Part shown: in pieces, positions 1 to 64,000 of the stretch
Layout of the letters: each line of letters opens with the position of its first letter
Position numbering within the stretch: the first letter of the stretch is position 1
NCBI RefSeq assembly: GCF_050920415.1
Contig: NZ_CP169309.1
Source of the DNA: Escherichia coli
GTDB taxonomy: Bacteria; Pseudomonadota; Gammaproteobacteria; Enterobacterales; Enterobacteriaceae
Length of the DNA stretch: 64,000 nucleotides
Direction: 5' to 3' (one strand)
Program-made: the position numbers and the translations under genes
Notes under the pieces: model-generated
Databases searched by the model: none
Seen by the model: the letters and a program-made list of their open reading frames with translations, nothing else
What the model was told of the DNA's origin: nothing

Positions 1-1
1 C

Positions 2-817
2 GTTGAGAACTACGCCACGCTTACCCGCAGCGAAACACTGCTGCCGCTGGTGGGCGATAAAGCGAAGTTACAGCATTACGCCGCGACCACGCCGATTGTC
101 GATATGGTGCGTTTCTCTCCTGCGCAGCTTGACGCTGAAGCCCTGATTAACTTGCTGCGCCCGCTGACCCCGCGCCTGTACTCCATCGCCTCCTCGCAGG
201 CGGAAGTCGAGAACGAAGTACACGTCACCGTTGGTGTGGTGCGTTATGACATTGAAGGCCGCGCCCGTGCTGGCGGTGCCTCCAGCTTTCTTGCGGACCG
301 TGTGGAAGAAGAGGGCGAAGTCCGCGTATTTATCGAACATAACGACAACTTCCGCCTGCCCGCTAACCCGGAAACGCCGGTGATTATGATTGGCCCAGGC
401 ACCGGCATCGCGCCATTCCGCGCCTTTATGCAGCAACGCGCCGCTGACGAAGCGCCGGGCAAAAACTGGCTGTTCTTCGGCAACCCACACTTTACCGAAG
501 ATTTCCTCTACCAGGTGGAGTGGCAGCGCTACGTCAAAGAGGGCGTGCTGACGCGTATCGATCTTGCCTGGTCGCGCGATCAAAAAGAAAAAATTTACGT
601 ACAAGACAAAATGCGCGAACAGGGCGCAGAGCTGTGGCGCTGGATCAATGACGGTGCCCACATTTATGTCTGCGGCGACGCTAATCGCATGGCGAAAGAC
701 GTTGAACAGGCACTTCTGGAAGTGATTGCCGAATTTGGTGGCATGGACACCGAAGCGGCGGATGAATTTTTAAGTGAGCTGCGCGTAGAGCGCCGTTATC
801 AGCGAGATGTCTACTAA
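2..817 (+). CDS. cysJ: Sulfite reductase [NADPH] flavoprotein alpha subunit, C-terminal part (5' end lies outside the window)
   Basis: Reading frame is open from window start; translation shows the FAD/NADPH-binding C-terminus of CysJ; stop overlaps the cysI ATG by 1 nt (TAATG); followed by cysI and cysH in operon order. Confidence 0.9.
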
Positions 818-2529
818 TGAGCGAAAAACATCCAGGGCCTTTAGTGGTCGAAGGTAAACTGACAGACGCCGAGCGCATGAAGCTTGAGAGCAACTACCTG
901 CGCGGGACCATTGCGGAAGATTTAAACGACGGTCTGACCGGCGGCTTTAAGGGCGACAACTTCCTGCTGATCCGTTTCCACGGTATGTATCAGCAGGATG
1001 ACCGCGATATCCGCGCCGAACGTGCTGAACAGAAGCTGGAACCGCGTCATGCGATGCTGCTGCGCTGCCGTCTGCCGGGTGGGGTGATCACCACTAAACA
1101 GTGGCAGGCAATTGATAAATTCGCCGGTGAAAACACCATTTATGGCAGCATTCGCCTGACCAACCGCCAGACGTTCCAGTTCCACGGCATTCTGAAAAAG
1201 AACGTCAAACCGGTGCACCAGATGCTGCACTCGGTCGGTCTTGATGCGCTGGCGACCGCCAACGACATGAACCGTAATGTACTCTGCACCTCGAACCCAT
1301 TTGAATCTCAGTTGCACGCGGAAGCGTATGAGTGGGCGAAGAAAATCTCTGAACATCTGCTGCCGCGTACCCGCGCCTACGCGGAGATCTGGCTCGATCA
1401 GGAAAAAGTCGCCACCACTGACGAAGAACCGATCCTCGGTCAGACCTATCTGCCGCGTAAATTCAAAACCACGGTAGTGATCCCGCCGCAGAACGATATC
1501 GATCTGCACGCCAACGACATGAACTTTGTGGCGATCGCGGAAAACGGCAAGCTGGTGGGCTTCAACCTGCTGGTGGGTGGTGGGCTTTCTATCGAACACG
1601 GCAACAAGAAAACCTACGCCCGCACGGCGAGCGAGTTTGGCTATCTGCCACTGGAGCATACGCTGGCGGTGGCGGAAGCGGTCATTACCACTCAGCGTGA
1701 CTGGGGTAATCGTACTGACCGTAAAAACGCCAAAACCAAATACACGCTGGAGCGCGTGGGGGTCGAGACGTTTAAAGCAGAAGTGGAACGTCGCGCGGGG
1801 ATCAAGTTCGAACCGATCCGTCCGTATGAATTTACCGGTCGCGGCGATCGTATCGGCTGGGTAAAAGGGATCGACGACAAATGGCACTTGACGCTGTTTA
1901 TCGAAAATGGCCGAATTCTTGATTATCCGGGACGTCCGCTGAAAACCGGCCTGTTGGAGATCGCAAAGATCCACAAAGGTGATTTCCGCATTACGGCGAA
2001 CCAGAATCTGATCATCGCCGGTGTACCGGAAAGCGAGAAAGCGAAGATTGAGAAGATCGCCAAAGAGAGCGGATTGATGAATGCCGTCACGCCGCAGCGC
2101 GAAAACTCAATGGCCTGCGTGTCATTCCCGACTTGCCCGTTGGCGATGGCGGAAGCGGAGCGTTTCCTGCCGTCGTTTATCGATAACATCGATAATTTAA
2201 TGGCGAAACATGGTGTCAGCGATGAGCATATCGTGATGCGTGTAACAGGCTGCCCGAACGGTTGTGGTCGCGCGATGCTGGCGGAAGTGGGCCTGGTGGG
2301 TAAAGCGCCTGGGCGCTACAACCTGCATCTTGGTGGCAACCGCATTGGGACACGTATCCCACGGATGCATAAAGAAAACATCACCGAGCCGGAAATCCTG
2401 GCGACGCTTGATGAACTGATAGGGCGCTGGGCGAAAGAACGTGAAGCGGGTGAAGGCTTCGGCGACTTTACGGTGCGTGCGGGCATCATTCGCCCGGTGC
2501 TCGATCCGGCGCGTGATTTGTGGGATTAA
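817..2529 (+). CDS. cysI: Sulfite reductase hemoprotein beta subunit (siroheme/4Fe-4S)
   Basis: 570-aa ORF, length and sequence typical of CysI, with a C-terminal Cys cluster (CPNGCGR); translationally coupled to cysJ. Confidence 0.95.
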
Positions 2530-2560
2530 TATGAATTGCCGCTTCAACTCGGTTTTGTTG

Positions 2561-2636
2561 GCCTGATAAGCGAAGCGCCATCAGGCACTGTGACACCTTT
2601 TGCCGGATGTGGCATAAACGTCTTATCCGGCCTACT
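2561..2636. repeat. REP/BIME-like palindromic units in the cysI-cysH intergenic region
   Basis: Two GC-rich imperfect palindromes (gcctgataagcgaagcgccatcaggc and gccggatgtggcataaacgtcttatccggc) of the REP type. Confidence 0.6.
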
Positions 2637-2665
2637 TAACCCGCAAGGCAAACAGTGAGGAATCT

Positions 2666-3400
2666 ATGTCCAAACTCGATCTAAATGCGCTGAACGAACT
2701 GTCGAAGGTAGATCGCATTCTGGCGCTGGCGGAAACTAACGCCGAGCTTGAAAAACTGGATGCTGAAGGCCGCGTCGCCTGGGCGCTGGATAATCTGCCC
2801 GGTGAATATGTGCTTTCTTCCAGCTTCGGCATTCAGGCGGCGGTGAGCCTGCATCTGGTGAATCAGGTTCGCCCGGATATTCCGGTGATCCTCACCGATA
2901 CGGGTTATCTGTTCCCTGAAACCTACCGCTTTATTGACGAGTTAACGGACAAACTCAAGCTCAACCTGAAAGTGTACCGCGCTACCGAAAGCGCTGCCTG
3001 GCAGGAAGCACGCTACGGCAAACTGTGGGAACAGGGCGTTGAAGGCATTGAAAAGTACAACGATATCAACAAAGTCGAACCGATGAACCGGGCGCTGAAA
3101 GAACTAAACGCGCAAACGTGGTTTGCTGGCCTGCGCCGTGAACAATCCGGCAGCCGCGCTAATTTACCGGTGCTGGCAATTCAGCGTGGTGTATTCAAAG
3201 TGCTGCCGATTATCGACTGGGATAACCGAACTATTTATCAGTACCTGCAAAAACATGGCCTGAAATATCATCCATTATGGGACGAAGGATATTTATCGGT
3301 CGGTGATACCCATACAACCCGTAAATGGGAACCTGGTATGGCGGAAGAAGAAACGCGTTTCTTTGGCTTAAAAAGGGAATGTGGGCTGCACGAAGGGTAA
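2666..3400 (+). CDS. cysH: Phosphoadenosine phosphosulfate (PAPS) reductase
   Basis: 244-aa ORF with PAPS reductase family sequence and the C-terminal ECGLH motif; sits downstream of cysJI. Confidence 0.95.
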
Positions 3401-3417
3401 ATATTGCCGGATAAAAT

Positions 3418-3458
3418 AAACGCCTCTGTCAGAAATGATGGGGGCGTTTTTATTTTGC
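3418..3458 (+). terminator. Rho-independent terminator downstream of cysH
   Basis: Hairpin aacgcc...ggcgtt followed by ttttatttt, 18 nt after the cysH stop. Confidence 0.55.
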
Positions 3459-3757
3459 GAGCCGCATTCCGGCATTTAAACGTGAATATAGCAGGGGAAA
3501 TCAACAGTTATAGAATGGCGTCGGGTGCTTGAGGCTGTCTGGCGTTAAGCATTCGCGAGGTTCCAGATGGACAAAAGCCCCAGGCGATATATCTATCAAC
3601 CTGAGGCTCGCGTTCGAACGTAGCAATTCGGATGTTAGTCTCTTCTTTGCAGGGAGGCAAGACATGTGTATATCACTGTAATTCGATATTTATGAGCAGC
3701 ATCGAAAAATAGTCCACTGATATCATCGATAATACTAAAAAAACAGGGAGGCTATTA

Positions 3758-6424
3758 ATGGAACCTTTTAAATATATATGTCATTACTGGGGGAAATCCT
3801 CAAAAAGCCTGACGAAAGGAAATGATATTCATCTGTTGATTTATCATTGCCTGGATGTTGCAGCTGTTGCAGATTGCTGGTGGGATCAATCAGTCGTACT
3901 ACAAAATGCTTTTTGCCGAAATGAAATGCTATCAAAACAGAAGGTGAAAGCCTGGCTGTTATTTTTCATTGCCCTTCATGATATCGGAAAGTTTGATATA
4001 CGATTCCAATATAAATCAGCAGAAAGTTGGCTGAAATTAAATCCTGCAACGTCATCACTTAATGGTCCATCAACACAAATGTGCCGTAAATTTAATCATG
4101 GTGCAGCCGGTCTGTATTGGTTTAACCAGGATTCACTTTCAGAGCAATCTCCCGGGGATTTTTTCAGTTTTTTTGATGCCGCTCCTCATCCTTATGAGTC
4201 CTGGTTTCCTTGGGTAGAGGCCGTTACAGGACATCATGGTTTTATATTACATTCCCAGGATCAAGATAAGTCGCGTTGGGAAATGCCAGCTTCTCTGGCA
4301 TCTTATGCTGCGCAAGATAAACAGGCTCGTGAGGAGTGGATATCTGTACTCGAAGCATTATTTTTAACACCAGCCGGGTTATCTATAAACGATATACCAC
4401 CTGATTGTTCATCATTGTTAGCAGGTTTTTGCTCGCTTGCTGACTGGTTAGGTTCCTGGACCACAACGGATACCTTTCTATTCAAAGAAGATGCACCTTC
4501 AGGCATACAAGCGCTAAGAAAATATTTTCAGGATAGACAACAGGATGCGTGTCGGGTACTGGAGTTGAGTGGCCTTGTATCAAATAAGCGTAGTTATGAC
4601 GGCGTACATGCCTTACTGGACAATGGCTATCAACCAAGACAATTACAGGTGTTGGTTGATGCTCTTCCTACAGCTCCCGGGCTGACGGTGATTGAGGCAC
4701 CTACGGGATCAGGTAAAACCGAAACAGCGCTGGCCTATGCCTGGAAACTTATTGACCAACAACTTGCGGATAGTGTTATTTTTGCCCTCCCTACACAAGC
4801 TACTGCAAATGCAATGCTCAGCAGAATGGAAGCGAACGCGAGCCGTTTATTTACCTCCCCAAATCTTATTCTTGCTCATGGTAATTCACGTTTTAACCAC
4901 CTTTTTCAATCAATAAAATCACGCGCATTTACTGAGCAGGGGCAAGAAGAAGCGTGGGTTCAGTGTTGCCAATGGTTGTCACAAAGCAATAAGAAAGTGT
5001 TTCTTGGGCAAATAGGAGTTTGCACGATTGATCAGGTGTTGATATCGGTATTGCCAGTTAAACACCGCTTTATCCGTGGTTTGGGAATTGGTCGAAGTGT
5101 TTTAATTGTTGATGAAGTTCATGCTTACGACACGTATATGAACGGCTTGCTGGAGGCTGTGCTCAAGGCTCAGGCTGATGTGGGGGGGAGTGTTATTCTT
5201 CTTTCCGCAACTCTACCAATGAAACAAAAACAGAAACTTCTGGATACTTATGGTCTGCATACAGATCCAGAGGAAAATAACTCCGCATATCCACTCATTA
5301 ACTGGCGAGGTGTGAATGGTGCGCAACGTTTTGATCTGTTAGCTCATCCAGAACAACTCCCGCCCCGCTTTTCAATTCAGCTAGAACCTATTTATTTAGC
5401 TGACATGTTACCTGACCTTACGATGTTAGAGCGAATGATCGCAGCGGCAAACGCGGGTGCACAAGTCTGTCTTATTTGCAATTTGGTTGACGTTGCACAA
5501 GTATGCTACCAACGGCTAAAGGAGCTAAATAACACGCAAGTAGATATAGATTTGTTTCATGCACGCTTTACGCTGAACGATCGTCGAGAAAAAGAGAATC
5601 GTGTTATTAGCGATTTCGGAAAAAATGGGGATCGAAATGTTGGACGAATACTTGTCGCCACGCAAGTCGTGGAACAATCGCTCGACGTTGATTTTGATTG
5701 GTTAATTACCCAGCATTGTCCCGCAGATTTGCTTTTCCAACGATTGGGCCGTTTACATCGTCATCATCGCAAATATCGTCCCGCTGGTTTTGAGATTCCT
5801 GTTGCCACCATTTTGCTGCCTGATGGCGAGGGTTACGGACGACATGAGCATATTTATAGCAACGTTAGAGTCATGTGGCGGACGCAGCAACATATTGAGG
5901 AACTTAATGGAGCATCCTTATTTTTCCCTGATGCTTACCGGCAATGGCTGGATAGCATTTACGATGATGCGGAAATGGATGAGCCAGAATGGGTCGGCAA
6001 TGGCATGGATAAATTTGAAAGCGCCGAGTGTGAAAAAAGGTTCAAGGCTCGTAAGGTTCTGCAGTGGGCTGAAGAATATAGCTTGCAGGATAACGATGAA
6101 ACCATTCTTGCGGTAACGAGGGATGGGGAAATGAGCCTGCCATTATTGCCTTATGTACAAACGTCTTCAGGTAAACAACTGCTCGATGGCCAGGTCTACG
6201 AGGACCTAAGTCATGAACAGCAGTATGAGGTGTTAGCACTTAATCGCGTCAATGTACCCTTCACTTGGAAACGTAGTTTTTCTGAAGTAGTAGATGAAGA
6301 TGGGTTACTTTGGCTGGAAGGGAAACAGAATCAGGATGGATGGATCTGGCAGGGTAATAATATTGTTATTACCTACACTCGGGATGAAGGGATGACCAGA
6401 GTCATCCCTGCAAATCCCAAATAA
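3758..6424 (+). CDS. cas3: Cas3 HD nuclease / DEAD-box helicase (type I-E)
   Basis: 888-aa ORF with an N-terminal HD domain (HDIGK), a Walker A motif (APTGSGKT) and a DEVH box; immediately precedes casABCDE. Confidence 0.95.
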   Translation: MEPFKYICHYWGKSSKSLTKGNDIHLLIYHCLDVAAVADCWWDQSVVLQNAFCRNEMLSKQKVKAWLLFFIALHDIGKFDIRFQYKSAESWLKLNPATSSLNGPSTQMCRKFNHGAAGLYWFNQDSLSEQSPGDFFSFFDAAPHPYESWFPWVEAVTGHHGFILHSQDQDKSRWEMPASLASYAAQDKQAREEWISVLEALFLTPAGLSINDIPPDCSSLLAGFCSLADWLGSWTTTDTFLFKEDAPSGIQALRKYFQDRQQDACRVLELSGLVSNKRSYDGVHALLDNGYQPRQLQVLVDALPTAPGLTVIEAPTGSGKTETALAYAWKLIDQQLADSVIFALPTQATANAMLSRMEANASRLFTSPNLILAHGNSRFNHLFQSIKSRAFTEQGQEEAWVQCCQWLSQSNKKVFLGQIGVCTIDQVLISVLPVKHRFIRGLGIGRSVLIVDEVHAYDTYMNGLLEAVLKAQADVGGSVILLSATLPMKQKQKLLDTYGLHTDPEENNSAYPLINWRGVNGAQRFDLLAHPEQLPPRFSIQLEPIYLADMLPDLTMLERMIAAANAGAQVCLICNLVDVAQVCYQRLKELNNTQVDIDLFHARFTLNDRREKENRVISDFGKNGDRNVGRILVATQVVEQSLDVDFDWLITQHCPADLLFQRLGRLHRHHRKYRPAGFEIPVATILLPDGEGYGRHEHIYSNVRVMWRTQQHIEELNGASLFFPDAYRQWLDSIYDDAEMDEPEWVGNGMDKFESAECEKRFKARKVLQWAEEYSLQDNDETILAVTRDGEMSLPLLPYVQTSSGKQLLDGQVYEDLSHEQQYEVLALNRVNVPFTWKRSFSEVVDEDGLLWLEGKQNQDGWIWQGNNIVITYTRDEGMTRVIPANPK

Positions 6425-6838
6425 CTTCGGGAATGATTGGTATCAATGACGATAACAAGACCAATAACGGTTTATCCCTACTTAAGTAGGGAAGGTGCAC
6501 AATGTACATCTTCTTTTAATTTCCCGGTATGAGATTTTATATTCACAGTATGAATATTTTATGTAATAAAATTTATGGTAATTATTATAACTAAAAATTT
6601 CTTTGATAATAAAACGAATAACTTGCAGATTTGAAATGCATGCATTATTGTCTTTAAACAATTCAACACATCTTAATATATGCATAGGTTAATTGTATTA
6701 AACCAATGAATATATTTTTGCAGTGAATGTGATTATTGAATTAATTACGCCGTATTTTTTCTTTGTTTTTACCGATAACGGAAGTGTGCCGACGTATAGA
6801 AATGCAGGAGAAATGTCGGAGCATATGAAGGAGAACAA
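6425..6838 (+). promoter_or_regulatory. AT-rich cas3-casA intergenic region carrying the Cascade operon promoter (H-NS/LeuO-regulated in K-12)
   Basis: 414-bp strongly AT-rich non-coding stretch directly upstream of casA. The promoter assignment comes from published K-12 work, not from exact motif positions read here. Confidence 0.45.
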
Positions 6839-8347
6839 ATGAATTTGCTTATTGATAACTGGATCCCTGTACGCCCGCGAAACGGGGGGAAAGTCCAAAT
6901 CCTAAATCTGCAATCGCTATACTGCAGTAGAGATCAGTGGCGGTTAAGTTTGCCCCGTGACGATATGGAACTGGCCGCTTTAGCACTGCTGGTTTGCATT
7001 GCACAAATTATCGCCCCGGCAAAAGATGACGTTGAATTTCGACATCGCATAATGAATCCGCTCACTGAAGATGAGTTTCAACGACTCATCGCGCCGTGGA
7101 TAGATATGTTCTACCTTAATCACGCAGAACATCCCTTTATGCAGACCAAAGGTGTCAAAGCAAATGATGTGACTCCAATGGAAAAACTATTGGCAGGGGT
7201 AAGCGGCGCGACGAATTGTGCATTTGTCAATCAACCGGGGCAGGGTGAAGCATTATGTGGTGGATGCACTGCGATTGCGTTATTCAACCAGGCGAATCAG
7301 GCACCTGGTTTTGGTGGTGGCTTTAAAAGCGGTTTACGTGGAGGAACACCTATAACCACCTTCGTATGTGGGATCGATCTTCGCTCGACGGTGTTACTCA
7401 ATGTCCTCACAATACCTCGTCTTCAAAAACAATTTCCCAATGAATCAAATACGGAAAACCAACCTACCTGGATTAAGCCTGTCAAGCCCAATGAATCTGT
7501 GCCAGCTTCGTCAATTGGGTTTGTCCGTGGCTTATTCTGGCAACCAGCGCATATTGAATTATGCGATCCCATTGGGATTGGTAAATGTTCTTGCTGTGGA
7601 CAGGAAAGCAATTTGCGTTATACAGGTTTTCTTAAGGAAAAATTTACCTTTACAGTTAATGGGCTATGGCCCCATCCGCATTCCCCTTGTCTGGTAACAG
7701 TCAAGAAAGGGGAGGTTGAGGAAAAATTTCTTGCTTTCACCACCTCCGCACCATCATGGACGCAAATCAGCCGAGTTGTGGTAGATAAGATTATTCAAAA
7801 TGAAAATGGAAATCGCGTGGCGGCGGTTGTGAATCAATTCAGAAATATTGCGCCGCAAAGTCCTCTTGAATTGATTATGGGGGGATATCGTAATAATCAA
7901 GCATCTATTCTTGAACGACGTCATGATGTGCTGATGTTTAATCAGGGGTGGCAACAATACGGCAATGTTATAAACGAAATAGTGACTGTTGGTTTGGGGT
8001 ATAAAACAGCCTTACGCAAGGCGTTATATACTTTTGTGGAAGGTATTAAAAATAAAGACTTTAAAGGGGCTGGAGTCTCTGTTCATGAGACTGCAGAAAG
8101 GCATTTCTATCGACAGAGTGAATTATTAATTCCCGATGTATTGGCGAATGTTAATTTTTCCCAGGCTGATGAGGTAATAGCTGATTTACGAGACAAACTT
8201 CATCAATTGTGTGAAATGCTATTTAATCAATCTGTAGCTCCCTATGCACATCATCCTAAATTAATAAGCACATTAGCACTCGCCCGCGCCACGCTATACA
8301 AACATTTACGGGAGTTAAAACCGCAAGGAGGGCCATCAAATGGCTGA
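6839..8347 (+). CDS. casA: Cascade large subunit Cse1/CasA
   Basis: 502-aa ORF at the head of the Cascade operon; start MNLLIDNWIPVRPR matches Cse1. Confidence 0.95.
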   Translation: MNLLIDNWIPVRPRNGGKVQILNLQSLYCSRDQWRLSLPRDDMELAALALLVCIAQIIAPAKDDVEFRHRIMNPLTEDEFQRLIAPWIDMFYLNHAEHPFMQTKGVKANDVTPMEKLLAGVSGATNCAFVNQPGQGEALCGGCTAIALFNQANQAPGFGGGFKSGLRGGTPITTFVCGIDLRSTVLLNVLTIPRLQKQFPNESNTENQPTWIKPVKPNESVPASSIGFVRGLFWQPAHIELCDPIGIGKCSCCGQESNLRYTGFLKEKFTFTVNGLWPHPHSPCLVTVKKGEVEEKFLAFTTSAPSWTQISRVVVDKIIQNENGNRVAAVVNQFRNIAPQSPLELIMGGYRNNQASILERRHDVLMFNQGWQQYGNVINEIVTVGLGYKTALRKALYTFVEGIKNKDFKGAGVSVHETAERHFYRQSELLIPDVLANVNFSQADEVIADLRDKLHQLCEMLFNQSVAPYAHHPKLISTLALARATLYKHLRELKPQGGPSNG

Positions 8348-8822
8348 TGAAATTGATGCAATGGCTTTATATCGAGCCTGGCAACAGCTGGATAACGGAG
8401 CATGTGCGCAAATTAGACGTGTTTCAGAACCTGATGATTTACGCGATATCCCTGCGTTTTATCGGTTGGTGCAACCTTTTGGTTGGGAAAACCTGCGTCA
8501 CCAACAGGCTCTTTTGCGCATGGTGTTTTGCCTGAGCGCAGGAAAGAATGTCATCCGACATCAGGATAAAAAACCGGAGCAAACAATAGGTATCTCGTTG
8601 GGAAGAGCTTTAGCCAATAGTGGAAGAATTAACGAGCGCCGTATCTTCCAATTGATTCGGGCTGACAGAACAGCCGATATGGTCCAGTTACGTCGATTGC
8701 TTGCTCACGCCGAACCCGTACTTGACTGGTCATTAATGGCCCGGATGTTGACCTGGTGGGGAAAGCGCGAACGCCAGCAACTTCTGGAAGATTTTGTATT
8801 GACCACAAACAAAAATGCGTAA
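8340..8822 (+). CDS. casB: Cascade small subunit Cse2/CasB
   Basis: 160-aa ORF overlapping the casA 3' end by 8 nt; position and size match Cse2. Confidence 0.93.
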   Translation: MADEIDAMALYRAWQQLDNGACAQIRRVSEPDDLRDIPAFYRLVQPFGWENLRHQQALLRMVFCLSAGKNVIRHQDKKPEQTIGISLGRALANSGRINERRIFQLIRADRTADMVQLRRLLAHAEPVLDWSLMARMLTWWGKRERQQLLEDFVLTTNKNA

Positions 8823-8834
8823 GGAAACCTCTCA

Positions 8835-9926
8835 ATGTCTAATTTTATTAATATCCATGTCCTGATCTCTCACAGCCCTTCATGTCTGAACCGCGACGAT
8901 ATGAACATGCAGAAAGACGCTATTTTCGGCGGGAAAAGGCGAGTAAGAATTTCAAGTCAAAGCCTTAAACGTGCGATGCGTAAAAGTGATTATTACGCAC
9001 AAAATATTGGTGAATCCAGTCTCAGAACAATTCATCTTGCACAATTACGTGATGTTCTTCGGCAAAAACTTGGTGAACGTTTTGAGCAAAAAATCATCGA
9101 TAAGACATTAGCTCTGCTCTCCGGTAAATCAGTTGATGAAGCTGAAAAGATTTCTGCCGATGCGGTTACTCCCTGGGTTGTGGGAGAAATAGCCTGGTTC
9201 TGTGAGCAGGTTGCAAAAGCAGAGGCAGATAATCTGGATGATAAAAAGCTGCTCAAAATTCTTAAGGAAGATATTGCCGCTATCCGTGTGAATTTACAGC
9301 AGGGGGTTGATATTGCGCTTAGCGGAAGAATGGCAACCAGCGGCATGATGAGTGAGTTGGGAAAAGTTGATGGTGCAATGTCCATTGCGCACGCGATCAC
9401 GACCCATCAGGTTGATTCTGATATTGACTGGTTCACCGCCGTAGATGATTTACAGGAACAAGGTTCTGCACATCTGGGAACACAGGAATTTTCATCGGGT
9501 GTTTTTTATCGTTATGCCAACATTAACCTTGCTCAACTTCAGGAAAATTTAGGCGGCGCCTCCTGGGAGCAGGCTCTGGAAATTGCAACCCATGTTGTTC
9601 ATATGCTGGCAACAGAGGTCCCTGGAGCAAAACAGCGTACTTATGCCGCTTTTAACCCTGCGGAGATGGTAATGGTTAATTTCTCCGATATGCCACTTTC
9701 TATGGCAAATGCTTTTGAAAAAGCGGTGAAAGCGAAAGATGGCTTTTTGCAACCGTCTATACAGGCGTTTAATCAATATTGGGATCGCGTTGCGAATGGC
9801 TATGGTCTGAACGGAGCTGCTGCGCAATTTAGCTTGTCTGACATGGACCCAATTACTGCTCAGGTTAAACAAATGCCTACTTTAGAACAGTTAAAATCCT
9901 GGGTTCGTAATAATGGCGAGGCGTGA
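8835..9926 (+). CDS. casC: Cascade backbone subunit Cas7/CasC
   Basis: 363-aa ORF in operon position 3. Confidence 0.95.
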
Positions 9927-9928
9927 AC

Positions 9929-10603
9929 ATGAGATCTTATTTGATCTTGCGGCTTGCTGGGCCAATGCAAGCCTGGGGGCTGCCGACCTTTGAAGGAACG
10001 CGACCTACCGGAAGATTTCCGACCCGAAGCGGGTTATTAGGGCTACTCGGGGCTTGTCTTGGGATCCAACGTGATGATACTTCTTCATTACAGGTGTTAT
10101 CAGAGAGTGTGCAATTTGCAGTGCGTTGCGATGAACTCATTCTTGACGATCGTCGTGTGTCTGTAACGGGGTTGCGTGATTACCATACAGTCCTTGGAGC
10201 GCGAGAAGATTACCGTGGTTTGAAAAGTCATGAAACGATTCAAACATGGCGCGAATATTTATGTGATGCCTCCTTTACCGTCGCTATCTGGTTAACACCA
10301 CAGGCAACGATGGTTATGTCAGAACTTGAAAAAGCAGTATTAAAGCCTCGGTATACACCGTATCTGGGGCGGAGGAGTTGTCCGCTAACACAACCGCTTT
10401 TTCTCGGGACATGTCAGGCGTCGGATCCTCAGAAGGCGCTATTAAATTATGAGCCCGTTGGCGGCGATATTTATAGTGAGGAATCAGTTGACGGGCATCA
10501 TTTAAAATTTACGGTGCGCGACGAACCGATGATCACCTTACCTCGACAATTTGCTTCCCGGGAATGGTATGTGATTAAAGGAGGTATGGATGTATCTCAG
10601 TAA
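9929..10603 (+). CDS. casD: Cascade subunit Cas5/CasD
   Basis: 224 aa from the ATG at 9929 (the ORF track begins 2 codons earlier at a GTG); start MRSYLILRLAGPMQAWG. Confidence 0.9.
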   Translation: MRSYLILRLAGPMQAWGLPTFEGTRPTGRFPTRSGLLGLLGACLGIQRDDTSSLQVLSESVQFAVRCDELILDDRRVSVTGLRDYHTVLGAREDYRGLKSHETIQTWREYLCDASFTVAIWLTPQATMVMSELEKAVLKPRYTPYLGRRSCPLTQPLFLGTCQASDPQKALLNYEPVGGDIYSEESVDGHHLKFTVRDEPMITLPRQFASREWYVIKGGMDVSQ

Positions 10604-11189
10604 AATCATCATTGCCAGGGCCTGTAGCAGGGATCTTTACCAACTTCACCAGGGATTATGGCATTTATTTCCAAATAGACCAGATGCTGCTCGTGATTTT
10701 CTTTTTCATGTTGAGAAGCGAAACACACCAGAAGGCTGTCATGTTTTATTGCAGTCAGCGCAAATGCCTGTTTCAACTGCCGTTGCGACAGTCATTAAAA
10801 CTAAACAGGTTGAATTTCAACTTCAGGTTGGTGTTCCACTCTATTTTCGGCTTCGGGCAAATCCGATCAAAACTATTCTCGACAATCAAAAGCGTCTGGA
10901 CAGTAAAGGGAATATTAAACGCTGTCGGGTTCCGTTAATAAAAGAAGCAGAACAAATCGCGTGGTTGCAACGTAAATTGGGCAATGCGGCGCGCGTTGAA
11001 GATGTGCATCCCATATCGGAACGGCCACAGTATTTTTCTGGGGAAGGTAAAAATGGAAAAATCCAAACGGTTTGCTTTGAAGGTGTGCTCACCGTCAATG
11101 ACGCATCAGCGTTAATGGATCTTATACAGCAAGGTATTGGGCCAGCCAAATCGATGGGATGTGGTTTGCTATCTTTGGCTCCACTGTGA
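10590..11189 (+). CDS. casE: Cas6e/CasE pre-crRNA endoribonuclease
   Basis: 199-aa ORF overlapping the casD 3' end; Cas6e family. Confidence 0.95.
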   Translation: MYLSKIIIARACSRDLYQLHQGLWHLFPNRPDAARDFLFHVEKRNTPEGCHVLLQSAQMPVSTAVATVIKTKQVEFQLQVGVPLYFRLRANPIKTILDNQKRLDSKGNIKRCRVPLIKEAEQIAWLQRKLGNAARVEDVHPISERPQYFSGEGKNGKIQTVCFEGVLTVNDASALMDLIQQGIGPAKSMGCGLLSLAPL

Positions 11190-11204
11190 TTGAGGTGTAA
11201 TAAA

Positions 11205-12408
<1,204 letters not shown>

Positions 12409-12513
12409 AAACAAAGAATTAGCTGATCTTTAATAATAAGGAAATGTTACATTAAGGTTGGTGGGTTGTTTTTATGGGAAAAAATGCTTTAAGAACAAAT
12501 GTATACTTTGAGA
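12409..12513 (+). promoter_or_regulatory. CRISPR leader (AT-rich; array promoter and integration-proximal region)
   Basis: About 105-bp AT-rich sequence between the cas2 stop and the first repeat. Confidence 0.7.
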
Positions 12514-13701
12514 GAGTTCCCCGCGCCAGCGGGGATAAACCGCTCGCGTATACTCTCTGCCAACGTCTCCAGATGAGTTCCCCGCGCCAGCGGGGATAAA
12601 CCGGCGGGATTATCGGCACTGACGTCGGCGCTGTGGAGTTCCCCGCGCCAGCGGGGATAAACCGGGTCGCTTCCATATATGAACCTTGAGGATTAGGAGT
12701 TCCCCGCGCCAGCGGGGATAAACCGGTTCCATGCACTGCCCGCAGTGTCAGCCGTACGAGTTCCCCGCGCCAGCGGGGATAAACCGGTAAATCATACGTT
12801 GGCATCAGTATTTTTCTCGAGTTCCCCGCGCCAGCGGGGATAAACCGACTCCGCGCCATTTGAGAATTCTCAGTTCTGCGAGTTCCCCGCGCCAGCGGGG
12901 ATAAACCGCTACTGCTGTCAGACGGCAGGGCAAAACAGCGGAGTTCCCCGCGCCAGCGGGGATAAACCGGACGTGCGGATGCTGTTTCTGGTTTTACCTC
13001 CGAGTTCCCCGCGCCAGCGGGGATAAACCGTTTTTTCTCAGCGTCTGGCAGAGCTAATCGCCGAGTTCCCCGCGCCAGCGGGGATAAACCGGTGTCAAAT
13101 TTCATGTAATTGATGATCCAGCTGAGTTCCCCGCGCCAGCGGGGATAAACCGGGTATTTCTCGTTAACACGGTCGTATCAAAACGAGTTCCCCGCGCCAG
13201 CGGGGATAAACCGAGGGGTTGCAACCATAGCCCTTAGTTGATTGCGAGTTCCCCGCGCCAGCGGGGATAAACCGCCAGTGGATTTTAATAAACTCTCCAG
13301 CGAGCAGAGTTCCCCGCGCCAGCGGGGATAAACCGTTCGCCACGTCAGGCGTGATTTCCTGCACTGAGAGTTCCCCGCGCCAGCGGGGATAAACAGGGCG
13401 CGTCTGCGCCCGCTAGGACTCGTGTCAAGAGTTCCCCGCGCCAGCGGGGATAAACCGGGAGTTCAGACATAGGTGGAATGATGGACTACGAGTTCCCCGC
13501 GTTAGCGGGGATAAACCGCCCGGTAGCCAGGTTTGCAACGCCTGAACCGAGAGTTCCCCGCGCCAGCAGGGATAAATCGGCAACGACGGTGAGATTTCAC
13601 GCCTGACGCTGGTGTTCCCCGCATCAGCGGGGATAAACCGGGCGCACTGGATGCGATGATGGATATCACTTAGAATTCCCCGCCCCTGCGGTAGAACTCC
13701 C
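12514..13701 (+). CRISPR. Type I-E CRISPR array: 19 regular 29-bp repeats plus one degenerate terminal repeat, 19 spacers of 32 bp
   Basis: Repeat GAGTTCCCCGCGCCAGCGGGGATAAACCG recurs with an exact 61-bp period from 12514 to 13612. Repeats at 13368, 13490, 13551 and 13612 carry point variants, and a heavily degenerate terminal repeat sits at 13673-13701. Confidence 0.97.
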
Positions 13702-13721
13702 AGCTCCCATTTTCAACCCCA

Positions 13722-14759
13722 TCAAGACGCCTTCGCCAGTTCCTTCACTAGCGGTAGCATTATCCGCATAACGTCACGGCAGCGACGTTCTATTCTTCCA
13801 GGAAGCGCCTTATCAATATGCTGTTGATTATCAAGCCTTACATCATGCCAGCTATTTCCCGCCGGGAAGGCCGGTGTTTTTGCGCGTTGCTGATAACCAT
13901 CCTTATTTCCAAGATTCCAGTTGGTCGCCTCCACCGAAAGTACCGCAATACCGGCTTTGTCGAAAACTTCTGCATCGTTACAACACCCAGTGCCTTTCGG
14001 ATAGTTTTTATTCAAACCTGGATTTGTTGTCGCTGCAATCCCATGATTATGCGCAATTGCCAGCGCTCGATCACGGGTTAATTTCCTGACAGCCTCTGGT
14101 GTATTTACACCACTATTAAAATACAATTTATCGCCAACAATTAAGTTATCGAGATTAATCACCAGCAGCGTATTTTTCTTTTCAGTATCGCTCATGCGCT
14201 TGAGTAAATTCTCAGCGCCTAATTTCCCTTCTTCTTCTCCACTGGTTGCCACAAAACGAATACCATACTCGGTAGGCGTATTTTTCAGACGTTCAGCCAG
14301 TTCCAGCATGACACCTAAACCTGCGGCGTTATCATCCATTCCTTGTAATGTCAGCCCGCCGAGATTGGCATCGGCGTCGGCATCGCTCAGTGGAGCGTAC
14401 GTATCAAGATGCGCCATAATAATGATCTGCTGCGGCGCTTTGCCTTCATGAGCGGCAATCACCGTACTTCCCGTCACGTTGTGCCAGTTTTTGCGGTTAT
14501 CGCGGGCGGTGTAAATATATCGGCTATTAAATGTCCGAATATCACTGCGATAACCCATCTGTTGAAACTGTTGGCGAATATAATCGGCAGATAACATTTC
14601 TGCAGGAGTTCCGGTCATGCGTCCCGGAAAGAAAGTAGCAATATGTCGTGCCTGTGTATTAGCAAAATCACCAGGTTTAGGTGACGAGGCGTGTACGGGG
14701 AGAATAAAGCATACGCCGAGCGCCAGGGCAGCGGTACGGTGGCGCAATGCGGAAAACAT
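13722..14759 (-). CDS. iap: Alkaline phosphatase isozyme conversion aminopeptidase
   Basis: 345-aa ORF with a signal peptide and M28-type aminopeptidase sequence; convergent with the CRISPR array. Confidence 0.92.
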   Translation of the reverse strand: MFSALRHRTAALALGVCFILPVHASSPKPGDFANTQARHIATFFPGRMTGTPAEMLSADYIRQQFQQMGYRSDIRTFNSRYIYTARDNRKNWHNVTGSTVIAAHEGKAPQQIIIMAHLDTYAPLSDADADANLGGLTLQGMDDNAAGLGVMLELAERLKNTPTEYGIRFVATSGEEEGKLGAENLLKRMSDTEKKNTLLVINLDNLIVGDKLYFNSGVNTPEAVRKLTRDRALAIAHNHGIAATTNPGLNKNYPKGTGCCNDAEVFDKAGIAVLSVEATNWNLGNKDGYQQRAKTPAFPAGNSWHDVRLDNQQHIDKALPGRIERRCRDVMRIMLPLVKELAKAS

Positions 14760-15010
14760 AGTGAGTCCTTAAATACCATGCAAATTTTTTTACCGCCATA
14801 GTATGAAACTGCCGCTGCGCTAAAACAATTTCAAATCTTCCTAAACGCCCGAAATCCGGTGCCTTAAGCACTTTTTGATATTAGCTTTGCCAAATCGTTA
14901 TTCCGTTAAGGAACTACTCATTCTAATTGGTAATTTCATTCGTTCTCTTACGCTCCCTATAGTCGAAACATCTGATGGCAAGAAAATAGCGGTATTGCAA
15001 AGGAACGGTT
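14760..15010 (+). promoter_or_regulatory. iap/cysD divergent promoter region (CysB-dependent cysDNC promoter expected here)
   Basis: Non-coding AT-rich region between divergent iap and cysD; exact motifs not resolved. Confidence 0.35.
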
Positions 15011-15919
15011 ATGGATCAAAAACGACTTACTCACCTGCGGCAACTGGAGGCGGAAAGCATCCACATTATTCGCGAGGTGGCGGCAGAATTCTCAAATCCG
15101 GTGATGCTCTACTCTATCGGTAAAGATTCCAGCGTCATGCTGCATCTGGCGCGCAAGGCGTTTTATCCGGGTACGCTGCCTTTCCCTCTGCTGCATGTTG
15201 ATACTGGCTGGAAATTCCGCGAGATGTATGAGTTTCGCGATCGTACGGCTAAAGCCTATGGCTGCGAGTTGCTGGTGCATAAAAACCCGGAAGGCGTGGC
15301 GATGGGGATTAATCCATTCGTACACGGCAGCGCAAAACATACCGATATTATGAAAACCGAAGGTTTGAAGCAGGCGTTGAACAAGTACGGTTTTGATGCC
15401 GCCTTCGGTGGCGCACGTCGTGACGAAGAGAAATCCCGCGCTAAGGAGCGAATCTACTCTTTCCGTGACCGCTTCCATCGCTGGGACCCGAAAAATCAGC
15501 GCCCGGAGCTGTGGCACAACTACAACGGGCAAATTAACAAAGGCGAAAGTATCCGCGTTTTCCCGCTCTCTAACTGGACCGAGCAGGATATCTGGCAATA
15601 CATCTGGCTGGAAAATATCGACATTGTCCCGCTGTATCTCGCTGCTGAACGTCCGGTTCTGGAACGCGACGGTATGTTGATGATGATTGATGACAACCGT
15701 ATCGACCTGCAACCGGGCGAAGTGATTAAAAAACGGATGGTGCGTTTCCGTACGCTGGGCTGCTGGCCGCTGACCGGCGCGGTGGAGTCAAATGCGCAAA
15801 CACTACCGGAAATCATCGAAGAGATGCTGGTTTCCACCACCAGTGAACGTCAGGGGCGCGTGATTGACCGCGACCAGGCGGGATCCATGGAGCTGAAAAA
15901 ACGTCAGGGGTATTTTTAA
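15011..15919 (+). CDS. cysD: Sulfate adenylyltransferase subunit 2
   Basis: 302-aa ORF, PAPS reductase/ATP sulfurylase small-subunit family; heads the cysDNC operon. Confidence 0.95.
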
Positions 15920-15920
15920 G

Positions 15921-17348
15921 ATGAACACCGCACTTGCACAACAAATCGCCAATGAAGGCGGCGTCGAAGCCTGGATGATTGCGCAACAACATAAAAGCCT
16001 GCTGCGTTTTCTGACCTGTGGTAGCGTCGATGACGGCAAAAGTACCCTGATTGGTCGCCTGCTGCACGATACCCGCCAAATCTACGAAGATCAGCTCTCA
16101 TCACTGCATAACGACAGTAAACGTCACGGCACCCAGGGCGAAAAGCTGGATCTGGCACTGCTGGTGGACGGCCTGCAAGCTGAGCGCGAACAGGGCATCA
16201 CTATTGATGTGGCCTACCGCTATTTCTCTACCGAGAAGCGTAAATTTATTATCGCCGACACCCCAGGGCACGAGCAGTACACCCGCAATATGGCGACTGG
16301 CGCATCGACATGCGAACTGGCGATCTTACTGATCGATGCCCGTAAAGGCGTGCTCGATCAAACGCGTCGTCACAGTTTTATCTCCACGCTGTTGGGTATC
16401 AAACATCTGATCGTGGCGATCAACAAAATGGATCTGGTGGATTACAGCGAAGAGACGTTCACCCGCATTCGTGAAGATTATCTGACCTTTGCCGAGCAGT
16501 TGCCGGGTAATCTGGATATTCGCTTTGTGCCGCTCTCCGCGCTGGAAGGCGACAACGTGGCTTCGCAAAGTGAAAGCATGCCGTGGTACAGCGGTCCGAC
16601 ACTACTCGAAGTACTGGAAACCGTGGAGATACAGCGAGTGGTGGATGCCCAGCCAATGCGCTTTCCGGTGCAGTACGTTAACCGCCCGAATCTTGATTTT
16701 CGTGGCTACGCCGGAACGCTGGCATCCGGTCGCGTGGAAGTCGGGCAACGAGTCAAAGTGTTGCCTTCGGGAGTGGAGTCAAACATTGCGCGGATCGTGA
16801 CTTTTGATGGCGATCGCGAAGAAGCCTTTGCCGGAGAAGCGATCACCCTGGTGCTAACGGATGAGATCGACATCAGCCGTGGTGATCTGCTGCTGGCGGC
16901 AGACGAAGCGCTACCGGCAGTGCAGAGCGCGTCGGTGGATGTGGTGTGGATGGCGGAACAGCCACTTTCCCCTGGACAAAGCTACGACATCAAAATTGCC
17001 GGTAAGAAGACGCGTGCCCGTGTTGATGGTATTCGCTATCAGGTTGATATTAATAACCTTACTCAACGCGAAGTTGAAAATCTGCCGCTAAACGGCATTG
17101 GTTTGGTGGATCTCACTTTTGACGAGCCGCTGGTGTTAGATCGTTATCAGCAAAACCCGGTTACTGGTGGGCTGATTTTTATCGATCGCCTGAGCAATGT
17201 GACCGTGGGTGCCGGTATGGTGCACGAGCCAGTTAGCCAGGCTACTGCTGTGACATCTGAATTCAGTGCATTCGAACTGGAATTGAATGCCCTGGTCCGT
17301 CGTCATTTCCCGCACTGGGGCGCTCGCGATTTACGGGGAGATAAATAA
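15921..17348 (+). CDS. cysN: Sulfate adenylyltransferase subunit 1 (GTPase)
   Basis: 475-aa ORF with a GTP-binding P-loop (GSVDDGKST); starts 2 nt after the cysD stop. Confidence 0.95.
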
Positions 17349-17953
17349 TGGCGCTGCATGACGAAAACGTCGTCTGGCATAGCCACCCAGTAACTCCGCA
17401 ACAACGCGAACAGCACCACGGTCATCGTGGTGTTGTGCTGTGGTTTACCGGCCTCTCTGGTTCCGGTAAATCAACCGTCGCGGGGGCGCTGGAGGAGGCG
17501 TTACATAACCTTGGTGTCAGTACGTATTTGCTGGATGGCGACAACGTCCGCCACGGCTTATGCAGCGATCTCGGTTTTAGCGATGCCGATCGTAAAGAGA
17601 ATATCCGTCGCGTCGGTGAAGTGGCGAATTTAATGGTTGAAGCTGGACTGGTGGTGCTGACCGCGTTTATCTCGCCACACCGCGCCGAACGCCAGATGGT
17701 CCGCGAACGCGTAGGAGAAGGGCGTTTTATCGAAGTGTTTGTCGATACGCCGCTGGCGATTTGCGAGGCCCGCGATCCAAAAGGCTTATATAAGAAAGCA
17801 CGTGCCGGTGAACTGCGTAACTTTACGGGAATAGATTCCGTTTACGAAGCACCTGAATCGGCAGAAATTCATCTCAATGGTGAACAATTAGTAACAAATT
17901 TGGTACAGCAATTATTAGATCTGTTGAGACAGAACGATATTATCAGATCCTGA
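17348..17953 (+). CDS. cysC: Adenylylsulfate (APS) kinase
   Basis: 201-aa ORF with a P-loop (GLSGSGKST); 1-nt overlap with cysN (TAATG). Confidence 0.95.
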
Positions 17954-18002
17954 GACACCACCGGGTTTCCATGCCCGGTTCGTCAAAGTAACAGGATCAA
18001 AT

Positions 18003-18326
18003 ATGCGTAATAGCCATAACATTACACTAACAAATAACGACAGCCTTACTGAGGATGAAGAAACCACATGGTCACTGCCAGGTGCTGTGGTTGGTTTTGT
18101 CTCCTGGTTATTTGCGCTGGCGATGCCGATGTTGATTTATGGCTCTAACACGCTGTTCTTCTTTATCTACACCTGGCCTTTCTTTCTGGCACTGATGCCT
18201 GTCGCGGTGGTGGTGGGGATTGCACTGCATTCATTGATGGACGGAAAGCTACGCTACAGTATTGTTTTCACCCTTGTGACAGTCGGCATTATGTTTGGCG
18301 CACTGTTTATGTGGCTACTGGGCTAA
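18003..18326 (+). CDS. ygbE: Small inner-membrane protein YgbE
   Basis: 107-aa hydrophobic ORF in the conserved position between cysC and ftsB. Confidence 0.8.
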   Translation: MRNSHNITLTNNDSLTEDEETTWSLPGAVVGFVSWLFALAMPMLIYGSNTLFFFIYTWPFFLALMPVAVVVGIALHSLMDGKLRYSIVFTLVTVGIMFGALFMWLLG

Positions 18327-18519
18327 TTTGTACTTTCCCGTCTCCTCTGTTCATAATTCAAACCGTAACGAATAATGAGATTATGTTCTGCACGCCCTGG
18401 GTATACGTAACAATGGACAAATGTGGTACATTTGCCCGCGTTGTCGCGGTATCCCCAACAGAGGATGTAGAGTCGTCTTCGGATGCATGGGATGATGATG
18501 CCGTTTTTCAGGGGGCAGG

Positions 18520-18831
18520 ATGGGTAAACTAACGCTGCTGTTGCTGGCTATTCTGGTCTGGCTACAGTATTCGCTGTGGTTCGGTAAGAACGGTATACAT
18601 GACTATACCCGCGTCAATGATGATGTGGCGGCACAGCAAGCTACAAACGCGAAACTTAAAGCGCGAAACGATCAACTTTTTGCCGAAATTGACGATCTCA
18701 ATGGCGGCCAGGAGGCGCTCGAAGAGCGTGCGCGTAATGAACTCAGCATGACCAGGCCGGGCGAAACTTTTTATCGTCTGGTGCCTGACGCGTCGAAACG
18801 CGCACAGTCTGCGGGGCAAAACAATCGATAA
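18520..18831 (+). CDS. ftsB: Cell division protein FtsB
   Basis: 103-aa ORF with an N-terminal transmembrane segment and coiled coil. Confidence 0.92.
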
Positions 18832-18849
18832 ATCAGCCCGGGAATTAAC

Positions 18850-19560
18850 ATGGCAACCACTCATTTGGATGTTTGCGCCGTGGTTCCGGCGGCCGGATTT
18901 GGCCGTCGAATGCAAACGGAATGTCCTAAGCAATATCTCTCAATCGGTAATCAAACCATTCTTGAACACTCGGTGCATGCGCTGCTGGCGCATCCCCGGG
19001 TGAAGCATGTCGTCATTGCCATAAGTCCTGGCGATAGCCGTTTTGCACAACTTCCTCTGGCGAATCATCCGCAAATCACCGTTGTAGATGGCGGTGATGA
19101 GCGTGCCGATTCGGTACTGGCAGGTCTGAAAGCCGCTGGCGATGCGCAGTGGGTATTGGTGCATGACGCCGCTCGTCCTTGTCTGCATCAGGATGACCTT
19201 GCGCGATTGTTGGCGTTGAGCGAAACCAGTCGCACAGGGGGGATCCTCGCCGCACCGGTGCGCGATACCATGAAACGTGCCGAACCTGGCAAAAATGCCA
19301 TTGCTCATACCGTTGATCGCAACGGCTTATGGCACGCGCTGACGCCGCAATTTTTCCCTCGTGAGCTGTTACATGACTGTCTGACGCGCGCTTTAAATGA
19401 AGGTGCGACTATTACCGACGAAGCCTCGGCGCTGGAATATTGCGGATTCCATCCGCAGTTGGTCGAAGGCCGTGCGGATAACATTAAAGTCACGCGTCCG
19501 GAAGATTTGGCACTGGCCGAGTTTTACCTCACCCGAACCATCCATCAGGAGAATACATAA
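18850..19560 (+). CDS. ispD: 2-C-methyl-D-erythritol 4-phosphate cytidylyltransferase
   Basis: 236-aa ORF, IspD family ([10 protein letters not shown]). Confidence 0.95.
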
Positions 19561-20039
19561 TGCGAATTGGACACGGTTTTGACGTACACGCCTTTGGCGG
19601 TGAAGGCCCAATTATCATTGGTGGCGTACGCATTCCTTACGAAAAAGGGTTGCTGGCGCATTCTGATGGCGACGTGGCGTTACATGCACTGACCGATGCA
19701 TTGCTTGGTGCAGCGGCGTTGGGGGATATCGGCAAGCTGTTCCCGGATACCGATCCATCATTTAAAGGGGCCGACAGCCGCGAATTGCTGCGCGAAGCCT
19801 GGCGTCGTATTCAGGCGAAGGGGTATACCCTCGGTAACGTCGATGTCACTATCATCGCTCAGGCACCGAAGATGTTGCCGCATATTCCACAAATGCGCGT
19901 GTTTATTGCCGAAGATCTCGGCTGCCATATGGATGATGTTAACGTGAAAGCCACTACTACGGAAAAATTAGGATTTACCGGGCGTGGGGAAGGGATTGCC
20001 TGTGAAGCGGTGGCGCTACTCATTAAGGCAACAAAATGA
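19560..20039 (+). CDS. ispF: 2-C-methyl-D-erythritol 2,4-cyclodiphosphate synthase
   Basis: 159-aa ORF, IspF family; 1-nt overlap with ispD. Confidence 0.95.
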
Positions 20040-21065
20040 TTGAGTTTGATAATCTCACTTACCTCCACGGTAAACCGCAAGGTACCGGGCTGCTGAAAGC
20101 CAATCCGGAAGACTTTGTGGTGGTGGAAGATTTGGGCTTTGAGCCTGATGGTGAAGGTGAGCATATTCTGGTTAGAATCCTCAAAAACGGCTGTAATACC
20201 CGTTTTGTGGCGGATGCACTGGCGAAATTCCTGAAAATTCATGCCCGTGAAGTCAGCTTCGCTGGGCAAAAAGACAAACATGCTGTTACGGAACAGTGGT
20301 TATGCGCTCGCGTGCCAGGCAAAGAGATGCCCGATCTCAGTGCTTTTCAACTGGAAGGTTGTCAGGTGCTGGAGTATGCGCGGCACAAGCGTAAGCTGCG
20401 TTTAGGGGCGCTGAAAGGTAACGCTTTTACCCTGGTACTCCGCGAAGTGAGCAATCGTGATGACGTTGAACAACGTCTGATCGATATTTGCGTAAAAGGT
20501 GTACCGAACTACTTTGGTGCCCAACGTTTTGGTATTAGCGGCAGCAACTTGCAGGGTGCGCTGCGCTGGGCGCAAACCAATACTCCGGTGCGTGATCGCA
20601 ATAAACGGAGTTTTTGGTTGTCGGCAGCCCGCAGTGCGTTGTTTAATCAGATTGTTGCTGAGCGCCTCAAAAAAGCAGACGTTAATCAAGTTGTTGACGG
20701 CGATGCGCTACAATTAGCCGGACGTGGCAGCTGGTTTGTTGCCTCCAATGAAGAACTGGCGGAATTACAGCGTCGCGTCAACGATAAAGAGCTGATGATT
20801 ACTGCTGCATTGCCGGGCAGTGGCGAATGGGGAACTCAGCGTGAAGCGCTGGCATTCGAACAAGCAGCTGTCGCCGAAGAAACTGAATTGCAAGCCTTAC
20901 TGGTGCGCGAAAAAGTTGAAGCCGCGCGCAGAGCGATGCTGCTGTATCCGCAACAATTAAGCTGGAACTGGTGGGATGACGTCACCGTAGAAATCCGTTT
21001 CTGGCTTCCGGCAGGCAGTTTTGCGACCAGCGTTGTCAGGGAACTTATCAACACAACAGGTGATT

Positions 21066-21085
<20 letters not shown>
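20036..21085 (+). CDS. truD: tRNA pseudouridine(13) synthase
   Basis: 349-aa ORF; 4-nt overlap with ispF. Confidence 0.93.
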
Positions 21086-22447
<1,362 letters not shown>

Positions 22448-22586
22448 AACGTGAGGAAATACCTGGATTTTTCCTGGTTATTTTGCCGCAGGTCAGCGTA
22501 TCGTGAACATCTTTTCCAGTGTTCAGTATGGTGCCTTGCACGGTAATTATGTCACTGGTTATTAACCAATTTTTCTTGGGGGATAA

Positions 22587-23726
22587 ATGAGCGCGGGAAG
22601 CCCAAAATTCACCGTTCGCCGCATTGCGGCTTTGTCACTGGTTTCGCTATGGCTGGCAGGCTGTTCTGACACTTCAAATCCACCGGCACCGGTCAGCTCC
22701 GTTAATGGCAATGCGTCTGCAAACACCAATTCTGGTATGTTGATTACGCCGCCGCCGAAAATGGGGACGACGTCTACAACGCAGCAACCGCAAATTCAGC
22801 CGGTACAGCAGCCACAAATTCAATCTGCACAACAACCGCAAATCCAGCCGGTGCAGCCAGTTGCTCAGCCGCCGGTACAGATGGAAAACGGACGCATCGT
22901 CTACAACCGTCAGTATGGGAACATTCCGAAAGGCAGTTATAGCGGCAGTACATACACCGTGAAAAAAGGCGACACACTTTTCTATATCGCCTGGATTACT
23001 GGCAATGATTTCCGTGACCTTGCTCAGCGCAACAATATTCAGGCACCATACGCGCTGAATGTAGGTCAGACCTTACAGGTGGGTAATGCTTCCGGTACGC
23101 CAATCACTGGTGGAAATGCCATTACCCAGGCCGATGCAGCAGAGCAAGGAGTTGTGATCAAGCCTGCACAAAATTCCACCGTTGCTGTTGCGTCGCAACC
23201 GACAATTACGTATTCTGAGTCTTCGGGTGAACAGAGTGCTAACAAAATGTTGCCGAACAACAAGCCAACTGGGACCACGGTCACAGCGCCTGTAACGGTA
23301 CCAACAGCAAGCACAACCGAGCCGACTGTCAGCAGTACATCAACCAGTGCGCCTATCTCCACCTGGCGCTGGCCGACTGAGGGCAAAGTGATCGAAACCT
23401 TTGGTGCTTCTGAGGGGGGCAACAAGGGGATTGATATCGCAGGCAGCAAAGGACAGGCAATTATCGCGACCGCAGATGGCCGCGTTGTTTATGCCGGTAA
23501 CGCGCTGCGCGGCTACGGTAATCTGATTATCATCAAACATAATGATGATTACCTGAGTGCCTACGCCCATAACGACACAATGCTGGTCCGGGAACAACAA
23601 GAAGTGAAGGCGGGGCAAAAAATAGCGACTATGGGTAGCACCGGAACCAGTTCAACACGCTTGCATTTTGAAATTCGTTACAAGGGGAAATCCGTAAACC
23701 CGCTGCGCTATTTGCCGCAGCGATAA
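22587..23726 (+). CDS. nlpD: Lipoprotein NlpD (LysM domain plus degenerate M23 peptidase domain; activator of cell-wall amidase)
   Basis: 379-aa ORF with a lipobox (LAGCS), a Q/P-rich repeat linker, LysM and a C-terminal LytM domain. Confidence 0.95.
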
Positions 23727-23788
23727 ATCGGCGGAACCAGGCTTTTGCTTGAATGTTCCGTCAAGGGATCACGGGTAGGAGCCACCTT
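23200..23788 (+). promoter_or_regulatory. Approximate region of the major rpoS promoter and long 5' leader lying inside the nlpD coding sequence
   Basis: Published K-12 work places the main rpoS promoter inside nlpD with a leader of roughly 570 nt; coordinates are approximate and no -10/-35 was pinpointed here. Confidence 0.4.
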
Positions 23789-24781
23789 ATGAGTCAGAAT
23801 ACGCTGAAAGTTCATGATTTAAATGAAGATGCGGAATTTGATGAGAACGGAGTTGAGGTTTTTGACGAAAAGGCCTTAGTAGAAGAGGAACCCAGTGATA
23901 ACGATTTGGCCGAAGAGGAACTGTTATCGCAAGGGGCCACACAGCGTGTGTTGGACGCGACTCAGCTTTACCTTGGTGAGATTGGTTATTCACCACTGTT
24001 AACGGCCGAAGAAGAAGTTTATTTTGCGCGTCGCGCACTGCGAGGAGATGTTGCCTCCCGCCGCCGGATGATCGAGAGTAACTTGCGTCTGGTGGTAAAA
24101 ATTGCCCGCCGTTATGGCAATCGTGGTCTGGCTTTGCTGGATCTTATCGAAGAGGGCAACCTGGGGCTGATCCGCGCGGTAGAGAAGTTTGACCCGGAAC
24201 GTGGTTTCCGCTTCTCAACATACGCAACCTGGTGGATTCGCCAAACGATCGAACGGGCGATTATGAACCAAACCCGTACTATTCGTTTGCCGATTCACAT
24301 CGTAAAGGAGCTGAACGTTTACCTGCGAACCGCACGTGAGTTGTCCCATAAGCTGGACCACGAACCAAGTGCGGAAGAGATCGCAGAGCAGCTGGATAAG
24401 CCAGTTGATGACGTCAGCCGTATGCTTCGTCTTAACGAGCGCATTACCTCGGTAGACACCCCGCTGGGTGGAGATTCCGAAAAAGCGTTGCTGGACATCC
24501 TGGCCGATGAAAAAGAAAACGGCCCGGAAGATACCACGCAAGATGACGATATGAAACAAAGCATCGTCAAATGGCTGTTCGAACTGAACGCCAAACAGCG
24601 TGAAGTGCTGGCACGTCGATTCGGTTTGCTGGGGTACGAAGCGGCAACACTGGAAGATGTAGGTCGTGAAATTGGCCTCACCCGTGAACGTGTTCGCCAG
24701 ATTCAGGTTGAAGGCCTGCGCCGTTTGCGCGAAATCCTGCAAACGCAGGGGCTGAATATCGAAGCGCTGTTCCGCGAATAA
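23789..24781 (+). CDS. rpoS: RNA polymerase sigma factor sigma-S (sigma-38)
   Basis: 330 aa from the ATG at 23789 ([17 protein letters not shown]...); sigma-70 family regions 2-4; codon 33 is GAG (Glu). Confidence 0.96.
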
Positions 24782-24796
24782 GTAAGCATCTGTCAG

Positions 24797-24834
24797 AAAG
24801 GCCAGTCTCTTATGAGGCTGGCCTTTTTCTTTTG
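24797..24834 (+). terminator. Rho-independent terminator of rpoS
   Basis: Hairpin ggccag-N12-ctggcc followed by tttttctttt, 16 nt after the rpoS stop. Confidence 0.65.
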
Positions 24835-24901
24835 TATGGGGAGTTGGTGTGTTTCGTCGCCTGGATAAGACACGTCAGCGTCCCATCCGGCAATCAACAT
24901 C

Positions 24902-25309
24902 CTATTTGCTCATCATCTTGCGCACCAGCTGCATAAACAGCTCCTGCTCTTCTCCACTCAAACGCCCCAAAAATTCCTCATCCACACTGTCGCCAATCGG
25001 TATCGCCGCAGCAAGTACCTTTTCTCCTTCGGCAGTCAGCCAGACAAAGCGTCGCCGCTTATCAGCGGTGTCATGTTCACGTCTGACTAAGCCACGATTT
25101 TCCATTCTTGCCAACATTTCTGCCAGCGTTGCTTTGGTGCTGACGGCTGCTTCCATCAGTGCCACCTGTTCGATACCAGGTTTATCAGCAATGGCGCGCA
25201 TCACCGCGTACTGTGGTTTGGTCAGGTCAGGTAACTCGTGCTGCCAGCGGGCCGTATGCTGCTGAAAAAGCTGTCGTAACTGATGGAACGCTTTATTTCG
25301 TAACGCCAT
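24902..25309 (-). CDS. MarR/SlyA-family transcriptional regulator
   Basis: 135-aa ORF with winged-helix MarR-like sequence; divergent from the decarboxylase operon. Confidence 0.8.
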   Translation of the reverse strand: MALRNKAFHQLRQLFQQHTARWQHELPDLTKPQYAVMRAIADKPGIEQVALMEAAVSTKATLAEMLARMENRGLVRREHDTADKRRRFVWLTAEGEKVLAAAIPIGDSVDEEFLGRLSGEEQELFMQLVRKMMSK

Positions 25310-25455
25310 GTAAACTCCGGGCTAATTCTCTGTCGCTATCATAGCGGTTTTTCAGTGACGAAGAAGATGTTGTTACTTTTCAATCCTTGCCGCTGTGGAA
25401 ATGAAGGAGTATGTTAATAATAACGTTCGTATACGAACAATTAAGATAGTAAGCA

Positions 25456-26049
25456 ATGAAACTGATCGTCGGGATGACAGGGGCTACCGGTGCGCCTCTT
25501 GGTGTGGCATTACTGCAAGCGCTGCGGGAGATGCCGAATGTCGAGACTCATCTGGTGATGTCGAAGTGGGCGAAAACCACTATTGAACTGGAAACGCCTT
25601 ACAGCGCTCGCGATGTTGCCGCCCTCGCTGACTTCAGCCATAACCCGGCGGATCAGGCTGCGACCATCTCTTCCGGCTCCTTTCGTACCGACGGCATGAT
25701 CGTTATTCCATGCAGTATGAAAACGCTCGCCGGTATCCGCGCTGGTTACGCCGATGGTCTCGTAGGGCGCGCGGCGGACGTCGTGCTCAAAGAAGGCCGC
25801 AAACTGGTGCTGGTGCCGCGTGAAATGCCGCTTAGCACCATCCATCTCGAAAATATGCTCGCACTTTCGCGCATGGGCGTGGCGATGGTGCCGCCGATGC
25901 CTGCCTTTTATAACCATCCCGAAACGGTAGATGACATTGTCCACCACGTGGTAGCCCGCGTGCTGGATCAATTTGGCCTCGAACATCCTCACGCCAGGCG
26001 CTGGCAAGGGTTGCCGCAGGCCCGGAATTTTTCTCAGGAGAATGAATAA
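25456..26049 (+). CDS. ecdB: UbiX/Pad1-like flavin prenyltransferase (decarboxylase B subunit)
   Basis: 197-aa ORF (MKLIVGMTGATGAPLGVALLQAL...), UbiX family. The ecdB name is as recalled for the E. coli O157 homologue. Confidence 0.85.
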   Translation: MKLIVGMTGATGAPLGVALLQALREMPNVETHLVMSKWAKTTIELETPYSARDVAALADFSHNPADQAATISSGSFRTDGMIVIPCSMKTLAGIRAGYADGLVGRAADVVLKEGRKLVLVPREMPLSTIHLENMLALSRMGVAMVPPMPAFYNHPETVDDIVHHVVARVLDQFGLEHPHARRWQGLPQARNFSQENE

Positions 26050-27476
26050 TGGCATTTGATGATTTACGCAGCTTTTTACAGGCGCTCGACGACCAGGGGC
26101 AATTGCTGAAAATCAGCGAAGAGGTGAATGCCGAGCCGGATCTGGCTGCCGCTGCCAACGCCACCGGGCGTATCGGCGACGGCGCGCCCGCGCTGTGGTT
26201 TGATAATATTCGCGGCTTTACCGATGCGCGCGTGGCGATGAACACCATCGGCTCCTGGCAGAACCACGCGATTTCCCTCGGGCTGCCACCGAACACACCG
26301 GTTAAAAAACAGATTGATGAGTTTATCCGCCGCTGGGATAACTTTCCCATTGCCCCGGAACGCCGCGCCAATCCTGCCTGGGCGCAGAACACCGTCGATG
26401 GCGACGAGATCAATTTGTTCAATATCCTGCCGCTGTTTCGTTTAAACGATGGCGATGGCGGTTTCTATCTCGACAAAGCGTGCGTGGTTTCCCGCGATCC
26501 GCTCGATCCGGATAACTTCGGCAAGCAGAACGTCGGCATCTATCGCATGGAAGTGAAGGGTAAGCGTAAGCTCGGCCTGCAACCGGTGCCGATGCACGAT
26601 ATCGCCCTGCATCTGCATAAAGCAGAAGAGCGCGGTGAAGATCTGCCGATTGCGATCACGCTCGGTAACGATCCGATCATCACCCTGATGGGCGCCACCC
26701 CGCTGAAATATGATCAATCGGAGTACGAAATGGCGGGCGCACTACGCGAAAGCCCGTACCCGATCGCCACCGCCCCGCTGACCGGTTTTGATGTGCCGTG
26801 GGGCTCGGAGGTGATCCTCGAAGGGGTAATCGAAAGCCGTAAACGCGAGATTGAAGGGCCGTTCGGTGAATTTACCGGCCACTACTCCGGCGGGCGCAAC
26901 ATGACCGTGGTGCGCATCGATAAAGTCTCTTACCGCACCAAACCGATTTTTGAATCGCTCTATCTCGGTATGCCGTGGACCGAAATCGACTACCTGATGG
27001 GGCCAGCCACCTGTGTGCCGCTGTATCAGCAACTGAAAGCCGAGTTCCCGGAAGTGCAGGCGGTGAACGCTATGTACACCCACGGCCTGCTGGCGATTAT
27101 CTCCACCAAAAAACGCTATGGCGGCTTTGCCCGCGCAGTGGGCCTGCGTGCGATGACCACGCCGCACGGTCTGGGTTATGTGAAGATGGTGATTATGGTC
27201 GATGAAGACGTTGACCCGTTCAACCTGCCGCAGGTGATGTGGGCGCTCTCGTCGAAAGTGAACCCGGCAGGCGATCTGGTGCAACTGCCGAATATGTCCG
27301 TGCTGGAACTCGACCCAGGCTCAAGCCCGGCGGGGATCACCGATAAGCTGATTATCGACGCCACCACGCCTGTCGCCCCGGACAACCGTGGCCACTACAG
27401 CCAGCCGGTGGTGGACTTACCGGAAACCAAAGCCTGGGCTGAAAAACTGACCGCTATGCTGGCCGCACGTAAATAA
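26049..27476 (+). CDS. ecdC: UbiD-family reversible hydroxyarylic acid decarboxylase (C subunit)
   Basis: 475-aa UbiD-like ORF, start overlapping the upstream stop. Confidence 0.85.
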   Translation: MAFDDLRSFLQALDDQGQLLKISEEVNAEPDLAAAANATGRIGDGAPALWFDNIRGFTDARVAMNTIGSWQNHAISLGLPPNTPVKKQIDEFIRRWDNFPIAPERRANPAWAQNTVDGDEINLFNILPLFRLNDGDGGFYLDKACVVSRDPLDPDNFGKQNVGIYRMEVKGKRKLGLQPVPMHDIALHLHKAEERGEDLPIAITLGNDPIITLMGATPLKYDQSEYEMAGALRESPYPIATAPLTGFDVPWGSEVILEGVIESRKREIEGPFGEFTGHYSGGRNMTVVRIDKVSYRTKPIFESLYLGMPWTEIDYLMGPATCVPLYQQLKAEFPEVQAVNAMYTHGLLAIISTKKRYGGFARAVGLRAMTTPHGLGYVKMVIMVDEDVDPFNLPQVMWALSSKVNPAGDLVQLPNMSVLELDPGSSPAGITDKLIIDATTPVAPDNRGHYSQPVVDLPETKAWAEKLTAMLAARK

Positions 27477-27486
27477 GGAGAACAAG

Positions 27487-27723
27487 ATGATTTGTCCACG
27501 TTGTGCCGATGAACAGATTGAAGTGATGGCGAAATCGCCGGTGAAAAATGTCTGGACGGTCTACCAGTGCCAGCATTGCCTTTATACCTGGCGCGATACT
27601 GAACCGCTACGCCGCACCAGCCGCGAACATTATCCCGAAGCCTTCCGCATGACGCAGAAAGATATTGATGACGCGCCGATGGTGCCGAGCATCCCGCCGC
27701 TGCTGGCGGAAGGTAAGCGCTAA
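27487..27723 (+). CDS. ecdD: Small decarboxylase-associated subunit D with a Cys-rich zinc-ribbon-like motif
   Basis: 78-aa ORF with CPRC...CQHC motifs, immediately downstream of the UbiD-like gene as in bsdBCD/vdcBCD-type operons. Confidence 0.75.
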   Translation: MICPRCADEQIEVMAKSPVKNVWTVYQCQHCLYTWRDTEPLRRTSREHYPEAFRMTQKDIDDAPMVPSIPPLLAEGKR

Positions 27724-27726
27724 ATA

Positions 27727-27757
27727 AAAGGTCCGATGCCCATCGGACCTTTTTATT
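27727..27757. terminator. Bidirectional rho-independent terminator between the convergent ecdD and ygbN genes
   Basis: Perfect hairpin aaaaggtccgatg-ggc-catcggacctttt with A-run and T-run flanks. Confidence 0.6.
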
Positions 27758-27761
27758 AAGG

Positions 27762-29126
27762 TCAAATTACCGCCCATACGCACCAGGTAATTAAGAATCC
27801 GGTAAAACCGAGAATGGTCGTTAACACTGTCCAGGTTTTCAGACCGTCTGCTACCGACAACCCCAGATATTTGGTCACAATCCAGAACCCTGAGTCATTA
27901 ATATGTGACGCGCCAAGCCCACCAAAGCAGGCTGCCAGCGTCACCAATACGCACTGAATCGGATTCAATCCCATCACCGCTTCTGAGAGTAACCCGCCGG
28001 TTGTCAGGATTGCTACGGTTGCTGACCCCTGCGATGCACGCAGCGCCAGTGAAATAATAAATGCGGCTGGTAACAGAGGCAGGTCAATCATTTGTAGCAT
28101 GTTGGCAAGGGCTTTGCCGACGCCCGATTCCACCAGCACTTTGCCAAATACCCCTCCAGCACCAGTAACCAAAATCACTACCGCCGCAGTGGGAAGGGCT
28201 GAGCCCATAATGTCGCTGGTGTGTTGTAAGCTCCAGCCGCGACGTAAAGCCAATAACCAGAATGCCAGCACCAGCGCAATCATTAGAGCTACCATTGGTG
28301 AGCCGATCAGCTGTAGCGTACCAAGCAGGGGATGCGAAGGCGGCATCAGTGTTGCGGAAACCGTACCCGCCATGATAATCGCGATAGGAATAACAATTAG
28401 CGAGGTGACCAGCGCGACGCCCGGTGGATTTATTTTATCGCTTAATTTTGTCGCGCCTTCCTCACTGGCCGGAGCCAGTTGCATCTGTTCCAGTACTTCC
28501 ACCGACATCGCATATTGGCGCTTATTGATTATTTTCGCTGCAAAGTAGCCAACAATCCCTACGGGAATAGAAATCGCAATACCGATGATGGTTAGCCAGC
28601 CGATGTCTGCGTGGAGTAACCCCGCTGCGGCGACAGGGCCTGGATGCGGCGGTACCGCCACATGAACAGTTAGCATGATTCCAGCGACAGGCAGGCCAAA
28701 TTTGAGTGGCGATATTTTGGCAACCTTGGCAAAACCGTAAATGATTGGCGCAAGAATAATAAAGCCGACATCAAAGAAGACGGGAATACCGAGGAAGAAC
28801 GCTGCCAGAGTCAGCGCAGCGATAGTTCGTTTGTCACCTAACTTGCGACTGAAATAATTAGCCAGTGACTCTGCACCACCAGAGTGTTCGATCATACGCC
28901 CCAGCATAGCGCCCAGACCAATAATAATAGTGACGGAACCAAGCACACCGCCCATCCCGGCGATCATCACTTTACCCACTTCGCCCGCCGGTATACCCGC
29001 CGCAAGTGCGACTAACAGGCTGACGAGGAGCAGAGCAACGAATGGTTGTACCTTTGCCTTGATGACCAGCAGCAACAGCATGATTACGCCAGTTAACGCA
29101 ATGCATAACAATGTAATTGTGGACAT
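27762..29126 (-). CDS. ygbN: GntP-family permease
   Basis: 454-aa polytopic membrane ORF, GntP family. Confidence 0.9.
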   Translation of the reverse strand: MSTITLLCIALTGVIMLLLLVIKAKVQPFVALLLVSLLVALAAGIPAGEVGKVMIAGMGGVLGSVTIIIGLGAMLGRMIEHSGGAESLANYFSRKLGDKRTIAALTLAAFFLGIPVFFDVGFIILAPIIYGFAKVAKISPLKFGLPVAGIMLTVHVAVPPHPGPVAAAGLLHADIGWLTIIGIAISIPVGIVGYFAAKIINKRQYAMSVEVLEQMQLAPASEEGATKLSDKINPPGVALVTSLIVIPIAIIMAGTVSATLMPPSHPLLGTLQLIGSPMVALMIALVLAFWLLALRRGWSLQHTSDIMGSALPTAAVVILVTGAGGVFGKVLVESGVGKALANMLQMIDLPLLPAAFIISLALRASQGSATVAILTTGGLLSEAVMGLNPIQCVLVTLAACFGGLGASHINDSGFWIVTKYLGLSVADGLKTWTVLTTILGFTGFLITWCVWAVI

Positions 29127-29213
29127 GGGAAACCCTGTCTGAAAGTTATAGTTAACCTACCCCTCCGTAGATGGGGGGATGTATGGGTACGTTGTAATTA
29201 GGGATTTAACGAA

Positions 29214-29990
29214 TTAGCGCCAGGCGTCAAACCAGCCAAGCCCTTCTTCGGTGAGGCCACGAGGTTTATATTCACAACCGATCCAGCCCTGATATCCCAC
29301 CTCATCGAACAGGCGGAACAGCCACGGATAGTTGATTTCTCCATCGTCCGGTTCATGTCGATCAGGTAGTCCGGCAATTTGTACGTGCGCATATTTCCCG
29401 GCGTAGTCGCGGATTAAATGCGTCAGGTTGCCATCTACTTTTTGCGCATGAAAAGTATCTAGTTGAATAAACACGTTATCTCGCGCAACTTCTTCAACAA
29501 TAGCCAGTGCCTGATACTGGCTGGAGAAGAGATAATGAGGCTTAACGCCGGGGCTGAGTGCTTCAACTAATATTCGCTTGCCGTGTGGCGCAAAGCGGTC
29601 GGCAGCGTAGCGGAGATTATCGATAAATACTGCCCTGTACCGTTCAGCATCTTCGCCAGCGGGCACGACGCCTGCCATCACATGGACTTGTTCACAATTG
29701 AGCGCCAATGCATATTCCAGTGCCAGGTCGATGTCTGCGTGTGCTTCGTGCTCACGTCCGGGAAGGGCGGATAATCCCCATTCCCCCGCATTAATATCTC
29801 CGGGAGCGGTATTGAACAGCGCCAGTGTCAGATGGTTTTGCTCCAGTTGCTTTTGGATTTGCAGGGTGGAGTAGTTATAGGGAAACAGAAATTCCACAGC
29901 ATCGAACCCGGCTTTTCGCGCTGCGGCGAAGCGTTCAATAAAAGGCACTTCGGTGAACATCATGGATAAATTAGCTGCAAAACGAGGCAT
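29214..29990 (-). CDS. ygbM: Hydroxypyruvate isomerase-like TIM-barrel enzyme (2-oxo-tetronate isomerase)
   Basis: 258-aa ORF, xylose isomerase-like TIM barrel family. Confidence 0.88.
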
Positions 29991-29994
29991 TGCA

Positions 29995-30633
29995 TTAACT
30001 CCTTAATTCCGCAATTTCACCTGCGGTCAGATAACGGATCGGGCGGTCACCGAGAATAAAAATCAGCTTTGCCGTTTCCTCCAGCTCTTCCATATTGTTG
30101 GCGGCTTCTTGCAGGCTTTCACCGCAAACCACTGGGCCATGATTTGCCAGTAAAAAAGCCTGATTGTCTGCTGCCAGTTCCGCCAGATCCTGTGCGATGC
30201 GTTTATCGCCCGGTCGGTAATAAGGCACCAGCGGGATATTTCCCATCCGCATCACCACGTATGGTGTGAACGGACGAATAACGTTGCTGCTGTCCAGCCC
30301 TTGCAGGCAGGAAAGCGCCGTCGACCATGTGCTGTGCAAATGCACCACCGCTTTACAGCGCGGATTGTTGCGATACAGCGCCAGATGAAAGAGCACCTCT
30401 TTCGAGGGTTTGTCACCACTTAACCATTCGCCATCCGCGGCGACTTTGGAAAGCCGCTGCGGATCGAGATTGCCCAGGCATGAACCTGTCGGTGTCGCCA
30501 GTAAATTCCCGTCAGGTAAAAGCAGCGACAGATTGCCAGCCGAACCGGTTGCATAGCCGCGCTGAAAGAATGAACTGGCAATCCGCGTCATCTCCTCTCG
30601 CAAAGACTGCTCTACTTTTGCGAAATCGCTCAT
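29995..30633 (-). CDS. ygbL: Class II aldolase/adducin-family protein (3-oxo-tetronate 4-phosphate decarboxylase)
   Basis: 212-aa ORF, class II aldolase fold. Confidence 0.88.
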
Positions 30634-31892
30634 GATAAAAACTCTCTTTGGGCTCGTGAAAAAAAGGCTTCATCACCGAAGTTGCCAGATTTAAGGGCGA
30701 GTGAGACAGGCTTATCCAGTGCGTTTACCCACGGCACGCCGGGGGAAATGGTTGGGCCAATATGAAACCCTTTTATTCTCAGGCTCTGTGTGACTACGCC
30801 GGAGGTCTCACCGCCTGCGACAATAAAGCGTGTCACGCCTTCCGCTGCTAACCGCGCCGCTAGTTGAGAAAACAGTGTTTCTACTGCCTGACTGGCTTTT
30901 TGTGCACCGTATTGCTGTTGAATTGCTGCCAATGCGTCAGTGCTGGCGGTGGCAAAAACCAGTGGAGCAAGTACACCTTCCTGGCCCAGAACCCACTCTG
31001 CCAGCTCGTGTGCATAAGCGGCCAGAGTTTCGGTTGAGAGGCAGCGTGCCACATCAACTTCACGGGCTGGTGCAATTTGACGGTAATGTGCTACCTGGCG
31101 GTTGGTCATTTGAGAGCATGAACCGGAGAGCACTACGCCGCGCCCAGCGAGCGGATGCCCTGCTTTGCGAGCCTGGTTACCGTTTTCTTGCGCCCACTGC
31201 CGGGCAAGGCCAATCGCCAGACCAGAACCGCCCGTTACCAGTGGGGCATCGCGCAAGGCTTCCCCCTGAATTTCCAGATGGTGTTCGGTCAGCGCATCAA
31301 GCACCGCGTAGCGGTAGCCCTCTTGCTGTAAGCGAGCCAGCTCTTGACGAACGGCATCCACACCTTGTTCGAAAACATGTGCCGAAACGACGCCGCAGCG
31401 CCCTGTGGATTGCGCTTCAACCAGACGGGGAAGATAGCTGTCGGTCATGGGATTTACCGGGTGATGGCGCATCCCGGATTCGGCCAGCAGTTGATTCATT
31501 ACGAACAAATACCCCTGATAAACCGTACGTCCGTTGACCGGCAGGGCCGGAGAGAAGACCGTAAACGGCGTGTCGAGAGCATCCATTAATGCATCGGTAA
31601 CCGGGCCGATATTACCTTTCGCCGTACTGTCGAAAGTAGAGCAGTATTTGAAATAGATCTGTTTGCAACCTTGCTGTTGCAACCAGCTCAGAGCCGCCAG
31701 CGATTGCTGTGTGGCTTCAACCACCGGACAGGAACGCGTTTTCAGGCTGATCACCAGTGCGTCGATTGCTTCCGGCATTTTACCTGTTGGAACACCGTTA
31801 ATTTGTACCGTTGGTAGACCGTTTTCCACCAGAAAACTGGCGATATCCGTCGCGCCGGTAAAATCATCGGCGATAACGCCAATCTTGATCAT
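30630..31892 (-). CDS. ygbK: Four-carbon acid sugar kinase (3-oxo-tetronate kinase)
   Basis: 420-aa ORF; 4-nt overlap with ygbL. Confidence 0.85.
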   Translation of the reverse strand: MIKIGVIADDFTGATDIASFLVENGLPTVQINGVPTGKMPEAIDALVISLKTRSCPVVEATQQSLAALSWLQQQGCKQIYFKYCSTFDSTAKGNIGPVTDALMDALDTPFTVFSPALPVNGRTVYQGYLFVMNQLLAESGMRHHPVNPMTDSYLPRLVEAQSTGRCGVVSAHVFEQGVDAVRQELARLQQEGYRYAVLDALTEHHLEIQGEALRDAPLVTGGSGLAIGLARQWAQENGNQARKAGHPLAGRGVVLSGSCSQMTNRQVAHYRQIAPAREVDVARCLSTETLAAYAHELAEWVLGQEGVLAPLVFATASTDALAAIQQQYGAQKASQAVETLFSQLAARLAAEGVTRFIVAGGETSGVVTQSLRIKGFHIGPTISPGVPWVNALDKPVSLALKSGNFGDEAFFSRAQREFLS

Positions 31893-32797
31893 GATTTCGC
31901 TCCCGGTAGAGTGATGCCAGAGAAAATCTTGATAACTGCGCTATCGTCTTCTTTCCCGTAACCCGCGTTACTGGCGCTGGTGAACATATTCAATGCTGTT
32001 GAGGCCAATGGCAGCGGGAAGTGCAGGGCTTTGGCTGTATCGGCAACCAGACCAAGATCCTTAACAAAAATATCGACGGCTGAATGCGGGGTGTAATCGC
32101 CATCCACCACATGACGCATCCGGTTTTCGAACATCCAGGAATTTCCGGCAGCATTGGTCACGACGTCATACATCACATCCAGCGGGATCCCCGCACGGGC
32201 TGCAAGTGCCATCGCTTCGGCTCCGGCAGCAATATGTACGCCCGCTAACAACTGGTGAATAATTTTTACGGTCGAACCTAGTCCCGGTTCTGCACCTATG
32301 CGATAAACTTTTCCGGCAACGGCTTCCAGCACGGGTGCCAGTCGTTCAAAGGCAATATCGCTACCGGAGGCCATGACAGTCATTTCACCGTTAGCGGCTT
32401 TTACTGCACCACCAGAAACTGGCGCATCCAGCATTTCCAGATCGAATCCAGCCAGAGCGGTAGCAATTTCTTGCGCATCAGCACTAGCGATAGTGGAAGA
32501 AACCATTACTGCCGTACCGGGTTTCAGATGTTGTGCAACGCCTGTTTCACCAAACAGCACCTGTTTAACCTGGGCTGCATTGACCACCAGCACCAGCAGA
32601 GCGTCCAGTTTTTCGGCAAACGTCGCGGCGTTATCAGAAACCCCGCAAGCACCTGCCTCTTTCAACGTAGCGCAGGCATTGCTGTTCAGGTCTGCGCCCC
32701 AGGTAGAAAGACCTGCGCGGACACATGACAGTGCTGCTCCCATTCCCATTGACCCTAAGCCAACGATACCGACATGAAACTCAGATCCCGTTTTCAT
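31889..32797 (-). CDS. ygbJ: NAD-dependent 3-hydroxyisobutyrate dehydrogenase-like enzyme (L-threonate dehydrogenase)
   Basis: 302-aa ORF with a Rossmann motif (GIVGLGSMG). Confidence 0.9.
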   Translation of the reverse strand: MKTGSEFHVGIVGLGSMGMGAALSCVRAGLSTWGADLNSNACATLKEAGACGVSDNAATFAEKLDALLVLVVNAAQVKQVLFGETGVAQHLKPGTAVMVSSTIASADAQEIATALAGFDLEMLDAPVSGGAVKAANGEMTVMASGSDIAFERLAPVLEAVAGKVYRIGAEPGLGSTVKIIHQLLAGVHIAAGAEAMALAARAGIPLDVMYDVVTNAAGNSWMFENRMRHVVDGDYTPHSAVDIFVKDLGLVADTAKALHFPLPLASTALNMFTSASNAGYGKEDDSAVIKIFSGITLPGAKS

Positions 32798-32962
32798 CTG
32801 CTCTCCTTGTTAATTTAAGTGATATTTTGTTTGATATTGTGAATATAAGCGCTGGAAGATAACGATATGGTGAGCTGATTCACAAAAATTAACATTATGT
32901 GTTATTTTATGTGAACTAAGCGTTAGTTGCGCCGCGCACGTTTCGCAGGCAAATAGCGTAGA

Positions 32963-33760
32963 ATGTCAGCAGGACAAAGGAAGGAGCAAAAGTTGATACC
33001 CGTAGAGCGTCGCCAAATCATCCTTGAGATGGTAGCTGAAAAAGGCATTGTCAGTATTGCTGAACTAACGGACAGAATGAATGTGTCACATATGACCATT
33101 CGTCGGGATTTACAAAAACTGGAGCAGCAGGGAGCCGTTGTGCTGGTGTCCGGAGGCGTCCAGTCTCCGGGACGCGTGGCGCATGAACCTTCTCATCAGG
33201 TAAAAACTGCGCTGGCAATGACGCAAAAAGCGGCTATTGGCAAGCTGGCGGCAAGTCTTGTTCAGCCGGGAAGTTGTATCTATCTGGATGCGGGAACGAC
33301 CACGCTAGCGATAGCACAGCATCTGATTCACATGGAGTCACTGACTGTGGTCACAAACGATTTCGTTATTGCGGACTACTTGCTCGACAACAGTAATTGC
33401 ACAATTATTCACACTGGCGGTGCAGTGTGTCGGGAAAACCGTTCCTGTGTCGGGGAAGCCGCTGCGACCATGCTGCGCAGCCTGATGATTGATCAGGCTT
33501 TTATTTCTGCATCGTCATGGAGTGTGCGGGGGATTTCTACGCCAGCGGAAGATAAAGTCACGGTGAAACGGGCGATTGCCAGTGCCAGCCGCCAGCGAGT
33601 TTTGGTCTGTGATGCGACGAAATATGGTCAGGTGGCGACATGGCTGGCGTTACCATTAAGCGAGTTTGATCAGATTATTACAGACGACGGTTTGCCGGAG
33701 AGTGCCAGTCGCGCGCTGGCGAAGCAGGATCTCTCTTTGCTGGTAGCGAAAAATGAATAA
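32963..33760 (+). CDS. ygbI: DeoR-family transcriptional repressor
   Basis: DeoR HTH (MNVSHMTIRRDL); the ORF track starts at 32963, but a TTG start at 32993 would give the 255-aa form; divergent from ygbJ. Confidence 0.85.
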   Translation: MSAGQRKEQKLIPVERRQIILEMVAEKGIVSIAELTDRMNVSHMTIRRDLQKLEQQGAVVLVSGGVQSPGRVAHEPSHQVKTALAMTQKAAIGKLAASLVQPGSCIYLDAGTTTLAIAQHLIHMESLTVVTNDFVIADYLLDNSNCTIIHTGGAVCRENRSCVGEAAATMLRSLMIDQAFISASSWSVRGISTPAEDKVTVKRAIASASRQRVLVCDATKYGQVATWLALPLSEFDQIITDDGLPESASRALAKQDLSLLVAKNE

Positions 33761-33810
33761 TGGCCTGCAATAACACCGGGTTACTCATGCTTCACAGAAG
33801 AAGCATGAGA

Positions 33811-34467
33811 CTACTTTATTTTATAAAATGACAGCCGCCCGCTTTTCGGCGATCCGGTATCAATATAAATCTGGTTTGCGAACGTCTGGATGTTATCAAA
33901 CATCATATGACCGAAGATAAAGCAGTCGGCGCCGTTTATTTCCTGTAACTCGCCTTTGAGCGATTTCAGTACGCGATCAACAGGCCAGAGCAATTCTCTC
34001 TCCGCTATTTCTTTGCCAAAGAGATATTCATTCCCCGGATAATCTGCATGCGCGATGACATATTTTATTATGTCGTTAGTGATTTCAACAATATGCGGAA
34101 GATTATGAAAACGTAGCAACAGGTCTATTGCTTCTTTTTGTTCCGTATCACTTAACTCAAAGAACCAGTCGCCACCGCTGGCAAGCCACATATTGCCATC
34201 GCCGGTCGCGAACGCATCCAATGCCATCGCTTCATGGTTGCCTTTAACCGATGTAAACCAGGGCTGGTTTAGCAGGCGCAGCACGTTAAGACTCTCCGGC
34301 CCACGATCAATATTATCGCCGACAGAAATAAGTAAGTCGATTTCAGGGCAAAAAGAGAGTTGATGTAAGCGGGATTGTAATAATTGATAGTCACCATGAA
34401 TATCACCAACGGCCCATATATGGCGATAGTGATGGGCATTAATTTTTTGATAGCGTGTAGATGGCAT
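33811..34467 (-). CDS. pphB: Serine/threonine protein phosphatase 2
   Basis: 218-aa ORF with calcineurin-like phosphoesterase motifs (GDIHG, GDNIDRG, GNHE). Confidence 0.92.
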   Translation of the reverse strand: MPSTRYQKINAHHYRHIWAVGDIHGDYQLLQSRLHQLSFCPEIDLLISVGDNIDRGPESLNVLRLLNQPWFTSVKGNHEAMALDAFATGDGNMWLASGGDWFFELSDTEQKEAIDLLLRFHNLPHIVEITNDIIKYVIAHADYPGNEYLFGKEIAERELLWPVDRVLKSLKGELQEINGADCFIFGHMMFDNIQTFANQIYIDTGSPKSGRLSFYKIK

Positions 34468-34572
34468 GGTTTTACCCTGTAAAATAAGATTTCCTATTAT
34501 ACAGGGTATTTTTATTTGATTTGTCAGTTGTCGTTAATATTCCCGATAGCAAAAAACTATCGGGAATTGTTA

Positions 34573-37134
34573 TTACACCAGACTCTTCAAGCGATAAATC
34601 CATTCCAGCGCCTGACGCGGGGTAAGTGAATCCGGGTCAAGATTTTCCAGCGCTTCGACCGCTGGCGACGTTTCTTCCGGTACTGACAGCAAAGACATTT
34701 GCGTACCATCCACTTGCGTAGCGGCGGCGTTCGGCGAAATGCTTTCCAGTTCACGCAGTTTTTGCCGTGCGCGCTTAATCACCTCTTTTGGCACGCCCGC
34801 CAGAGCAGCAACCGCCAGGCCGTAGCTTTTGCTCGCCGCGCCATCCTGCACACTGTGCATAAAGGCGATGGTGTCGCCGTGCTCCAGTGCATCGAGATGC
34901 ACGTTGGCGACGCCTTCCATTTTCTCCGGCAGTTGAGTCAGTTCAAAGTAGTGGGTAGCAAACAACGTCAACGCTTTAATCTTATTCGCCAGATTTTCAG
35001 CGCACGCCCATGCCAGCGACAGACCATCGTAAGTGGACGTTCCGCGCCCAATCTCATCCATCAACACCAGGCTGTACTCCGTGGCGTTATGCAGAATATT
35101 GGCGGTTTCGGTCATCTCCACCATAAAGGTTGAACGCCCGGATGCCAGATCGTCAGCCGCGCCCACACGGGTAAAGATACGATCGATAGGTCCAATCTCG
35201 ACTTTTTGCGCCGGTACGTAGCTGCCGATATAGGCCATCAGCGCAATCAGTGCGGTCTGGCGCATATAGGTACTTTTACCGCCCATATTCGGACCGGTGA
35301 TGATCAACATGCGACGCTGCGGCGACAGGTTCAGCGGGTTAGCGATAAACGGCTCATTCAGTACCTGTTCAACCACCGGATGGCGACCTTCGGTAATGCG
35401 AATGCCCGGTTTATCAATGAAGGTCGGGCAGGTGTAGTTCAGGGTATAGGCTCGTTCCGCCAGGTTTACCAGTACGTCGAGTTCTGCCAGTGCGCTCGCG
35501 CTCTGTTGCAACGCTTCCAGATGCGGCAACAGCAGGTCGAACAACTCTTCATAAAGCTGTTTTTCCAGTGCCAGCGCTTTACCTTTCGAGGTGAGTACTT
35601 TGTCTTCATACTCTTTTAGCTCTGGAATAATGTAGCGTTCGGCGTTTTTCAGCGTCTGACGACGCATATAGTTGATGGGTGCCAGATGGCTTTGTCCACG
35701 GCTAATCTGAATGTAATAACCATGCACCGCGTTAAAGCCGACTTTCAGCGTGTCCAGGCCGGTACGTTCACGCTCGCGAACTTCCAGACGCTCCAAATAA
35801 TCTGTCGCGCCGTCAGCCAGCGCGCGCCACTCATCCAGCTCTTCGTTATAGCCTGATGCGATAACACCACCGTCGCGTACCAGCACCGGCGGTGTGTCGA
35901 TGATTGCTCGCTCCAGCAGATCGCGCAGCTCTGCAAACTCGCCCATTTTCTCACGCAGCGCCTGTACCGGTGCACTATCGACACTTTCTAACTGCGCGCG
36001 TAGTTCTGGCAGTTGCTGGAAAGCGTGACGCATACGGGCCAGATCGCGTGGGCGAGCAGTCCGTAAAGCCAGACGTGCCAGAATACGTTCCAGGTCGCCG
36101 ACCTGACGCAGTACCGGCTGCAGCTCAGCGGTGAAATCCTGCAATGCGCCAATAGTTTGCTGGCGCTCAAGCAACACGCGGGTATCGCGCACTGGCATAT
36201 GCAGCCAGCGCTTCAGCATACGACTCCCCATCGGCGTTACAGTGCAGTCGAGCACGGAAGCCAGCGTGTTTTCCGCACCGCCCGCCAGGTTCTGGGTAAT
36301 TTCCAGGTTACGGCGCGTCGCGGCATCCATAATGATACTGTCCTGCTCACGTTCCATAGTGATAGAACGAATGTGCGGCAGAGTCGTACGTTGAGTATCT
36401 TTCGCATACTGCAACAGACAACCGGCGGCACAAAGTCCGCGCGGCGCGTTCTCGACGCCAAAACCGACCAGATCGCGAGTGCCAAATTGTAGATTCAACT
36501 GCTGGCGCGCGGTGTCGATTTCAAACTCCCACAGCGGACGACGACGCAGGCCGCGACGACCTTCAATCAGCGACATTTCAGCAAAATCTTCTGCATACAG
36601 CAGTTCCGCCGGATTAGTGCGTTGCAGTTCTGCCGCCATCGTTTCGCGGTCAGCCGGTTCGCTCAGGCGAAAACGACCGGAACTGATATCCAGCGTCGCG
36701 TAGCCGAAACCTTTACTGTCCTGCCAGATAGCCGCCAGCAGGTTGTCCTGACGCTCCTGCAACAGCGCTTCATCGCTGATGGTGCCCGGCGTAACGATAC
36801 GCACAACTTTGCGCTCAACCGGACCTTTGCTGGTCGCCGGATCGCCAATTTGTTCGCAGATGGCAACGGACTCGCCCTGATTCACCAGTTTGGCGAGGTA
36901 GTTTTCCACCGCATGGTATGGAATCCCCGCCATCGGGATCGGCTCTCCCGCGGAAGCGCCGCGTTTGGTCAGTGAAATATCCAGCAGTTGTGACGCACGT
37001 TTTGCGTCGTCATAAAACAGTTCGTAAAAGTCACCCATCCGGTAGAATAGCAGGATCTCGGGATGCTGGGCTTTCAGCTTGAGATACTGCTGCATCATGG
37101 GCGTATGGGCATCGAAATTTTCTATTGCACTCAT
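34573..37134 (-). CDS. mutS: DNA mismatch repair protein MutS
   Basis: 853-aa ORF with a Walker A motif (GPNMGGKST); start [17 protein letters not shown]. Confidence 0.97.
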
Positions 37135-37380
37135 GGGGTTATGTCCGGTTCCCTGATATTAAATGGGGTGTGATGGTTTTTATTTTCGTTGTAATCACAT
37201 AAGGCGCACATGATACCGGAGTTAATCATTTCAGGGGAAGAAGCGAACGGCGAGTTCTTGATGGTGATTCCGGGAAAGATGCTGTTTTGCAGCTTTTGCG
37301 TGATGCTTATGAAGCAAGTACGCAAAATTGTATCAGTTGGCGACCCCTTCTTCTTCAGAGCCATAGTCCCCTTTCAAATT

Positions 37381-37403
37381 AAGTTGTAATATAAATACAT
37401 CTT
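37381..37403 (+). promoter_or_regulatory. Putative NsrR operator upstream of ygbA
   Basis: aagttgtaatataaatacatctt resembles the NsrR inverted-repeat box, with the right half (AAATACATCTT) well conserved; ends 18 nt before the ygbA ATG. Confidence 0.4.
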
Positions 37404-37420
37404 AAGAGTATGGAGGCAGC

Positions 37421-37774
37421 ATGTCTGGCAAGCGTATCTCTCGTGAAAAACTGACGATTAAAAAAATGATCGATCTTTATCAAGCGAAATGCCCGCAGGC
37501 GTCAGCGGAGCCGGAGCATTACGAAGCGTTGTTTGCCTACGCGCAAAAACGGCTGGATAAATGTGTGTTCGGCGAAGAGAAACCCGCCTGTAAGCAGTGT
37601 CCGGTGCACTGTTACCAGCCTGCAAAGCGTGAAGAGATGAAACAGATTATGCGTTGGGCCGGGCCGAGAATGCTGTGGCGTCATCCGATCCTAACCGTAC
37701 GCCATCTCATTGATGACAAGCGTCCGGTGCCGGAGTTGCCAGAAAAATATCGCCCGAAAAAACCTCGTGAATAG
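37421..37774 (+). CDS. ygbA: Nitrous oxide-stimulated promoter family protein YgbA
   Basis: 117-aa ORF with Cys motifs (CPQ...CKQC); divergent from mutS. Confidence 0.88.
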   Translation: MSGKRISREKLTIKKMIDLYQAKCPQASAEPEHYEALFAYAQKRLDKCVFGEEKPACKQCPVHCYQPAKREEMKQIMRWAGPRMLWRHPILTVRHLIDDKRPVPELPEKYRPKKPRE

Positions 37775-37812
37775 TATACCGGACAGGCAGATCTGTCCGG
37801 CACCTCATGCAG

Positions 37813-39891
37813 TTAAACCAATGCCGATTTATCAATCCCCAGTCGTTTCATCCGTGATAGCAGTGTGGTGCGTTTTAGTCCCAGACGTTGCGCCGCGCCT
37901 TTCGGCCCGGCAACCACGCCGTTAGTCTCTTTTAATACACGCACAATTAGCTGATATTCATCTTCGCCCTCCTGAGCGACGACCGTTGCAGTCGGCGGCG
38001 TTTTAGGTTCCGGTAAAGCAATATCAGGCAATGACAGCTGCAGCACGTTGCCACGTGTCAGCAATACCGCGCGCTCAATGACGTTTTCCAGCTCGCGTAC
38101 ATTACCTGGCCACTCCATATTGCTCAACGCGCGCAATGTTTCGGCAGGAATGCTGTCGATATTACGCCCCAGACGGCGGGCAATTTTAAAAGTAAAGGCT
38201 TTCGCCAGCAGCGGAATATCTTCCGGACGCTCGCGTAGTGGCGGCAGGTGGATCGGGAATACGTTCAGACGGTAATAGAGATCGCTACGGAACTCGCGGT
38301 CGGCAACCATTTTTTTCAGATCGCGGTTAGTCGCGGCAATTAAACGCACGTCCGTCTGTATAATTTTATTACTGCCGAGACGTTCAAACTCCTGTTCCTG
38401 TAATACACGCAGCAACTTCGGTTGTAACTCCAGCGGCATATCACCCACTTCATCGAGGAACAGGGAGCTTTTATCCGCCAGTTCAAAACGACCGATACGC
38501 TGGGCGCTGGCTCCGGTAAACGCACCACGCTCATGGCCAAACAGATCGCTTTCCAACAATCCGGCAGGCATCGCCGCGCAGTTCATTTTTACCATGCGGC
38601 GATTATTACGCCCACTGAGATTATGGATCGCGCGGGCAATCAGCTCTTTACCAGTGCCAGTTTCACCGAGGATCAGAACTGTACTGTCACTTTGTGCCAC
38701 CATTTCAACTTGTTTAAGCACGCTGTACATGGCTTCACTGCGACCAATAATCTCGCCAAATTCACTATCAACATTGTTGAGCTGCTCGGTCAGGGCGAGA
38801 TTTTCATCAACCAGTCGTTCTTTCAGACGATGAATTTCCTGATAGGCAAGGGCGTTATCGACAGCGATTGCCACACGTTCGGCAATCTGGCGCAGTAAAT
38901 TCAGATTGGTCGTGGTAAACACTTTCTCTTCGCATTGCGCCAGTTTCAGCACGCCCAGCATGGTGTCGCCAGACATCAGCGGTAACAGGCACAAGGTTTG
39001 AATCTGGTTGCCCCAGGTGTCGAACAACATGCGTTCGTAGGGGGCTAAATTATCTCGCTCGTGGAGATTAATCAGCAGCATCTCTTTGCTTTTAAACACG
39101 CGTTCGGTGAGGGTTCCTGCTTCATCGACTTCGCTCTGTTCGTGAGCGGGATGCTGTTTATCAAGATAGTGAGTGGAGTAGATGTTGAGTTTGTTTTTAC
39201 GGTGGCTGCGTAAGACGATGCTGATATCGTCAATGTCGAAATAGTAATGGATTTCTTTGGCGACTTCGCTGACCAGTTCGTCCATATCCAGGCGAGAAAG
39301 CACCGCGTTGGTGATGGCAACCAGGATGCGGAAGTTATCGCGTTCCCGGCATAACAACTCATAGTCGACATTATTGACGACGCGGCTCTGGATTTGTTCG
39401 GTGACGACAGAAATGATCTGCGTAAAAGTTTGCAGGCGATTGAACTCTTTTTCACTCCACGGGCGATCGTCATAACGAATAAATTCACAGCCACCAAAAA
39501 TATGCCCTTCCGCCGCCAGTGGCATCAGGCAATAGTGACCAAATTTGGGGTATAGCCCACCAGCGGCCAGCTGCGGCCAGGTTTCACAAAATTCTTCGTA
39601 ACTGCAATGCAGTGTATCAGGGCGCGACAAAATGCTGCGCACCGGACCGTGTGCCAGAACAGTTTCGTCTTCATAATTTATGGGGGTGTCTTTTTCACGC
39701 GACGCGTAATAAGACGCACGTTGAGTATGCGCTTGCCACAACACAATAGCTGCATTGTCGGCGAGCGCAGAACGCTTTACCAATTGCGAAAGAGCCTCAC
39801 ACAGCGAGGCCAGATCGGGCTGCTGCAATAGTGTCCGAGTGATGTCGAACAACCCTTGTTGTCCGAGATCACTCATCGGTGTATATGACAT
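37813..39891 (-). CDS. fhlA: Formate hydrogenlyase transcriptional activator (sigma-54-dependent enhancer-binding protein)
   Basis: 692 aa from the ATG at 39891 (MSYTPMSDLGQQ...); GAF domains, an AAA+ sigma-54 interaction domain ([14 protein letters not shown]) and a C-terminal HTH. Confidence 0.95.
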   Translation of the reverse strand: MSYTPMSDLGQQGLFDITRTLLQQPDLASLCEALSQLVKRSALADNAAIVLWQAHTQRASYYASREKDTPINYEDETVLAHGPVRSILSRPDTLHCSYEEFCETWPQLAAGGLYPKFGHYCLMPLAAEGHIFGGCEFIRYDDRPWSEKEFNRLQTFTQIISVVTEQIQSRVVNNVDYELLCRERDNFRILVAITNAVLSRLDMDELVSEVAKEIHYYFDIDDISIVLRSHRKNKLNIYSTHYLDKQHPAHEQSEVDEAGTLTERVFKSKEMLLINLHERDNLAPYERMLFDTWGNQIQTLCLLPLMSGDTMLGVLKLAQCEEKVFTTTNLNLLRQIAERVAIAVDNALAYQEIHRLKERLVDENLALTEQLNNVDSEFGEIIGRSEAMYSVLKQVEMVAQSDSTVLILGETGTGKELIARAIHNLSGRNNRRMVKMNCAAMPAGLLESDLFGHERGAFTGASAQRIGRFELADKSSLFLDEVGDMPLELQPKLLRVLQEQEFERLGSNKIIQTDVRLIAATNRDLKKMVADREFRSDLYYRLNVFPIHLPPLRERPEDIPLLAKAFTFKIARRLGRNIDSIPAETLRALSNMEWPGNVRELENVIERAVLLTRGNVLQLSLPDIALPEPKTPPTATVVAQEGEDEYQLIVRVLKETNGVVAGPKGAAQRLGLKRTTLLSRMKRLGIDKSALV

Positions 39892-39964
39892 TTTGTTCTT
39901 CCAGGAAAGCACCGCAAAGCGGTGCAAAAGGTCATTGACTAAATATAGGAGATTTAGAATTTTA

Positions 39965-40975
39965 TTAGCATATACGCGGAAGCGGTTCGGCGTGTGGTAA
40001 ATCGAGGGTTCGTTTCACGCCATACAGACCGGCAAGACGAACACCTTTACGTTCCACCACTTCACCAATCAGCGCCGCGTCTTTCCCCAGTGGATGGGAA
40101 TGTAACGCCGCCAGCACTTGCTCTGCTGCGTTGCGTTCAACGGCGATCACCAGTTTGCCTTCGTTGGCAAAGTTAAGGGCGTCCAGCCCCAGCAGTTCGC
40201 AAACGCCGCGCACGGCAGGTTTAACCGGCAGTGCCGCTTCTGAAATTTCAATACCACAACCGCAGGCTGCCGCGAACTCATGAACTACCGCGTTCACTCC
40301 ACCACGGGTGGCGTCACGCAGTGCCTTCACACCGGGAATATCACGCAGCGTCTGGATGAGCGGCGTCAGCACTGCGCAGTCGCTGACCAGTTCGCCATCC
40401 AGCCCCAGTTGCTCGCGCAGATTAAGAATAGTTGCTCCGTGGTCGCCGAGAGTTCCACTCACCAGCAGAACATCGCCTGCGGTTAGCGTCTGTGCGCCCC
40501 AGTGAATATTCGCCGGGATCGCGCCCATGCCAGCGGTGTTGATAAACAGTTTATCTGCCGCGCCGCGTTGCACCACTTTAGTGTCGCCAGTAACGATGGC
40601 AATGCCTGCCGCGCGGGCGGTTTCTGCCATGCTGGTCACCACGGCTTTTAGCGTCTCCATCGGCAATCCCTCTTCGAGGATAAAGCCACAAGAGAGATAG
40701 CGCGGAATAGCGCCACTGACCGCAACGTCATTCGCGGTGCCACAAATCGCCAGCTTGCCAATATTGCCACCAGGAAAGAACAGCGGGTCGATGACGTAGC
40801 TGTCGGTGGAGAACGCCAGCCGGTCGCCTTCTGCCACCAGCTGCGCCAGCTCAAGGCGCGCCTGGTCTTCCTGTTCTGCCAGCCACGGATTGGCAAAAGC
40901 TTCCATAAACAGGCTGTTGATTAATTGCTGCATCGCCTGGCCGCCGCTGCCGTGGGCGAGTTGGATATTATTCAC
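39965..40975 (-). CDS. hypE: [NiFe]-hydrogenase maturation protein HypE
   Basis: 336-aa ORF, AIR synthase-like fold, with the C-terminal PRIC motif. Confidence 0.94.
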   Translation of the reverse strand: MNNIQLAHGSGGQAMQQLINSLFMEAFANPWLAEQEDQARLELAQLVAEGDRLAFSTDSYVIDPLFFPGGNIGKLAICGTANDVAVSGAIPRYLSCGFILEEGLPMETLKAVVTSMAETARAAGIAIVTGDTKVVQRGAADKLFINTAGMGAIPANIHWGAQTLTAGDVLLVSGTLGDHGATILNLREQLGLDGELVSDCAVLTPLIQTLRDIPGVKALRDATRGGVNAVVHEFAAACGCGIEISEAALPVKPAVRGVCELLGLDALNFANEGKLVIAVERNAAEQVLAALHSHPLGKDAALIGEVVERKGVRLAGLYGVKRTLDLPHAEPLPRIC

Positions 40976-42093
40976 GCTTCACTCTCCTGCTGACGATACT
41001 GATACCACGCGGCGCATGCTCCTTCGGAGGAAACCATCAGCGCGCCAAACGCGGTTTGAGGATTACAGGTGTTACCAAACAGCGGGCATTGATGCGGCTT
41101 ACATTTGCCCGTCAATACTTCGCCACAACGTGCGCGCGGGTCATCGCAAACCTGCTGCGGTGCCGGGCGGAAATGCGCTTCGGCGTCAAATCGTTGATAG
41201 TCTGGCGTCAGGTGTACACCAGAAGATTCAATCACGCCTAAGCCGCGCCATTCGCTGTCGCCGTTGACGCAGAAGACATCCGCAATCGCCTGTTGCGCCA
41301 GCAGGTTACCGGCATCCGGCACCACGCGCCGATACTGATTTTCTACCTTGCTGTGGGCCGCTATTTTCTGCTCCACCAGCATGACCACGCCTTGTAGTAG
41401 ATCAAGCGGTTCGAATCCAGCAATCACCAGAGGACGATGAAAATCACTGGCGATAAAATTATAGGCGTCGGTGCCGATAACCATACTGACGTGACCCGGC
41501 GCGAGGAACGCATCGATACCGTTATCCGGCTGTTCCAGCAAACTGCGTAGCGTTGGGATCAGCGTAATATGCTGGCAGAAAAAGTAAAAATTTTGCACAT
41601 CGCGGGCTTTCGCCTGTTGCAGAGTGATGGCCGTCGTCGGCATGGTGGTTTCAAACCCTAAGCCGAAGAACACCACTTTACGAGTTGGATTCTCCTGCGC
41701 CAGTTTCAACGCATCCATTGGCGAGTAAACGATGCGAACATCGGCACCGCGCGCTTTTGCCTGTAACAGCGACCCCTGTTTCCCCGGCACGCGCATGGCG
41801 TCTCCAAAGGTACAGAAGATGACTTCCGGATGGCTGGCAATCTCCACGCAGGTGTCGATTCTTCCCATCGGCAGTACACATACCGGGCAACCCGGACCGT
41901 GGATAAACTCAACGTTTTCCGGCAGTAACTGGTCGAGGCCGAATTTAAAAATGGCGTGGGTATGACCGCCGCACACTTCCATAATCCGCAGAGGGCGTTC
42001 AGCGGTGTAAGAGAGATGTGAAGCACGTTCGCGCAGATGCTCAATTAACTGCATCACCTGTTCCGGCGCGCGATATTCATCAACAAAACGCAT
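40972..42093 (-). CDS. hypD: [NiFe]-hydrogenase maturation protein HypD
   Basis: 373-aa ORF with Fe-S cluster Cys motifs (CGGH, GPGCPVC). Confidence 0.94.
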   Translation of the reverse strand: MRFVDEYRAPEQVMQLIEHLRERASHLSYTAERPLRIMEVCGGHTHAIFKFGLDQLLPENVEFIHGPGCPVCVLPMGRIDTCVEIASHPEVIFCTFGDAMRVPGKQGSLLQAKARGADVRIVYSPMDALKLAQENPTRKVVFFGLGFETTMPTTAITLQQAKARDVQNFYFFCQHITLIPTLRSLLEQPDNGIDAFLAPGHVSMVIGTDAYNFIASDFHRPLVIAGFEPLDLLQGVVMLVEQKIAAHSKVENQYRRVVPDAGNLLAQQAIADVFCVNGDSEWRGLGVIESSGVHLTPDYQRFDAEAHFRPAPQQVCDDPRARCGEVLTGKCKPHQCPLFGNTCNPQTAFGALMVSSEGACAAWYQYRQQESEA

Positions 42094-42365
42094 TATTTTT
42101 CCTCGCCATACAACAGCGCACCGACATCCGGCTCAACGTCAAACATGTTTTGTAAGGCGTCGAGAGTGTCGCGCGCTTCGGCTTCATTAATTACGCTCAT
42201 GGCAAAGCCAACGTGAACCAGTACCCACTGGCCCACGCGTGGCTGACCGTTTTCATCGCAGCTGCCGACTAACGTTAGATCGACGTCGCGCTGAATACCG
42301 CAGACGTCGACTTTCGCCTGGTTGCCGTCAATGGTGCGGATCTGGCCGGGAACGCCTATGCACAT
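42093..42365 (-). CDS. hypC: [NiFe]-hydrogenase maturation chaperone HypC
   Basis: 90 aa from the internal ATG giving an MC(I/L)GVP N-terminus. Confidence 0.9.
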
Positions 42366-43228
42366 CGCTGTGTCTCCAGCCAGTTCAGCCACTGGTCCAT
42401 CCCTTCGCCGCTGGTGGCGGAAATAAGGATGATTTCAATTTCTGGATTGACTTCGCGGGCGCAGGCGATGCACTTCTCAACGTCGAAATTGAGATACGGC
42501 AGCAGGTCAACTTTGTTGAGCAGCATCAGTGAGGCGGCGGCAAACATATGTGGATATTTCAGCGGTTTGTCTTCACCTTCGGTAACGGAAAGCACCGCCA
42601 CTTTGTGTTTTTCACCGAGATCGAAGCTCGCCGGACATACGAGGTTGCCAACGTTTTCGATAAACAGAATACCGTTATCGTCCAGTGGCAGGCGCGGCGC
42701 GGCGTCGGCAATCATCTGTGCGTCAAGATGGCAACCTTTACCGGTATTCACCTGAATCGCTGGCGTGCCGGTAGCGCGAATGCGCGCGGCATCGTTCACG
42801 GTTTGCTGGTCACCTTCAATAACTGCGCACGGAACGCTGTCTTTCAGGCGTATCAAGGTTTCCGTCAGCAGGGTGGTTTTACCGGAACCAGGGCTGGAAA
42901 CCAGGTTGAGTACCAACTGATTGCGGGCAGCAAAGCGCGCTCGGTTGCGTTCAGCCAGACGGTTGTTTTTGTCCAGCACGTCAATTTCGACTTCCAGCAT
43001 CCGACGCTGGCTCATGCCCGGCGCGTGAGTACCCGCTTCGCCATGACCGTAATGCAGGTCGCCTTCTTCAGTCTGGCTGGGGGTAAATTCAGGCGCTTTA
43101 ATGCCGGTGATTTTCATCTTCGGGCGTGCCGCCGGGGCAAATGGCGCGCTACGAAACGCGGAATGAGGGTTATGTTCATCACCCTCGATATACAGGTTGC
43201 CTTCACCGCAACCGCATGTTGTACACAT
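42356..43228 (-). CDS. hypB: [NiFe]-hydrogenase nickel-incorporation GTPase HypB
   Basis: 290-aa ORF with an N-terminal metal-binding MCTTCGC motif, a His-rich stretch and a P-loop (SSPGSGKT). Confidence 0.95.
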
Positions 43229-43231
43229 CGC

Positions 43232-43582
43232 TCACTCCTGGTCTATTTCTATCCGCCGAATCTGTAAACCGTCGTCTGCCACAATTTGTAGCATGTCGCC
43301 ATGACACTGTGGACAGCGTCGGACGCGCTGGGTTAATAGCGTCACATATTGTTGGCATGTTTCGCACCAGCATTCGGCCTCTTGTTCTTCGAGGTGCAGT
43401 TTACAACCTTCCGCCACGCTGCCGCGGCAAACCAGATCAAAACAAAAGGCAAGAGAGCTGGTTTCGACACAAGAAAATGCGCCAATTTTGAGCCAGACCC
43501 CAGTTACGCGTTTTGCGCCGTGTTTTGCGGCCTGCTGTTCGATCAATTCCAGTGCCCGTTGGCAGAGGGTTATTTCGTGCAT
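43232..43582 (-). CDS. hypA: [NiFe]-hydrogenase nickel-insertion protein HypA
   Basis: 116 aa from the ATG at 43582 (MHEITLCQ...); zinc-binding CxxC pairs. Confidence 0.93.
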   Translation of the reverse strand: MHEITLCQRALELIEQQAAKHGAKRVTGVWLKIGAFSCVETSSLAFCFDLVCRGSVAEGCKLHLEEQEAECWCETCQQYVTLLTQRVRRCPQCHGDMLQIVADDGLQIRRIEIDQE

Positions 43583-43613
43583 ATCGCCTCCCATTAACTA
43601 TTGCCAGCTACAA

Positions 43614-43629
43614 GCAATAATTGTGCCAG
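43614..43629 (-). promoter_or_regulatory. Sigma-54 promoter (-24/-12) of the hyp operon
   Basis: Minus-strand sequence TGGCACAATTATTGC (GG-N10-GC) about 30 bp upstream of the hypA start. Confidence 0.55.
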
Positions 43630-43741
43630 TGTTGATTATCCCTGCGGTGAATAATGTCGATGATGTCGAAATGACACGTCGACACGGCGACGAAATTCAT
43701 CTTTAGCTTAAAAATCGCTTTAATAACAATAAATTAAAAGT

Positions 43742-43757
43742 TGGCACAGAAAATGCT
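43742..43757 (+). promoter_or_regulatory. Sigma-54 promoter (-24/-12) of the hyc operon
   Basis: TGGCACagaaaaTGCTT with correct GG-N10-GC spacing, about 40 bp upstream of the hycA ATG. Confidence 0.6.
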
Positions 43758-43793
43758 TAAAGCTGGCATCTCTGTTAAACGGGTAACCTGACA

Positions 43794-44255
43794 ATGACTA
43801 TTTGGGAAATAAGCGAGAAAGCCGATTACATCGCACAGCGGCATCGTCGCCTACAGGACCAGTGGCATCTCTACTGCAATTCGCTGGTTCAGGGGATCAC
43901 GTTATCGAAAGCGCGCCTGCATCACGCCATGAGCTGTGCGCCAGACAAAGAACTCTGTTTCGTCCTTTTTGAACATTTTCGCATTTACGTCACCCTGGCG
44001 GATGGCTTTAACAGCCACACCATCGAGTATTACGTCGAAACGAAAGAGGGTGAAGAAAAACAGCGGATTGCGCAGGCACAATTGAGCATTGACGGAATGA
44101 TAGATGGCAAGGTCAACATCCGCGATCGCGAACAGGTGCTGGAACACTATCTCGAAAAAATCGCTGGCGTTTACGACAGCTTATACACCGCCATTGAAAA
44201 CAATGTACCGGTGAATTTAAGCCAACTGGTAAAGGGACAAAGCCCGGCGGCATGA
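43794..44255 (+). CDS. hycA: Formate hydrogenlyase regulatory protein HycA
   Basis: 153-aa ORF, first gene of the hyc operon. Confidence 0.92.
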   Translation: MTIWEISEKADYIAQRHRRLQDQWHLYCNSLVQGITLSKARLHHAMSCAPDKELCFVLFEHFRIYVTLADGFNSHTIEYYVETKEGEEKQRIAQAQLSIDGMIDGKVNIRDREQVLEHYLEKIAGVYDSLYTAIENNVPVNLSQLVKGQSPAA

Positions 44256-44379
44256 GCTGAGGCTTTGCCCGTTTTGCAGGCGTTACGCCTGTTTGGGGAT
44301 GGGCGTGTCGATGAGTGTCGAAAATGACATTTCATCGGCATGTTTTCGTCAAAAATGACAATCACCTGAGGAATGCCTG

Positions 44380-44991
44380 GTGAATCGTTTTGTAATTGCT
44401 GACTCCACGCTCTGTATCGGCTGCCACACCTGTGAGGCCGCCTGTTCAGAGACGCATCGCCAGCACGGCCTGCAATCAATGCCGCGCCTGCGAGTGATGC
44501 TAAATGAAAAAGAATCTGCGCCGCAGCTCTGTCACCACTGTGAAGATGCACCCTGTGCGGTGGTCTGCCCGGTTAACGCTATCACCCGCGTTGATGGGGC
44601 AGTGCAGCTGAATGAAAGCCTGTGCGTAAGCTGCAAACTGTGCGGCATCGCCTGCCCGTTTGGCGCAATCGAATTTTCCGGCAGCCGTCCGCTGGATATT
44701 CCGGCAAACGCCAATACCCCGAAAGCGCCACCGGCACCGCCTGCTCCGGCGCGTGTCAGCACGTTGCTTGACTGGGTGCCGGGTATTCGCGCGATCGCCG
44801 TCAAATGTGACCTCTGTAGCTTTGATGAACAAGGTCCGGCCTGCGTGCGGATGTGCCCAACCAAAGCCCTGCATCTGGTGGATAACACCGATATCGCCCG
44901 TGTCAGCAAACGTAAGCGTGAGCTGACTTTTAACACGGATTTTGGCGATCTCACCTTGTTTCAGCAGGCTCAAAGTGGAGAGGCTAAATGA
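44380..44991 (+). CDS. hycB: Formate hydrogenlyase subunit 2 (4Fe-4S ferredoxin-type)
   Basis: 203-aa ORF with multiple CxxCxxCxxxCP ferredoxin motifs. Confidence 0.94.
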   Translation: MNRFVIADSTLCIGCHTCEAACSETHRQHGLQSMPRLRVMLNEKESAPQLCHHCEDAPCAVVCPVNAITRVDGAVQLNESLCVSCKLCGIACPFGAIEFSGSRPLDIPANANTPKAPPAPPAPARVSTLLDWVPGIRAIAVKCDLCSFDEQGPACVRMCPTKALHLVDNTDIARVSKRKRELTFNTDFGDLTLFQQAQSGEAK

Positions 44992-46814
44992 GCGCAATTT
45001 CCCTGATCAATAGCGGCGTGGCGTGGTTTGTTGCCGCCGCTGTTCTGGCATTTCTCTTTTCTTTTCAAAAGGCGTTAAGCGGCTGGATTGCCGGAATTGG
45101 CGGCGCGGTGGGTAGCCTGTATACGGCAGCCGCAGGCTTCACTGTGCTGACTGGCGCGGTTGGCGTGAGCGGCGCGTTGTCGCTGGTAAGCTACAATGTG
45201 CAAATCTCTCCGCTTAATGCGATTTGGCTGATAACCCTCGGCCTGTGCGGTCTGTTTGTCAGCCTCTACAACATTGACTGGCATCGCCATGCGCAGGTGA
45301 AGTGTAACGGCTTGCAGATCAATATGTTGATGGCTGCTGCCGTCTGTGCCGTCATTGCCAGCAATCTGGGCATGTTCGTAGTAATGGCAGAAATCATGGC
45401 CCTGTGTGCGGTGTTCCTCACCAGCAACAGCAAAGAGGGCAAACTGTGGTTTGTGCTGGGGCGTCTTGGCACTTTGCTGCTGGCGATTGCTTGCTGGCTG
45501 CTGTGGCAACGTTACGGCACGCTGGATCTGCGCCTGCTGGATATGCGCATGCAACAGCTGCCGCTTGGTTCCGATATCTGGCTGCTCGGTGTGATTGGTT
45601 TTGGCCTGCTGGCCGGGATTATCCCGCTGCACGGCTGGGTGCCGCAGGCACATGCTAACGCCTCTGCGCCAGCTGCGGCGCTGTTTTCCACGGTGGTGAT
45701 GAAAATTGGCCTGCTGGGTATTTTAACCCTGTCTCTGCTGGGCGGTAATGCGCCGCTGTGGTGGGGAATTGCACTTCTGGTACTCGGCATGATCACCGCG
45801 TTCGTCGGCGGTCTGTATGCGCTGATGGAGCACAACATTCAGCGTTTGCTGGCTTACCACACTCTGGAAAATATCGGCATCATCCTGCTGGGGCTGGGCG
45901 CTGGCGTAACGGGTATCGCGCTTGAACAACCGGCGCTGATTGCCCTTGGCCTGGTCGGTGGTCTGTACCATCTGCTTAACCATAGCCTGTTCAAGAGCGT
46001 ACTGTTCCTCGGGGCTGGGAGCGTCTGGTTCCGTACCGGTCATCGCGATATCGAAAAACTCGGCGGTATTGGCAAAAAAATGCCGGTTATCTCCATCGCC
46101 ATGTTGGTCGGTCTGATGGCAATGGCTGCGCTGCCACCGCTGAACGGTTTTGCCGGGGAATGGGTTATCTATCAATCCTTCTTCAAACTGAGCAATAGTG
46201 GCGCGTTTGTTGCTCGTCTTCTCGGGCCGCTGCTCGCCGTGGGGCTGGCAATTACCGGTGCGCTGGCAGTGATGTGTATGGCGAAAGTTTATGGCGTTAC
46301 TTTCCTTGGCGCGCCGCGTACCAAAGAAGCCGAAAACGCCACCTGTGCGCCGCTCCTGATGAGCGTAAGCGTAGTGGCACTGGCGATTTGCTGCGTGATT
46401 GGCGGTGTTGCTGCGCCGTGGCTGCTGCCGATGTTGTCTGCAGCCGTACCTCTGCCGCTGGAGCCTGCTAATACAACCGTTTCTCAACCAATGATCACGT
46501 TGCTGCTGATTGCCTGCCCACTTCTGCCATTCATCATTATGGCGATTTGCAAAGGCGACCGTCTGCCGTCGCGTTCCCGCGGCGCTGCCTGGGTATGTGG
46601 CTACGACCATGAAAAATCAATGGTGATTACCGCTCACGGTTTTGCCATGCCGGTGAAACAGGCATTTGCGCCAGTGCTGAAACTGCGCAAATGGCTGAAT
46701 CCGGTGTCGCTGGTACCAGGCTGGCAGTGCGAGGGGAGTGCGTTGCTGTTCCGCCGGATGGCGCTGGTTGAACTGGCGGTGCTGGTGGTGATTATTGTTT
46801 CACGAGGAGCCTGA
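44988..46814 (+). CDS. hycC: Formate hydrogenlyase subunit 3 (membrane, NuoL-like)
   Basis: 608-aa polytopic membrane ORF. Confidence 0.94.
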   Translation: MSAISLINSGVAWFVAAAVLAFLFSFQKALSGWIAGIGGAVGSLYTAAAGFTVLTGAVGVSGALSLVSYNVQISPLNAIWLITLGLCGLFVSLYNIDWHRHAQVKCNGLQINMLMAAAVCAVIASNLGMFVVMAEIMALCAVFLTSNSKEGKLWFVLGRLGTLLLAIACWLLWQRYGTLDLRLLDMRMQQLPLGSDIWLLGVIGFGLLAGIIPLHGWVPQAHANASAPAAALFSTVVMKIGLLGILTLSLLGGNAPLWWGIALLVLGMITAFVGGLYALMEHNIQRLLAYHTLENIGIILLGLGAGVTGIALEQPALIALGLVGGLYHLLNHSLFKSVLFLGAGSVWFRTGHRDIEKLGGIGKKMPVISIAMLVGLMAMAALPPLNGFAGEWVIYQSFFKLSNSGAFVARLLGPLLAVGLAITGALAVMCMAKVYGVTFLGAPRTKEAENATCAPLLMSVSVVALAICCVIGGVAAPWLLPMLSAAVPLPLEPANTTVSQPMITLLLIACPLLPFIIMAICKGDRLPSRSRGAAWVCGYDHEKSMVITAHGFAMPVKQAFAPVLKLRKWLNPVSLVPGWQCEGSALLFRRMALVELAVLVVIIVSRGA

Positions 46815-46816
46815 GA

Positions 46817-47740
46817 ATGAGTGTTTTATATCCGTTAATTCAGGCGCTGGTGTTATTTGCCGTTGCGCCGCTGCTCTCCGGTATTACCCGCGTGGCGCGC
46901 GCCCGCTTGCATAACCGTCGCGGGCCGGGCGTGTTGCAGGAGTATCGCGACATTATCAAACTGCTGGGTCGTCAGAGCGTTGGTCCCGATGCCTCCGGCT
47001 GGGTGTTCCGCCTGACACCGTACGTAATGGTTGGCGTCATGTTGACTATCGCTACCGCGCTGCCGGTAGTGACTGTCGGTTCTCCGCTGCCGCAACTGGG
47101 GGATTTGATCACTTTACTGTATCTCTTCGCCATTGCGCGTTTCTTCTTTGCCATTTCTGGTCTGGATACCGGTAGTCCGTTTACTGCTATTGGCGCGAGC
47201 CGTGAAGCGATGCTTGGCGTGCTGGTCGAACCGATGTTGCTGCTTGGTCTGTGGGTCGCCGCGCAGGTGGCCGGTTCCACCAACATCAGCAACATCACCG
47301 ACACCGTTTATCACTGGCCGCTGAGTCAGAGCATCCCGCTGGCGCTGGCGCTTTGTGCCTGTGCGTTCGCCACCTTTATCGAAATGGGCAAACTGCCGTT
47401 CGACCTGGCGGAAGCCGAGCAGGAGCTGCAGGAAGGTCCGCTCTCTGAGTACAGCGGCAGCGGCTTTGGTGTCATGAAATGGGGTATCAGCCTGAAACAG
47501 CTGGTGGTGTTACAGATGTTCGTCGGGGTGTTTATTCCGTGGGGACAAATGGAAACCTTCACTGCCGGTGGGCTGCTGCTGGCGCTGGTGATTGCCATCG
47601 TCAAACTGGTGGTCGGCGTACTGGTTATCGCGCTGTTCGAAAACAGCATGGCCCGTCTGCGTCTTGATATTACACCACGCATTACCTGGGCTGGTTTTGG
47701 CTTTGCATTTTTAGCGTTCGTCTCCTTGCTGGCGGCGTGA
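46817..47740 (+). CDS. hycD: Formate hydrogenlyase subunit 4 (membrane, NuoH-like)
   Basis: 307-aa membrane ORF. Confidence 0.94.
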   Translation: MSVLYPLIQALVLFAVAPLLSGITRVARARLHNRRGPGVLQEYRDIIKLLGRQSVGPDASGWVFRLTPYVMVGVMLTIATALPVVTVGSPLPQLGDLITLLYLFAIARFFFAISGLDTGSPFTAIGASREAMLGVLVEPMLLLGLWVAAQVAGSTNISNITDTVYHWPLSQSIPLALALCACAFATFIEMGKLPFDLAEAEQELQEGPLSEYSGSGFGVMKWGISLKQLVVLQMFVGVFIPWGQMETFTAGGLLLALVIAIVKLVVGVLVIALFENSMARLRLDITPRITWAGFGFAFLAFVSLLAA

Positions 47741-47757
47741 TTAAAGAGAGTTTGAGC

Positions 47758-49467
47758 ATGTCTGAAGAAAAATTAGGTCAACATTATCTCGCCGCGCTGA
47801 ATGAGGCATTTCCGGGCGTCGTGCTGGACCACGCCTGGCAGACCAAAGATCAGCTGACTGTCACCGTAAAGGTGAACTATCTGCCGGAAGTGGTGGAGTT
47901 CCTCTACTACAAGCAGGGGGGCTGGCTGTCGGTGCTGTTTGGTAACGACGAACGCAAACTGAATGGTCATTACGCCGTTTATTACGTGCTGTCGATGGAG
48001 AAGGGCACCAAGTGTTGGATTACGGTTCGCGTCGAAGTTGACGCCAACAAACCAGAATATCCGTCCGTGACGCCGCGCGTTCCGGCGGCGGTGTGGGGCG
48101 AGCGTGAAGTGCGCGATATGTACGGTTTGATTCCGGTAGGGCTTCCGGATGAACGCCGTCTGGTGCTGCCGGATGACTGGCCGGATGAACTCTACCCGCT
48201 GCGTAAAGACAGCATGGATTATCGTCAACGTCCGGCACCAACTACTGATGCTGAAACCTACGAGTTCATCAACGAACTGGGCGACAAGAAAAACAACGTC
48301 GTGCCGATTGGTCCACTGCACGTCACTTCTGACGAACCGGGCCACTTCCGTCTGTTCGTTGATGGCGAAAACATTATCGACGCCGACTACCGCCTGTTCT
48401 ACGTCCATCGCGGCATGGAAAAACTGGCGGAAACCCGCATGGGTTACAACGAAGTGACCTTCCTCTCTGACCGAGTTTGTGGGATCTGCGGCTTTGCCCA
48501 CAGCACCGCTTACACCACATCGGTGGAAAACGCGATGGGTATTCAGGTGCCAGAACGTGCGCAGATGATTCGCGCCATTTTGCTGGAAGTGGAACGCCTG
48601 CACTCGCATCTGCTCAACCTTGGACTTGCCTGCCACTTCACTGGCTTTGACTCCGGTTTTATGCAGTTCTTCCGCGTGCGTGAAACCTCCATGAAAATGG
48701 CGGAGATCCTTACCGGTGCGCGTAAAACTTACGGTCTGAACCTGATCGGCGGGATTCGTCGCGATCTGCTGAAAGATGACATGATCCAGACCCGTCAACT
48801 GGCGCAGCAGATGCGTCGTGAAGTGCAGGAGCTGGTGGATGTGCTGCTGAGCACACCGAACATGGAACAGCGCACTGTCGGCATTGGTCGTCTGGACCCG
48901 GAAATTGCCCGCGACTTCAGTAACGTCGGCCCGATGGTCCGCGCCAGCGGTCACGCTCGCGATACCCGCGCTGATCACCCGTTTGTTGGTTATGGCCTGC
49001 TGCCAATGGAAGTCCACAGCGAGCAGGGCTGCGACGTGATTTCCCGTCTGAAAGTGCGTATCAACGAAGTCTATACCGCGCTGAACATGATTGACTACGG
49101 TCTGGATAACCTGCCGGGCGGCCCGCTGATGGTGGAAGGCTTTACCTACATTCCGCACCGTTTTGCGCTGGGCTTTGCCGAAGCGCCGCGTGGCGATGAT
49201 ATCCACTGGAGCATGACCGGCGACAACCAGAAGCTGTACCGCTGGCGCTGCCGTGCCGCGACCTACGCGAACTGGCCGACCCTGCGCTACATGCTGCGCG
49301 GCAACACCGTTTCTGATGCGCCGCTGATTATCGGTAGCCTGGACCCTTGCTACTCCTGTACTGACCGCATGACCGTGGTCGATGTACGTAAGAAGAAGAG
49401 CAAAGTGGTGCCGTACAAAGAACTTGAGCGCTACAGCATTGAGCGTAAAAACTCGCCGCTGAAATAA
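47758..49467 (+). CDS. hycE: Hydrogenase 3 large subunit ([NiFe] catalytic subunit)
   Basis: 569 aa from the ATG at 47758; N-terminal RxCGxC and C-terminal DPCxxC Ni-Fe ligand motifs. Confidence 0.95.
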   Translation: MSEEKLGQHYLAALNEAFPGVVLDHAWQTKDQLTVTVKVNYLPEVVEFLYYKQGGWLSVLFGNDERKLNGHYAVYYVLSMEKGTKCWITVRVEVDANKPEYPSVTPRVPAAVWGEREVRDMYGLIPVGLPDERRLVLPDDWPDELYPLRKDSMDYRQRPAPTTDAETYEFINELGDKKNNVVPIGPLHVTSDEPGHFRLFVDGENIIDADYRLFYVHRGMEKLAETRMGYNEVTFLSDRVCGICGFAHSTAYTTSVENAMGIQVPERAQMIRAILLEVERLHSHLLNLGLACHFTGFDSGFMQFFRVRETSMKMAEILTGARKTYGLNLIGGIRRDLLKDDMIQTRQLAQQMRREVQELVDVLLSTPNMEQRTVGIGRLDPEIARDFSNVGPMVRASGHARDTRADHPFVGYGLLPMEVHSEQGCDVISRLKVRINEVYTALNMIDYGLDNLPGGPLMVEGFTYIPHRFALGFAEAPRGDDIHWSMTGDNQKLYRWRCRAATYANWPTLRYMLRGNTVSDAPLIIGSLDPCYSCTDRMTVVDVRKKKSKVVPYKELERYSIERKNSPLK

Positions 49468-49476
49468 GGAATCGCC

Positions 49477-50019
49477 ATGTTTACCTTTATCAAAAAAGTC
49501 ATCAAAACCGGCACGGCGACCTCGTCTTACCCGCTGGAGCCGATTGCGGTTGATAAAAACTTCCGTGGTAAGCCAGAGCAGAACCCGCAGCAGTGCATCG
49601 GCTGCGCAGCCTGCGTCAATGCCTGCCCGTCAAACGCCTTAACCGTTGAAACTGATCTCGCCACCGGTGAGCTGGCATGGCAGTTCAATCTCGGTCGCTG
49701 CATCTTCTGTGGACGCTGCGAAGAAGTCTGCCCGACGGCGGCGATCAAACTGTCGCAAGAGTACGAACTGGCGGTGTGGAAGAAAGAAGATTTCCTGCAA
49801 CAGTCTCGCTTCGCGCTGTGCAACTGCCGCGTCTGCAATCGTCCTTTCGCCGTCCAGAAAGAGATCGACTACGCCATTGCGCTGCTTAAGCACAATGGTG
49901 ACAACCGTGCGGAAAACCACCGCGAAAGCTTTGAGACTTGCCCGGAATGTAAGCGCCAGAAATGCCTGGTGCCGTCTGACCGTATTGAACTGACTCGCCA
50001 TATGAAAGAGGCCATCTGA
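49477..50019 (+). CDS. hycF: Formate hydrogenlyase subunit 6 (Fe-S, NuoI-like)
   Basis: 180-aa ORF with two 4Fe-4S ferredoxin motifs. Confidence 0.94.
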
Positions 50020-50786
50020 TGAGCAATTTATTAGGCCCCCGTGACGCCAACGGCATTCCGGTCCCGATGACGGTGGATGAATCCATCGCCAGTATGAAGG
50101 CGTCGTTACTGAAAAAAATCAAACGTTCTGCCTACGTTTACCGCGTGGACTGCGGCGGCTGCAACGGCTGCGAAATTGAAATTTTCGCTACCTTATCGCC
50201 GCTGTTCGATGCAGAACGCTTCGGCATTAAAGTTGTGCCGTCTCCGCGTCATGCGGATATTTTACTGTTTACCGGCGCGGTCACCCGTGCAATGCGATCC
50301 CCTGCGCTGCGTGCGTGGCAGTCTGCGCCGGACCCGAAAATCTGTATCTCCTACGGCGCCTGCGGTAACAGCGGCGGGATCTTCCACGATCTCTACTGCG
50401 TGTGGGGGGGTACGGATAAAATCGTCCCGGTGGATGTCTACATTCCGGGGTGCCCGCCAACGCCTGCCGCCACGCTGTACGGCTTTGCAATGGCGCTCGG
50501 CCTGCTGGAGCAGAAAATTCACGCCCGTGGGCCGGGTGAACTGGATGAACAACCGGCAGAGATCCTGCATGGCGATATGGTGCAGCCGCTGCGTGTAAAA
50601 GTAGATCGCGAAGCACGCCGCCTGGCGGGTTATCGTTACGGTCGCCAGATTGCCGATGATTTCCTGACGCAGTTAGGGCAGGGTGAAGAGCAGGTTGCAC
50701 GCTGGCTGGAAGCGGAAAACGATCCGCGTCTGAACGAGATTGTCAGCCATCTGAATCATGTTGTTGAAGAGGCGCGTATTCGATGA
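50019..50786 (+). CDS. hycG: Hydrogenase 3 small subunit (NuoB-like)
   Basis: 255-aa ORF with Cys motifs (CGGCNGC, GCPP). Confidence 0.94.
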
Positions 50787-51193
50787 GTGAAAAGGTGGTG
50801 TTCAGTCAACTGAGCCGTAAATTTATTGATGAGAACGATGCTACGCCCGCCGAGGCGCAGCAGGTGGTCTATTATAGCCTGGCGATTGGTCACCACCTTG
50901 GGGTTATCGATTGCCTGGAAGCCGCGCTCACCTGCCCGTGGGATGAATATCTGGCATGGATTGCCACTCTGGAGGCGGGCAGTGAAGCCCGCCGTAAAAT
51001 GGAAGGCGTGCCGAAATATGGTGAGATCGTTATCGACATTAACCATGTGCCGATGCTGGCCAACGCATTCGATAAAGCCCGGGCAACGCAAACTTCGCAA
51101 CAGAAAGAATGGAGTACCATGCTGTTAAGTATGCTGCATGATATTTATCAGGAAAATGCCATCTATTTGATGGTGAGGAGACTGCGTGACTGA
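50783..51193 (+). CDS. hycH: Formate hydrogenlyase maturation protein HycH
   Basis: 136-aa ORF; 4-nt overlap with hycG. Confidence 0.92.
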
Positions 51194-51656
51194 CGTTTTA
51201 CTCTGTGTTGGCAATAGCATGATGGGCGATGATGGCGCAGGTCCGCTGCTGGCGGAAAAGTGCGCCGCCGCGCCGAAAGGTAACTGGGTGGTGATTGACG
51301 GCGGAAGCGCACCGGAAAACGACATTGTCGCCATCCGCGAACTGCGCCCGACACGACTGCTGATTGTCGACGCCACGGATATGGGGCTAAACCCCGGCGA
51401 GATCCGCATCATCGATCCGGATGACATCGCCGAGATGTTTATGATGACTACCCATAACATGCCGCTGAACTACCTTATCGACCAGTTGAAAGAAGATATT
51501 GGTGAAGTGATTTTCCTCGGTATCCAGCCGGATATCGTCGGTTTTTACTACCCGATGACCCAGCCGATTAAAGACGCCGTAGAAACCGTTTATCAACGTC
51601 TGGAAGGCTGGGAAGGGAATGGTGGATTTGCGCAGTTAGCGGTGGAAGAAGAGTAG
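51186..51656 (+). CDS. hycI: Hydrogenase 3 maturation endopeptidase HycI
   Basis: 156-aa ORF ([20 protein letters not shown]), HybD/HycI protease family. Confidence 0.94.
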   Translation: MTDVLLCVGNSMMGDDGAGPLLAEKCAAAPKGNWVVIDGGSAPENDIVAIRELRPTRLLIVDATDMGLNPGEIRIIDPDDIAEMFMMTTHNMPLNYLIDQLKEDIGEVIFLGIQPDIVGFYYPMTQPIKDAVETVYQRLEGWEGNGGFAQLAVEEE

Positions 51657-51823
51657 TTCGTAGACAAACATATTCACGTTTTTGAATTTGGACGTGCTAT
51701 TGTGACGGTTAGACGGGTGTTTACATATTGTGAACACTCGTGTGATCAACTACTATAGAAAAATAAAACCGAAGGAACGGGTAGTCCAGGCTTAGTCATT
51801 CAGGCGCTGATAAGGAAGTTAAA

Positions 51824-52135
51824 ATGCACATCATTTCTAAAGCGCCATTTGAAGAGTCTGCGCGTAAATATCCTAACGACGCTCTGGCTCTACACTCATT
51901 GTATCGGGTTATTAAGGAAACGGATTTTTCTACGCCAGAAGAAATGCGAACGGCGTTTCCCAACCTCGACAATTTTAAATATCGCAATAAATGGTACGTT
52001 CTGGATGTAGGCGGGAACAATCTTAGGGTTATTGCCTACATAAACTTTGTTAATAAGCGGTTCTTTGTGAAGCACATAACGAATCATGCCGAGTATGACA
52101 AACTGACACGTTACTACAGAGAGAACAAAGAATGA
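51824..52135 (+). CDS. HigB-like type II toxin (RelE/ParE superfamily mRNA interferase)
   Basis: 103-aa ORF (MHIISKAPFEE...FPNLDNFKYRNKWYVLDVGGNNLRVIAY...) with HigB-family architecture; Shine-Dalgarno aggaag upstream; 4-nt overlap (ATGA) with the downstream antitoxin gene; AT-richer than the flanking hyc genes. Confidence 0.75.
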   Translation: MHIISKAPFEESARKYPNDALALHSLYRVIKETDFSTPEEMRTAFPNLDNFKYRNKWYVLDVGGNNLRVIAYINFVNKRFFVKHITNHAEYDKLTRYYRENKE

Positions 52136-52551
52136 CTGCTAATGCTGCACGCGCTGTTAAAGCAACAAGAGAACTGGTCAATGCAGTCCCCTTTCTGGGA
52201 GGCAGTGACTCAGAAGATGATTATCGTGAAGCACTGGAACTGGTCGAATATTTGATTGAAGAAGATGACACCAATCCACTTATCGACTTTCTGGCGAGCC
52301 GTATTGCAGAATATGAAAACAACCACGAAAAGTTTGCAGAGTTCGATAAAGCCGTTGCAGCAATGCCGATTGGCGTGGCGTTACTTCGCACGCTGATTGA
52401 TCAACATAATCTGACCTATGCGGATTTGAAGAACGAAATCGGCTCTAAATCCCTGGTCAGTCAGATTTTGTCTGGACAAAGATCCCTGACGATATCCCAC
52501 ATTAAGGCACTTTCAGCCCGATTTGGCGTTAAGCCGGAATGGTTTCTTTGA
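52132..52551 (+). CDS. HigA-like antitoxin (XRE-family HTH)
   Basis: 139-aa ORF whose C-terminal HTH (GSKSLVSQILSGQRSLTISHIKALSARFGV) and N-terminal region resemble HigA; toxin-first gene order typical of higBA. Confidence 0.75.
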   Translation: MTANAARAVKATRELVNAVPFLGGSDSEDDYREALELVEYLIEEDDTNPLIDFLASRIAEYENNHEKFAEFDKAVAAMPIGVALLRTLIDQHNLTYADLKNEIGSKSLVSQILSGQRSLTISHIKALSARFGVKPEWFL

Positions 52552-52574
52552 TTTTTGACAGATGCCAAACGCCA

Positions 52575-52660
52575 GATTGCCCGATGTGCTGCGCTTATCG
52601 GGCCTACATGTCGCACGAACTATGTAGGCCGGATAAGGCGTTCACGCCGCATCCGGCACG
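52575..52660. repeat. REP/BIME palindromic units between the higA-like gene and ascB
   Basis: gcccgatgtgctgcgcttatcgggcctaca and tgtaggccggataaggcgttcacgccgcatccggca GC-rich imperfect palindromes. Confidence 0.6.
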
Positions 52661-52665
52661 TTTGC

Positions 52666-55556
<2,891 letters not shown>

Positions 55557-55815
55557 CGGATTTTATCCTGTTATCAGTAGGGTAGAGGTAGTTGTTATCA
55601 GTCGACGTGACGGGAAATTGCCGATGCTGAAACGGAATTAAGAAACCGGTTTCACAAAATCATGAATAGTTGATACTGATTAAGCAAGAGAGTTAATTGC
55701 TCATTTTTTATATTTGTGAAACCGGTCACCTGAATATTTTTCCCGCTGCTTGCGCAAGGACAATCAGCCAACGGTGCAGTACACTGCGTTGATTGCGTGT
55801 AAAGGGATGAAAATG

Positions 55816-56826
55816 ATGACGACGATGCTGGAAGTGGCGAAGCGCGCCGGGGTTTCAAAAGCGACCGTTTCCCGCGTGCTTTCAGGTAATGGCTACGTCA
55901 GCCAGGAGACTAAAGATCGCGTGTTTCAGGCGGTGGAAGAGAGCGGCTACCGCCCAAATTTGCTGGCGCGCAATCTGTCAGCGAAGAGTACCCAGACGCT
56001 AGGGCTGGTAGTGACCAACACGCTTTACCACGGCATTTATTTTAGTGAATTACTGTTTCATACCGCGAGAATGGCGGAAGAGAAAGGGCGTCAGCTGCTA
56101 TTGGCAGATGGCAAACATAGCGCCGAAGAAGAACGCCAGGCGATTCAGTATCTACTGGATCTGCGCTGCGACGCCATTATGATTTACCCGCGCTTTTTAA
56201 GCGTAGATGAGATTGATGACATCATTGACGCACACAATCAGCCGATAATGGTGCTCAATCGCCGCCTGCGCAAAAACAGCAGCCATAGTGTCTGGTGCGA
56301 TCATAAACAGACCAGCTTTAACGCCGTGGCAGAGTTGATAAACGCCGGACATCAGGAGATTGCTTTCCTTACCGGTTCGATGGATTCCCCCACCAGCATT
56401 GAACGCCTTGCCGGATATAAAGACGCGCTGGCGCAGCATGGTATTGCACTCAATGAAAAACTTATCGCTAACGGTAAATGGACGCCTGCCAGCGGGGCCG
56501 AAGGGGTAGAAACGTTGCTCGAACGTGGGGCTAAATTTAGCGCGTTAGTTGCCAGTAACGACGATATGGCGATAGGTGCGATGAAAGCGTTGCATGACCG
56601 TGGTGTAGCGGTGCCGGGGCAAGTGTCGGTTATTGGATTTGATGATATCGCAATTGCCCCCTACACCGTTCCGGCGCTCTCCAGCGTAAAAATTCCGGTG
56701 ACTGAGATGATTCAGGAAATAATTGGGCGGCTGATATTTATGCTCGATGGTGGTGCTTACTCACCGCCGAAAACCTTCAGCGGAAAACTAATCCGCCGCG
56801 ACTCACTCATTGCTCTTTCGCGATAA
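55816..56826 (+). CDS. ascG: LacI-family repressor of the asc operon
   Basis: 336 aa from the ATG at 55816 (MTTMLEVAKRAGVSKATVSRVLSG); LacI HTH plus periplasmic-binding-like domain; divergent from ascFB; intact. Confidence 0.92.
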   Translation: MTTMLEVAKRAGVSKATVSRVLSGNGYVSQETKDRVFQAVEESGYRPNLLARNLSAKSTQTLGLVVTNTLYHGIYFSELLFHTARMAEEKGRQLLLADGKHSAEEERQAIQYLLDLRCDAIMIYPRFLSVDEIDDIIDAHNQPIMVLNRRLRKNSSHSVWCDHKQTSFNAVAELINAGHQEIAFLTGSMDSPTSIERLAGYKDALAQHGIALNEKLIANGKWTPASGAEGVETLLERGAKFSALVASNDDMAIGAMKALHDRGVAVPGQVSVIGFDDIAIAPYTVPALSSVKIPVTEMIQEIIGRLIFMLDGGAYSPPKTFSGKLIRRDSLIALSR

Positions 56827-56839
56827 ACATTGTCATCAC

Positions 56840-56876
56840 ATGTCATCGTCACTAGTGTCGATGACATCGTTTTTTC
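56840..56876 (+). terminator. Rho-independent terminator of ascG (near-perfect 28-bp palindrome plus T-run)
   Basis: atgtcatcgtcactagtgtcgatgacat (2 mismatches from perfect dyad symmetry) followed by cgtttttt, 14 nt after the ascG stop. Confidence 0.6.
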
Positions 56877-56921
56877 TGCATTGCAGAATTTAATTTCTTT
56901 AAATAACAATGAATTAAAAAT

Positions 56922-56937
56922 TGGCATGATTTGTGAA
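56922..56937 (+). promoter_or_regulatory. Putative sigma-54-type promoter of hydN-hypF
   Basis: TGGCATgatttgtGA with a good -24 element but a weak -12; the preceding ~20 bp (aaataacaatgaattaaaaat) is nearly identical to the sequence just upstream of the hycA sigma-54 promoter. Confidence 0.35.
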
Positions 56938-56975
56938 TGTATCGGCAGCATTAACTGTCATTGCTGGAGAATTTG

Positions 56976-57503
56976 ATGAACCGTTTCATCATTGCTGACG
57001 CGAGTAAATGTATTGGTTGTCGTACCTGTGAAGTGGCGTGCGTGGTTTCTCATCAGGAGAATCAGGACTGTGCATCGCTGACCCCGGAAACTTTTTTACC
57101 GCGAATCCATGTCATTAAAGGTGTGAACATTTCCACGGCGACAGTCTGCCGTCAGTGTGAAGATGCACCGTGCGCTAACGTCTGCCCGAATGGTGCTATC
57201 AGCCGTGATAAAGGGTTTGTTCATGTCATGCAGGAACGTTGCATTGGTTGCAAAACCTGCGTTGTGGCTTGCCCGTATGGTGCGATGGAAGTGGTAGTGC
57301 GTCCGGTGATTCGCAACAGCGGCGCAGGGCTTAACGTACGCGCTGACAAAGCCGAAGCTAATAAATGCGACCTCTGTAACCATCGTGAAGACGGCCCGGC
57401 GTGTATGGCTGCTTGCCCGACCCATGCGCTGATTTGTGTCGATCGTAATAAACTTGAACAACTGAGCGCAGAAAAACGCCGCCGCACGGCGCTGATGTTC
57501 TAA
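56976..57503 (+). CDS. hydN: Electron transport protein HydN (4Fe-4S ferredoxin-type)
   Basis: 175 aa from the ATG at 56976 ([22 protein letters not shown]); multiple ferredoxin Cys motifs. Confidence 0.93.
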
Positions 57504-57655
57504 AAATCTTACAGAACTGTTCTGGCATCAAAGGAATTCCCGGAAATATTCGTAGAATACGGAGCGGGCGGTATCGCCAACCTGTGACTACCGGATGCGA
57601 CGCGGTCGTGTCCGGCTGGGCGGGTTACGCAATTCATGATGGCGGGAATAACTCA

Positions 57656-59908
57656 ATGGCAAAAAACACATCTTGCGGTGTCCAACTGCGTATTCGTGGC
57701 AAAGTGCAGGGCGTCGGTTTTCGTCCCTTTGTCTGGCAACTGGCACAGCAATTAAATCTTCACGGCGATGTCTGTAATGACGGCGATGGCGTGGAAGTCC
57801 GGTTGCTGGAAGATCCGGAAATGTTTCTTGTTCAATTGCATCAGCACTGCCCGCCGCTGGCGCGTATTGATAGCGTCGAATGTGAGCAGTTTATCTGGAT
57901 GCAGCCGCCCACTGAGTTCACCATCCGCCAGAGCGCGGGCGGCGTCATGAATACGCAAATTGTTCCCGATGCCGCAACTTGCCCTGCCTGTCTTGCCGAA
58001 ATGAATACTCCAGGCGAACGGCGTTATCGTTATCCGTTTATCAACTGTACCCACTGCGGCCCGCGTTTCACCATTATTCGCGCGATGCCTTACGACCGTC
58101 CATTTACCGTGATGGCGGCGTTTCCGCTTTGTCCGGCCTGCGATAAAGAATATCGCGACCCGCTCGATCGTCGCTTCCACGCCCAGCCGGTGGCCTGCCC
58201 GGAGTGTGGCCCGCATCTTGAATGGCTAAGTCATGGTGAACATGCAGAACAAGAGGCGGCATTACAGGCAGCTATCGCACAGTTAAAAATGGGCAACATT
58301 GTCGCCATCAAAGGGATTGGCGGATTTCATCTCGCCTGCGATGCGCGTAACAGTAACGCGGTGGCGACACTTCGGGCACGCAAACATCGCCCGGCGAAAC
58401 CGCTGGCGGTCATGTTGCCAGTGACAGAAGATTTACCAGACGCTGCCCGTCAGTTGCTCACCACGCCCGCCGCGCCGATTGTGCTGGTGGATAAAAAATA
58501 TGTTCCGGAACTTTGTGACGATATCGCCCCTGGCCTTAACGAAGTCGGGGTGATGTTGCCTGCGAATCCGCTCCAGCATTTGCTGTTACAGGAACTGCAA
58601 TGCCCGCTGGTGATGACCTCCGGCAACCTGAGCGGTAAACCACCGGCTATCAGCAACGAACAGGCGCTGGAGGATTTGCAGGACATTGCCGACGGATTCT
58701 TGATTCATAACCGCGACATCGTGCAGCGGATGGATGATTCAGTGGTGCGCGAAAGTGGCGAAATGTTGCGCCGCTCGCGGGGGTATGTACCGGATGCGCT
58801 GGCTTTGCCTCCGGGCTTTAAAAATATTCCTCCTGTGTTGTGTCTCGGTGCGGATCTGAAAAATACCTTCTGTCTGGTGCGTGGTGAACAGGCGGTGTTG
58901 AGTCAACATTTGGGCGATTTAAGTGACGATGGCATTCAGATGCAGTGGCGCGAAGCGTTGCGTCTGATGCAAAACATCTACGATTTTACTCCACAGTTTG
59001 TGGTGCATGATGCGCATCCGGGCTATGTCTCCAGCCAGTGGGCGCGTGAGATGAATCTGCCGACGCAAACGGTGCTGCATCACCATGCCCACGCGGCGGC
59101 GTGTCTGGCAGAACATCACTGGCCGCTGGATGGCGGTGATGTCATTGCTTTGACGCTCGACGGTATTGGTATGGGCGAGAACGGCGCTTTATGGGGCGGC
59201 GAGTGCTTGCGGGTGAACTATCGCGAATGCCAGCACCTGGGCGGTTTGCCTGCGGTGGCGCTTGTTGGTGGCGATTTGGCTGCAAAGCAGCCGTGGCGTA
59301 ACCTGCTGGCGCAGTGCCTGCGCTTTGTGCCGGAGTGGCAGAATTACTCTGAAACGGCAAGTGTGCAACAGCAAAACTGGAGCGTGCTGGCGCGGGCCAT
59401 TGAGCGTGGAATCAATGCTCCGCTGGCATCATCGTGTGGGCGGTTGTTCGATGCCGTATCGGCTGCGCTGGGCTGTGCGCCAGCCACGTTAAGTTATGAA
59501 GGTGAAGCGGCTTGTGCTCTGGAGGCGCTCGCAGCTTCGTGCCACGGAGTGACGCATCCGGTGACGATGCCGCTGGTGGACAATCAACTGGATCTCGCCA
59601 CTTTCTGGCAGCAGTGGCTGAACTGGCAGGCTCCGGTTAATCAACGCGCGTGGGCGTTTCATGATGCACTGGCGCAGGGTTTTGCCGCGTTGATGCGTGA
59701 GCAGGCCACGATGTGCGGTATCACTACGCTGGTATTTAGCGGTGGGGTTATTCATAACCGTTTGCTGCGTGCACGTCTGGCGCATTATCTTGCTGATTTT
59801 ACGTTGCTCTTCCCGCAGAGTTTACCTGCGGGGGATGGCGGGTTGTCTCTGGGGCAGGGGGTTATTGTTGCGGCCCGTTGGGTGGCGGGTGAAGTCCAGA
59901 ACGGATAA
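57656..59908 (+). CDS. hypF: [NiFe]-hydrogenase maturation carbamoyltransferase HypF
   Basis: 750 aa from the ATG at 57656 ([25 protein letters not shown]); acylphosphatase domain, two zinc-finger CxxC pairs, YrdC and Kae1-like domains. Confidence 0.94.
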
Positions 59909-59930
59909 ACGTGTTGCATTTGGGCGCAGT

Positions 59931-59962
59931 GCCGGATGCGGCGTGAACGCCTTATCCGGCCT
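59931..59962. repeat. REP-like palindromic unit between hypF and norW
   Basis: gccggatgcggcgtgaacgccttatccggcc GC-rich imperfect palindrome between the hypF stop and the 3' end of norW. Confidence 0.55.
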
Positions 59963-60001
59963 TGTATTATCCCTCCAGGCATTTTGGGTACAGTAGCCCG
60001 C

Positions 60002-61135
60002 CTACATCGGCAAGGTTTTCAACATTCCAAACGCCTCTTTCATCCGATCCTCACTGACTACAAAGGCGCGAAGCTGGTCGGCATCGTCAACGCCGCGCGC
60101 CACCATTCCCTGGCTTTCGGTACAAATCTGCCAGCGCAAATCCTGACGCTGGGTTTCGCCTGCCAGATGCAGCGGTAATTCCGGCGTTTTGATTTTCACC
60201 AGCATCGCCGGTAGTTTCAGCGGCGTGTTATTGCCGAGAAGATTTTTTGCCAGCACCATCGCGCTAAGTTGAATCGGCTGGAGGAACGGCAATACCTGAC
60301 CGTTAATTTCTGCGCAATCGCCCAGCGCGTAAATATCGGCATTACTGGTTTGCAGATAGCTATCGACGCAAACGCCGCGATTAATCGTCAGCCCGGCGCG
60401 TCGTGCCAGGGCGGTTTCCGGGCGCAGTCCGGTGGCGGCAATTACCGCATCCACTTCGATGCTGCGCTGGCGGTCCAGCGTTGCCAGAATGCCATAATTC
60501 GTTTTTTCCAGCCCCTGCAACTGAGATTTCAACAGCAGATGAACGCCCATCTCCGTCAACCGATGCTGTAAGCGACTGCTTACTTCCGGTGGCATTAACG
60601 ACGCCAGAATACTGGCAGCGTTGTCGATTAGCGTGACCGCTTTGCCTGCCCGACAAAAATCCATCGCCAGCTCGCTACCAATCAAGCCACCGCCTACAAT
60701 CAACACCCGTCGGGCATCCCGCAGTTGTGTTTCACAGGCGCGATATTCTTGCTGACTATTTAACGTCAGCATTAACTCACGCCCAGGCACCGGCGGGACA
60801 AAGGCGCTGGCTCCGGTAGCCAGCACTAGCTTGTCGTATTGCCACTGATTATTCTGGCTTTTCACCACATGGGCTTCGGCATCGATATCCGTCACCCAGG
60901 TGTGCGGAAACAGGCGCAGATTAAACTGCTCGGCAAATTCACCCGCCGTCTGGCGGGTAAGGTCGTCGGCACGTTGCCCCTGACTGATCACATGGCTAAG
61001 ATCAGGTTTGTTGTACTCATCCATGCTGTCGGCGGCAATCAGGGTCAATGGAATACTGGCGTCCTGTTTGCGAATATTTTTCACCAGTTGGCGGGCGGCG
61101 AAGCCCGAACCAATGATCACAATGCCGTTGCTCAT
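60002..61135 (-). CDS. norW: NADH:flavorubredoxin reductase
   Basis: 377-aa ORF with FAD/NAD Rossmann motifs (GSGFAA, GGGLIG); 4-nt overlap with norV. Confidence 0.94.
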
Positions 61136-62571
61136 TTTGCCTCCGATGCCAGTTCGTCAAAGACGTCTTTGCCAAGGGAGCATTCCGGGCACAGGAAGTT
61201 ATCCGGGACTTCACTCCACGGCGTTCCTGGCGCAACGTCCTGCATTGGCTCGCCTTTTGCCGGATCGTAAATCCACTGGCAGACGCTGCACTGCATCCGT
61301 GGGCCGAGGTCAGCCGTCGTGGTGGCACAGGTTTCTTCTTTAACCACCGTATTCACCGTGCTTTGCGGCAGCGGCGAAAGCGCCCACTGACGGGCAATTT
61401 CACGACCGTGTTCACGGCATAATTCCAGTGCATCCTGGTCCGGTCGCCATTTGGCTTTCAGGCTAAGCGACATTTCGAAACCCGCATCTTGCAGGCGCGT
61501 GGAAAGACGATCCACGGCACCGCCGCTCCAGCCGTGAGAGCCGAAAGCACTGGCGCGTTTGTTACGGAAGCGTAATCCGGTCATCTCCTCCACCAGCCCG
61601 GCGATTTTCGGCATCATCACGTTATTCATCGTCGAAGTGCCAACCAGCACGCCTTTTGAGCGGAAGACATTGGTCAAGATTTCGTTTTTATCGCTTCGGG
61701 CGACGTTGAAAATTTTCACCGCCACGCGCGGGTCGGTTTCCGCAATCCCCTGGGCGATAGCGTCAGCCATCATGCGGGTGTTATTCGACATGGTGTCGTA
61801 GAAAATGGTGATTCTGTCTTCCTGATAATCCGCCGCCCATTTCAGGTACAGCTCGACAATTTGCGTCGGGTTATCGCGCCATACCACGCCGTGAGAGGTG
61901 GCAATCATATCGACCGGCAAGTTAAAGCCCAGGATCTCGGTGATTTTCGGCGTTACCAGGCGGCTGAACGGTGTCAGGATATTGGCGTAGTAACGCTGAC
62001 ACTGCTCGAAAAGCTCGGTCTGATCCACTTCATCGTTGAAGAGATGCTCGTCGCAGTAGTGCTGACCGAAAGCATCGTTACTGAACAGCACCGCGTCGCC
62101 CGTCAGGTAAGTCATCATGCTGTCCGGCCAGTGCAGCATTGGCGTTTCGACAAAAATGAGCTGTTTGCCGTTGCCGATATCCAGCGTGTCACCAGTTTTC
62201 ACCACATTAAAATTCCACTCCGGATGATGGTGATGACCATTTATTGAGTCGATAGCGTTGGCAGTACAATAGATCGGCGTATCGGGAATTTGCGCCATCA
62301 GTTCGGTCAGCGCCCCGGCGTGGTCCTCTTCAGCATGGTTAATCACGATGTAATCGATATCCGCCAGATCGATTTCATTACGCAGGTTCTGCACAAATTC
62401 GCGGCTGAATTTATGGTCGACGGTGTCGATCAGCACGTTTTTTTCTTCACGAATGAGGTAGCTGTTGTAGCTGCTGCCGCGCAGCGTTTTATATTCCGTG
62501 CCGTGAAAATCACGCACTTCCCAGTCACGTTGACCAACCCAATGAATGTTATTTTTCACCACAATAGACAT
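61132..62571 (-). CDS. norV: Anaerobic nitric oxide reductase flavorubredoxin
   Basis: 479-aa ORF with metallo-beta-lactamase-like, flavodoxin and C-terminal rubredoxin (CxxC...CxxC) domains. Confidence 0.95.
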
Positions 62572-62618
62572 AGCAACCTCAATTTATTCAGCGTGTTCTA
62601 AAAAGATGTCTTGCTAAT

Positions 62619-62634
62619 TGCAGATTGCGTGCCA
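62619..62634 (-). promoter_or_regulatory. Sigma-54 promoter (-24/-12) of norVW
   Basis: Minus-strand TGGCACGCAATCTGCA (GG-N10-GC) about 50 bp upstream of the norV start. Confidence 0.6.
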
Positions 62635-62689
62635 GTTTTTTATCTGATTGTTTTTACTATACAAATAAAATTATGCTCATTAATGAGTA

Positions 62690-62745
62690 GTCAAAATGAC
62701 TATCAATCAAATGGTCGATATGACAATATCTATAGTCAAATTGAC
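62690..62745. promoter_or_regulatory. Three NorR enhancer-binding sites (GT-N7-AC) in the norR-norV intergenic region
   Basis: gtcaaaatgac (62690-62700), gtcgatatgac (62714-62724) and gtcaaattgac (62735-62745), spaced 24 and 21 bp apart. Confidence 0.65.
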
Positions 62746-62757
62746 AGTGAGGCAAAG

Positions 62758-64000
62758 ATGAGTTTTTCCGTTGATGTGCTGGCGAATATCGCCATCGAAT
62801 TGCAGCGTGGGATTGGTCATCAGGACCGTTTTCAGCGCCTGATCACCACGCTGCGTCAGGTGCTAGAGTGCGATGCGTCTGCGTTGCTACGTTACGACTC
62901 GCGGCAGTTTATTCCGCTTGCCATCGACGGGCTGGCGAAGGATGTTCTCGGTAGACGCTTTGCGCTGGAAGGGCATCCACGGCTGGAAGCGATTGCCCGC
63001 GCCGGGGACGTGGTGCGCTTTCCCGCAGACAGCGAATTGCCCGATCCCTATGACGGTTTGATTCCAGGGCAGGAGAGTCTGAAGGTTCACGCCTGTGTTG
63101 GTCTGCCCTTATTTGCCGGGCAAAACCTGATCGGCGCACTGACGCTCGATGGGATGCAGCCCGATCAGTTCGATGTTTTCAGCGACGAAGAGTTACGGCT
63201 GATTGCTGCGCTGGCGGCGGGAGCGTTAAGCAATGCGTTGCTGATTGAACAACTGGAAAGCCAGAATATGCTGCCAGGCGATGCCACGCCGTTTGAAGCG
63301 GTGAAACAGACGCAGATGATCGGCCTGTCGCCAGGCATGACGCAATTGAAAAAACAGATTGAGATTGTGGCGGCGTCCGATCTCAACGTCCTAATCAGTG
63401 GTGAGACGGGAACGGGTAAGGAATTGGTGGCGAAAGCGATTCATGAAGCCTCGCCGCGGGCGGTGAATCCGTTGGTCTATCTCAACTGTGCCGCACTGCC
63501 GGAAAGTGTGGCGGAAAGTGAGTTGTTCGGGCACGTGAAAGGGGCGTTTACTGGCGCTATCAGTAACCGCAGCGGGAAGTTTGAAATGGCGGATAACGGC
63601 ACGCTGTTTCTGGATGAGATCGGCGAGTTGTCGTTGGCATTGCAGGCCAAGCTGCTGAGGGTGTTGCAGTATGGCGATATTCAGCGCGTTGGCGATGACC
63701 GCAGTTTGCGGGTCGATGTGCGCGTGCTGGCGGCGACTAACCGCGACTTGCGCGAAGAGGTGCTGGCAGGGCGATTTCGTGCTGACTTGTTTCATCGCCT
63801 GAGTGTGTTTCCGCTTTTGGTGCCGCCGCTGCGTGAGCGGGGTGATGACGTCATTCTTCTGGCGGGGTATTTCTGTGAGCAGTGTCGTTTGCGGCTGGGG
63901 CTCTCCCGCGTGGTATTAAGTGCCGGGGCGCGGAATTTATTGCAACACTATAGTTTTCCGGGGAACGTGCGCGAACTGGAACATGCTATTCATCGGGCGG
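62758..64000 (+). CDS. norR: Anaerobic nitric oxide reductase transcriptional regulator NorR (sigma-54 enhancer-binding protein), 3' end outside the window
   Basis: Open frame from the ATG at 62758 to the window end ([18 protein letters not shown]...); GAF domain followed by an AAA+ domain ([14 protein letters not shown]); divergent from norVW. Confidence 0.93.

Follow-up and report, generated by a model that had tools for sequence, protein, structure and literature searches.

A 2.9-kb segment at the 3' end of rpoS, carrying slyA/hosA, pad1 and yclC, was reportedly described in Escherichia coli in 2000. In EPEC a 2.9-kb segment with hosA, pad1 and yclC lies downstream of rpoS (PMC5491219), and 'pattern IV' of the o454-nlpD region contains kpdD, kpdC, kpdB and slyA together with ygb genes, as in EPEC E2348/69 (PMC4209514). 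The EcdCD enzyme of E. coli O157:H7 is tabulated in a review among the 4-hydroxybenzoate decarboxylases, with 4-hydroxybenzoate as its best substrate (PMC6644310). For the regulator, the KD of HosA for 4-HBA is 4.7 uM, and on binding it HosA leaves the DNA (PMC6261655); this release driven by 4-hydroxybenzoate has been published for HosA of strain UMN026. A bioRxiv paper, citing Roy and Ranjan 2016, states that HosA represses both the operon and itself and that its site lies downstream of the transcription start. Further afield, VdcCD and BsdBCD of Sedimentibacter hydroxybenzoicus and Bacillus subtilis form a vanillate and 4-hydroxybenzoate decarboxylase (7AE4; PMC8379154).

The window analysed here is a stretch of 64,000 nucleotides of E. 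coli DNA. Between rpoS and ygbN, positions 24782-27761 hold four intact genes in the open reading frame list, a MarR-family gene on the minus strand and, divergent from it, three adjacent plus-strand genes in the order UbiX-like, UbiD-like and small subunit. We put the probability at roughly 0.93 that this module is the E. coli operon for non-oxidative hydroxyarylic acid decarboxylase under HosA control (hosA-ecdBCD, also slyA-pad1-yclC-yclD, kpdRBCD or vdcBCD), located in the 2.9-kb variable segment already known 3' of rpoS. RefSeq uses the same product names for a locus that is near-identical, with 1 mismatch over 2980 bp. The features of the locus are as follows.

24781: stop codon of rpoS
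24795-24828, plus strand: intrinsic terminator hairpin of rpoS, 15-pair stem, from the terminator scan
24858-24893, minus strand: REP-like palindrome directly 3' of the hosA stop codon
24902-25309, minus strand: hosA (older slyA, kpdR), 135 aa, MarR-family repressor, released by 4-hydroxybenzoate according to the literature
25335-25347: second palindrome, CGCTATCATAGCG, in the hosA leader, found by sequence scan
25387-25415, plus strand: putative sigma-70 promoter of ecdBCD, TTGCCG-17 nt-TATGTT, read from the sequence
25425-25438: HosA operator, perfect 14-bp palindrome GTTCGTATACGAAC, between the putative -10 and the ecdB start codon, an exact match
25456-26049, plus strand: ecdB (pad1, vdcB, kpdB), 197 aa, predicted UbiX-type flavin prenyltransferase and prFMN maker
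26049-27476, plus strand: ecdC (yclC, vdcC, kpdC), 475 aa, predicted UbiD-family prFMN-dependent reversible decarboxylase
27487-27723, plus strand: ecdD (yclD, vdcD, kpdD), 78 aa with four cysteines, predicted zinc-ribbon activator subunit
27726-27753, both strands: bidirectional terminator hairpin common to ecdD and the convergent ygbN, from direct folding (inverted repeat I1)
27762: stop codon of ygbN

All three enzyme genes score above the NCBI curated cut-offs for subunits B, C and D of non-oxidative hydroxyarylic acid decarboxylase. In NCBIfam, EcdB reaches 312 bits for VdcB (NF041206, cut-off 290) and 246 bits for TIGR00421 (cut-off 109), EcdC 790 bits for VdcC (NF041204, cut-off 650) and EcdD 120 bits for VdcD (NF041205, cut-off 30). 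Pfam places EcdB in Flavoprotein (PF02441, E 2e-44) and finds UbiD_N, UbiD and UbiD_C in EcdC. Together with the open reading frames, these matches bear out the earlier note, which from the sequence had described a MarR/SlyA-like regulator divergent from a UbiX/UbiD/small-subunit operon of the bsdBCD/ecdBCD type and had named UbiX and UbiD signatures in an HMM search as one test. EcdB is identical at 196 of 197 residues to PDB entry 1SBZ, listed there as 'Probable aromatic acid decarboxylase', which we take to be the structure of O157:H7 Pad1. EcdC aligns over 469 residues with chain A of 7AE4 (E 2e-160, 538 bits), and its segments NVGxYR, MHDIA and EGPFGEF are identical to those of ShVdcC in that alignment; with PMC8379154, we take these to be the catalytic Glu-Arg-Glu segments of UbiD. 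EcdD aligns to ShdD of 7AE4, with Cys3, Cys6, Cys28 and Cys31, arranged in two CxxC knuckles, falling on C3, C6, C28 and C31 of ShVdcD, the four cysteines that bind its zinc (PMC8379154). The ecdC start overlaps the ecdB stop at 26049 and the spacer between ecdC and ecdD is 10 nt; we infer that the three genes are co-transcribed.

The regulator matches PDB 8AGA, 'Transcriptional regulator HosA', over residues 1-134 (E 2e-82). It also matches MarR-family models, all below their own curated cut-offs, with no HosA model among those listed. The operator 14-mer is present in a published HosA binding-site probe (PMC6261655 supplement); it is unchanged in four E. coli alleles and in Salmonella and carries one change in Klebsiella. 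The second palindrome could be a site for hosA autoregulation, and its core CTATCATAG is largely kept in Salmonella and Klebsiella amid a diverged spacer. Another operator-like site, at 51656-51669, has 2 mismatches; as 3 of 100 shuffles give 2 matches, it was rejected as being no better than chance. The TTGCCG and TATGTT hexamers of the putative ecdBCD promoter are both conserved in E. coli, Salmonella and Klebsiella. A consensus sigma-70 promoter scan over 24600-27900 called no site, so the position given for this promoter comes only from conservation across genera. With the promoter placed there, the transcript would begin near 25422, a few bases before the operator. The 146-nt spacer between hosA and ecdB folds no better than its shuffles (z -0.83) and an Rfam search of it returned no family; nothing there points to a riboswitch or leader RNA.

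In the scheme that follows, the enzyme activity, ligand and repression are taken from the literature; our analysis itself supplies the genes with their order and families, their near-identity to orthologues that are solved or characterised, the operator and its conservation, the terminators and the genome distribution. When the substrate is absent, a HosA dimer on GTTCGTATACGAAC, just downstream of the promoter, would block transcription. Binding of 4-hydroxybenzoate would take HosA off the operator. EcdB would then prenylate reduced FMN to prFMN, and EcdC, with prFMN bound, would reversibly remove CO2 from 4-hydroxybenzoate to give phenol. The second substrate tabulated for O157:H7 EcdCD (PMC6644310) is probably vanillate; if EcdC accepts it, the product would be guaiacol. 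The four-cysteine zinc ribbon of EcdD is expected to bind EcdC beside the catalytic Glu-Arg-Glu loops and to be required for activity. By analogy with what is reported for the O157:H7 orthologue EcdCD, decarboxylation of 4-hydroxybenzoate or vanillate would be reversible and oxygen-sensitive. In E. coli the pathway may serve detoxification, the production of phenol, or carboxylation when oxygen is absent. The earlier note had presumed a hydroxyaromatic acid as substrate, which holds, but had called the substrate not known, which does not, since that of the O157:H7 orthologue is published as 4-hydroxybenzoate (PMC6644310). The substrate and regulator-binding tests it suggested are likewise already in the literature for orthologues.

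The rpoS terminator hairpin folds at -25.8 kcal/mol (z -4.0). It is kept in K-12, just to the left of the variable segment, and in the alignment similarity to K-12 stops at about 24828. The palindrome at 24858-24893, which in our own view of the sequence resembles REP elements, folds on the minus strand at -26.8 kcal/mol (z -4.35; none of 200 shuffles as good). It is missing from K-12 and variable between strains, and is probably a 3' hairpin or terminator of hosA. At the other end of the segment, the 27726-27753 hairpin combines a 12-bp stem with a 4-nt loop, is preceded by an A-run and followed by a T-run, and folds on both strands (-18.7 kcal/mol, z -4.3, and -17.3 kcal/mol, z -3.6). The terminator scan missed it, because the T-run was apparently absorbed into the stem, and direct folding confirmed it. 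The perfect bidirectional terminator that had been proposed at 27727-27757 is therefore real, to within a few bases. However, the same hairpin is found in K-12 as part of the conserved 3' end of ygbN, outside the variable segment, and so it is no marker of the junction with variable DNA, as had also been proposed. We also considered a deletion of the ygb cluster of the O157 type by terminator-to-terminator recombination; the junction sequences give it no support.

The segment is present in 2380 of 5426 complete E. coli genomes (about 44%). An identical ygbN junction, the 'long' configuration to which the window strain belongs, occurs in 1601 of the 5426 (about 30%). The window strain has the complete ygbN-ygbI cluster beside the module, as the earlier note had seen, a combination also published as 'pattern IV'. 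The genome survey and the literature confirm that the rpoS-mutS interval is polymorphic, and the earlier note was correct that K-12 lacks the segment, as in MG1655 rpoS and ygbN are separated by 93 bp, compared with 2980 bp in the window. Most carriers are about 94-95% identical in DNA to the window segment. The E. coli copies are all chromosomal, at one place per genome at the median; 'plasmid' matches in this species are records of 4.8-4.9 Mb, that is, mislabelled chromosomes, and plasmid carriage was rejected. Among the plasmid records, the true replicon matches are to Pantoea, Rahnella and Streptomyces megaplasmids.

Whether the segment was gained or lost is the question on which an alternative survives best. 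It is possible, although rather improbable in our judgement, that some E. coli lineages recently acquired the module horizontally between rpoS and ygbN, with K-12 retaining the original empty site. The G+C content of ecdB and ecdC (0.56-0.60) lies above that of the flanks (about 0.50-0.53), and the case for horizontal transfer from Shigella has been made in a bioRxiv paper. Vibrio, Pseudomonas and Actinobacteria have VdcC homologues with 78-88% identity, which shows that the family crossed phyla at some time, and the Salmonella module is inverted relative to rpoS. Against a recent arrival, the regulator-BCD module lies within the same rpoS-mutS interval in both Salmonella and Klebsiella, and carriage in E. 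coli is frequent, always chromosomal and, at the median, at one place per genome. The segment contains no integrase or transposase, its four open reading frames accounting for it; no tRNA gene was found in the window and no flanking direct repeats at the segment edges. In K-12 the terminators on either side are still there, along with about 8 bases similar to the end of ecdD, which fits a deletion. Herbelin et al. 2000 are also said to have concluded that the long region is ancestral. Because the module shares its position in Salmonella and Klebsiella and shows no marks of mobility, an old resident segment lost from K-12 by deletion is most likely. The term 'islet' used in the earlier note implies an insertion; the module's presence in this interval in Salmonella and Klebsiella and the lack of mobility genes, tRNA genes and direct repeats favour long residence and deletion from K-12. 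Carriage at 44% and the probable loss from K-12 make the module an ordinary one. We met no contrary evidence for its identification as hosA-ecdBCD.

Within the segment, ecdC is under strong purifying selection, with dN of 0.0037 compared with dS of 0.243 among five E. coli alleles (dN/dS about 0.015). Among the same alleles its synonymous divergence of 0.24 compares with 0.06 for rpoS and 0.008 for ygbN. The EcdC of the window differs by 3-5 residues from those of other E. coli alleles. A 1.2-kb patch of ecdC at 26000-27200 has a match of at least 99% in one of the 5426 genomes, the near-twin MFDS1022581, with the others at 96.3% or below. We rejected the idea that the whole allele is foreign to E. 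coli, since any two E. coli ecdC alleles are 56-93 nt apart; it is only the patch that is near-unique. We would suggest, tentatively and with a good deal of doubt, that ecdC, like nearby mutS, has undergone repeated import of divergent alleles or long-term upkeep of old ones. If this goes beyond the known mutS-rpoS mosaicism, the decarboxylase itself might be under selection, or the donor might lie beyond the E. coli sampled so far. The unusual synonymous polymorphism of ecdC and the near-unique patch are the only mildly new point here.

Two other readings concern the enzymes, and we regard both as very improbable. In the first, ecdB and ecdC would be spare copies of the ubiquinone UbiX and UbiD acting on 3-polyprenyl-4-hydroxybenzoate. 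The superfamilies are shared, with matches to E. coli UbiD structures at E 5e-48, and EcdB would make the very cofactor on which UbiD depends, which renders cross-supply of prFMN plausible. However, EcdC scores 176 bits for the UbiD equivalog NF008175, failing its cut-off of 788, compared with 790 for VdcC (cut-off 650); a VdcD subunit, which the ubiquinone pathway does not use, is present, and the inducer is free 4-hydroxybenzoate. The second, a phenylacrylic (ferulic/cinnamic) acid decarboxylase of the Pad1/Fdc1 type or an AroY-type protocatechuate decarboxylase, draws on the old label 'pad1: phenylacrylic acid decarboxylase', which is still repeated, and on detectable homology to Fdc1 and AroY structures, but those chains reach only 82-100 bits compared with 538 for the VdcC of 7AE4, Pad1/UbiX proteins are now known to be prenyltransferases and not decarboxylases, and the table in PMC6644310 puts EcdCD under the 4-hydroxybenzoate decarboxylases, with 4-hydroxybenzoate best.

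The hosA-ecdBCD module is therefore already known, its segment, regulator HosA, operator, inducer and enzyme substrates all having been published. Since about 2000 it has served as a textbook case of mosaicism in the mutS-rpoS region, and it carries little weight as a discovery. Structures of two of the module's proteins are published, and HosA is already in use in 4-hydroxybenzoate biosensors. The value of the present analysis is a clean annotation, in which the old pad1 and slyA labels are corrected.

Compared with the O157:H7 and EPEC segment (slyA/hosA, pad1/ecdB, yclC/ecdC, yclD/ecdD), the window has the same genes, order, position and operator, with allelic differences only. The ygbN-ygbI cluster co-occurs with the module in pattern IV of EPEC E2348/69, as in the window, whereas O157-type strains lack the ygb cluster beside it. 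The C subunits of Enterobacter, Klebsiella, Citrobacter and Salmonella are 96-98% identical to EcdC. In Klebsiella and Salmonella a MarR-type gene is divergent from BCD, as in the window; unlike in the window, DUF4440, MFS and LysR genes separate the regulator from rpoS in Klebsiella, and Salmonella carries the module in the opposite orientation. The Sedimentibacter and Bacillus clusters share the B-C-D architecture, and their C subunit is a distant orthologue of EcdC, roughly 55-60% identical by eye, with identical catalytic segments. Their D subunit is far more diverged (E 2e-10) but has the same four zinc-ribbon cysteines, and these clusters belong to Gram-positive hosts, with no HosA-type regulator described with them. 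The UbiX and UbiD enzymes of ubiquinone biosynthesis have their two superfamilies and the prFMN chemistry in common with EcdB and EcdC. Unlike UbiD, by analogy with its characterised orthologues, the locus described here would use free hydroxybenzoates, need a D subunit and be inducible by its substrate.

Between the rpoS stop codon (24781) and the ygbN stop codon (27762), ORF calling revealed four intact open reading frames. The features of this region are as follows.

24795-24828, rpoS terminator, which folds far better than shuffled controls
24858-24893, REP-like palindrome directly after the hosA stop, with a strong fold on the hosA strand
24902-25309, minus strand, hosA, 135-aa ORF
25456-26049, plus strand, ecdB, 197-aa ORF
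26049-27476, plus strand, ecdC, 475-aa ORF, its start overlapping the ecdB stop
27487-27723, plus strand, ecdD, 78-aa ORF, ten bases past ecdC
27726-27753, bidirectional hairpin, both strands of which fold far better than shuffled controls

The reading frames and their family matches agree with the earlier note, which had described a MarR regulator divergent from a UbiX/UbiD/small-subunit operon. NCBIfam assigned the operon products to subunits B, C and D of the non-oxidative hydroxyarylic acid decarboxylases, with EcdB scoring 312 bits against a curated cut-off of 290, EcdC 790 against 650 and EcdD 120 against 30, and MarR-family models matched HosA, the minus-strand protein. UbiD proper was rejected as the identity of EcdC, the corresponding model giving 176 bits against a cut-off of 788. 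Pfam placed EcdB in Flavoprotein and EcdC in UbiD_N, UbiD and UbiD_C, and the Pfam search matched no family to EcdD. As EcdB and EcdC carry signatures from both databases, the proposed UbiX/UbiD identity cannot be dismissed for want of them.

Each of the four proteins has a match among solved structures. EcdB, whose type of protein produces the prenylated flavin cofactor, is identical at 196 of 197 residues to PDB 1SBZ ('Probable aromatic acid decarboxylase'), which we take to be the Pad1 structure of O157:H7. HosA was matched by 'Transcriptional regulator HosA' (8AGA and six other entries, E 2e-82). EcdC aligns with the VdcC chain of 7AE4 (E 2e-160), and the NVGxYR, MHDIA and EGPFGEF segments are identical. 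EcdD aligns with the ShdD chain of 7AE4, and its Cys3, Cys6, Cys28 and Cys31 fall at the positions of the four residues that ligate zinc in ShVdcD; VdcD, a zinc ribbon, binds VdcC beside the catalytic ERE loops and is needed for activity (PMC8379154).

Within the hosA-ecdB spacer we observed a perfect palindrome, GTTCGTATACGAAC, at 25425-25438, 17 bases upstream of the ecdB start codon. The same 14-mer lies within a published HosA probe. The HosA protein of strain UMN026 recognises a palindromic site of 14 bp, from which 4-hydroxybenzoate (KD 4.7 µM) releases it, and biosensors have already been built on it (PMC6261655). When four E. coli alleles were aligned with Salmonella and Klebsiella, the palindrome was invariant except for one base in Klebsiella and the TTGCCG-17 nt-TATGTT pair just upstream (25387-25415) was conserved, the remaining spacer being heavily diverged. 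From this pair and the palindromes we infer a putative promoter at TTGCCG/TATGTT, with a start point a few bases upstream of the operator; a strict consensus promoter scan did not call it. This order agrees with the published description of HosA: as relayed by a citing paper, Roy and Ranjan (2016) report that HosA represses both the decarboxylase operon and itself, from a site downstream of the transcription start. A second palindrome in the hosA leader, CGCTATCATAGCG (25335-25347), has a core partly kept in Salmonella and Klebsiella and is unlike the known HosA operator. Folding of the spacer gave no significant RNA structure, and Rfam no match.

In K-12 MG1655 the segment is missing, as the earlier note had stated. 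The rpoS-ygbN spacer there is only 93 bp, made up of the rpoS terminator and the 27726-27753 hairpin with about eight bases between them, and the variable DNA amounts to a net 2887 bp, from about 24828 to about 27715-27722. The terminator that the note placed at 27727-27757 is a real hairpin, folding on both strands, but it is kept in K-12 and so lies outside the variable DNA. The REP-like palindrome at 24858-24893 lies close to the left end of the DNA missing from K-12 and is very variable among strains; the 120-bp rpoS-hosA spacer shows up to 23 mismatches between strains.

Counting as carriers those genomes with at least 80% of the segment, we found it in 2380 of 5426 complete E. coli genomes, always on the chromosome and at a median of one place per genome. 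The same ecdD-ygbN junction occurs in 1601 genomes, and O157-type strains, for lack of the ygb cluster, have pphB directly next to the segment. Salmonella Senftenberg (locus L007, 4833-8712) carries the regulator-BCD module between ygbI and rpoS, in inverted orientation with respect to rpoS. In Klebsiella pneumoniae (locus L008, 1201-10847) the module is found in the rpoS-mutS interval; a hok gene follows it, and three extra genes (DUF4440, MFS, LysR) separate it from rpoS. A recent insertion is the less favoured explanation, as the same module occupies this interval in both genera, K-12 keeps a remnant, and ORF, tRNA and repeat scans found neither tRNA nor mobility genes at the segment and no direct repeats flanking it. 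Taken with the distribution, these observations therefore favour an old resident segment that was deleted in K-12. The G+C content is raised in ecdB and ecdC, and homologues 78-88% identical occur in distant phyla, which shows that the decarboxylase family moved horizontally at some earlier time. In P0072, a 624-aa E. coli database protein, the first 233 or so residues of RpoS continue in frame into EcdC at about its residue 86, which implies that a deletion of some 2 kb arose naturally and took out the rpoS end, hosA, ecdB and the ecdC start.

The window segment differs from that of E. coli MFDS1022581 by one base and from every other carrier by 2-6%. Strain N96 has nearly identical flanks, and all 56 of its ecdC differences fall within about 26000-27200. 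This 1.2-kb patch is matched at 99% or more only in MFDS1022581 (next best 96.3%, 5426 complete E. coli genomes), and probably came in by recombination from a lineage not yet sampled. Such divergence is not peculiar to the window, as all pairs among five E. coli ecdC alleles are 56-93 nt apart, with only 2-6 amino acid differences.

Mean dS among E. coli alleles
ecdC, 0.243 (dN 0.0037)
mutS, 0.216
ecdD, 0.128
ecdB, 0.086
hosA, 0.084
rpoS, 0.063
nlpD, 0.057
ygbN, 0.008

Among the five alleles the dS of ecdC and mutS (34573-37134) is about 4 times that of rpoS and nlpD and about 30 times that of ygbN, with minimal amino-acid change. The high dS of ecdC, beside its low dN and few replacements, shows that EcdC is under strong purifying selection, and the locus shares in the mosaicism and frequent recombination already known for the interval.

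Most differences between the window and the otherwise near-identical MFDS1022581 lie upstream of nlpD and may be located in the CRISPR array (12514-13700; about 20 repeats, 61-bp spacing). This array follows an ORF run from 3758, which we interpret as a full type I-E cas operon (ORF run and array together, 3758-13700), its 888-aa ORF at 3758-6424 being taken as cas3. TRF reported a 122-bp period at 12818-13152, reflecting alternate spacers that resemble each other. Upstream of the 888-aa ORF, Rfam matched the sok antitoxin RNA at 3523-3678, scoring 97 bits against a gathering score of 59; this is presumably the region's chromosomal hok/sok locus. A 24-bp tandem repeat (3.2 copies, 22782-22857) within nlpD gives rise to the QQPQIQPV repeats in the linker of the lipoprotein. 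rpoS (23789-24781) is intact and its codon 33 specifies Glu (VEEEPSD), as is common among natural isolates, Gln33 being the K-12 variant. Two alleles of its terminator loop, CTTATG and CAAGCG, occur across strains.

The observation in the earlier note is thus confirmed and its interpretation supported, but the module had been described before, regulation and substrates included. In EPEC, a 2.9-kb segment containing hosA, pad1 and yclC is reported downstream of rpoS (PMC5491219). Four patterns of the rpoS-proximal region were defined in a survey of 510 strains; Pattern IV, the E2348/69 type, contains kpdD, kpdC, kpdB and slyA and also keeps the ygb genes (PMC4209514). EcdCD of E. coli O157:H7 is classed with the 4-hydroxybenzoate decarboxylases, has 4-hydroxybenzoate as its best substrate, and accepts a second compound in common with the vanillate/4-hydroxybenzoate enzyme of B. 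subtilis (review, PMC6644310), which we infer to be vanillate. For orthologues, the work that the note had proposed is already in print: tests of whether the regulator binds the spacer and whether 4-hydroxybenzoate or vanillate is decarboxylated, and a comparison across E. coli groups.

Follow-up and report, generated by a model that had tools for sequence, protein, structure and literature searches.

The 23 nucleotides at 37381-37403 of the 64,000-nt stretch of E. coli chromosome analysed here (the window) are, with high probability, the operator through which NsrR controls ygbA, occluding its core promoter until released by NO. NsrR control of ygbA through this site has been described before and belongs to textbook E. 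coli nitrosative-stress regulation; the window carries the operator as a rare allele with an equally good score. What is added is comparative only: the position of the operator is fixed across Enterobacteriaceae and, judging from the aligned sequences, it appears to share the bases of the -10 hexamer. NsrR is an NO-sensing repressor of the Rrf2 family, whose iron-sulfur cluster is attacked by NO; its gene, nsrR (yjeB), is a core E. coli gene and lies outside the window.

The NsrR site upstream of ygbA and its alleles

The window holds a single copy of the 23-mer AAGTTGTAATATAAATACATCTT, on the + strand at 37381-37403 and within the range 37365-37420 named in the original prediction, and a gap of 17 nt separates its end (37403) from the ATG of ygbA at 37421. 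It reads as an imperfect 11-1-11 inverted repeat, AAGTTGTAATA-T-AAATACATCTT, that is, two 11-bp halves resembling AAGATGCATTT with a 1-bp spacer, and its assignment as an operator, to which no strand is given, draws on matrix score, shuffles, orthology and conservation. Of the 11 positions, 8 are complementary between the two halves, which are of unequal quality. The left half-site AAGTTGTAATA (37381-37391, + strand) is degenerate, agreeing with AAGATGCATTT at 7/11 positions (7.15 bits), and includes most of the putative -10 hexamer described below. The right half-site (37393-37403, read on the - strand as AAGATGTATTT) is near consensus, with 10/11 matches and 14.95 bits, and is the top-scoring 11-bp half-site within 37135-37440. 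Against the core NsrR motif gATGyAT-N5-ATrCATc (Rodionov et al. 2005, PMC1274295), the core GTTGTAA-TATAA-ATACATC agrees at 5/7 positions on the left and 7/7 on the right.

A symmetrised matrix of 23 columns was built from the 25 published CFT073 NsrR 11-1-11 sites (PMC5320621 Table 4) that remained once ygbA was excluded and the identical entries for c0118 and c0233 were entered once; the sites of Rodionov 2005 Table S4, which contains DNR sites, were left out. With this matrix the ygbA site scored 22.3 bits and ranked first of the 63,978 positions in the window, and a matrix made from the ChIP-seq-positive sites only gave 22.4 bits. The score is above chance and inside the range of bound NsrR sites, the ygbA site outscoring 17 of the 26 sites in Table 4 (about rank 8 of 26 when the 25-site matrix is used). 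When the window was shuffled 200 times with its dinucleotides preserved, 22.3 bits was never reached (mean maximum 13.9, highest 19.8), and shuffling of the 286-nt mutS-ygbA spacer reached the score once in 5000 trials. The original prediction, made from the letters of the window, had placed an NsrR-like 11-1-11 repeat with a single strongly conserved half-site just upstream of ygbA and had named a matrix scan as the way to check it. The NsrR reading is supported by that scan, and the inequality of the halves is as it had been described.

Published evidence for the control of ygbA by NsrR comes from several strains. In K-12, ygbA is repressed by NsrR (Bodenmiller & Spiro 2006, as cited in PMC5320621) and its promoter was bound by NsrR in ChIP-chip (Partridge 2009, as cited in the same paper). 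In Salmonella, ygbA mRNA was up 31.8-fold in an nsrR mutant (Gilberthorpe et al. 2007, PMC2884951). Rodionov et al. 2005 (PMC1274295) name ygbA as an NsrR target via a personal communication. The site predicted at ygbA in CFT073 was without an NsrR peak in ChIP-seq, a result that the authors considered to be a false negative (PMC5320621, Mehta et al. 2015).

The operator is found in several versions within E. coli. In K-12 the orthologous allele, which likewise lies between mutS and ygbA, reads AAGATGTAATATAAATACATCTT and has 22 of 23 bases in common with the window; it carries A at site position 4, in the left half-site, where the window allele carries T. The spacing to the ATG is equal and the scores are close (22.45 bits in K-12 vs 22.31 in the window), while several further base changes are found in the operator flanks. 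The CFT073 site is given in Table 4 of PMC5320621 as AAGGTGCATTTATATTACAACTT, where its ln P of -16.65 passes the PatSer cut-off of -14.28. Set against the window allele, the reverse complement of this site, AAGTTGTAATATAAATGCACCTT, has 2 mismatches in 23 bases. The locus, the 11-1-11 geometry and the left half are common to both, and the differences fall in the right half, which is AAATGCACCTT in CFT073 and AAATACATCTT in the window. A fourth allele, AAGTTGTAATATAAATACACCTT, was seen in E. coli strain CUVET19-1993, and all four alleles score between 20.8 and 22.5 bits.

The NsrR operators of ytfE, hmp and hcp are likewise 23-bp 11-1-11 inverted repeats built on AAGATGCATTT, and the right half of the window site, AAATACATCTT, is one base away from the right half of the CFT073 ytfE operator, AAATGCATCTT. 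However, the ytfE operator is near-symmetric (31.8 bits), whereas the two halves of the ygbA operator are strongly unequal and the left one also serves as a -10-like TAnnAT hexamer.

Conservation of the site and the putative ygbA promoter

A scan for YgbA in a collection of species-representative genomes yielded 80 loci, from Escherichia, Citrobacter, Salmonella, Klebsiella, Enterobacter, Kluyvera, Raoultella and other genera. In all 80 species the best matrix match within 200 nt upstream of ygbA was separated from the start codon by 12-21 nt; the median score was 20.5 bits, and 68/80 reached at least 16 bits. This site was the highest-scoring position of the entire locus (~5.3 kb) in 79 of the 80, and 1858 control windows of 200 nt taken from the same loci gave a 99th percentile of 9.6 bits and a maximum of 14.2.

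The information content of each column was measured on 82 sequences anchored at the site. Upstream of the operator the profile is flat, at 0 to 0.4 bits, save for one G at -15 from the site start, which is found in 91% of the sequences and has T-rich columns before it. Inside the operator no variation is seen at A2, T7, A8, T12, C18, T22 and T23; conservation is 98-99% at A1, G6 and A11, and 95-96% at T16 and A19. Positions 7-12 read TAnnAT in 78 of the 80 species, the forms being TATTAT (52 species), TAAAAT (8), TAGAAT (7) and TAATAT (6), and all 80 hexamers agree with TATAAT at four or more of the six positions. In the NsrR matrix the favoured base is C at position 7 (61%) and T at position 11 (80%), and no base is favoured at position 12, the spacer. 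The mirror positions 13 and 17 are far less constrained than T7 and A11. The constancy of T7, A11 and T12, which the NsrR matrix does not call for, is therefore better explained by a -10 hexamer than by NsrR.

A simple sigma-70 consensus scan of 37100-37850 called no promoter, and a literature search for a ygbA transcription start site returned nothing; as the consensus scan called none, we infer the promoter from conservation. The putative -10 hexamer is TAATAT at 37387-37392 (+ strand), a 4/6 match to TATAAT occupying site positions 7-12. The conserved G is the third base of a hexamer lying exactly 17 bp upstream of TAnnAT, which points to a weak -35 element in the window, TAGTCC at 37364-37369 (+ strand; 3/6 to TTGACA, 17-bp spacer). 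In other genera the commonest form of this hexamer is CTGAAA, which agrees with TTGACA at 4/6 positions. By the geometry of the hexamers only, transcription would start at the A at 37399 (+ strand), 7 nt past the -10, giving a 22-nt leader. A Shine-Dalgarno sequence, GGAGG, can be read at 37412-37416 (+ strand), and in the alignment anchored at the site, columns +31 to +34 are G-rich and conserved. TATAAA at 37390-37395, considered as an alternative -10, is less likely, its last base being A where the canonical T is invariant; it too falls inside the operator.

The operator would therefore contain the -10 hexamer and span about -18 to +5 of the ygbA promoter. The overlap with the core promoter that had been suggested at the outset is supported by the comparison of species, the TAnnAT motif being found inside the site in 78/80, and the site lies in the promoter region of ygbA with a predicted overlap of both the -10 and the +1. 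We consider it somewhat probable, from the comparison of sequences, that the ygbA operator and its -10 hexamer use the same bases in at least 80 species of enterobacteria. If true, this sharing would explain why the left half has been kept away from the NsrR consensus, and it would imply that the affinity of NsrR at ygbA derives mostly from the right half. It would also account simply for the asymmetry of the operator and make ygbA a clean system in which to study binding driven by one half-site.

Predicted mode of repression and alternative readings

In the proposed mechanism, a dimer of holo-NsrR would bind the 11-1-11 repeat, chiefly via the near-consensus, promoter-distal half at 37393-37403. 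The repeat would include both the putative -10 hexamer (37387-37392) and the putative start (about 37399), and because the operator would contain these elements, bound NsrR would be expected to block RNA polymerase from the core promoter. NO would then damage the iron-sulfur cluster of NsrR, so that the repressor dissociates from the operator and transcription of ygbA can begin. Such repression by classical steric occlusion is predicted from the putative positions of the -35, the -10 and the +1.

The asymmetry of the site raises the possibility that NsrR binds only through the single near-consensus half at 37393-37403, the left half being the -10 region and contributing little. The unequal scores of the halves (14.95 vs 7.15 bits) would fit such an arrangement, as would the left positions 9-12, which obey the rules of a -10 rather than those of NsrR, and one 11-bp motif may suffice as an NsrR site (Partridge 2009, as reported in PMC5320621). 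However, A1, A2 and G6, all outside the -10, show little or no variation among the 82 sequences and fit the NsrR matrix, which argues that both halves contribute. The complementarity of the halves at 8/11 positions and the publication of the full 23-mer as an 11-1-11 site (PMC5320621) also speak against a lone half-site, and we regard binding through that half only as unlikely. A more sceptical view is that the resemblance arose by chance in an AT-rich promoter, its conservation being due to the -10, the start and the leader only. A -10 and start region within the site would indeed be conserved regardless of NsrR, and the missing ChIP-seq peak at ygbA in CFT073 (PMC5320621) accords with this view. 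Yet shuffled sequences reach the score in only 1/5000 trials for the spacer and 0/200 for the window, the conserved bases A1, A2, C18, T22 and T23 fit the NsrR matrix while having no role in a -10 or +1, and ygbA is derepressed in nsrR mutants of both E. coli (as given in PMC5320621) and Salmonella (PMC2884951), all of which makes chance a highly improbable explanation.

Equally hard to sustain is the proposal that the site is the operator of another regulator, either an Rrf2 protein such as IscR, or Fur, FNR or NarL/NarP, with the dependence on NsrR being indirect. This proposal draws on the fact that ygbA sits in overlapping stress regulons, but the match to the NsrR matrix equals that of ChIP-confirmed sites (about rank 8/26), and NsrR was found at the promoter in the K-12 ChIP-chip experiment (Partridge 2009, via PMC5320621). 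Inspection of the mutS-ygbA spacer by eye revealed neither an FNR-type TTGAT-N4-ATCAA sequence nor a NarL-type heptamer. A search of Rfam at permissive thresholds gave only a sub-threshold match to lncRNA VIS1 (21.5 bits vs a gathering threshold of 100), thus no known RNA element accounts for the region. Direct NsrR control through the 11-1-11 repeat at 37381-37403 is the reading that we retain.

The ygbA locus and other loci in the window

The ygbA gene (37421-37774, + strand) encodes a protein of 117 aa belonging to the YgbA_NO family, as identified from the open reading frame, Pfam (PF11756, E 4.4e-41) and RefSeq annotation. Its upstream neighbour is mutS (34573-37134, - strand), and fhlA (37813-39927, - strand) is convergent with it. 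The stretch 37135-37800, which holds the spacer and ygbA, is carried by 5419 of the 5426 complete genomes of E. coli. It is 100% identical to that of strain MFDS1022581 and ~95% identical to K-12-type strains, and represents a rare haplotype, an identity of at least 99% being found in only 4 of 5420 matching records. Over the whole of 37135-64000 only 2 bases differ from MFDS1022581, and given this near-identity the RefSeq annotation of MFDS1022581 carries over directly to the window. In RefSeq, the gene for the formate hydrogenlyase activator (37813-39927, - strand) is called 'flhA'/'FlhA', a slip for fhlA that leaves the label open to confusion with the flagellar export gene.

Within the mutS-ygbA spacer, PGAP annotates a 59-aa 'hypothetical protein' at 37210-37389 (+ strand), the stop codon of which falls inside the left half-site of the NsrR operator. 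This reading frame is probably spurious; it has no Pfam match and was found in neither Citrobacter nor Salmonella. In Escherichia its first ~30 residues are conserved, with lengths of 43, 44, 51, 58 and 59 aa. The spacer also holds a terminator-like hairpin, GCTGTTTTGCAGC followed by TTTTGCGTGA, at 37281-37293 (+ strand), ~90 nt upstream of the operator. Between the convergent stops of ygbA and fhlA, at 37779-37800, sits a hairpin with a perfect stem of 8 bp, CCGGACAG-GCAGAT-CTGTCCGG (-15 kcal/mol, z -2.45), followed by no T-run on the + strand. It may serve as a bidirectional terminator or as an RNA-stability element.

The surroundings of ygbA vary in a few strains. The blood isolate E. coli p4A (NZ_CP049085.2; positions 3196-3210 of its locus) is without ygbA, the operator and the 3' end of fhlA, and in this strain fhlA is annotated as a partial pseudogene placed directly after the mutS-proximal 195 nt of the spacer. 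In E. coli E302 and CUVET19-1993, a gene for a TOBE-domain protein, and not fhlA, lies downstream of ygbA, which in these strains encodes 114 aa. The layout in E302 and CUVET19-1993 indicates that the 3' flank of ygbA is polymorphic within E. coli.

The original prediction had also counted ygbA as a second NO-responsive unit in the window, besides norR-norVW. This is supported for ygbA, but ygbA is not the sole extra NsrR-linked unit, as a further published NsrR site is found between hycA and hycB. The window holds NsrR-controlled sites at ygbA and hycA-hycB, plus the NorR-controlled norVW unit. The hycA-hycB sequence, AAATGACATTTCATCGGCATGTT, at 44322-44344 and 35 nt before the ATG of hycB, is the second-best NsrR match of the window, at 16.6 bits. 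The hycB site of PMC5320621 Table 4, which was positive in ChIP-seq, has the identical sequence and is part of the training set of the matrix. As 28 of 200 shuffles of the window reach 16.6 bits, the hycA-hycB sequence alone is weak evidence. From the annotation of MFDS1022581, norW lies at 60002-61135, norV at 61132-62571 and norR at 62758-64000. A matrix match in the norV-norR spacer (62615-62637, 10.5-11.9 bits) was rejected as shuffle noise, the mean maximum of the shuffles being 13.9 bits.

Elsewhere in the window, a type I-E CRISPR-Cas locus (cas3, casA-E, cas1 and cas2) occupies about 3760-13460. The core of its repeat, CCCCGCGCCAGCGGGGATAAACCG, is present in at least 15 copies at 12519-13457, and the array region shows a length difference of ~300 nt from the otherwise near-identical MFDS1022581. 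Between hycI and ascB, at 51824-52551, the RefSeq annotation of MFDS1022581 places a HigB-family toxin gene together with a helix-turn-helix antitoxin-like gene, and this segment looks like an accessory toxin-antitoxin insertion.

Follow-up and report, generated by a model that had tools for sequence, protein, structure and literature searches.

Divergent sigma-54 promoters and FhlA-type enhancers in the hypA-hycA region of an Escherichia coli chromosome

Introduction

The hypA-hycA intergenic region of this Escherichia coli chromosome spans exactly 211 bp (43583-43793 of the window, by which we mean the whole 64 kb stretch of DNA analysed). It very probably corresponds to the known hub of the E. 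coli formate regulon, in which divergent sigma-54 promoters are combined with an FhlA enhancer (UAS1), a proposed IHF-type bend, and a second enhancer (UAS2) that most likely serves hyp. In E. coli and related bacteria, the amount of formate hydrogenlyase is set here, and with it fermentative H2 production and pH homeostasis; positive (fhlA) and negative (hycA) feedback are coupled in the same region. The system is textbook E. coli biology and already known. Work on its promoters and activator goes back to the early 1990s, and their confirmation adds no new biology. The gain is of a different kind. The conserved parts of the enhancer are delimited, and the second enhancer, the IHF-type site and a spacing in helical turns are placed on coordinates that can be used for engineering of the locus. 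Gene identities, motifs, motif statistics and conservation were established here, on the window and on related genomes, and the coordinates are collected in Table 1.

Genomic setting

In a megablast search with positions 43400-44000, all but one of the 5,426 complete E. coli genomes (5,425) gave a match of 95-100% identity, and the features under the matches are annotated as hypA and hycA. Identity is 100% to three strains, among them 2017-02-2CC over 601 bp. In the RefSeq annotation of the best-matching genome, fhlA-hypEDCBA lie on one strand and hycABCDEFGHI on the other, and beyond hyc follow ascBFG, hydN-hypF, norWV and norR. FhlA, HycA and HypA all score above the curated cut-offs of NCBIfam and are recognised as equivalogs (TIGR00100 in the case of HypA), the best NCBIfam match of HypA being a subfamily model. 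It had been predicted that the activator gene fhlA stands at the far end of the hyp operon, and both NCBIfam and the RefSeq annotation place it there. HycA is an anti-activator of FhlA. Because the anti-activator gene is part of hyc and the activator gene is part of hyp, induction feeds back both ways.

Table 1. Positions of genes, promoters, enhancers and conserved blocks in the window
Feature	Position	Strand	Evidence or content
fhlA, enhancer-binding activator for sigma-54 promoters, final gene in the hyp cluster	37816-39891	-	Full-length match to NCBIfam equivalog NF011958 (1542 bits); same gene in the RefSeq annotation of the identical E. coli segment
hypA CDS, ATG at 43582	43232-43582	-	ORF; NCBIfam HypA match over 116/116 positions; RefSeq annotation
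Predicted hyp transcription start, 20 nt before the hypA ATG	43602	-	Rule of Bonocora et al.
hyp sigma-54 promoter TGGCACAATTATTGCT, -24 GG / -12 GC	43613-43628	-	RpoN matrix 18.9, best in window; 80/80 related loci; K-12 ChIP-seq site OS28
Putative intergenic FhlA enhancer UAS1	43655-43692	.	Second-best FhlA matrix match; conserved block in the 21-genus alignment; direct repeats
IHF-like site TAACAATAAATTA, in an AT-rich stretch	43724-43736	+	One mismatch to WATCAANNNNTTR
hyc sigma-54 promoter TGGCACAGAAAATGCT	43742-43757	+	RpoN matrix 15.5, rank 3; 80/80 related loci; K-12 ChIP-seq site OS27, one spacer base different
Predicted hyc transcription start, 26 nt before the hycA ATG	43768	+	Rule of Bonocora et al.
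hycA, first gene of the hyc operon, ATG at 43794	43794-44255	+	ORF; NCBIfam equivalog NF007567
Second FhlA site cluster UAS2, GTGTCGA-N3-GTGTCGAAAATGACA ... TTTCGTCAAAAATGACA	44305-44360	.	Best FhlA matrix match; comparative conservation
hydN-hypF promoter module	56831-56937		TGTCA/GACA repeats 56831-56870; IHF-like TAACAATGAATTA 56904-56916; TGGCATGATTTGTGAA 56922-56937
norV sigma-54 promoter TGGCACGCAATCTGCA	62619-62634	-	RpoN matrix
GT-N7-AC sites GTCAAAATGAC, GTCGATATGAC, GTCAAATTGAC	62690-62746		Upstream of the norV promoter
Conserved block: hypA Shine-Dalgarno and ATG			21-genus alignment
Conserved block: hyp -12/-24 element, GCAATA...TGCCA			21-genus alignment
Conserved block: enhancer core TGWCGAYG-TGWCGAAATGACAYGTC			21-genus alignment
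Conserved block: AATCAA-N4-TTA motif			21-genus alignment
Conserved block: hyc -24/-12 element			21-genus alignment
Conserved block: hycA leader CGGGTAACCTGACA			21-genus alignment

Two differences between genomes were seen on the hyc side. The interval between hycI and ascB (about 51660-52600) is approximately 0.4 kb shorter than in the otherwise identical strain 2017-02-2CC, where a 756-nt hypothetical gene and a helix-turn-helix gene form a strain-variable insert (L001 28300-29545). Past the hycA stop codon, Escherichia, Salmonella and Citrobacter have an extra 50-70 nt that are absent from other genera (44256-44304 in the window). This extra stretch holds a hairpin, CAGGCG-TTA-CGCCTG at 44277-44291, followed by TTTGGGG, and could serve as an attenuator between hycA and hycB.

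The two sigma-54 promoters

Sigma-54 elements were required to have GG and GC doublets exactly 10 bp apart. Measured against TGGCAC-N5-TTGCW, the hyp element agrees at 16/16 positions and the hyc element at 15/16, with an A for T just before TGC. The plus strand reads TGGCAC-AGAAA-ATGCT exactly where the original prediction had placed the hyc element. The minus-strand hyp element is likewise present, as TGGCAC-AATTA-TTGC, and here only the position given, 43614-43629, needed correction, since its end coordinate was off by one. The -24 elements of the two promoters are 114 bp apart. The exact pattern TGGCAC-N5-WTGC has only these two matches on both strands of the 64 kb, against 0.53 expected, and at least two exact matches arise in 8 of 100 shuffled sequences. 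With one mismatch to the sigma-54 consensus, 4 sites were found against 3.55 expected, which is not significant.

A scan with a sigma-54 matrix, proposed earlier as a check, recovered both elements. It used the 186-promoter RpoN matrix printed in PMC7658346 over about 128,000 positions, and the norV promoter (rank 2) falls between hyp (rank 1) and hyc. The null model consisted of 300 dinucleotide-preserving shuffles. A single score of at least 18.9 appears in 15 of them and is hence moderate evidence alone, while a divergent pair, defined as two scores of at least 15 lying 60-300 bp apart, appears in none. Pattern counts alone are weak; the case for the promoters rests on their pairing, their context, their conservation and their published occupancy. 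Transcription starts were inferred by the rule of Bonocora et al., which adds 19 to the motif centre, and the distances obtained to the start codons (26 for hycA, 20 for hypA) reproduce exactly those listed in that study.

Conservation was assessed in 80 related loci from about 20 Enterobacteriaceae genera, gathered with HycA as the query and one genome per species. In every one of the 80, the region upstream of hycA has the orthologous hyc or hyp element as its best RpoN matrix match on either strand, and the scores are 13.4-19.5. Alignment of the spacer from 21 genera resolves six conserved blocks amid diverged sequence (Table 1), and TGGCA and TGC are invariant columns in it.

Several other features of the promoter region were recorded. 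A second TGGCA at 43764-43768 (CTGGCATCTCTGTTAAA) was considered as an extra promoter and rejected, as it has no GC at -12 and sits at the predicted hyc start. Scans of 43100-44450 for sigma-70 promoters and for terminators gave counts at or below chance; one terminator-like match (43692-43677, minus strand) is merely the CGTCG...CGACG palindrome within the enhancer. Positions 43602-43628 and 43742-43768 form a 27-nt inverted repeat that is 78% complementary. It runs past the -12 elements to a second CTGGCA at each predicted start, an extension that is not conserved outside Escherichia. Within hycC, an intragenic sigma-54 match, TGGCGCGTTTGTTGCT (46199-46214, plus strand, matrix score 15.0), corresponds to ChIP-seq site IS31, for which the sites given by Bonocora et al. 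(PMC4591121) read GTGGCGCGTTTGTTGCC in K-12.

The intergenic enhancer UAS1

Direct repeats containing GTCGA/TCGAC had been described between the promoters, and the string quoted for them, tgtcgatgatgtcgaaatgacacgtcgacacggcgacg, was found at 43655-43692. The repeats are ATRATGTCG, present twice with a spacing of 9, and GACACGKC, present twice with a spacing of 8. Their reading as candidate FhlA upstream activating sequences is supported, with conservation confined to the 5' part of the string. The first ~29 nt (43655-43683, TGTCGATGATGTCGAAATGACACGTCGAC) are conserved and contain the second-best FhlA matrix match in the window. The core motif TGTCGAAATGACAYGTC is kept across the 21 genera; in the alignment the conserved core reads TGACGAAATGACAYGTC, also given as GAAATGACA. 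The 3' end ('acacggcgacg', of which the last ~9 nt are ACACGGCGACG) is not conserved. It is variable or deleted in other genera, with deletions in the Citrobacter freundii-group, Kosakonia and Pseudescherichia sequences.

The FhlA matrix is 14 bp long (TGWC-RAWRAT-GWCA) and was derived from 13 characterised sites (PMC7658346). Within UAS1, the match at 43655-43668 (TGTCGATGATGTCG) scores 15.95. In UAS2, the match at 44316-44329 (TGTCGAAAATGACA) scores 17.34, the best in the window and close to the maximum of the matrix, and a further match at 44347-44360 scores 12.1. A score of at least 17.3 occurs in 0/300 shuffles, as do two scores of at least 15.9, but the matrix was probably built partly from these K-12 sites, so that the scores are partly circular and are not independent evidence. 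Independent support comes from the comparison of genomes. Across the 80 loci, scores of at least 10 fall into two main clusters, 120-160 bp upstream and 460-580 bp downstream of the hycA ATG, and 48 loci have a match in the -140 bin. PMC4987338 quotes a 16-bp palindromic FhlA consensus, CATTTCGTACGAAATG, from Leonhartsberger et al. 2000. Even with 3 mismatches allowed, the whole window contains no match to it; its half-site CGAAATG alone is present, at 43667-43673. This consensus is evidently idealised, and the published 14-bp matrix and conservation were used in its place because it found no match.

Relative to the predicted starts, UAS1 spans about -76 to -113 for hyc and about -53 to -90 for hyp, in keeping with the position expected of an FhlA enhancer, about 70-150 bp upstream of a sigma-54 promoter. 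The spacing around it is restricted. In the 80 loci, the distance from -24 T to -24 T is only ever 92, 102-103 or 112-116 bp. The UAS1 core is 43-45 or 55-56 bp from the hyp -24 element and 47, 58-61 or 69-70 bp from the hyc -24 element, leaving aside a few loci in which the core was mis-detected. The spacer thus changes in length on both sides of UAS1 in steps of about 11 bp, or one helical turn. These steps suggest a face-of-helix constraint and fit the finding that FhlA binds one face of the DNA (PMC11291172), although with only about five architecture classes the spacing is a pattern and not a test.

The IHF-like site

The original prediction did not include an IHF-like site. The one found here starts 18 nt before the hyc -24 T and lies between UAS1 and the hyc promoter, while the hyp side is without such a site. 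Matches to WATCAANNNNTTR with one mismatch, such as TAACAATAAATTA, are common, with 73 in the window. An IHF-like match with at most 3 mismatches starts at the same distance in 59/81 sequences, and 26/81 best matches are free of mismatches. If the site bends the DNA between the hyc promoter and its enhancer at about -76 to -113, the geometry is a standard one. IHF itself is listed as an activator of both hyc and hyp (PMC2636881).

The probable distal enhancer UAS2

The strongest FhlA-type sites of the locus lie in UAS2, in the hycA-hycB spacer and outside 43583-43793, the stretch to which the original prediction was confined. It follows that the intergenic repeats need not be the enhancer of both operons. 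Alignment of the hycA-hycB spacer from 21 genera gives GTGTCGA-N3-GTGTCGAAA(A)TGACA together with an invariant 16-mer, TTTCGTCAAAAATGAC. With these 16 invariant bases, conservation is stronger in UAS2 than in UAS1. Only 20 nt separate the end of UAS2 from hycB, too few to hold a separate promoter, so that UAS2 must act at a distance. Its position relative to the predicted hyp start is about -700 to -760. Schlensog et al. (1994) reportedly linked hyc with the intergenic site and hyp with the one in the hycA-hycB spacer, and 44305-44360 is probably the mapped hyp enhancer. A distal enhancer is also plausible in view of the short distance from UAS1 to the hyp start, which is without a bend site.

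Mechanism and assignment of the enhancers

The arrangement suggests the following course of events. Sigma-54 RNA polymerase would form a closed complex on both -24/-12 promoters, one facing hypA and the other hycA; occupancy of this kind by sigma-54 under non-inducing conditions is reported among the ChIP results of PMC4591121. FhlA would bind the TGTCG/GACA repeat block of UAS1 between the promoters and, with formate bound, would hydrolyse ATP and so open the closed promoter complexes. The AT-rich stretch and the IHF-type site would bend the DNA and allow UAS1-bound FhlA, at about -85 to -113, to reach the hyc promoter. Looping most likely lets UAS2 serve the hyp promoter, whose start is about 700 bp away downstream. 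HycA counteracts FhlA and hyp carries fhlA, so that the pair of promoters gives coupled negative and positive feedback on formate induction. We infer the assignment of enhancers to promoters and the role of IHF.

It is also conceivable, though unlikely, that UAS1 is shared and activates both promoters, with UAS2 in an auxiliary role (raising the local FhlA concentration or bridging oligomers) or acting on hyc from downstream. No other conserved FhlA-type block than UAS1 is found between the promoters, the distances from its core to the two -24 elements are quantised, as a face-of-helix constraint to both would give, and back-to-back sigma-54 promoters exist elsewhere in E. coli, at zraP/zraS. 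However, UAS1 is placed only about 26 bp past the hyp -24 element (its centre is near -70), a short distance for looping if the DNA is not bent, and the IHF-like site is found only towards hyc. UAS2, moreover, is the more conserved of the two and has no downstream promoter of its own, hence it must act at a distance, and the footprinting literature reportedly gives UAS2 to hyp. A more doubtful arrangement still is one in which UAS1 is phase-locked and bidirectional, so that one FhlA assembly faces both promoters and cooperates with UAS2 via a loop enclosing hycA. If this were true, one nucleoprotein complex, and not two independent enhancer-promoter pairs, would fire hyc and hyp and with them fhlA and hycA. 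Separate service of hyc by UAS1 and of hyp by UAS2 remains the preferred reading.

Published occupancy and expression

In the E. coli K-12 sigma-54 ChIP-seq data, site OS27 (TTGGCACAAAAAATGCT) is assigned to hycA with a FAT of 91 and site OS28 (CTGGCACAATTATTGCT) to hypA with a FAT of 201, the latter among the strongest of the peaks compared (Bonocora et al. 2015, PMC4591121). Both are flagged there as experimentally confirmed in EcoCyc, and hypA is described as activated by FhlA with formate under anaerobiosis (PMC4591121). The K-12 locus is the same as the one studied here. Going by the K-12 sites given in that source, the two share the hyp 17-mer CTGGCACAATTATTGCT, a single spacer base is changed in the hyc 17-mer (TTGGCACAAAAAATGCT in K-12, TTGGCACAGAAAATGCT here), the distances to the start codons are the same (26 and 20), and the differences are otherwise strain-level SNPs only. 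The hycA/hypA spacer was also recovered by gSELEX with the RpoN holoenzyme (Shimada et al. 2021, PMC8743547). In Salmonella, ChIP-chip identified the sigma-54 sites TGGCATGGAAAATGCTTA (hycA) and TGGCATAAATATTGCTTT (hypA) (Samuels et al. 2013, PMC3844500), and microarrays showed that expression of hyc, hyp and hydN is sigma-54 dependent, with assignment to FhlA (PMC3844500). FhlA is activated by formate (PMC7658346, PMC11291172). The published sigma-54 occupancy and the dependence on FhlA and formate thus bear out the expectation that both operons are under FhlA-dependent, formate-responsive control. An FNR-dependent route of hyp expression has been described as well (PMC7658346). A search for the FNR box TTGAT-N4-ATCAA with at most 2 mismatches gave no site inside hypA that would mark the reported internal FNR-dependent hyp promoter.

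It is very unlikely that the two sigma-54 sites are bound yet transcriptionally silent, as many intragenic sites are, and that other promoters drive the operons. Such a reading could appeal to the majority of sigma-54 sites, which according to PMC4591121 were occupied but inactive under the ChIP-seq conditions used, and to the FNR-dependent expression of hyp. Both sites, however, are intergenic and correctly oriented, have predicted starts 20-26 nt from the start codons and carry the flag of confirmed promoters in that source. In Salmonella with a constitutive enhancer-binding protein, hyc, hyp and hydN rise 26-, 5.6- and 13-fold (PMC3844500), and both promoters and the enhancer are kept in 80/80 loci. 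Chance motif matches in an AT-rich spacer, to which the shuffles with two exact patterns or one high score might point, have next to no probability and are already refuted by the absence of any divergent pair from the 300 shuffles, by -24/-12 bases that stay invariant over about 20 genera while the spacers diverge, and by the published occupancy of sigma-54 in vivo (ChIP).

Comparison with related promoter regions

Salmonella Typhimurium has the same divergent pair, bound by sigma-54 and assigned to FhlA, and its -24 elements are also 114 bp apart (LT2 2999639 and 2999753; PMC3844500). It differs in having TGGCAT at -24, where the window has TGGCAC, and in its spacer bases (PMC3844500).

Within the window, the hydN-hypF promoter module repeats the order of the hyc module: TGTC/GACA repeats, about 50 bp, the IHF-like site TAACAATGAATTA and then TGGCAT-N5-TGTGA. 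The start of TAACAATGAATTA is 18 nt before the -24 T, a distance identical to that at hyc, and over the stretch TTTAA(A)TAACAATRAATTAAAARTTGGCA (TTTAAATAACAATGAATTAAAAATTGGCA) the hydN and hyc promoters are almost the same. Unlike the hypA-hycA region, the hydN module is unidirectional and has a weaker -12 element (GTGAA), with an RpoN matrix score of 10.7. The 14-bp FhlA matrix gives low scores to the repeats of its enhancer. The hydN promoter corresponds to site OS26 among the ChIP-seq sites given in PMC4591121.

Back-to-back sigma-54 sites are also found at zraP/zraSR, which is controlled by ZraR; the sites given in PMC4591121 include OS38 and OS39, about 154 bp apart. At norR/norVW, controlled by NorR, three GT-N7-AC sites stand upstream of a sigma-54 promoter, as they do in the window (PMC2831303). 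Both systems differ from the hypA-hycA region in their activators and signals, and norR-norVW is sigma-54 dependent on one side only. To our knowledge, neither zraP/zraSR nor norR/norVW uses a second, distal enhancer inside a neighbouring operon. The GT-N7-AC sites of the window at 62690-62746 are presumably the NorR enhancers. In their GTC-N5-GAC form, these NorR-type sites closely resemble the FhlA core GTCGAAATGAC of the hyc enhancer.

What the first reader, a model, noticed from the sequence alone, without database searches (positions are those of the whole stretch)
51657..52665. HigB/HigA-like toxin-antitoxin pair inserted between hycI and ascB
Two short co-directional genes sit between the convergent hycI and ascB genes: a 103-aa RelE/ParE-fold toxin of HigB type and a 139-aa XRE-HTH antitoxin of HigA type, in toxin-first order with a 4-nt ATGA overlap. 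As I recall the K-12 map, hycI and ascB are adjacent with no gene between them, so this looks like a strain-specific accessory insertion into a core operon junction. The pair is AT-richer than the flanking hyc and asc genes, has an imperfect inverted repeat (gtgtttaca-tat-tgtgaacac, 51717-51737) in its upstream region that could be an autoregulatory operator, and is followed by REP units. It is a diverged paralogue of higBA, not the canonical ygjNM copy.
Basis: partly seen in the sequence, partly recalled or inferred. Interest (0 to 1): 0.6.

Follow-up and report, generated by a model that had tools for sequence, protein, structure and literature searches.

The report
Second HigB/HigA toxin-antitoxin pair
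This is a real but ordinary toxin-antitoxin gene pair, a second copy of the well-studied E. coli HigB/HigA system that public databases already name as such; it is variably present or partly deleted across E. coli strains at this spot.

Summary
Window 51824-52135 (103 aa) and 52132-52551 (139 aa) are co-directional ORFs with an ATGA overlap, lying between convergent hycI and ascB. They are AT-richer than their flanks and are followed by a REP pair.

Identity is clear. The toxin matches Pfam HigB_toxin PF09907 (4.6e-23) and E. coli K-12 HigB structure 5IFG_A (7e-22, 39% identity). The antitoxin matches HigA 5IFG_B (3e-35, 46%) and has a C-terminal HTH_3 domain.

GTTTACATATTGTGAAC (51719-51735) occurs once in 64 kb. 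The same palindrome lies upstream of every intact homologue fetched, in several genera, a plasmid and a phage. Most relatives carry two copies; the window keeps one.

The pair is neither strain-specific nor new. Of 5426 complete E. coli genomes, 1091 have both genes, 1417 keep only the antitoxin, and 2767 have the K-12-type junction. The K-12 junction is itself a deletion scar of a neighbouring 251-aa gene. RefSeq already names the toxin a HigB family toxin.

Toxicity, neutralisation and DNA binding are inferred from homology only. Interest is low.

The parts
51719..51735 (.). It overlaps the -35-like hexamer.
   Evidence: It is the only match in the 64-kb window (0.05 expected). The core is 19/19 identical in E. 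coli strains whose surrounding upstream DNA is only ~60% alike. The same palindrome lies upstream of intact higB in the Leclercia, Mangrovibacter, Citrobacter, Phytobacter, Yokenella, Kluyvera and Pluralibacter loci and in the Leclercia plasmid. Binding was not tested.
51728..51759 (+). Putative, degenerate sigma-70 promoter: -35-like TTGTGA (51728-51733), a 20-nt spacer, and -10-like TATAGA (51754-51759). The second operator (O2), which follows the -10 in most relatives, is absent here.
   Evidence: Read from the sequence by alignment to relatives, which have TTGTAA, 17 nt, TATAGT, then O2 GTTYACATAATGTAAAC. The consensus scan finds no + strand promoter here. This is inference only.
51812..51818 (+). 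Shine-Dalgarno sequence AAGGAAG, 5 nt upstream of the higB ATG.
   Evidence: Read directly from the sequence. It is conserved between the E. coli upstream variants.
51824..52135 (+). higB-like toxin gene, 103 aa, of the RelE-superfamily HigB_toxin family.
   Evidence: Pfam PF09907, 4.6e-23. PDB 5IFG_A K-12 HigB, 7e-22, and 39% identity. RefSeq names the product 'type II toxin-antitoxin system HigB family toxin'. dN/dS within E. coli is 0.03-0.21. All 22 columns invariant between this clade and K-12 HigB are present.
52132..52551 (+). higA-like antitoxin gene, 139 aa: an N-terminal domain homologous to that of K-12 HigA plus a C-terminal XRE helix-turn-helix. Its start overlaps the higB stop (ATGA).
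   Evidence: PDB 5IFG_B HigA, 3e-35 over residues 9-138, and 46% identity. Pfam HTH_3, 7.9e-9, at residues 85-138. dN/dS is 0.06-0.13.
52561..52662 (.). Pair of REP elements (a BIME) between the higA and ascB stop codons. It belongs to the chromosomal backbone, not to the toxin-antitoxin cassette.
   Evidence: Inverted repeats at 52594-52609/52622-52637 and 52628-52641/52644-52657. K-12 shares it at 89% identity. It matches a median of 37 places per genome and gives a sub-threshold naRNA4 hit.
51659..52560 (.). Extent of the difference from the K-12 junction: about 902 nt here against 51 nt in K-12.
   Evidence: Pairwise blastn and alignments.

Best explanation
This is a chromosomal type II toxin-antitoxin operon of the E. 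coli K-12 HigBA (YgjN/YgjM) kind, present as a diverged second copy.

By homology, HigB is a small RelE-superfamily ribonuclease that cleaves mRNAs being translated on the ribosome. HigA would neutralise it by binding through its N-terminal domain, as in the solved HigB-(HigA)2-HigB complex. HigA's C-terminal XRE helix-turn-helix would repress the operon by binding the 17-bp palindrome at 51719-51735, which overlaps the -35 region. Loss of the antitoxin (Lon-dependent induction in K-12) would free the toxin and derepress transcription.

The cassette is a mobile module, with close relatives on enterobacterial plasmids and one phage. In E. coli it sits at a polymorphic hycI-ascB junction.

Shown here: homology of both proteins, gene architecture, purifying selection, operator conservation and population distribution. 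Inferred: toxicity, neutralisation, DNA binding and Lon control.

In this strain the control region is reduced. It has one operator instead of two, a 20-nt spacer and a TATAGA -10. No terminator separates it from hycI, so part of its transcription may be read-through from the hyc operon.
For: - Family: Pfam HigB_toxin 4.6e-23 and HTH_3 7.9e-9.
- Solved structures: K-12 HigB 7e-22 and HigA 3e-35, aligned nearly end to end, at 39% and 46% identity.
- Architecture: toxin first with an ATGA overlap, as in higBA of K-12 and as the higBA definition requires (PMC2814082).
- Selection: dN/dS is 0.03-0.21 within E. coli. Proteins are 73-82% identical across genera while synonymous sites are saturated.
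- Operator: the palindrome is unique in the window. It lies upstream of higB in the 16 loci then held that carry an intact higB, and in the plasmid and phage copies fetched afterwards.
- K-12 comparison: the K-12 higBA promoter has the same layout, palindrome, -10 TATCAT, palindrome, but a different half-site, GTTGCCA against GTTYACA.
- K-12 experiments: HigB cleaves only translated mRNA, HigA autoregulates, and induction depends on Lon (PMC2814082).
- Mobility: homologues occur on 1043 plasmid records.
Against: - No experiment on this paralogue turned up in the open literature I searched.
- No NCBIfam model reaches significance for either protein.
- The window's promoter looks weakened: O2 is missing, the spacer is 20 nt, the -10 lacks its final T, and the consensus scan finds no + strand promoter.
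- The toxin gene has been lost while the antitoxin was kept in 1417 genomes, so selection to keep the toxin is weak in many lineages.
Confidence: 0.8

Rival explanations
1. The pair is a decaying or largely silent relic. The ORFs are intact, but the module is poorly expressed from its own promoter and is on its way to toxin loss, as has already happened in a quarter of E. coli genomes. Any remaining role would belong to the antitoxin.
For: - O2 is lost, the spacer is 20 nt, the -10 is TATAGA, and no promoter call is made.
- 1417 genomes keep only higA, through at least two different deletions. The D-type junction alone is in 835 genomes.
- The same loss pattern occurs in Kluyvera georgiana and Serratia sp. 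DD3.
- It also occurs at the canonical higBA locus (PMC3464220 Dataset S1; PMC7232551).
Against: - higB shows strong purifying selection, for example 8 synonymous against 1 non-synonymous change versus strain 746.
- The ORF is intact in 1091 genomes.
- O1 and the Shine-Dalgarno sequence are conserved.
- The window-type upstream variant is itself shared by 342 genomes.
Confidence: 0.12
2. Its main role is abortive-infection defence against phages, as for the related PD-lambda-2 system. Infection would release the HigB-like toxin and stop translation before phage progeny are made.
For: - PADLOC profiles PD-Lambda-2_A (1.9e-15) and PD-Lambda-2_B (1.4e-14) match the two proteins.
- PD-lambda-2 defends against lambda-vir (PMC9519451).
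- Relatives are carried on plasmids and on a Cronobacter phage.
Against: - PD-lambda-2 needs a roughly 400-aa HigA-peptidase fusion and a third gene. Here the antitoxin has 139 aa and matches only positions 9-115 of the 402-position profile.
- Nothing follows the antitoxin except REP elements and ascB.
- In PD-lambda-2 the toxic part is component B, not the HigB-like A.
- The locus is not in a defence island.
Confidence: 0.06
3. The pair is not a toxin-antitoxin system in practice: an XRE-type regulator with a co-transcribed small protein that has lost nuclease activity.
For: Activity is untested, and no NCBIfam equivalog model matches.
Against: - The toxin aligns full-length with active K-12 HigB, and every column invariant across the clade is retained, including H88, Y91, R68 and D49-N50-F51.
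- The recurrent pattern is toxin deleted and antitoxin kept, never the reverse, in the loci seen. This is what a toxic partner predicts.
Confidence: 0.02

Closest known systems
E. coli K-12 HigB/HigA (YgjN/YgjM, b3083/b3082; structures 5IFG, 6KML; Shigella flexneri 5YCL)
   Same: - Same Pfam toxin family (PF09907).
- Same two-part antitoxin, aligned end to end, with the HTH at the C-terminus.
- Same toxin-first order with a 4-nt overlap.
- Same promoter plan, with palindromic operators around the -10.
   Different: - Only 39% (toxin) and 46% (antitoxin) identical.
- Different chromosomal site: hycI-ascB rather than fadH-rlmG.
- Different operator half-site: GTTYACA against GTTGCCA.
- Basic residues in the K-12 HTH (SRVLSGKRK) are Q/Q/S here (SQILSGQRS).
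- The window has one operator, not two.
Plasmid- and phage-borne HigB-family pairs of Enterobacteriaceae (for example Leclercia adecarboxylata pLA-109, Enterobacter and Citrobacter plasmids, Cronobacter phage JK004)
   Same: This is the same clade. The toxin is 77-79% identical, with the same overlap architecture. The Leclercia plasmid has the O1 and O2 palindromes upstream and phage JK004 has one such site.
   Different: Those copies sit on mobile replicons, and pLA-109 keeps both operators close to the start codon. The E. coli chromosomal copies have a longer remodelled leader and have lost O2 wholly or in part.
PD-lambda-2 anti-phage system (Vassallo et al. 2022, PMC9519451)
   Same: It has a HigB-like first gene and a HigA-like N-terminal part of the second gene (PADLOC matches).
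   Different: There is no peptidase domain and no third component here. Toxicity in PD-lambda-2 resides in component B.
Proteus vulgaris Rts1 HigB/HigA (Pfam PF05015 HigB-like)
   Same: Toxin-first order, ribosome-dependent RelE-superfamily toxin and an XRE-HTH antitoxin with O1/O2 operators (PMC12266136; PMC11980606).
   Different: It belongs to a different Pfam toxin family. PF05015 did not match here.

Membership tests
HigB toxin family (Pfam PF09907, K-12 YgjN type) | Significant match to the family profile | tested here: met
   PF09907 at 4.6e-23, covering residues 22-93 and model positions 4-73 of 74.
HigB toxin family (Pfam PF09907, K-12 YgjN type) | Full-length homology to an experimentally characterised, structurally solved member | tested here: met
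   5IFG_A at 7e-22 over residues 1-100, and 39% identity by BLASTP at 2e-29.
HigB toxin family (Pfam PF09907, K-12 YgjN type) | Toxin gene precedes the antitoxin gene in one operon (the higBA definition, PMC2814082) | tested here: met
   ORFs 51824..52135 and 52132..52551 are on the same strand with an ATGA overlap.
HigB toxin family (Pfam PF09907, K-12 YgjN type) | Retention of residues invariant across the family, including the C-terminal H..Y motif and the GGN.LR motif | tested here: met
   22 columns are invariant across 13 sequences including K-12 HigB. Among them are D49, N50, F51, G63, G64, N65, R68, H88 and Y91. Their catalytic role was not verified here.
HigB toxin family (Pfam PF09907, K-12 YgjN type) | Translation-dependent mRNA cleavage and growth arrest | not testable with these tools
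   This needs induction and RNA mapping experiments.
HigA antitoxin (K-12 YgjM type) | C-terminal XRE helix-turn-helix domain | tested here: met
   HTH_3 at 7.9e-9, residues 85-138.
HigA antitoxin (K-12 YgjM type) | N-terminal domain homologous to that of solved HigA | tested here: met
   5IFG_B at 3e-35, aligned over residues 9-138, and 46% identity.
HigA antitoxin (K-12 YgjM type) | Palindromic operators in the operon's own promoter | tested here: met
   O1 lies at 51719-51735, is unique in the window and is conserved across genera. Only one of the two operators seen in most relatives is present here.
HigA antitoxin (K-12 YgjM type) | Binds and neutralises the cognate toxin and represses transcription | not testable with these tools
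   This needs co-expression, pull-down and EMSA experiments.
HigA antitoxin (K-12 YgjM type) | Match to a curated NCBIfam model | tested here: not met
   Neither protein gives a meaningful NCBIfam hit. RefSeq still names the toxin a HigB family toxin, and names the second gene either HTH-domain protein or HigA family antitoxin.
PD-lambda-2 defence system | Component A: HigB-like protein | tested here: met
   PD-Lambda-2_A at 1.9e-15.
PD-lambda-2 defence system | Component B: HigA-like HTH fused to a C-terminal peptidase (profile of about 400 positions) | tested here: not met
   The protein has 139 aa and matches only profile positions 9-115 of 402. Pfam finds no peptidase domain.
PD-lambda-2 defence system | Component C (P4 antitoxin-like), required for defence | tested here: not met
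   Between the higA stop at 52551 and the ascB stop at 52666 there are only REP elements.
Proteus/Rts1-type HigB (Pfam PF05015) | Match to PF05015 | tested here: not met
   PF09907 was the only family reported, even at E<=10.
REP/BIME elements | Short imperfect palindromes, intergenic and present in many copies per genome | tested here: met
   Inverted repeats at 52594-52657, a median of 37 matching places per E. coli genome, and presence at the K-12 junction too.

The most novel reading that the evidence does not exclude
The hycI-ascB higA gene, which 1417 of 5426 E. coli genomes keep after losing the toxin, may be retained because it works as an anti-addiction or immunity factor. It would neutralise the roughly 78%-identical HigB toxins carried by enterobacterial plasmids and a phage. 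Supporting signs are 9 synonymous and 0 non-synonymous differences between an orphan and a paired copy. In strains like this one, the intact pair may additionally be expressed as the tail of the formate-inducible hyc operon.
Probability: 0.15. Interest if true: 0.5.

Novelty: already known. Interest (0 to 1): 0.2.

Why it matters
Little changes for biology at large. This is one more chromosomal HigBA-family module, already labelled as such in RefSeq and UniRef.

Its practical value is as a caution for toxin-antitoxin inventories of E. coli. Studies built on the K-12 list miss this locus. The 'higBA' knockout in CFT073 targeted the canonical ygjNM site, not this one.

The junction also gives a clean natural series for studying how toxin genes are lost while antitoxins persist. 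The series runs from full pair, to pair without the neighbouring gene, to orphan antitoxin by two different deletions, to no cassette, to a scar. The two paralogues use different operator half-sites, which may insulate them from each other.

Tried and rejected
- NCBIfam scan of both proteins: nothing meaningful.
- Consensus promoter scan: no + strand promoter upstream of higB. The three terminator-like hits are at chance level and none lies between hycI and higB.
A shuffle test showed the repeat alone is not significant. Conservation had to carry the argument.
- Rfam scan: only a sub-threshold REP-derived hit.
- Literature searches for HigB with hycI, for ascB/hycI with toxin-antitoxin or HigA, and for the four RefSeq protein accessions: no papers.
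- Norton & Mulvey's CFT073 higBA mutant might have been this locus. The primer sequences show it is the canonical locus.
- The 251-aa neighbouring gene as a third component: rejected. It has no Pfam or PADLOC match and is absent next to the pair in other genera.
- Outgroup test with contigs encoding a HigA (P0024) that sources name E. albertii: their hyc genes are 95% identical to the window, which is E. coli-like, so they do not polarise insertion against deletion.
- PD-lambda-2 membership: rejected on two defining features.
- I first read the K-12 junction as proof that higBA had been deleted there. Strain GmF046 (L033), with an intact 251-aa gene and no cassette, showed that only the deletion of the neighbouring gene is proven.

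Full report
**What is there.** The window carries two co-directional ORFs between the end of hycI (51656, + strand) and the end of ascB (52666, - strand). They are 51824..52135 (103 aa) and 52132..52551 (139 aa), and they share the four bases ATGA. A Shine-Dalgarno sequence, AAGGAAG (51812-51818), precedes the first ATG. GC content falls to 0.42-0.46 across the pair, against 0.50-0.61 in hyc and asc. Downstream, 52561-52662 holds a pair of REP palindromes. That stretch matches a median of 37 places per E. coli genome and is also present at the K-12 junction.

**Which organism.** The window is 99.7-99.9% identical to E. coli MFDS1022581 (NZ_CP169399.1), apart from a CRISPR array of different length.

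**What the proteins are.** The 103-aa protein matches Pfam HigB_toxin PF09907 at 4.6e-23 and no other family. It aligns end to end with the solved E. coli K-12 HigB (5IFG_A, 7e-22; 39% identity). The 139-aa protein aligns over residues 9-138 with K-12 HigA (5IFG_B, 3e-35; 46% identity) and has HTH_3 at residues 85-138. NCBIfam has no model for either protein. RefSeq nevertheless annotates the identical toxin as 'type II toxin-antitoxin system HigB family toxin'. It annotates the partner as an HTH-domain protein or a HigA family antitoxin. Both exact proteins are in the public protein collection; their 90%-identity clusters hold sequences found on at least 1000 contigs each and named HigB or antitoxin HigA.

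**The operator.** Relatives settle the question.
- A scan of one genome per species found the same pair, at 74-82% protein identity, in Leclercia, Mangrovibacter, Kluyvera, Citrobacter, Phytobacter, Yokenella and Pluralibacter. None of these copies is next to hyc or asc.
- Upstream of nearly all of them lie two copies of a 17-bp palindrome. O1 is GTTYACATATTGTAAAC and O2 is GTTYACATAATGTAAAC. A TATAGT or TATCAT -10 lies between them, and a TTGTAA -35 lies inside O1 at 17-nt spacing.
- The motif GTTYACATAWTGTRAAC occurs once in the 64-kb window, at 51719-51735, against 0.05 expected.
- The motif is found upstream of higB in every locus with an intact toxin, including a Leclercia plasmid and a Cronobacter phage.
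- Within E. coli the 19-nt core is identical between upstream variants that are otherwise about 60% alike.
- K-12 higBA has the same plan but a different half-site: CCGTTGCCA-atc-TGGCAACGG, then TATCAT, then a second imperfect palindrome. Basic residues in the K-12 recognition region are Q/Q/S here. I infer that the two paralogues are insulated in DNA recognition.

**A reduced control region.** The window keeps O1 only. The spacer between the -35-like TTGTGA and the -10-like hexamer is 20 nt rather than 17. The -10 reads TATAGA rather than TATAGT, and the consensus scan calls no promoter. No terminator-like site lies between hycI and higB. Read-through from the hyc operon is therefore possible but untested.

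**Population picture in 5426 complete E. coli genomes.**
- The antitoxin gene is present in 2508 genomes, always as a single chromosomal copy.
- The toxin gene is present at 80% coverage or more in 1091 genomes.
- It follows that 1417 genomes have an orphan antitoxin.
- The window's arrangement, with hycI followed directly by a 167-nt leader, is in 342 genomes. Only two are 99% identical or better.
- Many other strains, including O26:H11 11368 and Nissle 1917, have a 251-aa hypothetical gene between hycI and higB. That gene is present at 80% coverage or more in 1463 genomes.
- Orphan antitoxins arose by at least two deletions. One removes the promoter and higB only. The other fuses the first 61 codons of the 251-aa gene to the last ~33 nt of higB. 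The second type is in 835 genomes, including the type strain ATCC 11775.
- The K-12-type junction is in 2767 genomes.

**Insertion or deletion.** The K-12 intergenic region is not an empty site.
- It keeps the leader and ATG of the 251-aa gene, joined to that gene's last ~30 nt. GGGATGTGC occurs both at the start codon and near the 3' end of the intact gene, so deletion between these direct repeats is the likely origin.
- Strain GmF046 has that gene intact and no higBA, with a downstream junction identical to K-12's.
- Compared with that state, the ~900-nt cassette sits immediately after the gene's stop codon and is flanked by a CTGA/ACTGA repeat. This fits either an insertion with a short duplication or a microhomology deletion.
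- The contigs encoding a HigA that sources name E. albertii proved E. coli-like in hyc, so I have no outgroup.

The accurate statement is that this is an accessory cassette at a polymorphic junction. It is not strain-specific, and its polarity relative to K-12 is unresolved.

**Selection and mobility.**
- Within E. coli, higB differs mostly by synonymous changes (dN/dS 0.03-0.21), and higA likewise (0.06-0.13).
- An orphan higA differs from a paired one by 9 synonymous and 0 non-synonymous changes.
- Toxin homologues occur on 1043 plasmid records, 531 of them at 60-80% identity, mainly from Klebsiella (653 of the 1043 records), with Serratia, Escherichia, Enterobacter, Leclercia and Citrobacter among the rest. 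One occurs on Cronobacter phage JK004 at 77% identity.
- In the loci I examined, the toxin is lost and the antitoxin kept, never the reverse. The same is true in Kluyvera georgiana and Serratia sp. DD3. It is also true at the canonical locus in the literature. This is what a toxic first gene predicts.

**Mechanism.** I commit to a K-12-HigBA-like mechanism.
- HigB would cleave translated mRNAs.
- HigA would neutralise HigB.
- HigA would repress transcription at O1.
- Proteolysis of HigA would release both toxin and transcription.

The K-12 facts come from PMC2814082. Three alternatives rank lower.
- A largely silent, decaying module is the most serious, given the weakened promoter.
- A phage-defence role like PD-lambda-2 comes next. 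PADLOC profiles match, but the peptidase fusion and the third gene that define that system are absent.
- A non-toxic regulator pair is the least likely.

**Novelty and score.** I found no paper on this specific locus. The CFT073 higBA knockout in PMC3464220 targeted the canonical locus, as its primer sequences show. The family, fold, architecture and annotation are nevertheless all established, so I class the finding as already known, with low interest. The modestly new points are the distinct operator half-site, the loss of O2 in the E. coli copies, and the frequency of orphan antitoxins at this junction.

Noticed in passing
L002 2087-2842 (E. coli ESDR8); also L006 276-1019, L007 583-1338, L033 2433-3188. 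Absent from the window; K-12 remnant at L005 ~2022-2073 (reverse strand).: A 251-aa hypothetical gene lies between hycI and higB in many E. coli (present at 80% coverage or more in 1463 of 5426 genomes). It has a hydrophobic N-terminus (MCAFLLSLVQSALA) and no Pfam or PADLOC match. K-12 retains only its leader, start codon and last ~30 nt. Alleles differ by up to ~17% in DNA.
   Followed up: partly
L003 3035-3454, L004 3030-3449 (E. coli); L013 and L014 (Kluyvera georgiana, Serratia sp. DD3): Orphan higA genes without a toxin occur in 1417 of 5426 E. coli genomes, including ST131, O104:H4 and the type strain. They arose by at least two different deletions that also removed the operator. The orphan protein is identical to the paired one (WP_000126294.1), with 9 synonymous and 0 non-synonymous differences in one comparison. 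This suggests the antitoxin is retained for a function of its own.
   Followed up: partly
window 12514-13640: A type I-E CRISPR array with 19 repeats and 18 unique spacers lies downstream of cas3-casABCDE-cas1-cas2. The closest complete genome (MFDS1022581, otherwise 99.7-99.9% identical) has only 14 repeats, so the window strain differs by five repeat-spacer units.
   Followed up: partly
window ~24900-27720 (by collinearity with L027): Between rpoS and ygbN lie a MarR-family regulator and a three-gene hydroxyarylic acid decarboxylase cluster (subunits B, C, D). This comes from the RefSeq annotation of the near-identical genome. It is part of the rpoS-mutS stretch, which I recall as strain-variable; I did not compare it with other strains.
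   Followed up: no
L007 2449-3312 (Nissle 1917); L031 4512-5852: In Nissle 1917 and related genomes the asc operon is missing downstream of higA. A small minus-strand ORF (DUF4259 in Nissle) and then hydN follow directly. The right side of this junction is therefore polymorphic too.
   Followed up: no
L025 1957-2030, reverse strand (K-12 higBA promoter), compared with window 51719-51759: The two E. coli HigBA paralogues share promoter architecture but use different palindrome half-sites, GTTGCCA in K-12 and GTTYACA here. This is a candidate example of operator and repressor co-divergence that insulates paralogous toxin-antitoxin systems.
   Followed up: partly
window 48924-51656 (hycE 3' end to hycI): The hyc genes of the window are only 94-96% identical to those of K-12, Nissle and other E. 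coli. That looks low to me for an E. coli core operon and may reflect old recombining haplotypes around this junction. I made no genome-wide comparison.
   Followed up: no

Follow-up and report, generated by a model that had tools for sequence, protein, structure and literature searches.

The ascG-hydN and hypA-hycA intergenic regions

The window, which is the whole 64-kb (64,000-nucleotide) stretch of Escherichia coli DNA analysed here (contig NZ_CP169309.1), encodes fhlA-hypEDCBA (minus strand), hycABCDEFGHI (plus strand), a higB/HTH gene pair, ascBF (minus strand), ascG (plus strand), hydN-hypF (plus strand) and norWV (minus strand), in that order. An annotated E. coli chromosome matches the window at 100% identity, confirming the identities of the two regions compared, namely the ascG-hydN (56827-56975) and the hypA-hycA intergenic regions. 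The HigB-family toxin and HTH antitoxin genes are localised between hycI and ascB (51824-52551) and are missing from this position in E. coli K-12. A sok antitoxin RNA at 3523-3678 (Rfam RF01794, 97 bits) indicates the presence of a hok/sok locus, and no RNA family was identified at the hydN or hycA locus in the Rfam scan. The features of the promoter regions are collected in Table 1, with positions numbered from an inferred start located 24 bp downstream of the second G of the -24 GG.

Table 1. Features of the hyc, hydN and norV promoter regions, with coordinates in the window and positions relative to the inferred start
Feature	Coordinates	Strand	Basis
Upstream activating region of hyc, presumed FhlA enhancer; TGTCG/CGACA and CGAAAT repeats	43654-43695	+	GACGAAATGACAYGTCG conserved in orthologs
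hycA A-tract AAAAAT, -58 to -53	43710-43715	+	Sequence, ortholog profile
hycA copy of the 27-bp motif	43721-43747	+	Sequence comparison
hycA predicted IHF core TAACAATAAATTA, -44 to -32	43724-43736	+	Orthologs, consensus, K-12 ChIP-chip peak
hycA sigma-54 promoter, TGGCAC ... TGCT	43742-43757	+	Sequence, orthologs, published ChIP-seq (PMC4591121)
hycA coding sequence, first gene of hycABCDEFGHI	43794-44255	+	Annotation match
Upstream activating region of hydN, presumed FhlA enhancer; 28-bp palindrome at 56840-56867	56828-56869	+	Kept in orthologs; FhlA assignment from literature (PMC4987338)
hydN A/T tract ATTTAATT, -60 to -53, 8 bp upstream of the core	56888-56895	+	Conservation; A at -55 in 75/81
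hydN copy of the 27-bp motif (predicted IHF core, spacer and -24 box)	56901-56927	+	Sequence comparison
hydN predicted IHF core TAACAATGAATTA, -44 to -32	56904-56916	+	WATCARNNNNTTR with one mismatch, T to A at position 3
hydN sigma-54 promoter, TGGCAT (-26 to -21) and GTGAA (-15 to -11; non-canonical A at -12)	56922-56937	+	Sequence, conservation, published sigma-54 ChIP-seq
hydN coding sequence, first gene of hydN-hypF	56976-57503	+	Annotation match
norV promoter composite: predicted IHF core AAACAATCAGATA (62653-62641), AAAAAC spacer, TGGCAC (62634-62629), TGCA (62622-62619)	62619-62653	-	Sequence; IHF binding (PMC2831303); ChIP-chip peak

The hycA promoter (TGGCAC-N6-TGCT) is a full match to the sigma-54 GG/GC criterion with 10 bp between the doublets, while that of hydN (TGGCAT-N5-GTGAA) retains the GG and the correct 10-bp spacing, with GA instead of GC at -13/-12. 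The original prediction of a -24 element at the end of both shared sequences, with a weaker -12 in hydN, was correct on both points. Both promoters are sigma-54 ChIP-seq sites in K-12, with matrix scores of 9.2 for hydN versus 12.4 for hycA (PMC4591121), and their Salmonella orthologs are likewise bound by sigma-54 (PMC3844500). Among 82 orthologous hydN sequences, the base at -12 (window 56936) is A in 43 (Escherichia, Citrobacter and Enterobacter) and T in ten, while the canonical C is found in the remaining 29 (Klebsiella, Kluyvera and others). A sigma-70 scan upstream of hydN returned a single weak match (9/12) at 56861-56889, which did not exceed shuffled sequences. The hycA 5' leader at 43764-43793 (CTGGCATCTCTGTTAAACGGGTAACCTGACA) shows strong conservation among Escherichia, Salmonella and Citrobacter. 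Another TGGCAT occurs within it, but lacks a -12 partner and is therefore not a second sigma-54 promoter.

Repeats are found further upstream of both promoters. In hydN these form a palindrome with 14-nt arms that are 93% complementary, while CGAAATG half-sites occur upstream of hycA, and both are presumed to be FhlA enhancers on the basis of the literature. No match to the published 16-mer FhlA enhancer consensus (CATTTCGTACGAAATG) with three or fewer mismatches occurs anywhere in the window. The 3' end of the hydN palindrome (...CGATGACA) falls into two spacing classes among loci L007-L086, at -81 to -84 (48 sequences) and at -71 to -74 (30 sequences). These are separated by one turn of the helix, which is what a face-of-helix constraint would predict. 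Immediately behind ascG, at 56874-56888, a hairpin resembling a terminator (TTCTGCATTGCAGAA) and a T-rich run after it lie between the hydN enhancer and the predicted IHF site, and may represent a weak ascG terminator.

A 27-bp sequence shared by the two promoters

The stretches of approximately 27 bp which had been described as near-identical in the two regions were found at the positions given for them and share 23 of 27 nucleotides (23/25 over 56902-56926), with differences at 56901/43721, 56911/43731, 56920/43740 and 56927/43747. A degenerate 25-nt consensus, AATAACAATRAATTAAAARTTGGCA, matches only these two copies on both strands of the 64 kb and none of 100 dinucleotide shuffles, and the runner-up 27-mer anywhere in the window reaches only 18/27. 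When the -24 box is disregarded, the A/T-rich 20 nt are identical at 17/20 positions, a score attained by 22 of 20,000 composition-preserving shuffles compared against the hyc-hyp intergenic region. When both regulatory regions are aligned globally, the TGTCG/CGACA-rich enhancer, the A/T element and the -24 box lie at near-equal spacing with a single 3-bp indel. Both stretches are A/T-rich intergenic DNA beside similar -24 boxes, and a fortuitous likeness might thus be considered, but the shuffles and the distance to the next best 27-mer show that the similarity exceeds chance.

The hydN copy in the window is a rare allele. Of 5,426 complete E. coli genomes, just two match the segment 56880-56950 at 99% identity or more over its 71 nt, and matches at megablast stringency are limited to 72 genomes. 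In K-12 the hydN copy reads AATAACAGTAAATTAAAAACTGGCAT and is identical to the hycA copy of that strain at 22/27 positions; relative to the window hydN, one R, one N and one Y position of the motif are changed, and the 5' leader contains a 1-bp indel. The differences among the window hydN, K-12 hydN and hycA copies all fall at R, N or Y positions, or outside the core on the 5' side.

Conservation of a predicted IHF site in the Enterobacteriaceae

Scanning of one genome per species with HydN yielded 80 Enterobacteriaceae loci, nine of which also contain hycA, and nine further hycA promoters were obtained via HycA homologues. The resulting comparison set comprised 81 distinct hydN and 20 hycA promoters of Enterobacteriaceae, anchored on the -24 GG, in which IHF sites were scored solely by the consensus WATCARNNNNTTR. 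Upstream of -61 the hydN DNA is essentially random (~0.1 bit among the 81 promoters), so that the conservation which remains downstream of this point reflects selection. The conserved positions are W(-44), A(-43, 74/81), W(-42), C(-41, 75/81), A(-40, 76/81) and R(-39, G in 40 and A in 36), followed in the 3' half by T(-34), T(-33, 77/81) and A(-32, 78/81), and then by an A at -31 in all 81 promoters. The specified core positions hold 0.67-1.74 bits each, versus 0.19-0.64 bits at the four N positions (-38 to -35). The same pattern of conserved core and free N positions is observed in the hycA set. The conserved and variable positions agree with WATCARNNNNTTR throughout, down to the purine degeneracy and the unconstrained tetranucleotide, which identifies the element as a probable IHF core.

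A core with at most one mismatch is present at the exact offset and strand in 62 of the 81 hydN and 13 of the 20 hycA promoters, compared to 0.2% and 0.1%, respectively, at control offsets, and perfect cores occur in 18/81 and 3/20. Both sets likewise contain the A/T tract (-60 to -53), separated from the core by 8 bp on its upstream side; in the lambda H' IHF site an A-tract is found at the same distance of approximately 8 bp from the core. The perfect AATCAA form is found in many genera (Enterobacter, Lelliottia, Klebsiella and Kluyvera), while Escherichia and Citrobacter carry TAACAA, and both E. coli cores accordingly contain one mismatch (TAACAA...TTA, with TAACAA instead of WATCAA). The window contains about one core with one mismatch or fewer per kb, so that a lone E. 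coli sequence would be weak evidence, and this frequency could also be cited in favour of a chance resemblance. The pattern is, however, kept at a fixed offset in approximately 80 species, and chance, to which we assign a vanishingly small probability, is already refuted by these comparative data.

No core was found at the -44 offset in four loci, L056, L058, L061 and L070 (Enterobacter sp. Ag1, a Pantoea MAG, Cedecea neteri and RIT693). Further upstream, the Cedecea and RIT693 hydN promoters contain a sequence on the opposite strand (TTTCAATAAATTG) which may be an inverted core. Compensation of a weak -12 element by a better IHF site was also considered and was not seen, the mean number of core mismatches being 1.44, 0.7 and 1.14 in promoters with A, T and C at -12, respectively; no relation between the hydN -12 base and the quality of the IHF core was observed among the 82 sequences.

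The core is directly followed in the promoter set by conserved nucleotides at -31 to -27 (A, A, A, R, Y) which adjoin the -24 box, giving an extended -24 element at -31 to -21. The extended sigma-54 -24 consensus is mrNrYTGGCACG, and the -31 to -27 segment fits it, so that no extra, unexplained protein site is needed. The shared 27-mer thus appears to be fully accounted for by an IHF core and an extended -24 box. Very probably, it combines a 13-bp IHF core (-44 to -32), which has an associated A/T tract (-60 to -53), with the extended sigma-54 -24 element (-31 to -21) in a fixed register. The near-identity of the E. coli copies can be explained by both being close to the family-wide optimum, from which they differ from each other just at degenerate consensus positions.

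Published IHF ChIP-chip peaks at hydN, hycA and norV

Three consecutive IHF ChIP-chip peaks have been reported for anaerobically grown K-12 at 2830160-2830750, 2836093-2836334 and 2848300-2848788 (PMC3688515 Table S4, Myers et al. 2013). After conversion of the coordinates, using a 1978-bp offset between K-12 coordinate versions derived from the published hydN sigma-54 motif centre and the K-12 sequence, these cover the norV, hydN and hycA/hypA sites, respectively. The converted positions are ~2836186-2836214 for hydN and 2848515-2848527 for the hycA core, and the hydN, hycA and norV sites each fall within ~30 bp of a peak centre, although the peaks have a resolution of hundreds of bp, span ~15% of the local genome and are biased towards A/T-rich intergenic DNA. 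Further peaks in the list overlie hyfA, zraP/zraS, pspG and argT, and none is found over the fdhF promoter or glnAp2 (PMC3688515). While the sheet holding Table S4 is named 'HNS_ANAERO_CMARRT...', its title states IHF ChIP-chip, and the peaks (present at norV, pspG, zraP and hyfA; not at glnAp2 and fdhF) behave as expected for IHF. Conservation across ~80 species and the published peaks together lend good support to the suggestion, made in the original prediction, of an IHF-like bending site upstream of the -24 element.

Occupancy of 40% of the sigma-54-regulated genes by IHF has been observed by ChIP-seq (PMC3333857), and Table 1 of PMC2636881 lists IHF as an activator of hyc and hyp. No explicit report of an IHF site or of ihfA/ihfB dependence for hydN was found in the literature searched. 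The hyc site most plausibly lies at 43710-43736, as deduced from the sequence, its conservation and the ChIP-chip peak. This would be the IHF site of hyc that was reportedly described by Hopper and colleagues in 1994.

The A/T-rich part of the motif could alternatively represent an UP-like element contacted by the alpha-CTD, or intrinsic A-tract curvature, neither of which requires specific binding of IHF. The region is A/T-rich, position -31 is invariably A, and A-runs (-32 to -29) adjoin the -24 box. UP-like elements are known to cooperate with IHF in the Pseudomonas Pu promoter. An element of this kind could also act together with IHF here. The near-invariant C(-41), the R(-39) and the four free positions are, however, those of a specific protein consensus rather than of general A/T richness, and the IHF ChIP-chip peaks overlie the sites. 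We consider this alternative to IHF unlikely.

The same arrangement at other sigma-54 promoters

The second-best match to the A/T-rich 20-mer in the window (GTAAAAACAATCAGATAAAAAACTGGCACGCAATCTGCA, minus strand) is located in the norV promoter, where IHF binds between the start site and the NorR enhancers (PMC2831303). As in hydN and hycA, the enhancer, IHF site and sigma-54 promoter of norVW follow one another in the same order, within the same window and beneath an IHF ChIP-chip peak. The activator is, however, the nitric oxide-responsive NorR, and the core has two mismatches and ends 6 bp, rather than 5 bp, before the TGG. A perfect core (AATCAATAGATTA) followed by TGGCAT occurs in pspG, resembling hydN and hycA but with a gap of 4 bp, which places it 1 bp closer, and in a different regulon, that of PspF. 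IHF bends the DNA and assists PspF-dependent activation at psp (PMC3709507). The zraP promoter of K-12 contains a one-mismatch core placed as in pspG, 1 bp closer to the TGG than in hydN and hycA.

The Klebsiella nifH, E. coli glnHp2 and Pseudomonas putida Pu promoters are classical IHF-assisted sigma-54 promoters with the order enhancer, IHF bend and promoter. These classical promoters and lambda H' share a WATCAANNNNTTR core, and the A-tract of hydN and hycA lies ~8 bp upstream of it as in H'. The hyc site, at the sigma-54 promoter of hycA, is itself one of the two copies described here, with IHF placed between the FhlA enhancer and the -24/-12 elements. Several of the classical promoters have their IHF site centred at a greater distance from the -24 element, while in hydN and hycA the core ends 5 bp before the TGG. 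Judging from these sequences, an IHF core followed by TGG after a gap of 4-6 bp appears to be a recurrent layout of IHF-assisted sigma-54 promoters.

In K-12, the sequences preceding the -24 boxes of fdhF, hypA and hyfA do not resemble the motif. The absence of the motif from these promoters and its presence at the NorR-dependent norV promoter and at pspG indicate that it is not specific to the formate regulon, and the proposal of a promoter cassette used by formate-regulon operons is contradicted at fdhF and at the other two FhlA-regulon genes alike. The same observations bear on a contact of the A/T-rich part with a factor peculiar to this regulon, such as a second FhlA site, HycA, ModE or another protein. 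Both operons do belong to the FhlA regulon (PMC4987338; PMC11841067), and the reference list of PMC2636881 includes a report of ModE as a secondary activator of hyc. Besides its absence from fdhF, hypA and hyfA and its occurrence at the NorR-dependent norV and the PspF-dependent pspG promoters, the motif is unlike the published FhlA enhancer consensus, and no ModE-like TATAT-N7-TAYAT site with two or fewer mismatches is found in either intergenic region, nor is there any enrichment overall. Such a regulon-specific contact is thus very improbable, and the additional activator site that had been suggested finds no place in a segment which fits the extended -24 consensus at -31 to -27 and in a motif that is not confined to formate-regulon promoters.

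Origin of the similarity

A duplicated promoter cassette, copied or kept alike by gene conversion instead of by a shared protein site, had also been put forward. The near-equal spacing of the enhancer, A/T element and -24 box, with one 3-bp indel, would be compatible with this, and HydN is a paralogue of HycB, the product of the second hyc gene (39% identity), so that an ancient gene duplication has occurred. At 39% protein identity, however, no neutral DNA similarity could survive, and the hyc promoter precedes hycA and not hycB. Within genomes, the hydN and hycA promoters are on average identical at 13.0 of the 21 positions from -47 to -27, versus 12.3 in cross-species comparisons, and the within-genome values for Salmonella, Intestinirhabdus, Citrobacter and Cedecea (7-13) do not exceed the cross-species ones. 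The Escherichia pair (17-18/21) falls in the upper tail because neither of its copies departs far from the family consensus; E. coli hycA is identical to Citrobacter hydN at 16/21 positions. Conservation is, furthermore, found at exactly the positions specified in the IHF consensus, with drift at the N positions, and the norV and pspG promoters, which are unrelated, contain the composite as well.

As within-genome identity does not exceed that between species outside Escherichia, the data give no indication of a recent duplication or of gene conversion, and a copied cassette is a distinctly unlikely explanation. The similarity is probably held by shared constraint rather than by recent copying. 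An ancient common origin of the two regions would be compatible with the data.

Proposed mechanism and significance

In enhancer-dependent transcription, an IHF bend brings the activator to the sigma-54 closed complex. In both operons the predicted order is an enhancer at approximately -120 to -70, an IHF site at -60 to -32 and a promoter at -26 to -11, an order in which IHF, bound between enhancer and promoter, would bend the DNA sharply. This bend may allow the formate-activated FhlA oligomer at the enhancer to touch the closed complex of the sigma-54 holoenzyme, and the contact would drive open-complex formation. Looping through an IHF bend has been restated for norV (PMC2831303) and psp (PMC3709507). 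For hydN, we infer both the requirement for IHF in expression and the looping geometry.

The fixed 5-bp gap between the IHF core and the TGG in hydN and hycA across ~80 species, which is matched to within 1 bp at norV, pspG and zraP, might mark a subclass of sigma-54 promoters in which IHF positions or recruits the holoenzyme through protein-protein or alpha-CTD contact beside the -24 box, with 'WATCARNNNNTTR-N4-6-TGGCA' acting as a single recognition unit. This suggestion is speculative and rather doubtful.

Of the original prediction as a whole, the IHF-like bending site is retained, while the regulon cassette, the duplication and the extra activator site are not. The arrangement of upstream activating sequence, IHF site and sigma-54 promoter is a standard one and is documented for hyc, and the hydN site at most adds a member to it. 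The result matters little beyond annotation, where it explains why two formate-regulon promoters look alike and assigns a probable, predicted IHF site to hydN-hypF. The comparative footprint, with its fixed offset in ~80 species and its two enhancer spacing classes, could nevertheless guide promoter engineering for hydrogen production, as well as the study of how closely IHF and the sigma-54 holoenzyme pack.

Follow-up and report, generated by a model that had tools for sequence, protein, structure and literature searches.

Sigma-54 promoters are inactive without an enhancer-bound activator, which usually sits 70–150 bp upstream. Control of hydN–hypF by formate, FhlA and sigma-54 is long established. 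Passages of reviews that cite Maier et al. 1996 place the operon in the formate–FhlA regulon (PMC11841067; PMC4987338), and a K-12 sigma-54 ChIP-seq site, CTGGCATGATTTGTGAA, is assigned to hydN and shares its core with the promoter sequence analysed here, TGGCATGATTTGTGAA (PMC4591121). In Salmonella, the counterpart promoter is bound by sigma-54 and the hydN–hypF operon appears in the FhlA-dependent list (PMC3844500). FhlA itself is a tetramer that contacts one face of the DNA, according to a passage citing Leonhartsberger 2000 (PMC11291172). Such established regulation implies an enhancer, so the element described below is of a kind and a function that are familiar already.

The window analysed here is a 64,000-nucleotide stretch of E. 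coli DNA that contains fhlA, hypE-A, hycA-I, ascBF, ascG, hydN, hypF and norWV. At the ascG–hydN locus its identity is ~94% with mainstream E. coli and 100% with NZ_CP169399. A long palindrome between the two genes had been read as the terminator of ascG. From comparative sequence analysis, we propose that this dyad is very probably the FhlA enhancer (UAS) of the sigma-54-dependent hydN promoter, PhydN. The features of the region are collected in Table 1.

Table 1. Features of the ascG–hydN region, in window positions.
Feature	Position	Strand	Evidence
ascG CDS, 336 aa	55816..56826	+	ORF list; RefSeq annotation; tblastn with AscG, 100% over residues 1–336
Auxiliary half-site GTCATCA (family consensus GTCRWCA)	56832..56838	.	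Column conservation; direct repeat
Conserved 26-bp dyad core TGTCATCGTCA-CTAG-TGTCGATGACA, candidate FhlA UAS	56841..56866	.	Conservation in 82/83 sequences
Central 14-mer CGTCA-CTAG-TGTCG (CGWCA-N4-TGWCG; GTC-N6-GWC)	56847..56860	.	FhlA matrix match
T6 run; with the dyad hairpin, intrinsic-terminator-like for ascG transcripts; lineage-specific	56870..56875	+	Sequence
Second small hairpin TTCTGCA-t-TGCAGAA, then TTTAATTT	56874..56888	+	Terminator scan; inverted repeat; −5.8 kcal/mol
A/T-rich IHF-like block TAAATAACAATGAATTAAAAA adjoining the −24 element	56900..56920	.	Fixed-position consensus TTaAAtAaCAgTnaaTTAAAA
Sigma-54 (−24/−12) promoter of hydN–hypF, TGGCATGATTTGTGAA	56922..56937	+	Same core as the K-12 ChIP-seq site
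hydN CDS, 175 aa, first gene of the operon	56976..57503	+	ORF list; RefSeq annotation of the orthologous K-12-type region

The Palindrome Downstream of ascG

The near-perfect 28-bp palindrome reported after ascG is real and lies far beyond chance expectation. A repeat finder placed its arms at 56840–56853 and 56854–56867, each 14 nt long, 93% complementary and without a spacer; the A/T pair 56840/56867 extends the conserved 26-bp core to 28 bp. Two mismatches had been counted, and both bases are indeed present, but they face each other in a single T:T pair (56849/58). In K-12 the equivalent of the dyad lies at NC_000913.3 2838213–2838240. The dyad starts 14 nt past the ascG stop codon (56824–56826) and is followed on its 3' side by CG and then by the T6 run that had been described. 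The TGTCATC direct repeat noted in front of the dyad was likewise recovered, with one copy at 56831–37 and the second at 56841–47. The folding free-energy calculation that had been proposed as a check agreed as well: the 41-nt RNA segment carrying the dyad folds with −13.6 kcal/mol (z = −3.6), and none of 200 shuffled sequences was equally stable.

Palindromes with at least 13 of 14 pairs have two centres in the 64-kb window, this dyad and a canonical terminator at ~27739, where chance would give 0.007 per 64 kb according to first-order Markov simulations and 0.01 according to an analytic estimate. The latter palindrome, at 27726–27753 (AAAAGGTCCGATGcccATCGGACCTTTTT), is the only other 28-bp near-perfect one in the window; it forms a GC-rich hairpin (−16.8 kcal/mol) between an A-run and a T-run and looks like a bidirectional intrinsic terminator.

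The ascG–hydN dyad is single-copy, with a median of one place per genome across 5,425 E. coli genomes, and no Rfam family was found in 56600–57100 at E ≤ 1. A REP or other dispersed repeat and a known RNA family were rejected on these two results, respectively. More generally, the dyad could be a chance palindrome or a REP-like repeat without specific function, for which the intergenic location is the one point in favour. Against it stand the expectation of ~0.01 such palindromes per 64 kb, the single-copy state and a near-invariant sequence over ~20 genera between saturated flanks. The conservation data, set out below, refute this explanation, to which we give practically no credence.

Conservation across hydN Loci

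The comparison covered 80 hydN loci of GTDB species representatives and two E. coli records, from ~20 enterobacterial genera (Escherichia, Salmonella, Citrobacter, Klebsiella, Raoultella, Enterobacter, Kluyvera, Kosakonia, Lelliottia, Trabulsiella, Cedecea and others). Of 83 sequences, 82 contain the core TGTCATCG(T/A)CA-N4-TG(A/T)CGATGACA, and 71 have it without a substitution. Across the 82 loci, core columns 1–11 and 16–26 carry ~2 bits and the central N4 carries 0.6–1.1 bits, against 0.03–0.6 bits in the flanking columns, the T-run stretch included, and likewise in columns 27–47. The auxiliary half-site GTCATCA, which lies one helical turn 5' of the first GTC of the dyad and overlaps the first TGTCATC copy, also stands out, its columns (−8 to −2) holding 0.75–1.8 bits where those around it hold less than 0.5 (82 loci).

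Two variants deserve a mention. Enterobacter sp. Ag1 has the sole hydN locus without the full dyad and retains a diverged TGACACCGTCAAAAGTGTCGAATATC (~470–500). In Cedecea-type loci the outer arms are symmetrically flipped, with TGAC...GTCA in place of TGTC...GACA.

The dyad travels with hydN and not with ascG. In most genera the end of an AscG homologue lies 13–44 nt 5' of the dyad. The dyad is also intact where the upstream neighbour is hycI (Salmonella, Cedecea) or another gene 100–215 bp away, and unchanged in NZ_CP095086, an E. coli strain without the asc operon whose upstream gene is divergent. About 727 of the 5,425 E. coli genomes match the window only from ~56821 onward, meaning that ascG is missing there. 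In NZ_CP095086, the one example examined, other genes replace the whole asc operon and homology restarts at the last bases of ascG; since it resumes ~19 nt before the dyad, the boundary of the asc indel abuts the putative hydN enhancer.

The spacing between the dyad and the promoter is constrained in a characteristic way. From the dyad centre to the −24 GG it measures either 59–62 bp (30 loci) or 69–72 bp (52 loci), and never 63–68 bp. Both classes occur inside Raoultella (59, 72) and inside Kosakonia (62, 70), which points to several independent indels that preserved the helical phase. The segment that varies in length is the one separating the dyad from the conserved A/T-rich IHF-like block.

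The hydN–hypF Promoter and Its A/T-Rich Block

The sigma-54 promoter lies ~55 bp 3' of the dyad in the window, and 70 bp separate the dyad centre from the −24 GG. With the start site inferred from the −24/−12 geometry, the dyad would be centred at roughly −95. The IHF-like block differs from WATCAR-N4-TTR by one mismatch in the window, and the exact IHF consensus occurs at −18 in 18 of the 82 hydN loci.

A nearly identical block (43721–43746) precedes the sigma-54 promoter of hycA. Upstream of hydN and hycA the two sequences can be aligned collinearly through a GTC-rich block, the near-identical A/T block and the sigma-54 promoter, and their common module reads TAATAACAAT(G/A)AATTAAAA(A/G)TTGGCA. 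Individually, the modules in front of the two promoters are AAATAACAATGAATTAAAAATTGGCA for hydN (56901–56926) and TAATAACAATAAATTAAAAGTTGGCA for hycA (43721–43746). The norV promoter has a similar module, AACAATCAGATAAAAAACTGGCA, which suggests that the hydN, hycA and norV promoters may use a common IHF-plus-sigma-54 cassette.

FhlA Motif Evidence

We scored ~128,000 positions with a published FhlA matrix of 14 columns, derived from 13 characterised sites (PMC7658346 Table 2). The two FhlA regions of the window that are known from experiment took the first and second ranks (44316–44329, 16.7 bits; 43655–43668, 15.3 bits), which serves as a positive control for the matrix. Within the ascG–hydN spacer the top match, CGTCACTAGTGTCG, scores 7.45 bits and is centred on the dyad axis; this score is modest (rank 175 of ~128,000) and not significant alone. 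The best matrix site of the K-12 fdhF UAS, CGTCAAAACTGACG, reaches 8.66 bits, and the hydN dyad centres of other genera score 6.1–10.2 bits. The matrix contains no C at position 1, and the dyad site and the fdhF 14-mer are therefore evidently outside its 13 sites. A review consensus, CATTTCGTACGAAATG, had no match at up to three mismatches in the whole window, known FhlA sites included; it is unusable as a test because the known FhlA regions also fail to match. A full-text literature search for the 12–14-mers of the dyad, fdhF and hyc returned unrelated primer matches only.

At 52 of the 82 hydN loci the dyad centre has the form CGTCA-N4-TGACG, which is exactly that of fdhF, and the region upstream of K-12 hyfA carries CGACACGGGTGTCG, the third hydN variant. 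The general motif CGWCA-N4-TGWCG is expected 0.24 times per 64 kb; 437 kb of enterobacterial DNA held a single occurrence outside the dyad, compared with 81 at the hydN dyad. Given such rarity, chance does not explain why it occurs 5' of three FhlA-dependent sigma-54 promoters that are unlinked. It stands 80 bp from the −24 GG at fdhF, 104 bp at hyfA and 60 or 70 bp at hydN. A second motif, TGWCGATGA, is present in both arms of the dyad. The window has five copies of it where 1.16 are expected, a number that 0 of 100 shuffles reached, and four of the five lie within three FhlA-controlled regions.

The relaxed pattern YGWCR-N4-TGWCR gave 11 distinct matches in the window (16 strand-hits, 4.4 expected), at 39366, 40792, 41256, 42158, 43655, 44316, 44347, 48030, 48321, 56217 and 56847. 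All of them fall in the fhlA–hyp–hyc–asc–hydN block, and the other ~46 kb have none. Seven of the 11 are intragenic (fhlA, hypE, hypD, hycE, ascG), and the strict CGWCA-N4-TGWCG is found inside fhlA (39366) and hycE (48321). These intragenic matches could be auxiliary FhlA sites or an artefact of codon composition.

The dyad might instead serve as the enhancer of a different sigma-54 activator, NorR or HyfR, or as an operator of AscG. NorR sites are also GTC/GAC inverted repeats, and norR–norVW lies 3 kb downstream; HyfR is an FhlA paralogue that acts at hyfA, whose upstream region has CGWCA-N4-TGWCG; and AscG is encoded immediately upstream of the dyad. However, the three NorR sites in the window have the form GTCA-N3-TGAC, that is GTC-N5-GAC, whereas the dyad is GTC-N6-GWC at its centre, the spacing of the FhlA matrix, and GTC-N3-GAC in its arms, with GTC-N5-GAC nowhere. 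On this difference in half-site spacing, NorR was rejected as the hydN activator. HyfR is opposed by the conservation of the dyad in Salmonella, which is not known to carry hyf or hyfR. AscG is opposed by its conservation in loci without ascG, and an AscG operator was rejected on this observation; the dyad sequence is also probably unlike a LacI-family operator. The literature, moreover, assigns hydN–hypF to FhlA. Taken together, we consider control by any of these other proteins very unlikely.

Possible Termination of ascG Transcripts

A Rho-independent terminator is what the palindrome most resembles at first sight. In that role it would primarily release RNA polymerase ~50 nt past the ascG stop codon and insulate hydN from read-through. 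The folding energy and z-score given above fit this function, as do the extension of the fold until the U-run directly abuts the stem, the start of the dyad 14 nt past the stop codon and the second hairpin, with its U-rich tail, that follows. U-rich tails are also present in Salmonella, where the co-directional hycI ends upstream. A hairpin and a U-tract after a co-directional gene are found in the window, but maintenance of the structure is not found in the orthologues. At least five T within 8 nt past the dyad occur in 22 of the 82 loci, mainly in Escherichia, Salmonella and a few others; the U-tract is absent from the remaining 60, including most genera with a co-directional ascG homologue 13–44 nt upstream. 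GC content is 43% in the stem, whose base is AU-rich, versus 67% and 80% in the canonical terminator at ~27739. A terminator also fails to account for a dyad that is unchanged where a co-directional upstream gene is absent, and it leaves the phasing to the downstream promoter unexplained.

The pattern of substitutions bears on the same issue. In the 82-sequence alignment, seven of the 12 putative stem pairs are invariant. Among 78 distinct sequences the main variable pair, core 9–18, is T-A in 51, A-T in 3 and an unpaired T:T in 24, and the remaining changes affect the closing pair and the second W position. In the FhlA matrix the third base of TG(A/T)C is degenerate, and the W positions fall on this base. 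Symmetric changes there and at the closing pair do not discriminate, because a symmetric protein site and an RNA stem both predict them. The stem bases, on the other hand, are invariant and not co-varying, and a third of the sequences, Escherichia among them, have one mismatched pair, which is not what a terminator stem would predict. The 22 invariant bases set against saturated flanks indicate base-specific recognition.

A consensus terminator scan called the small second hairpin and not the dyad, whose internal mismatch breaks the stem rule. This second hairpin, which varies within Escherichia and is absent in other genera, may be a back-up ascG terminator. Among the entries listed in two E. 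coli Term-seq supplements (PMC7815308, PMC12207403), none was for ascG or hydN or had coordinates 28382xx; as ascG is poorly expressed, the missing 3' end is weak evidence. The original prediction of an ascG terminator is thus borne out in that the hairpin and T6 run are real and could terminate transcription in Escherichia, but the features that a terminator requires are not conserved, and termination is an improbable primary function. Conservation, phasing and motif evidence favour the other suggestion made at the time, a protein-binding site, here one that would act on the hydN promoter.

It is plausible that ascG transcripts in Escherichia and hyc transcripts in Salmonella are terminated to some extent, because the hairpin reaches the U-run, a stop codon lies 14 nt upstream and a second hairpin follows. 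That the dyad also acts as a weak terminator in these two genera, in a secondary and derived role, seems possible although somewhat doubtful; if terminating, its hairpin would protect the formate-specific control of hydN. An enhancer of this kind also encodes an RNA hairpin because it is palindromic, and we suggest, only tentatively, a dual use in which an ancient FhlA enhancer had its hairpin turned into an intrinsic terminator by the gain of a U-tract in Escherichia and Salmonella. Under such a dual use, the terminator would keep ascG or hycI read-through out of the enhancer and the sigma-54 promoter, and FhlA occupancy and upstream termination could affect one another, for instance by a roadblock or by competition between hairpin and protein.

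Proposed Mechanism

The properties of an FhlA UAS that are found at the dyad are its position relative to a sigma-54 promoter, the motif, conservation independent of the upstream neighbour, and placement on one helix face together with an IHF-like block. The G's of its GTC/GAC triplets lie at 56832, 56842, 56848, 56857 and 56863, with intervals of 10 and 21 bp between the outer ones, which puts them on one face of the helix. That FhlA physically binds the dyad as an oligomer on nested half-sites is our inference, and so are its stoichiometry and the role of IHF.

In this model, FhlA, a formate-responsive bacterial enhancer-binding protein, would recognise nested GTC/GAC half-sites as an oligomer: the inner CGWCA-N4-TGWCG, the outer TGTCA...TGACA 21 bp apart and the extra GTCRWCA 10 bp upstream. 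DNA looping would bring the bound FhlA, from ~70 bp 5' of the −24 element, to the closed sigma-54 holoenzyme complex. The A/T-rich IHF-like block probably helps this looping, as IHF bound there would bend the DNA. When formate is present, ATP hydrolysis by FhlA would then open the promoter.

The biological gain is small, since this is textbook biology of the formate regulon. The result corrects an annotation by appearance: a hairpin with T's at a stop codon is easily taken for a terminator, while the feature under selection is the putative enhancer of the neighbouring operon. What our analysis adds is a cross-genus definition of the hydN enhancer, its 60/70-bp helical phasing and the CGWCA-N4-TGWCG core common to hydN, fdhF and hyfA. 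This core is poorly captured by the 13-site matrix or by CATTTCGTACGAAATG, and these additions could improve the prediction of FhlA sites.

Comparison with Known Systems

Like the dyad, the canonical terminator at ~27726–27753 consists of a hairpin and a U-run just past a stop codon, and the folding energies are comparable (−16.8 versus −13.6 kcal/mol). Unlike canonical terminators, the dyad has an AU-rich stem base and an internal mismatch, is conserved in sequence and not in structure, has a lineage-specific U-tract and is phased to a downstream promoter.

The NorR sites of norVW share with the dyad the organisation of a sigma-54 enhancer, inverted GTC/GAC repeats and an IHF-like A/T block beside the promoter. 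They differ from it in being three separate 11-bp sites of the form GTC-N5-GAC, and in responding to NO and not to formate.

The FhlA UAS of hyc/hyp and of hycA–hycB have, like hydN, a GTC/GAC-rich block at an equal position relative to the sigma-54 promoter, the TGWCGATGA motif, the xGWC-N6-GWCx architecture and a near-identical A/T block and −24/−12 element. In contrast to hydN, they are arrays of partly overlapping, imperfectly symmetric 13–14-mers (TGTCGATGATGTCG, TGTCGAAATGACA, TGTCGAAAATGACA), whereas the hydN element is one compact, near-perfect nested palindrome of 26–28 bp that scores 7.5 bits against their 15–17. The fdhF UAS and the region upstream of hyfA resemble hydN in the CGWCA-N4-TGWCG core, whose specified bases equal the hydN variants of different genera, and differ from it in that the outer arms TGTCAT...ATGACA do not occur there in the same form.

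Follow-up and report, generated by a model that had tools for sequence, protein, structure and literature searches.

The window, a stretch of 64,000 nucleotides of the E. coli chromosome, contains the norV-norR intergenic region at 62572-62757 (186 bp, 32% G+C), which is bounded by the start codons of norV (ATG at 62571) and norR (ATG at 62758) and coincides exactly with the control region delimited in an earlier note on this DNA. The minus strand carries norV and norW, which overlap by 4 nt at the norV stop (Table 1). The same note had placed norR divergently from norVW, and this orientation is borne out by the plus-strand norR open reading frame and by the score of its product. NorV, NorW and NorR are all NCBIfam equivalog matches with scores above the respective cut-offs. 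The norR frame is open over 414 of its 504 codons, up to the window end. The part of NorR seen in the window comprises the GAF and Sigma54_activat (AAA+) domains, with intact Walker A and GAFTGA motifs, while the C-terminal HTH falls beyond it. When the 501-bp stretch 62400-62900 was compared with the complete E. coli genomes, it was matched in all but one, with norV and norR annotated throughout. The best match was strain MFDS1022581 (food, South Korea), which is 100% identical over this stretch. In this strain norR is full length (504 aa, HTH included), and the gene neighbours around the region are hypF, norW, norV, norR, gutQ and srlR.

Table 1. Coordinates of the genes and regulatory elements around the norV-norR intergenic region, and of further sigma-54 promoters in the 64-kb window
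Feature	Position	Strand	Remarks
norW, NADH:flavorubredoxin reductase	60002..61135	-	377 aa, intact; NCBIfam NF003437, 681 bits (cut-off 392)
norV, flavorubredoxin NO reductase	61132..62571	-	479 aa, intact; NCBIfam NF003954, 1046.7 bits (cut-off 711); expected Pfam domains
norV ribosome-binding site GAGG	62577..62580	-	5 nt before ATG; from the sequence
norV transcription start	62608	-	probable, from the 37-nt distance (Bonocora et al. 2015) and the -137/-84 protection limits
Sigma-54 promoter CTGGCACGCAATCTGCA	62635..62619	-	GG-N10-GC, with GG at 62633/62632 and GC at 62621/62620; oriented towards norV
IHF-like site AAACAATCAGATA	62641..62653	-	2 mismatches to WATCAANNNNTTR; 6 bp upstream of TGGCA
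NorR site 1 GTCAAAATGAC	62690..62700		centre about -87 from norV start; Site1 primer and 21-bp site-1 oligo map here
NorR site 2 GTCGATATGAC	62714..62724		centre about -111; Site2 primer maps to 62706-62731 with 2 designed mismatches
NorR site 3 GTCAAATTGAC	62735..62745		centre about -132; Site3 primer maps to 62728-62757 with 2 designed mismatches
norR, 5' 1243 nt	62758..64000	+	NCBIfam NF003451, 719 bits (cut-off 476)
Three further K-12 sigma-54 promoters (hypA, hycA, hydN)	43613-43629, 43741-43757, 56921-56937	-, +, +	

Three inverted repeats start at 62690, 62714 and 62735, as the earlier note had reported. Their positions were confirmed by reading the sequence and by a pattern scan, in which they were the only GT-N7-AC matches within 62572-62757. 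Each site is 11 bp long. The notation GT-N7-AC, which the note used in its title, is correct and equals GTC-N5-GAC or GTC-N4-TGAC, whereas the form GTC-N5-TGAC given in its text is one base too long. The gaps between the sites are 13 and 10 bp, corresponding to 24 and 21 bp from centre to centre. Taken alone, the motif GTCN5GAC is unremarkable, with 17 occurrences in the whole 64-kb window against 10.7 expected, but a cluster of three sites within 56 bp appeared in none of 2000 dinucleotide-preserving shuffles (about 5e-4 expected).

Five of the 17 GTCN5GAC matches of the window cluster within 300 bp, namely the three sites and two matches in coding sequence, at 62524-62534 in norV and at 62816-62826 in norR. 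The latter two were considered as extra NorR sites and rejected as coding by-products. They fall on conserved G-Q-R-D and G-H-Q-D codons, and the motif is kept in 10 of 54 orthologues for the norV match and in 8 of 51 for the norR match, as the wobble position of the Gly codon varies freely. The palindrome CTCATTAATGAG, perfect over 12 bp, was also observed at 62677-62688, two bases from NorR site 1. It is common to most sampled E. coli and only loosely conserved in other genera, whereas K-12 has CCCATTAATGAG. We know of no protein that binds this palindrome.

The locus, its gene order and the 186-bp length of the intergenic region are the same as in E. coli K-12, whose norR-norVW intergenic region has reportedly been characterised by Gardner et al. 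in 2003 and by Tucker et al. in 2004, besides the study compared here. The three NorR sites, the sigma-54 promoter, the leader and the ribosome-binding site are identical to those of K-12. Three bases differ from MG1655, at 62659, 62662 and 62677, all of them in the spacer that separates the promoter from site 1, and the visible part of NorR has four substitutions relative to K-12 (E200Q, C to S, S to L and Q to L). The mutagenic primers of Tucker et al. (2010; PMC2831303) turn each NorR site from GT-N7-AC into GG-N7-CC. The Site1, Site2 and Site3 primers align with one repeat apiece, the two designed mismatches (GT to GG and AC to CC) being the only ones, and the 21-bp "site 1" oligo of the same study maps with 0 mismatches. 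The repeats at 62690, 62714 and 62735 are therefore the published sites 1, 2 and 3, and all three are intact, as had been noted, their sequences being identical to those of K-12. In that study, mutation of any one site abolished the induction of norV-lacZ, the enhancer-stimulated ATPase activity and open-complex formation, and three NorR dimers were proposed to form a DNA-stabilised hexamer. With sites and promoter identical to those found here, the K-12 region was shown to support NO-dependent activation of norV that requires NorR and RpoN (Tucker et al. 2010; PMC2831303). The same GT-N7-AC core is found upstream of a sigma-54 promoter in the NorR-norAB system of Ralstonia eutropha and at hmp/fhp of Pseudomonas aeruginosa (PMC2831303). 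In these two cases the NorR targets differ from norVW and are norA and hmp.

Downstream of the sites with respect to norV transcription, the minus strand contains TGGCACGCAATCTGCA at 62634..62619, which is the TGGCAC-N5-CTGCA promoter that had been described at 62619-62634. Its -12 element starts with C instead of T (CTGCA vs TTGCA). The sequence CTGGCACGCAATCTGCA is the 17-mer of the sigma-54 ChIP-seq motif OS25, which was assigned to norV at 37 nt from the gene start (Bonocora et al. 2015), and this 17-mer is present exactly in the window at 62635..62619. A search of the whole window for the sigma-54 motif with at most one mismatch gave 2 matches against 2.26 expected, a count that is not above chance alone. 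The significance of the promoter thus lies in its position, its orientation, its conservation and the published binding data. In K-12, gSELEX showed binding of the sigma-54 holoenzyme to the norV-norR spacer, and binding of NorR to this spacer and essentially nowhere else.

From the 37-nt distance and the published methylation-protection range over the NorR sites (-137 to -84), two independent numbers that agree with the -12 element, we infer that norV transcription starts at about 62608. With +1 at this base, the GC of the promoter (62621/62620) lies at -13/-12 and the GG (62633/62632) at -25/-24. The outermost G's of the sites on the norV-sense strand, 62692 in site 1 and 62745 in site 3, then lie at -84 and -137, which are the limits of the protected range. 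The earlier note had held that its assignment would fall with a mismatch to the mapped NorR footprints or with a start site inconsistent with the -12 element. Start site and protection range both agree with the sites and the promoter, so that neither was found. Further downstream, the ribosome-binding site block TGAGGTTGCTATG of norV is kept across genera in an alignment of related loci.

The earlier note made no mention of IHF. Tucker et al. (2010; PMC2831303), citing Tucker et al. (2004), describe IHF as binding in the interval from the start site to the enhancers. The position of AAACAATCAGATA, just upstream of the promoter, fits this description and makes it a candidate IHF site.

Taken together, these features leave us in very little doubt that the region is the native norVW control region, acting by the published mechanism through NorR, IHF-assisted looping and the sigma-54 promoter. 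The system is already known and, with functional elements that match those of K-12, ordinary. Its mechanism was published in K-12, and the present analysis covers the presence, position and identity of the DNA elements together with the flanking genes. According to this mechanism, three NorR dimers would bind the three GT-N7-AC inverted repeats, near -87, -111 and -132, and the DNA would promote the assembly of a NorR hexamer. Sigma-54 RNA polymerase would wait in a closed complex at the -24/-12 promoter (62635..62619), and a bend put into the AT-rich spacer by IHF would bring the hexamer within reach of it. Binding of NO to the non-haem iron of the NorR GAF domain would lift the repression of the AAA+ ATPase, and ATP hydrolysis would then open the promoter, allowing transcription of norVW (NO reductase and NADH reductase) from about 62608. 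The earlier note had spoken of a functional switch. The norR gene is truncated at the end of the window, and rpoN and ihfAB are located outside it, so that a working switch in this strain is what we infer.

The three sites may also, or even mainly, serve as an operator for the autorepression of norR, which we regard as possible but somewhat doubtful, and which would add to the activation of norVW without excluding it. In the annotation of K-12, NorR is a "dual regulator", and it is described as regulating both norR and norVW (PMC8249747). In addition, the distance from the end of site 3 to the norR ATG is 12 bp, so that the norR promoter must overlap the bound sites or lie upstream of them. 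However, a sigma-70 consensus scan found no norR promoter on the plus strand, which leaves such an overlap unsupported, and the documented role of all three sites is an essential activating one (PMC2831303). The sole sigma-70 match of the scan, TTGTCA-16-GATAGT, is on the minus strand. It was rejected, as its two elements come from halves of sites 2 and 1 and a single match is no more than chance would give.

Among the sampled E. coli, variants are nearly confined to the spacer (about 62644-62686). Neither the three sites nor the -24/-12 core is altered, with two exceptions, a G-to-A change inside the N5 of the promoter in one strain, and isolate AF3. The latter (NZ_OZ547117.1, a blood isolate) is the sole genome of 5426 in which the region is covered to less than 80%. 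Its norV-norR intergenic region is 141 bp long (1501-1641 of the retrieved locus) vs 186 bp, because 45 bp have been lost between sites 1 and 3, which are nearly identical, leaving a single hybrid site, GTCAAAATGAC. Judging from the K-12 mutagenesis, AF3 should have lost norVW induction.

The exact intergenic sequence of the window was found in 1 of the 5426 complete E. coli genomes. Over the stretch 62400-62900, two of the 5426 are at least 99% identical to the window and the rest 95-99%, and this small number of close matches indicates that the allele or lineage of the window has been sampled sparsely. The base at 62662, which falls in the IHF/looping region, is shared among the sampled genomes by MFDS1022581 only. 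The spacer variants of this strain could in principle retune norVW induction or basal norR expression quantitatively, which we consider very unlikely. It is likewise very unlikely that the architecture is intact and the switch nevertheless weakened or inactive in this strain, whether through the spacer changes, the substitutions in NorR or damage to the 3' part of norR. The three differences from K-12, the rarity of the exact intergenic sequence and the four substitutions in a NorR whose HTH lies outside the window would be in keeping with such a weakening. On the other hand, the variation of other strains concentrates in the same spacer, which suggests tolerance, and NorR has intact Walker A and GAFTGA motifs and scores far above its equivalog cut-off. 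The full-length norR of MFDS1022581, a strain identical over the stretch compared, also argues against a 3' defect.

The arrangement that would serve NorR-dependent activation of norVW recurs outside E. coli. When the triple-site pattern with fixed gaps was scanned over one genome per species, at least 120 loci were obtained. Among the matches listed, at least 58 are flanked by norR and norV homologues and come from Enterobacteriaceae, Vibrio, Salinivibrio and Shewanella, with the same three GTC-N5-GAC sites, the same gaps of 13 and 10 bp and a divergent norR. About half of the at least 120 matches listed come from high-GC genomes (Actinobacteria and others) and have no NorR or NorV nearby. 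They were set aside as chance matches, since these genomes are rich in GTC/GAC sequence.

A set of 55 full-length spacers was then compared, taken from loci of enterobacteria, Vibrio and Shewanella that had been retrieved with the site pattern. As the loci were chosen by this pattern, the conservation of GTC and GAC in them is circular, and the independent evidence comes from the interior of the sites, the spacing and the promoter. The unconstrained interior of the sites is A/T only in these pattern-selected loci, extending the motif to GTCA-WWW-TGAC. The -24 element TGGCA is invariant in all 55 pattern-selected spacers, and in 54 of them it starts 53-56 bp after site 1. The -12 element is CTGCA in Escherichia, Citrobacter and Kluyvera, whereas 29 of the 55 species (Enterobacter, Klebsiella, Lelliottia and others) have TTGAT or CTGAT, without the canonical GC. 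The IHF consensus WATCAANNNNTTR was present with at most one mismatch in 44 of the 55 related spacers, compared with 15% of shuffles, and 37 of these 44 sites sit 5-6 bp upstream of TGGCA. At the homologous position most related species have 0-1 mismatch, and the two-mismatch match of E. coli is poorer. Most of these related control regions have a better IHF consensus than E. coli, in spacers that are otherwise unalignable. That the three sites are a chance cluster of short palindromes in AT-rich intergenic DNA, without a regulatory role, is next to impossible: GTCN5GAC is indeed not significantly enriched over the window, the sigma-54 motif count is at chance and the two coding matches are themselves products of chance, but no shuffle reproduced the cluster, different genera share the spacing and the flanking elements, and published footprinting and mutagenesis were performed on the identical sequence.

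Other features were observed in the 64-kb window. Compared with the K-12 motifs of the ChIP-seq table of Bonocora et al. (2015), the sigma-54 promoter of hypA, CTGGCACAATTATTGCT, is an exact match, and those of hycA and hydN have one mismatch each. Together with the norV promoter, the window therefore holds four sigma-54 promoters with two activators, FhlA and NorR. A CRISPR array with a 61-bp periodicity and the repeat GAGTTCCCCGCGCCAGCGGGGATAAACCG is located at about 12818-13152, downstream of plus-strand open reading frames at 3758-12122. The size and order of these frames (888 aa, cas3-like, then 502, 160, 363, 226, 199 and 310 aa) resemble those of a type I-E cas operon. The gap that precedes the 888-aa frame contains, at 3523-3678 on the plus strand, a match to the sok antitoxin RNA at the Rfam gathering level (RF01794, 97 bits), which suggests a hok/sok-type toxin-antitoxin remnant.

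Apart from annotation, the finding is of little consequence. The norV-norR region is a popular part for NO biosensors, so that the invariance of its functional elements, while the spacer varies, is mildly useful to know. As for the organism, the strain carries an apparently intact textbook NO switch that contributes to anaerobic NO detoxification.
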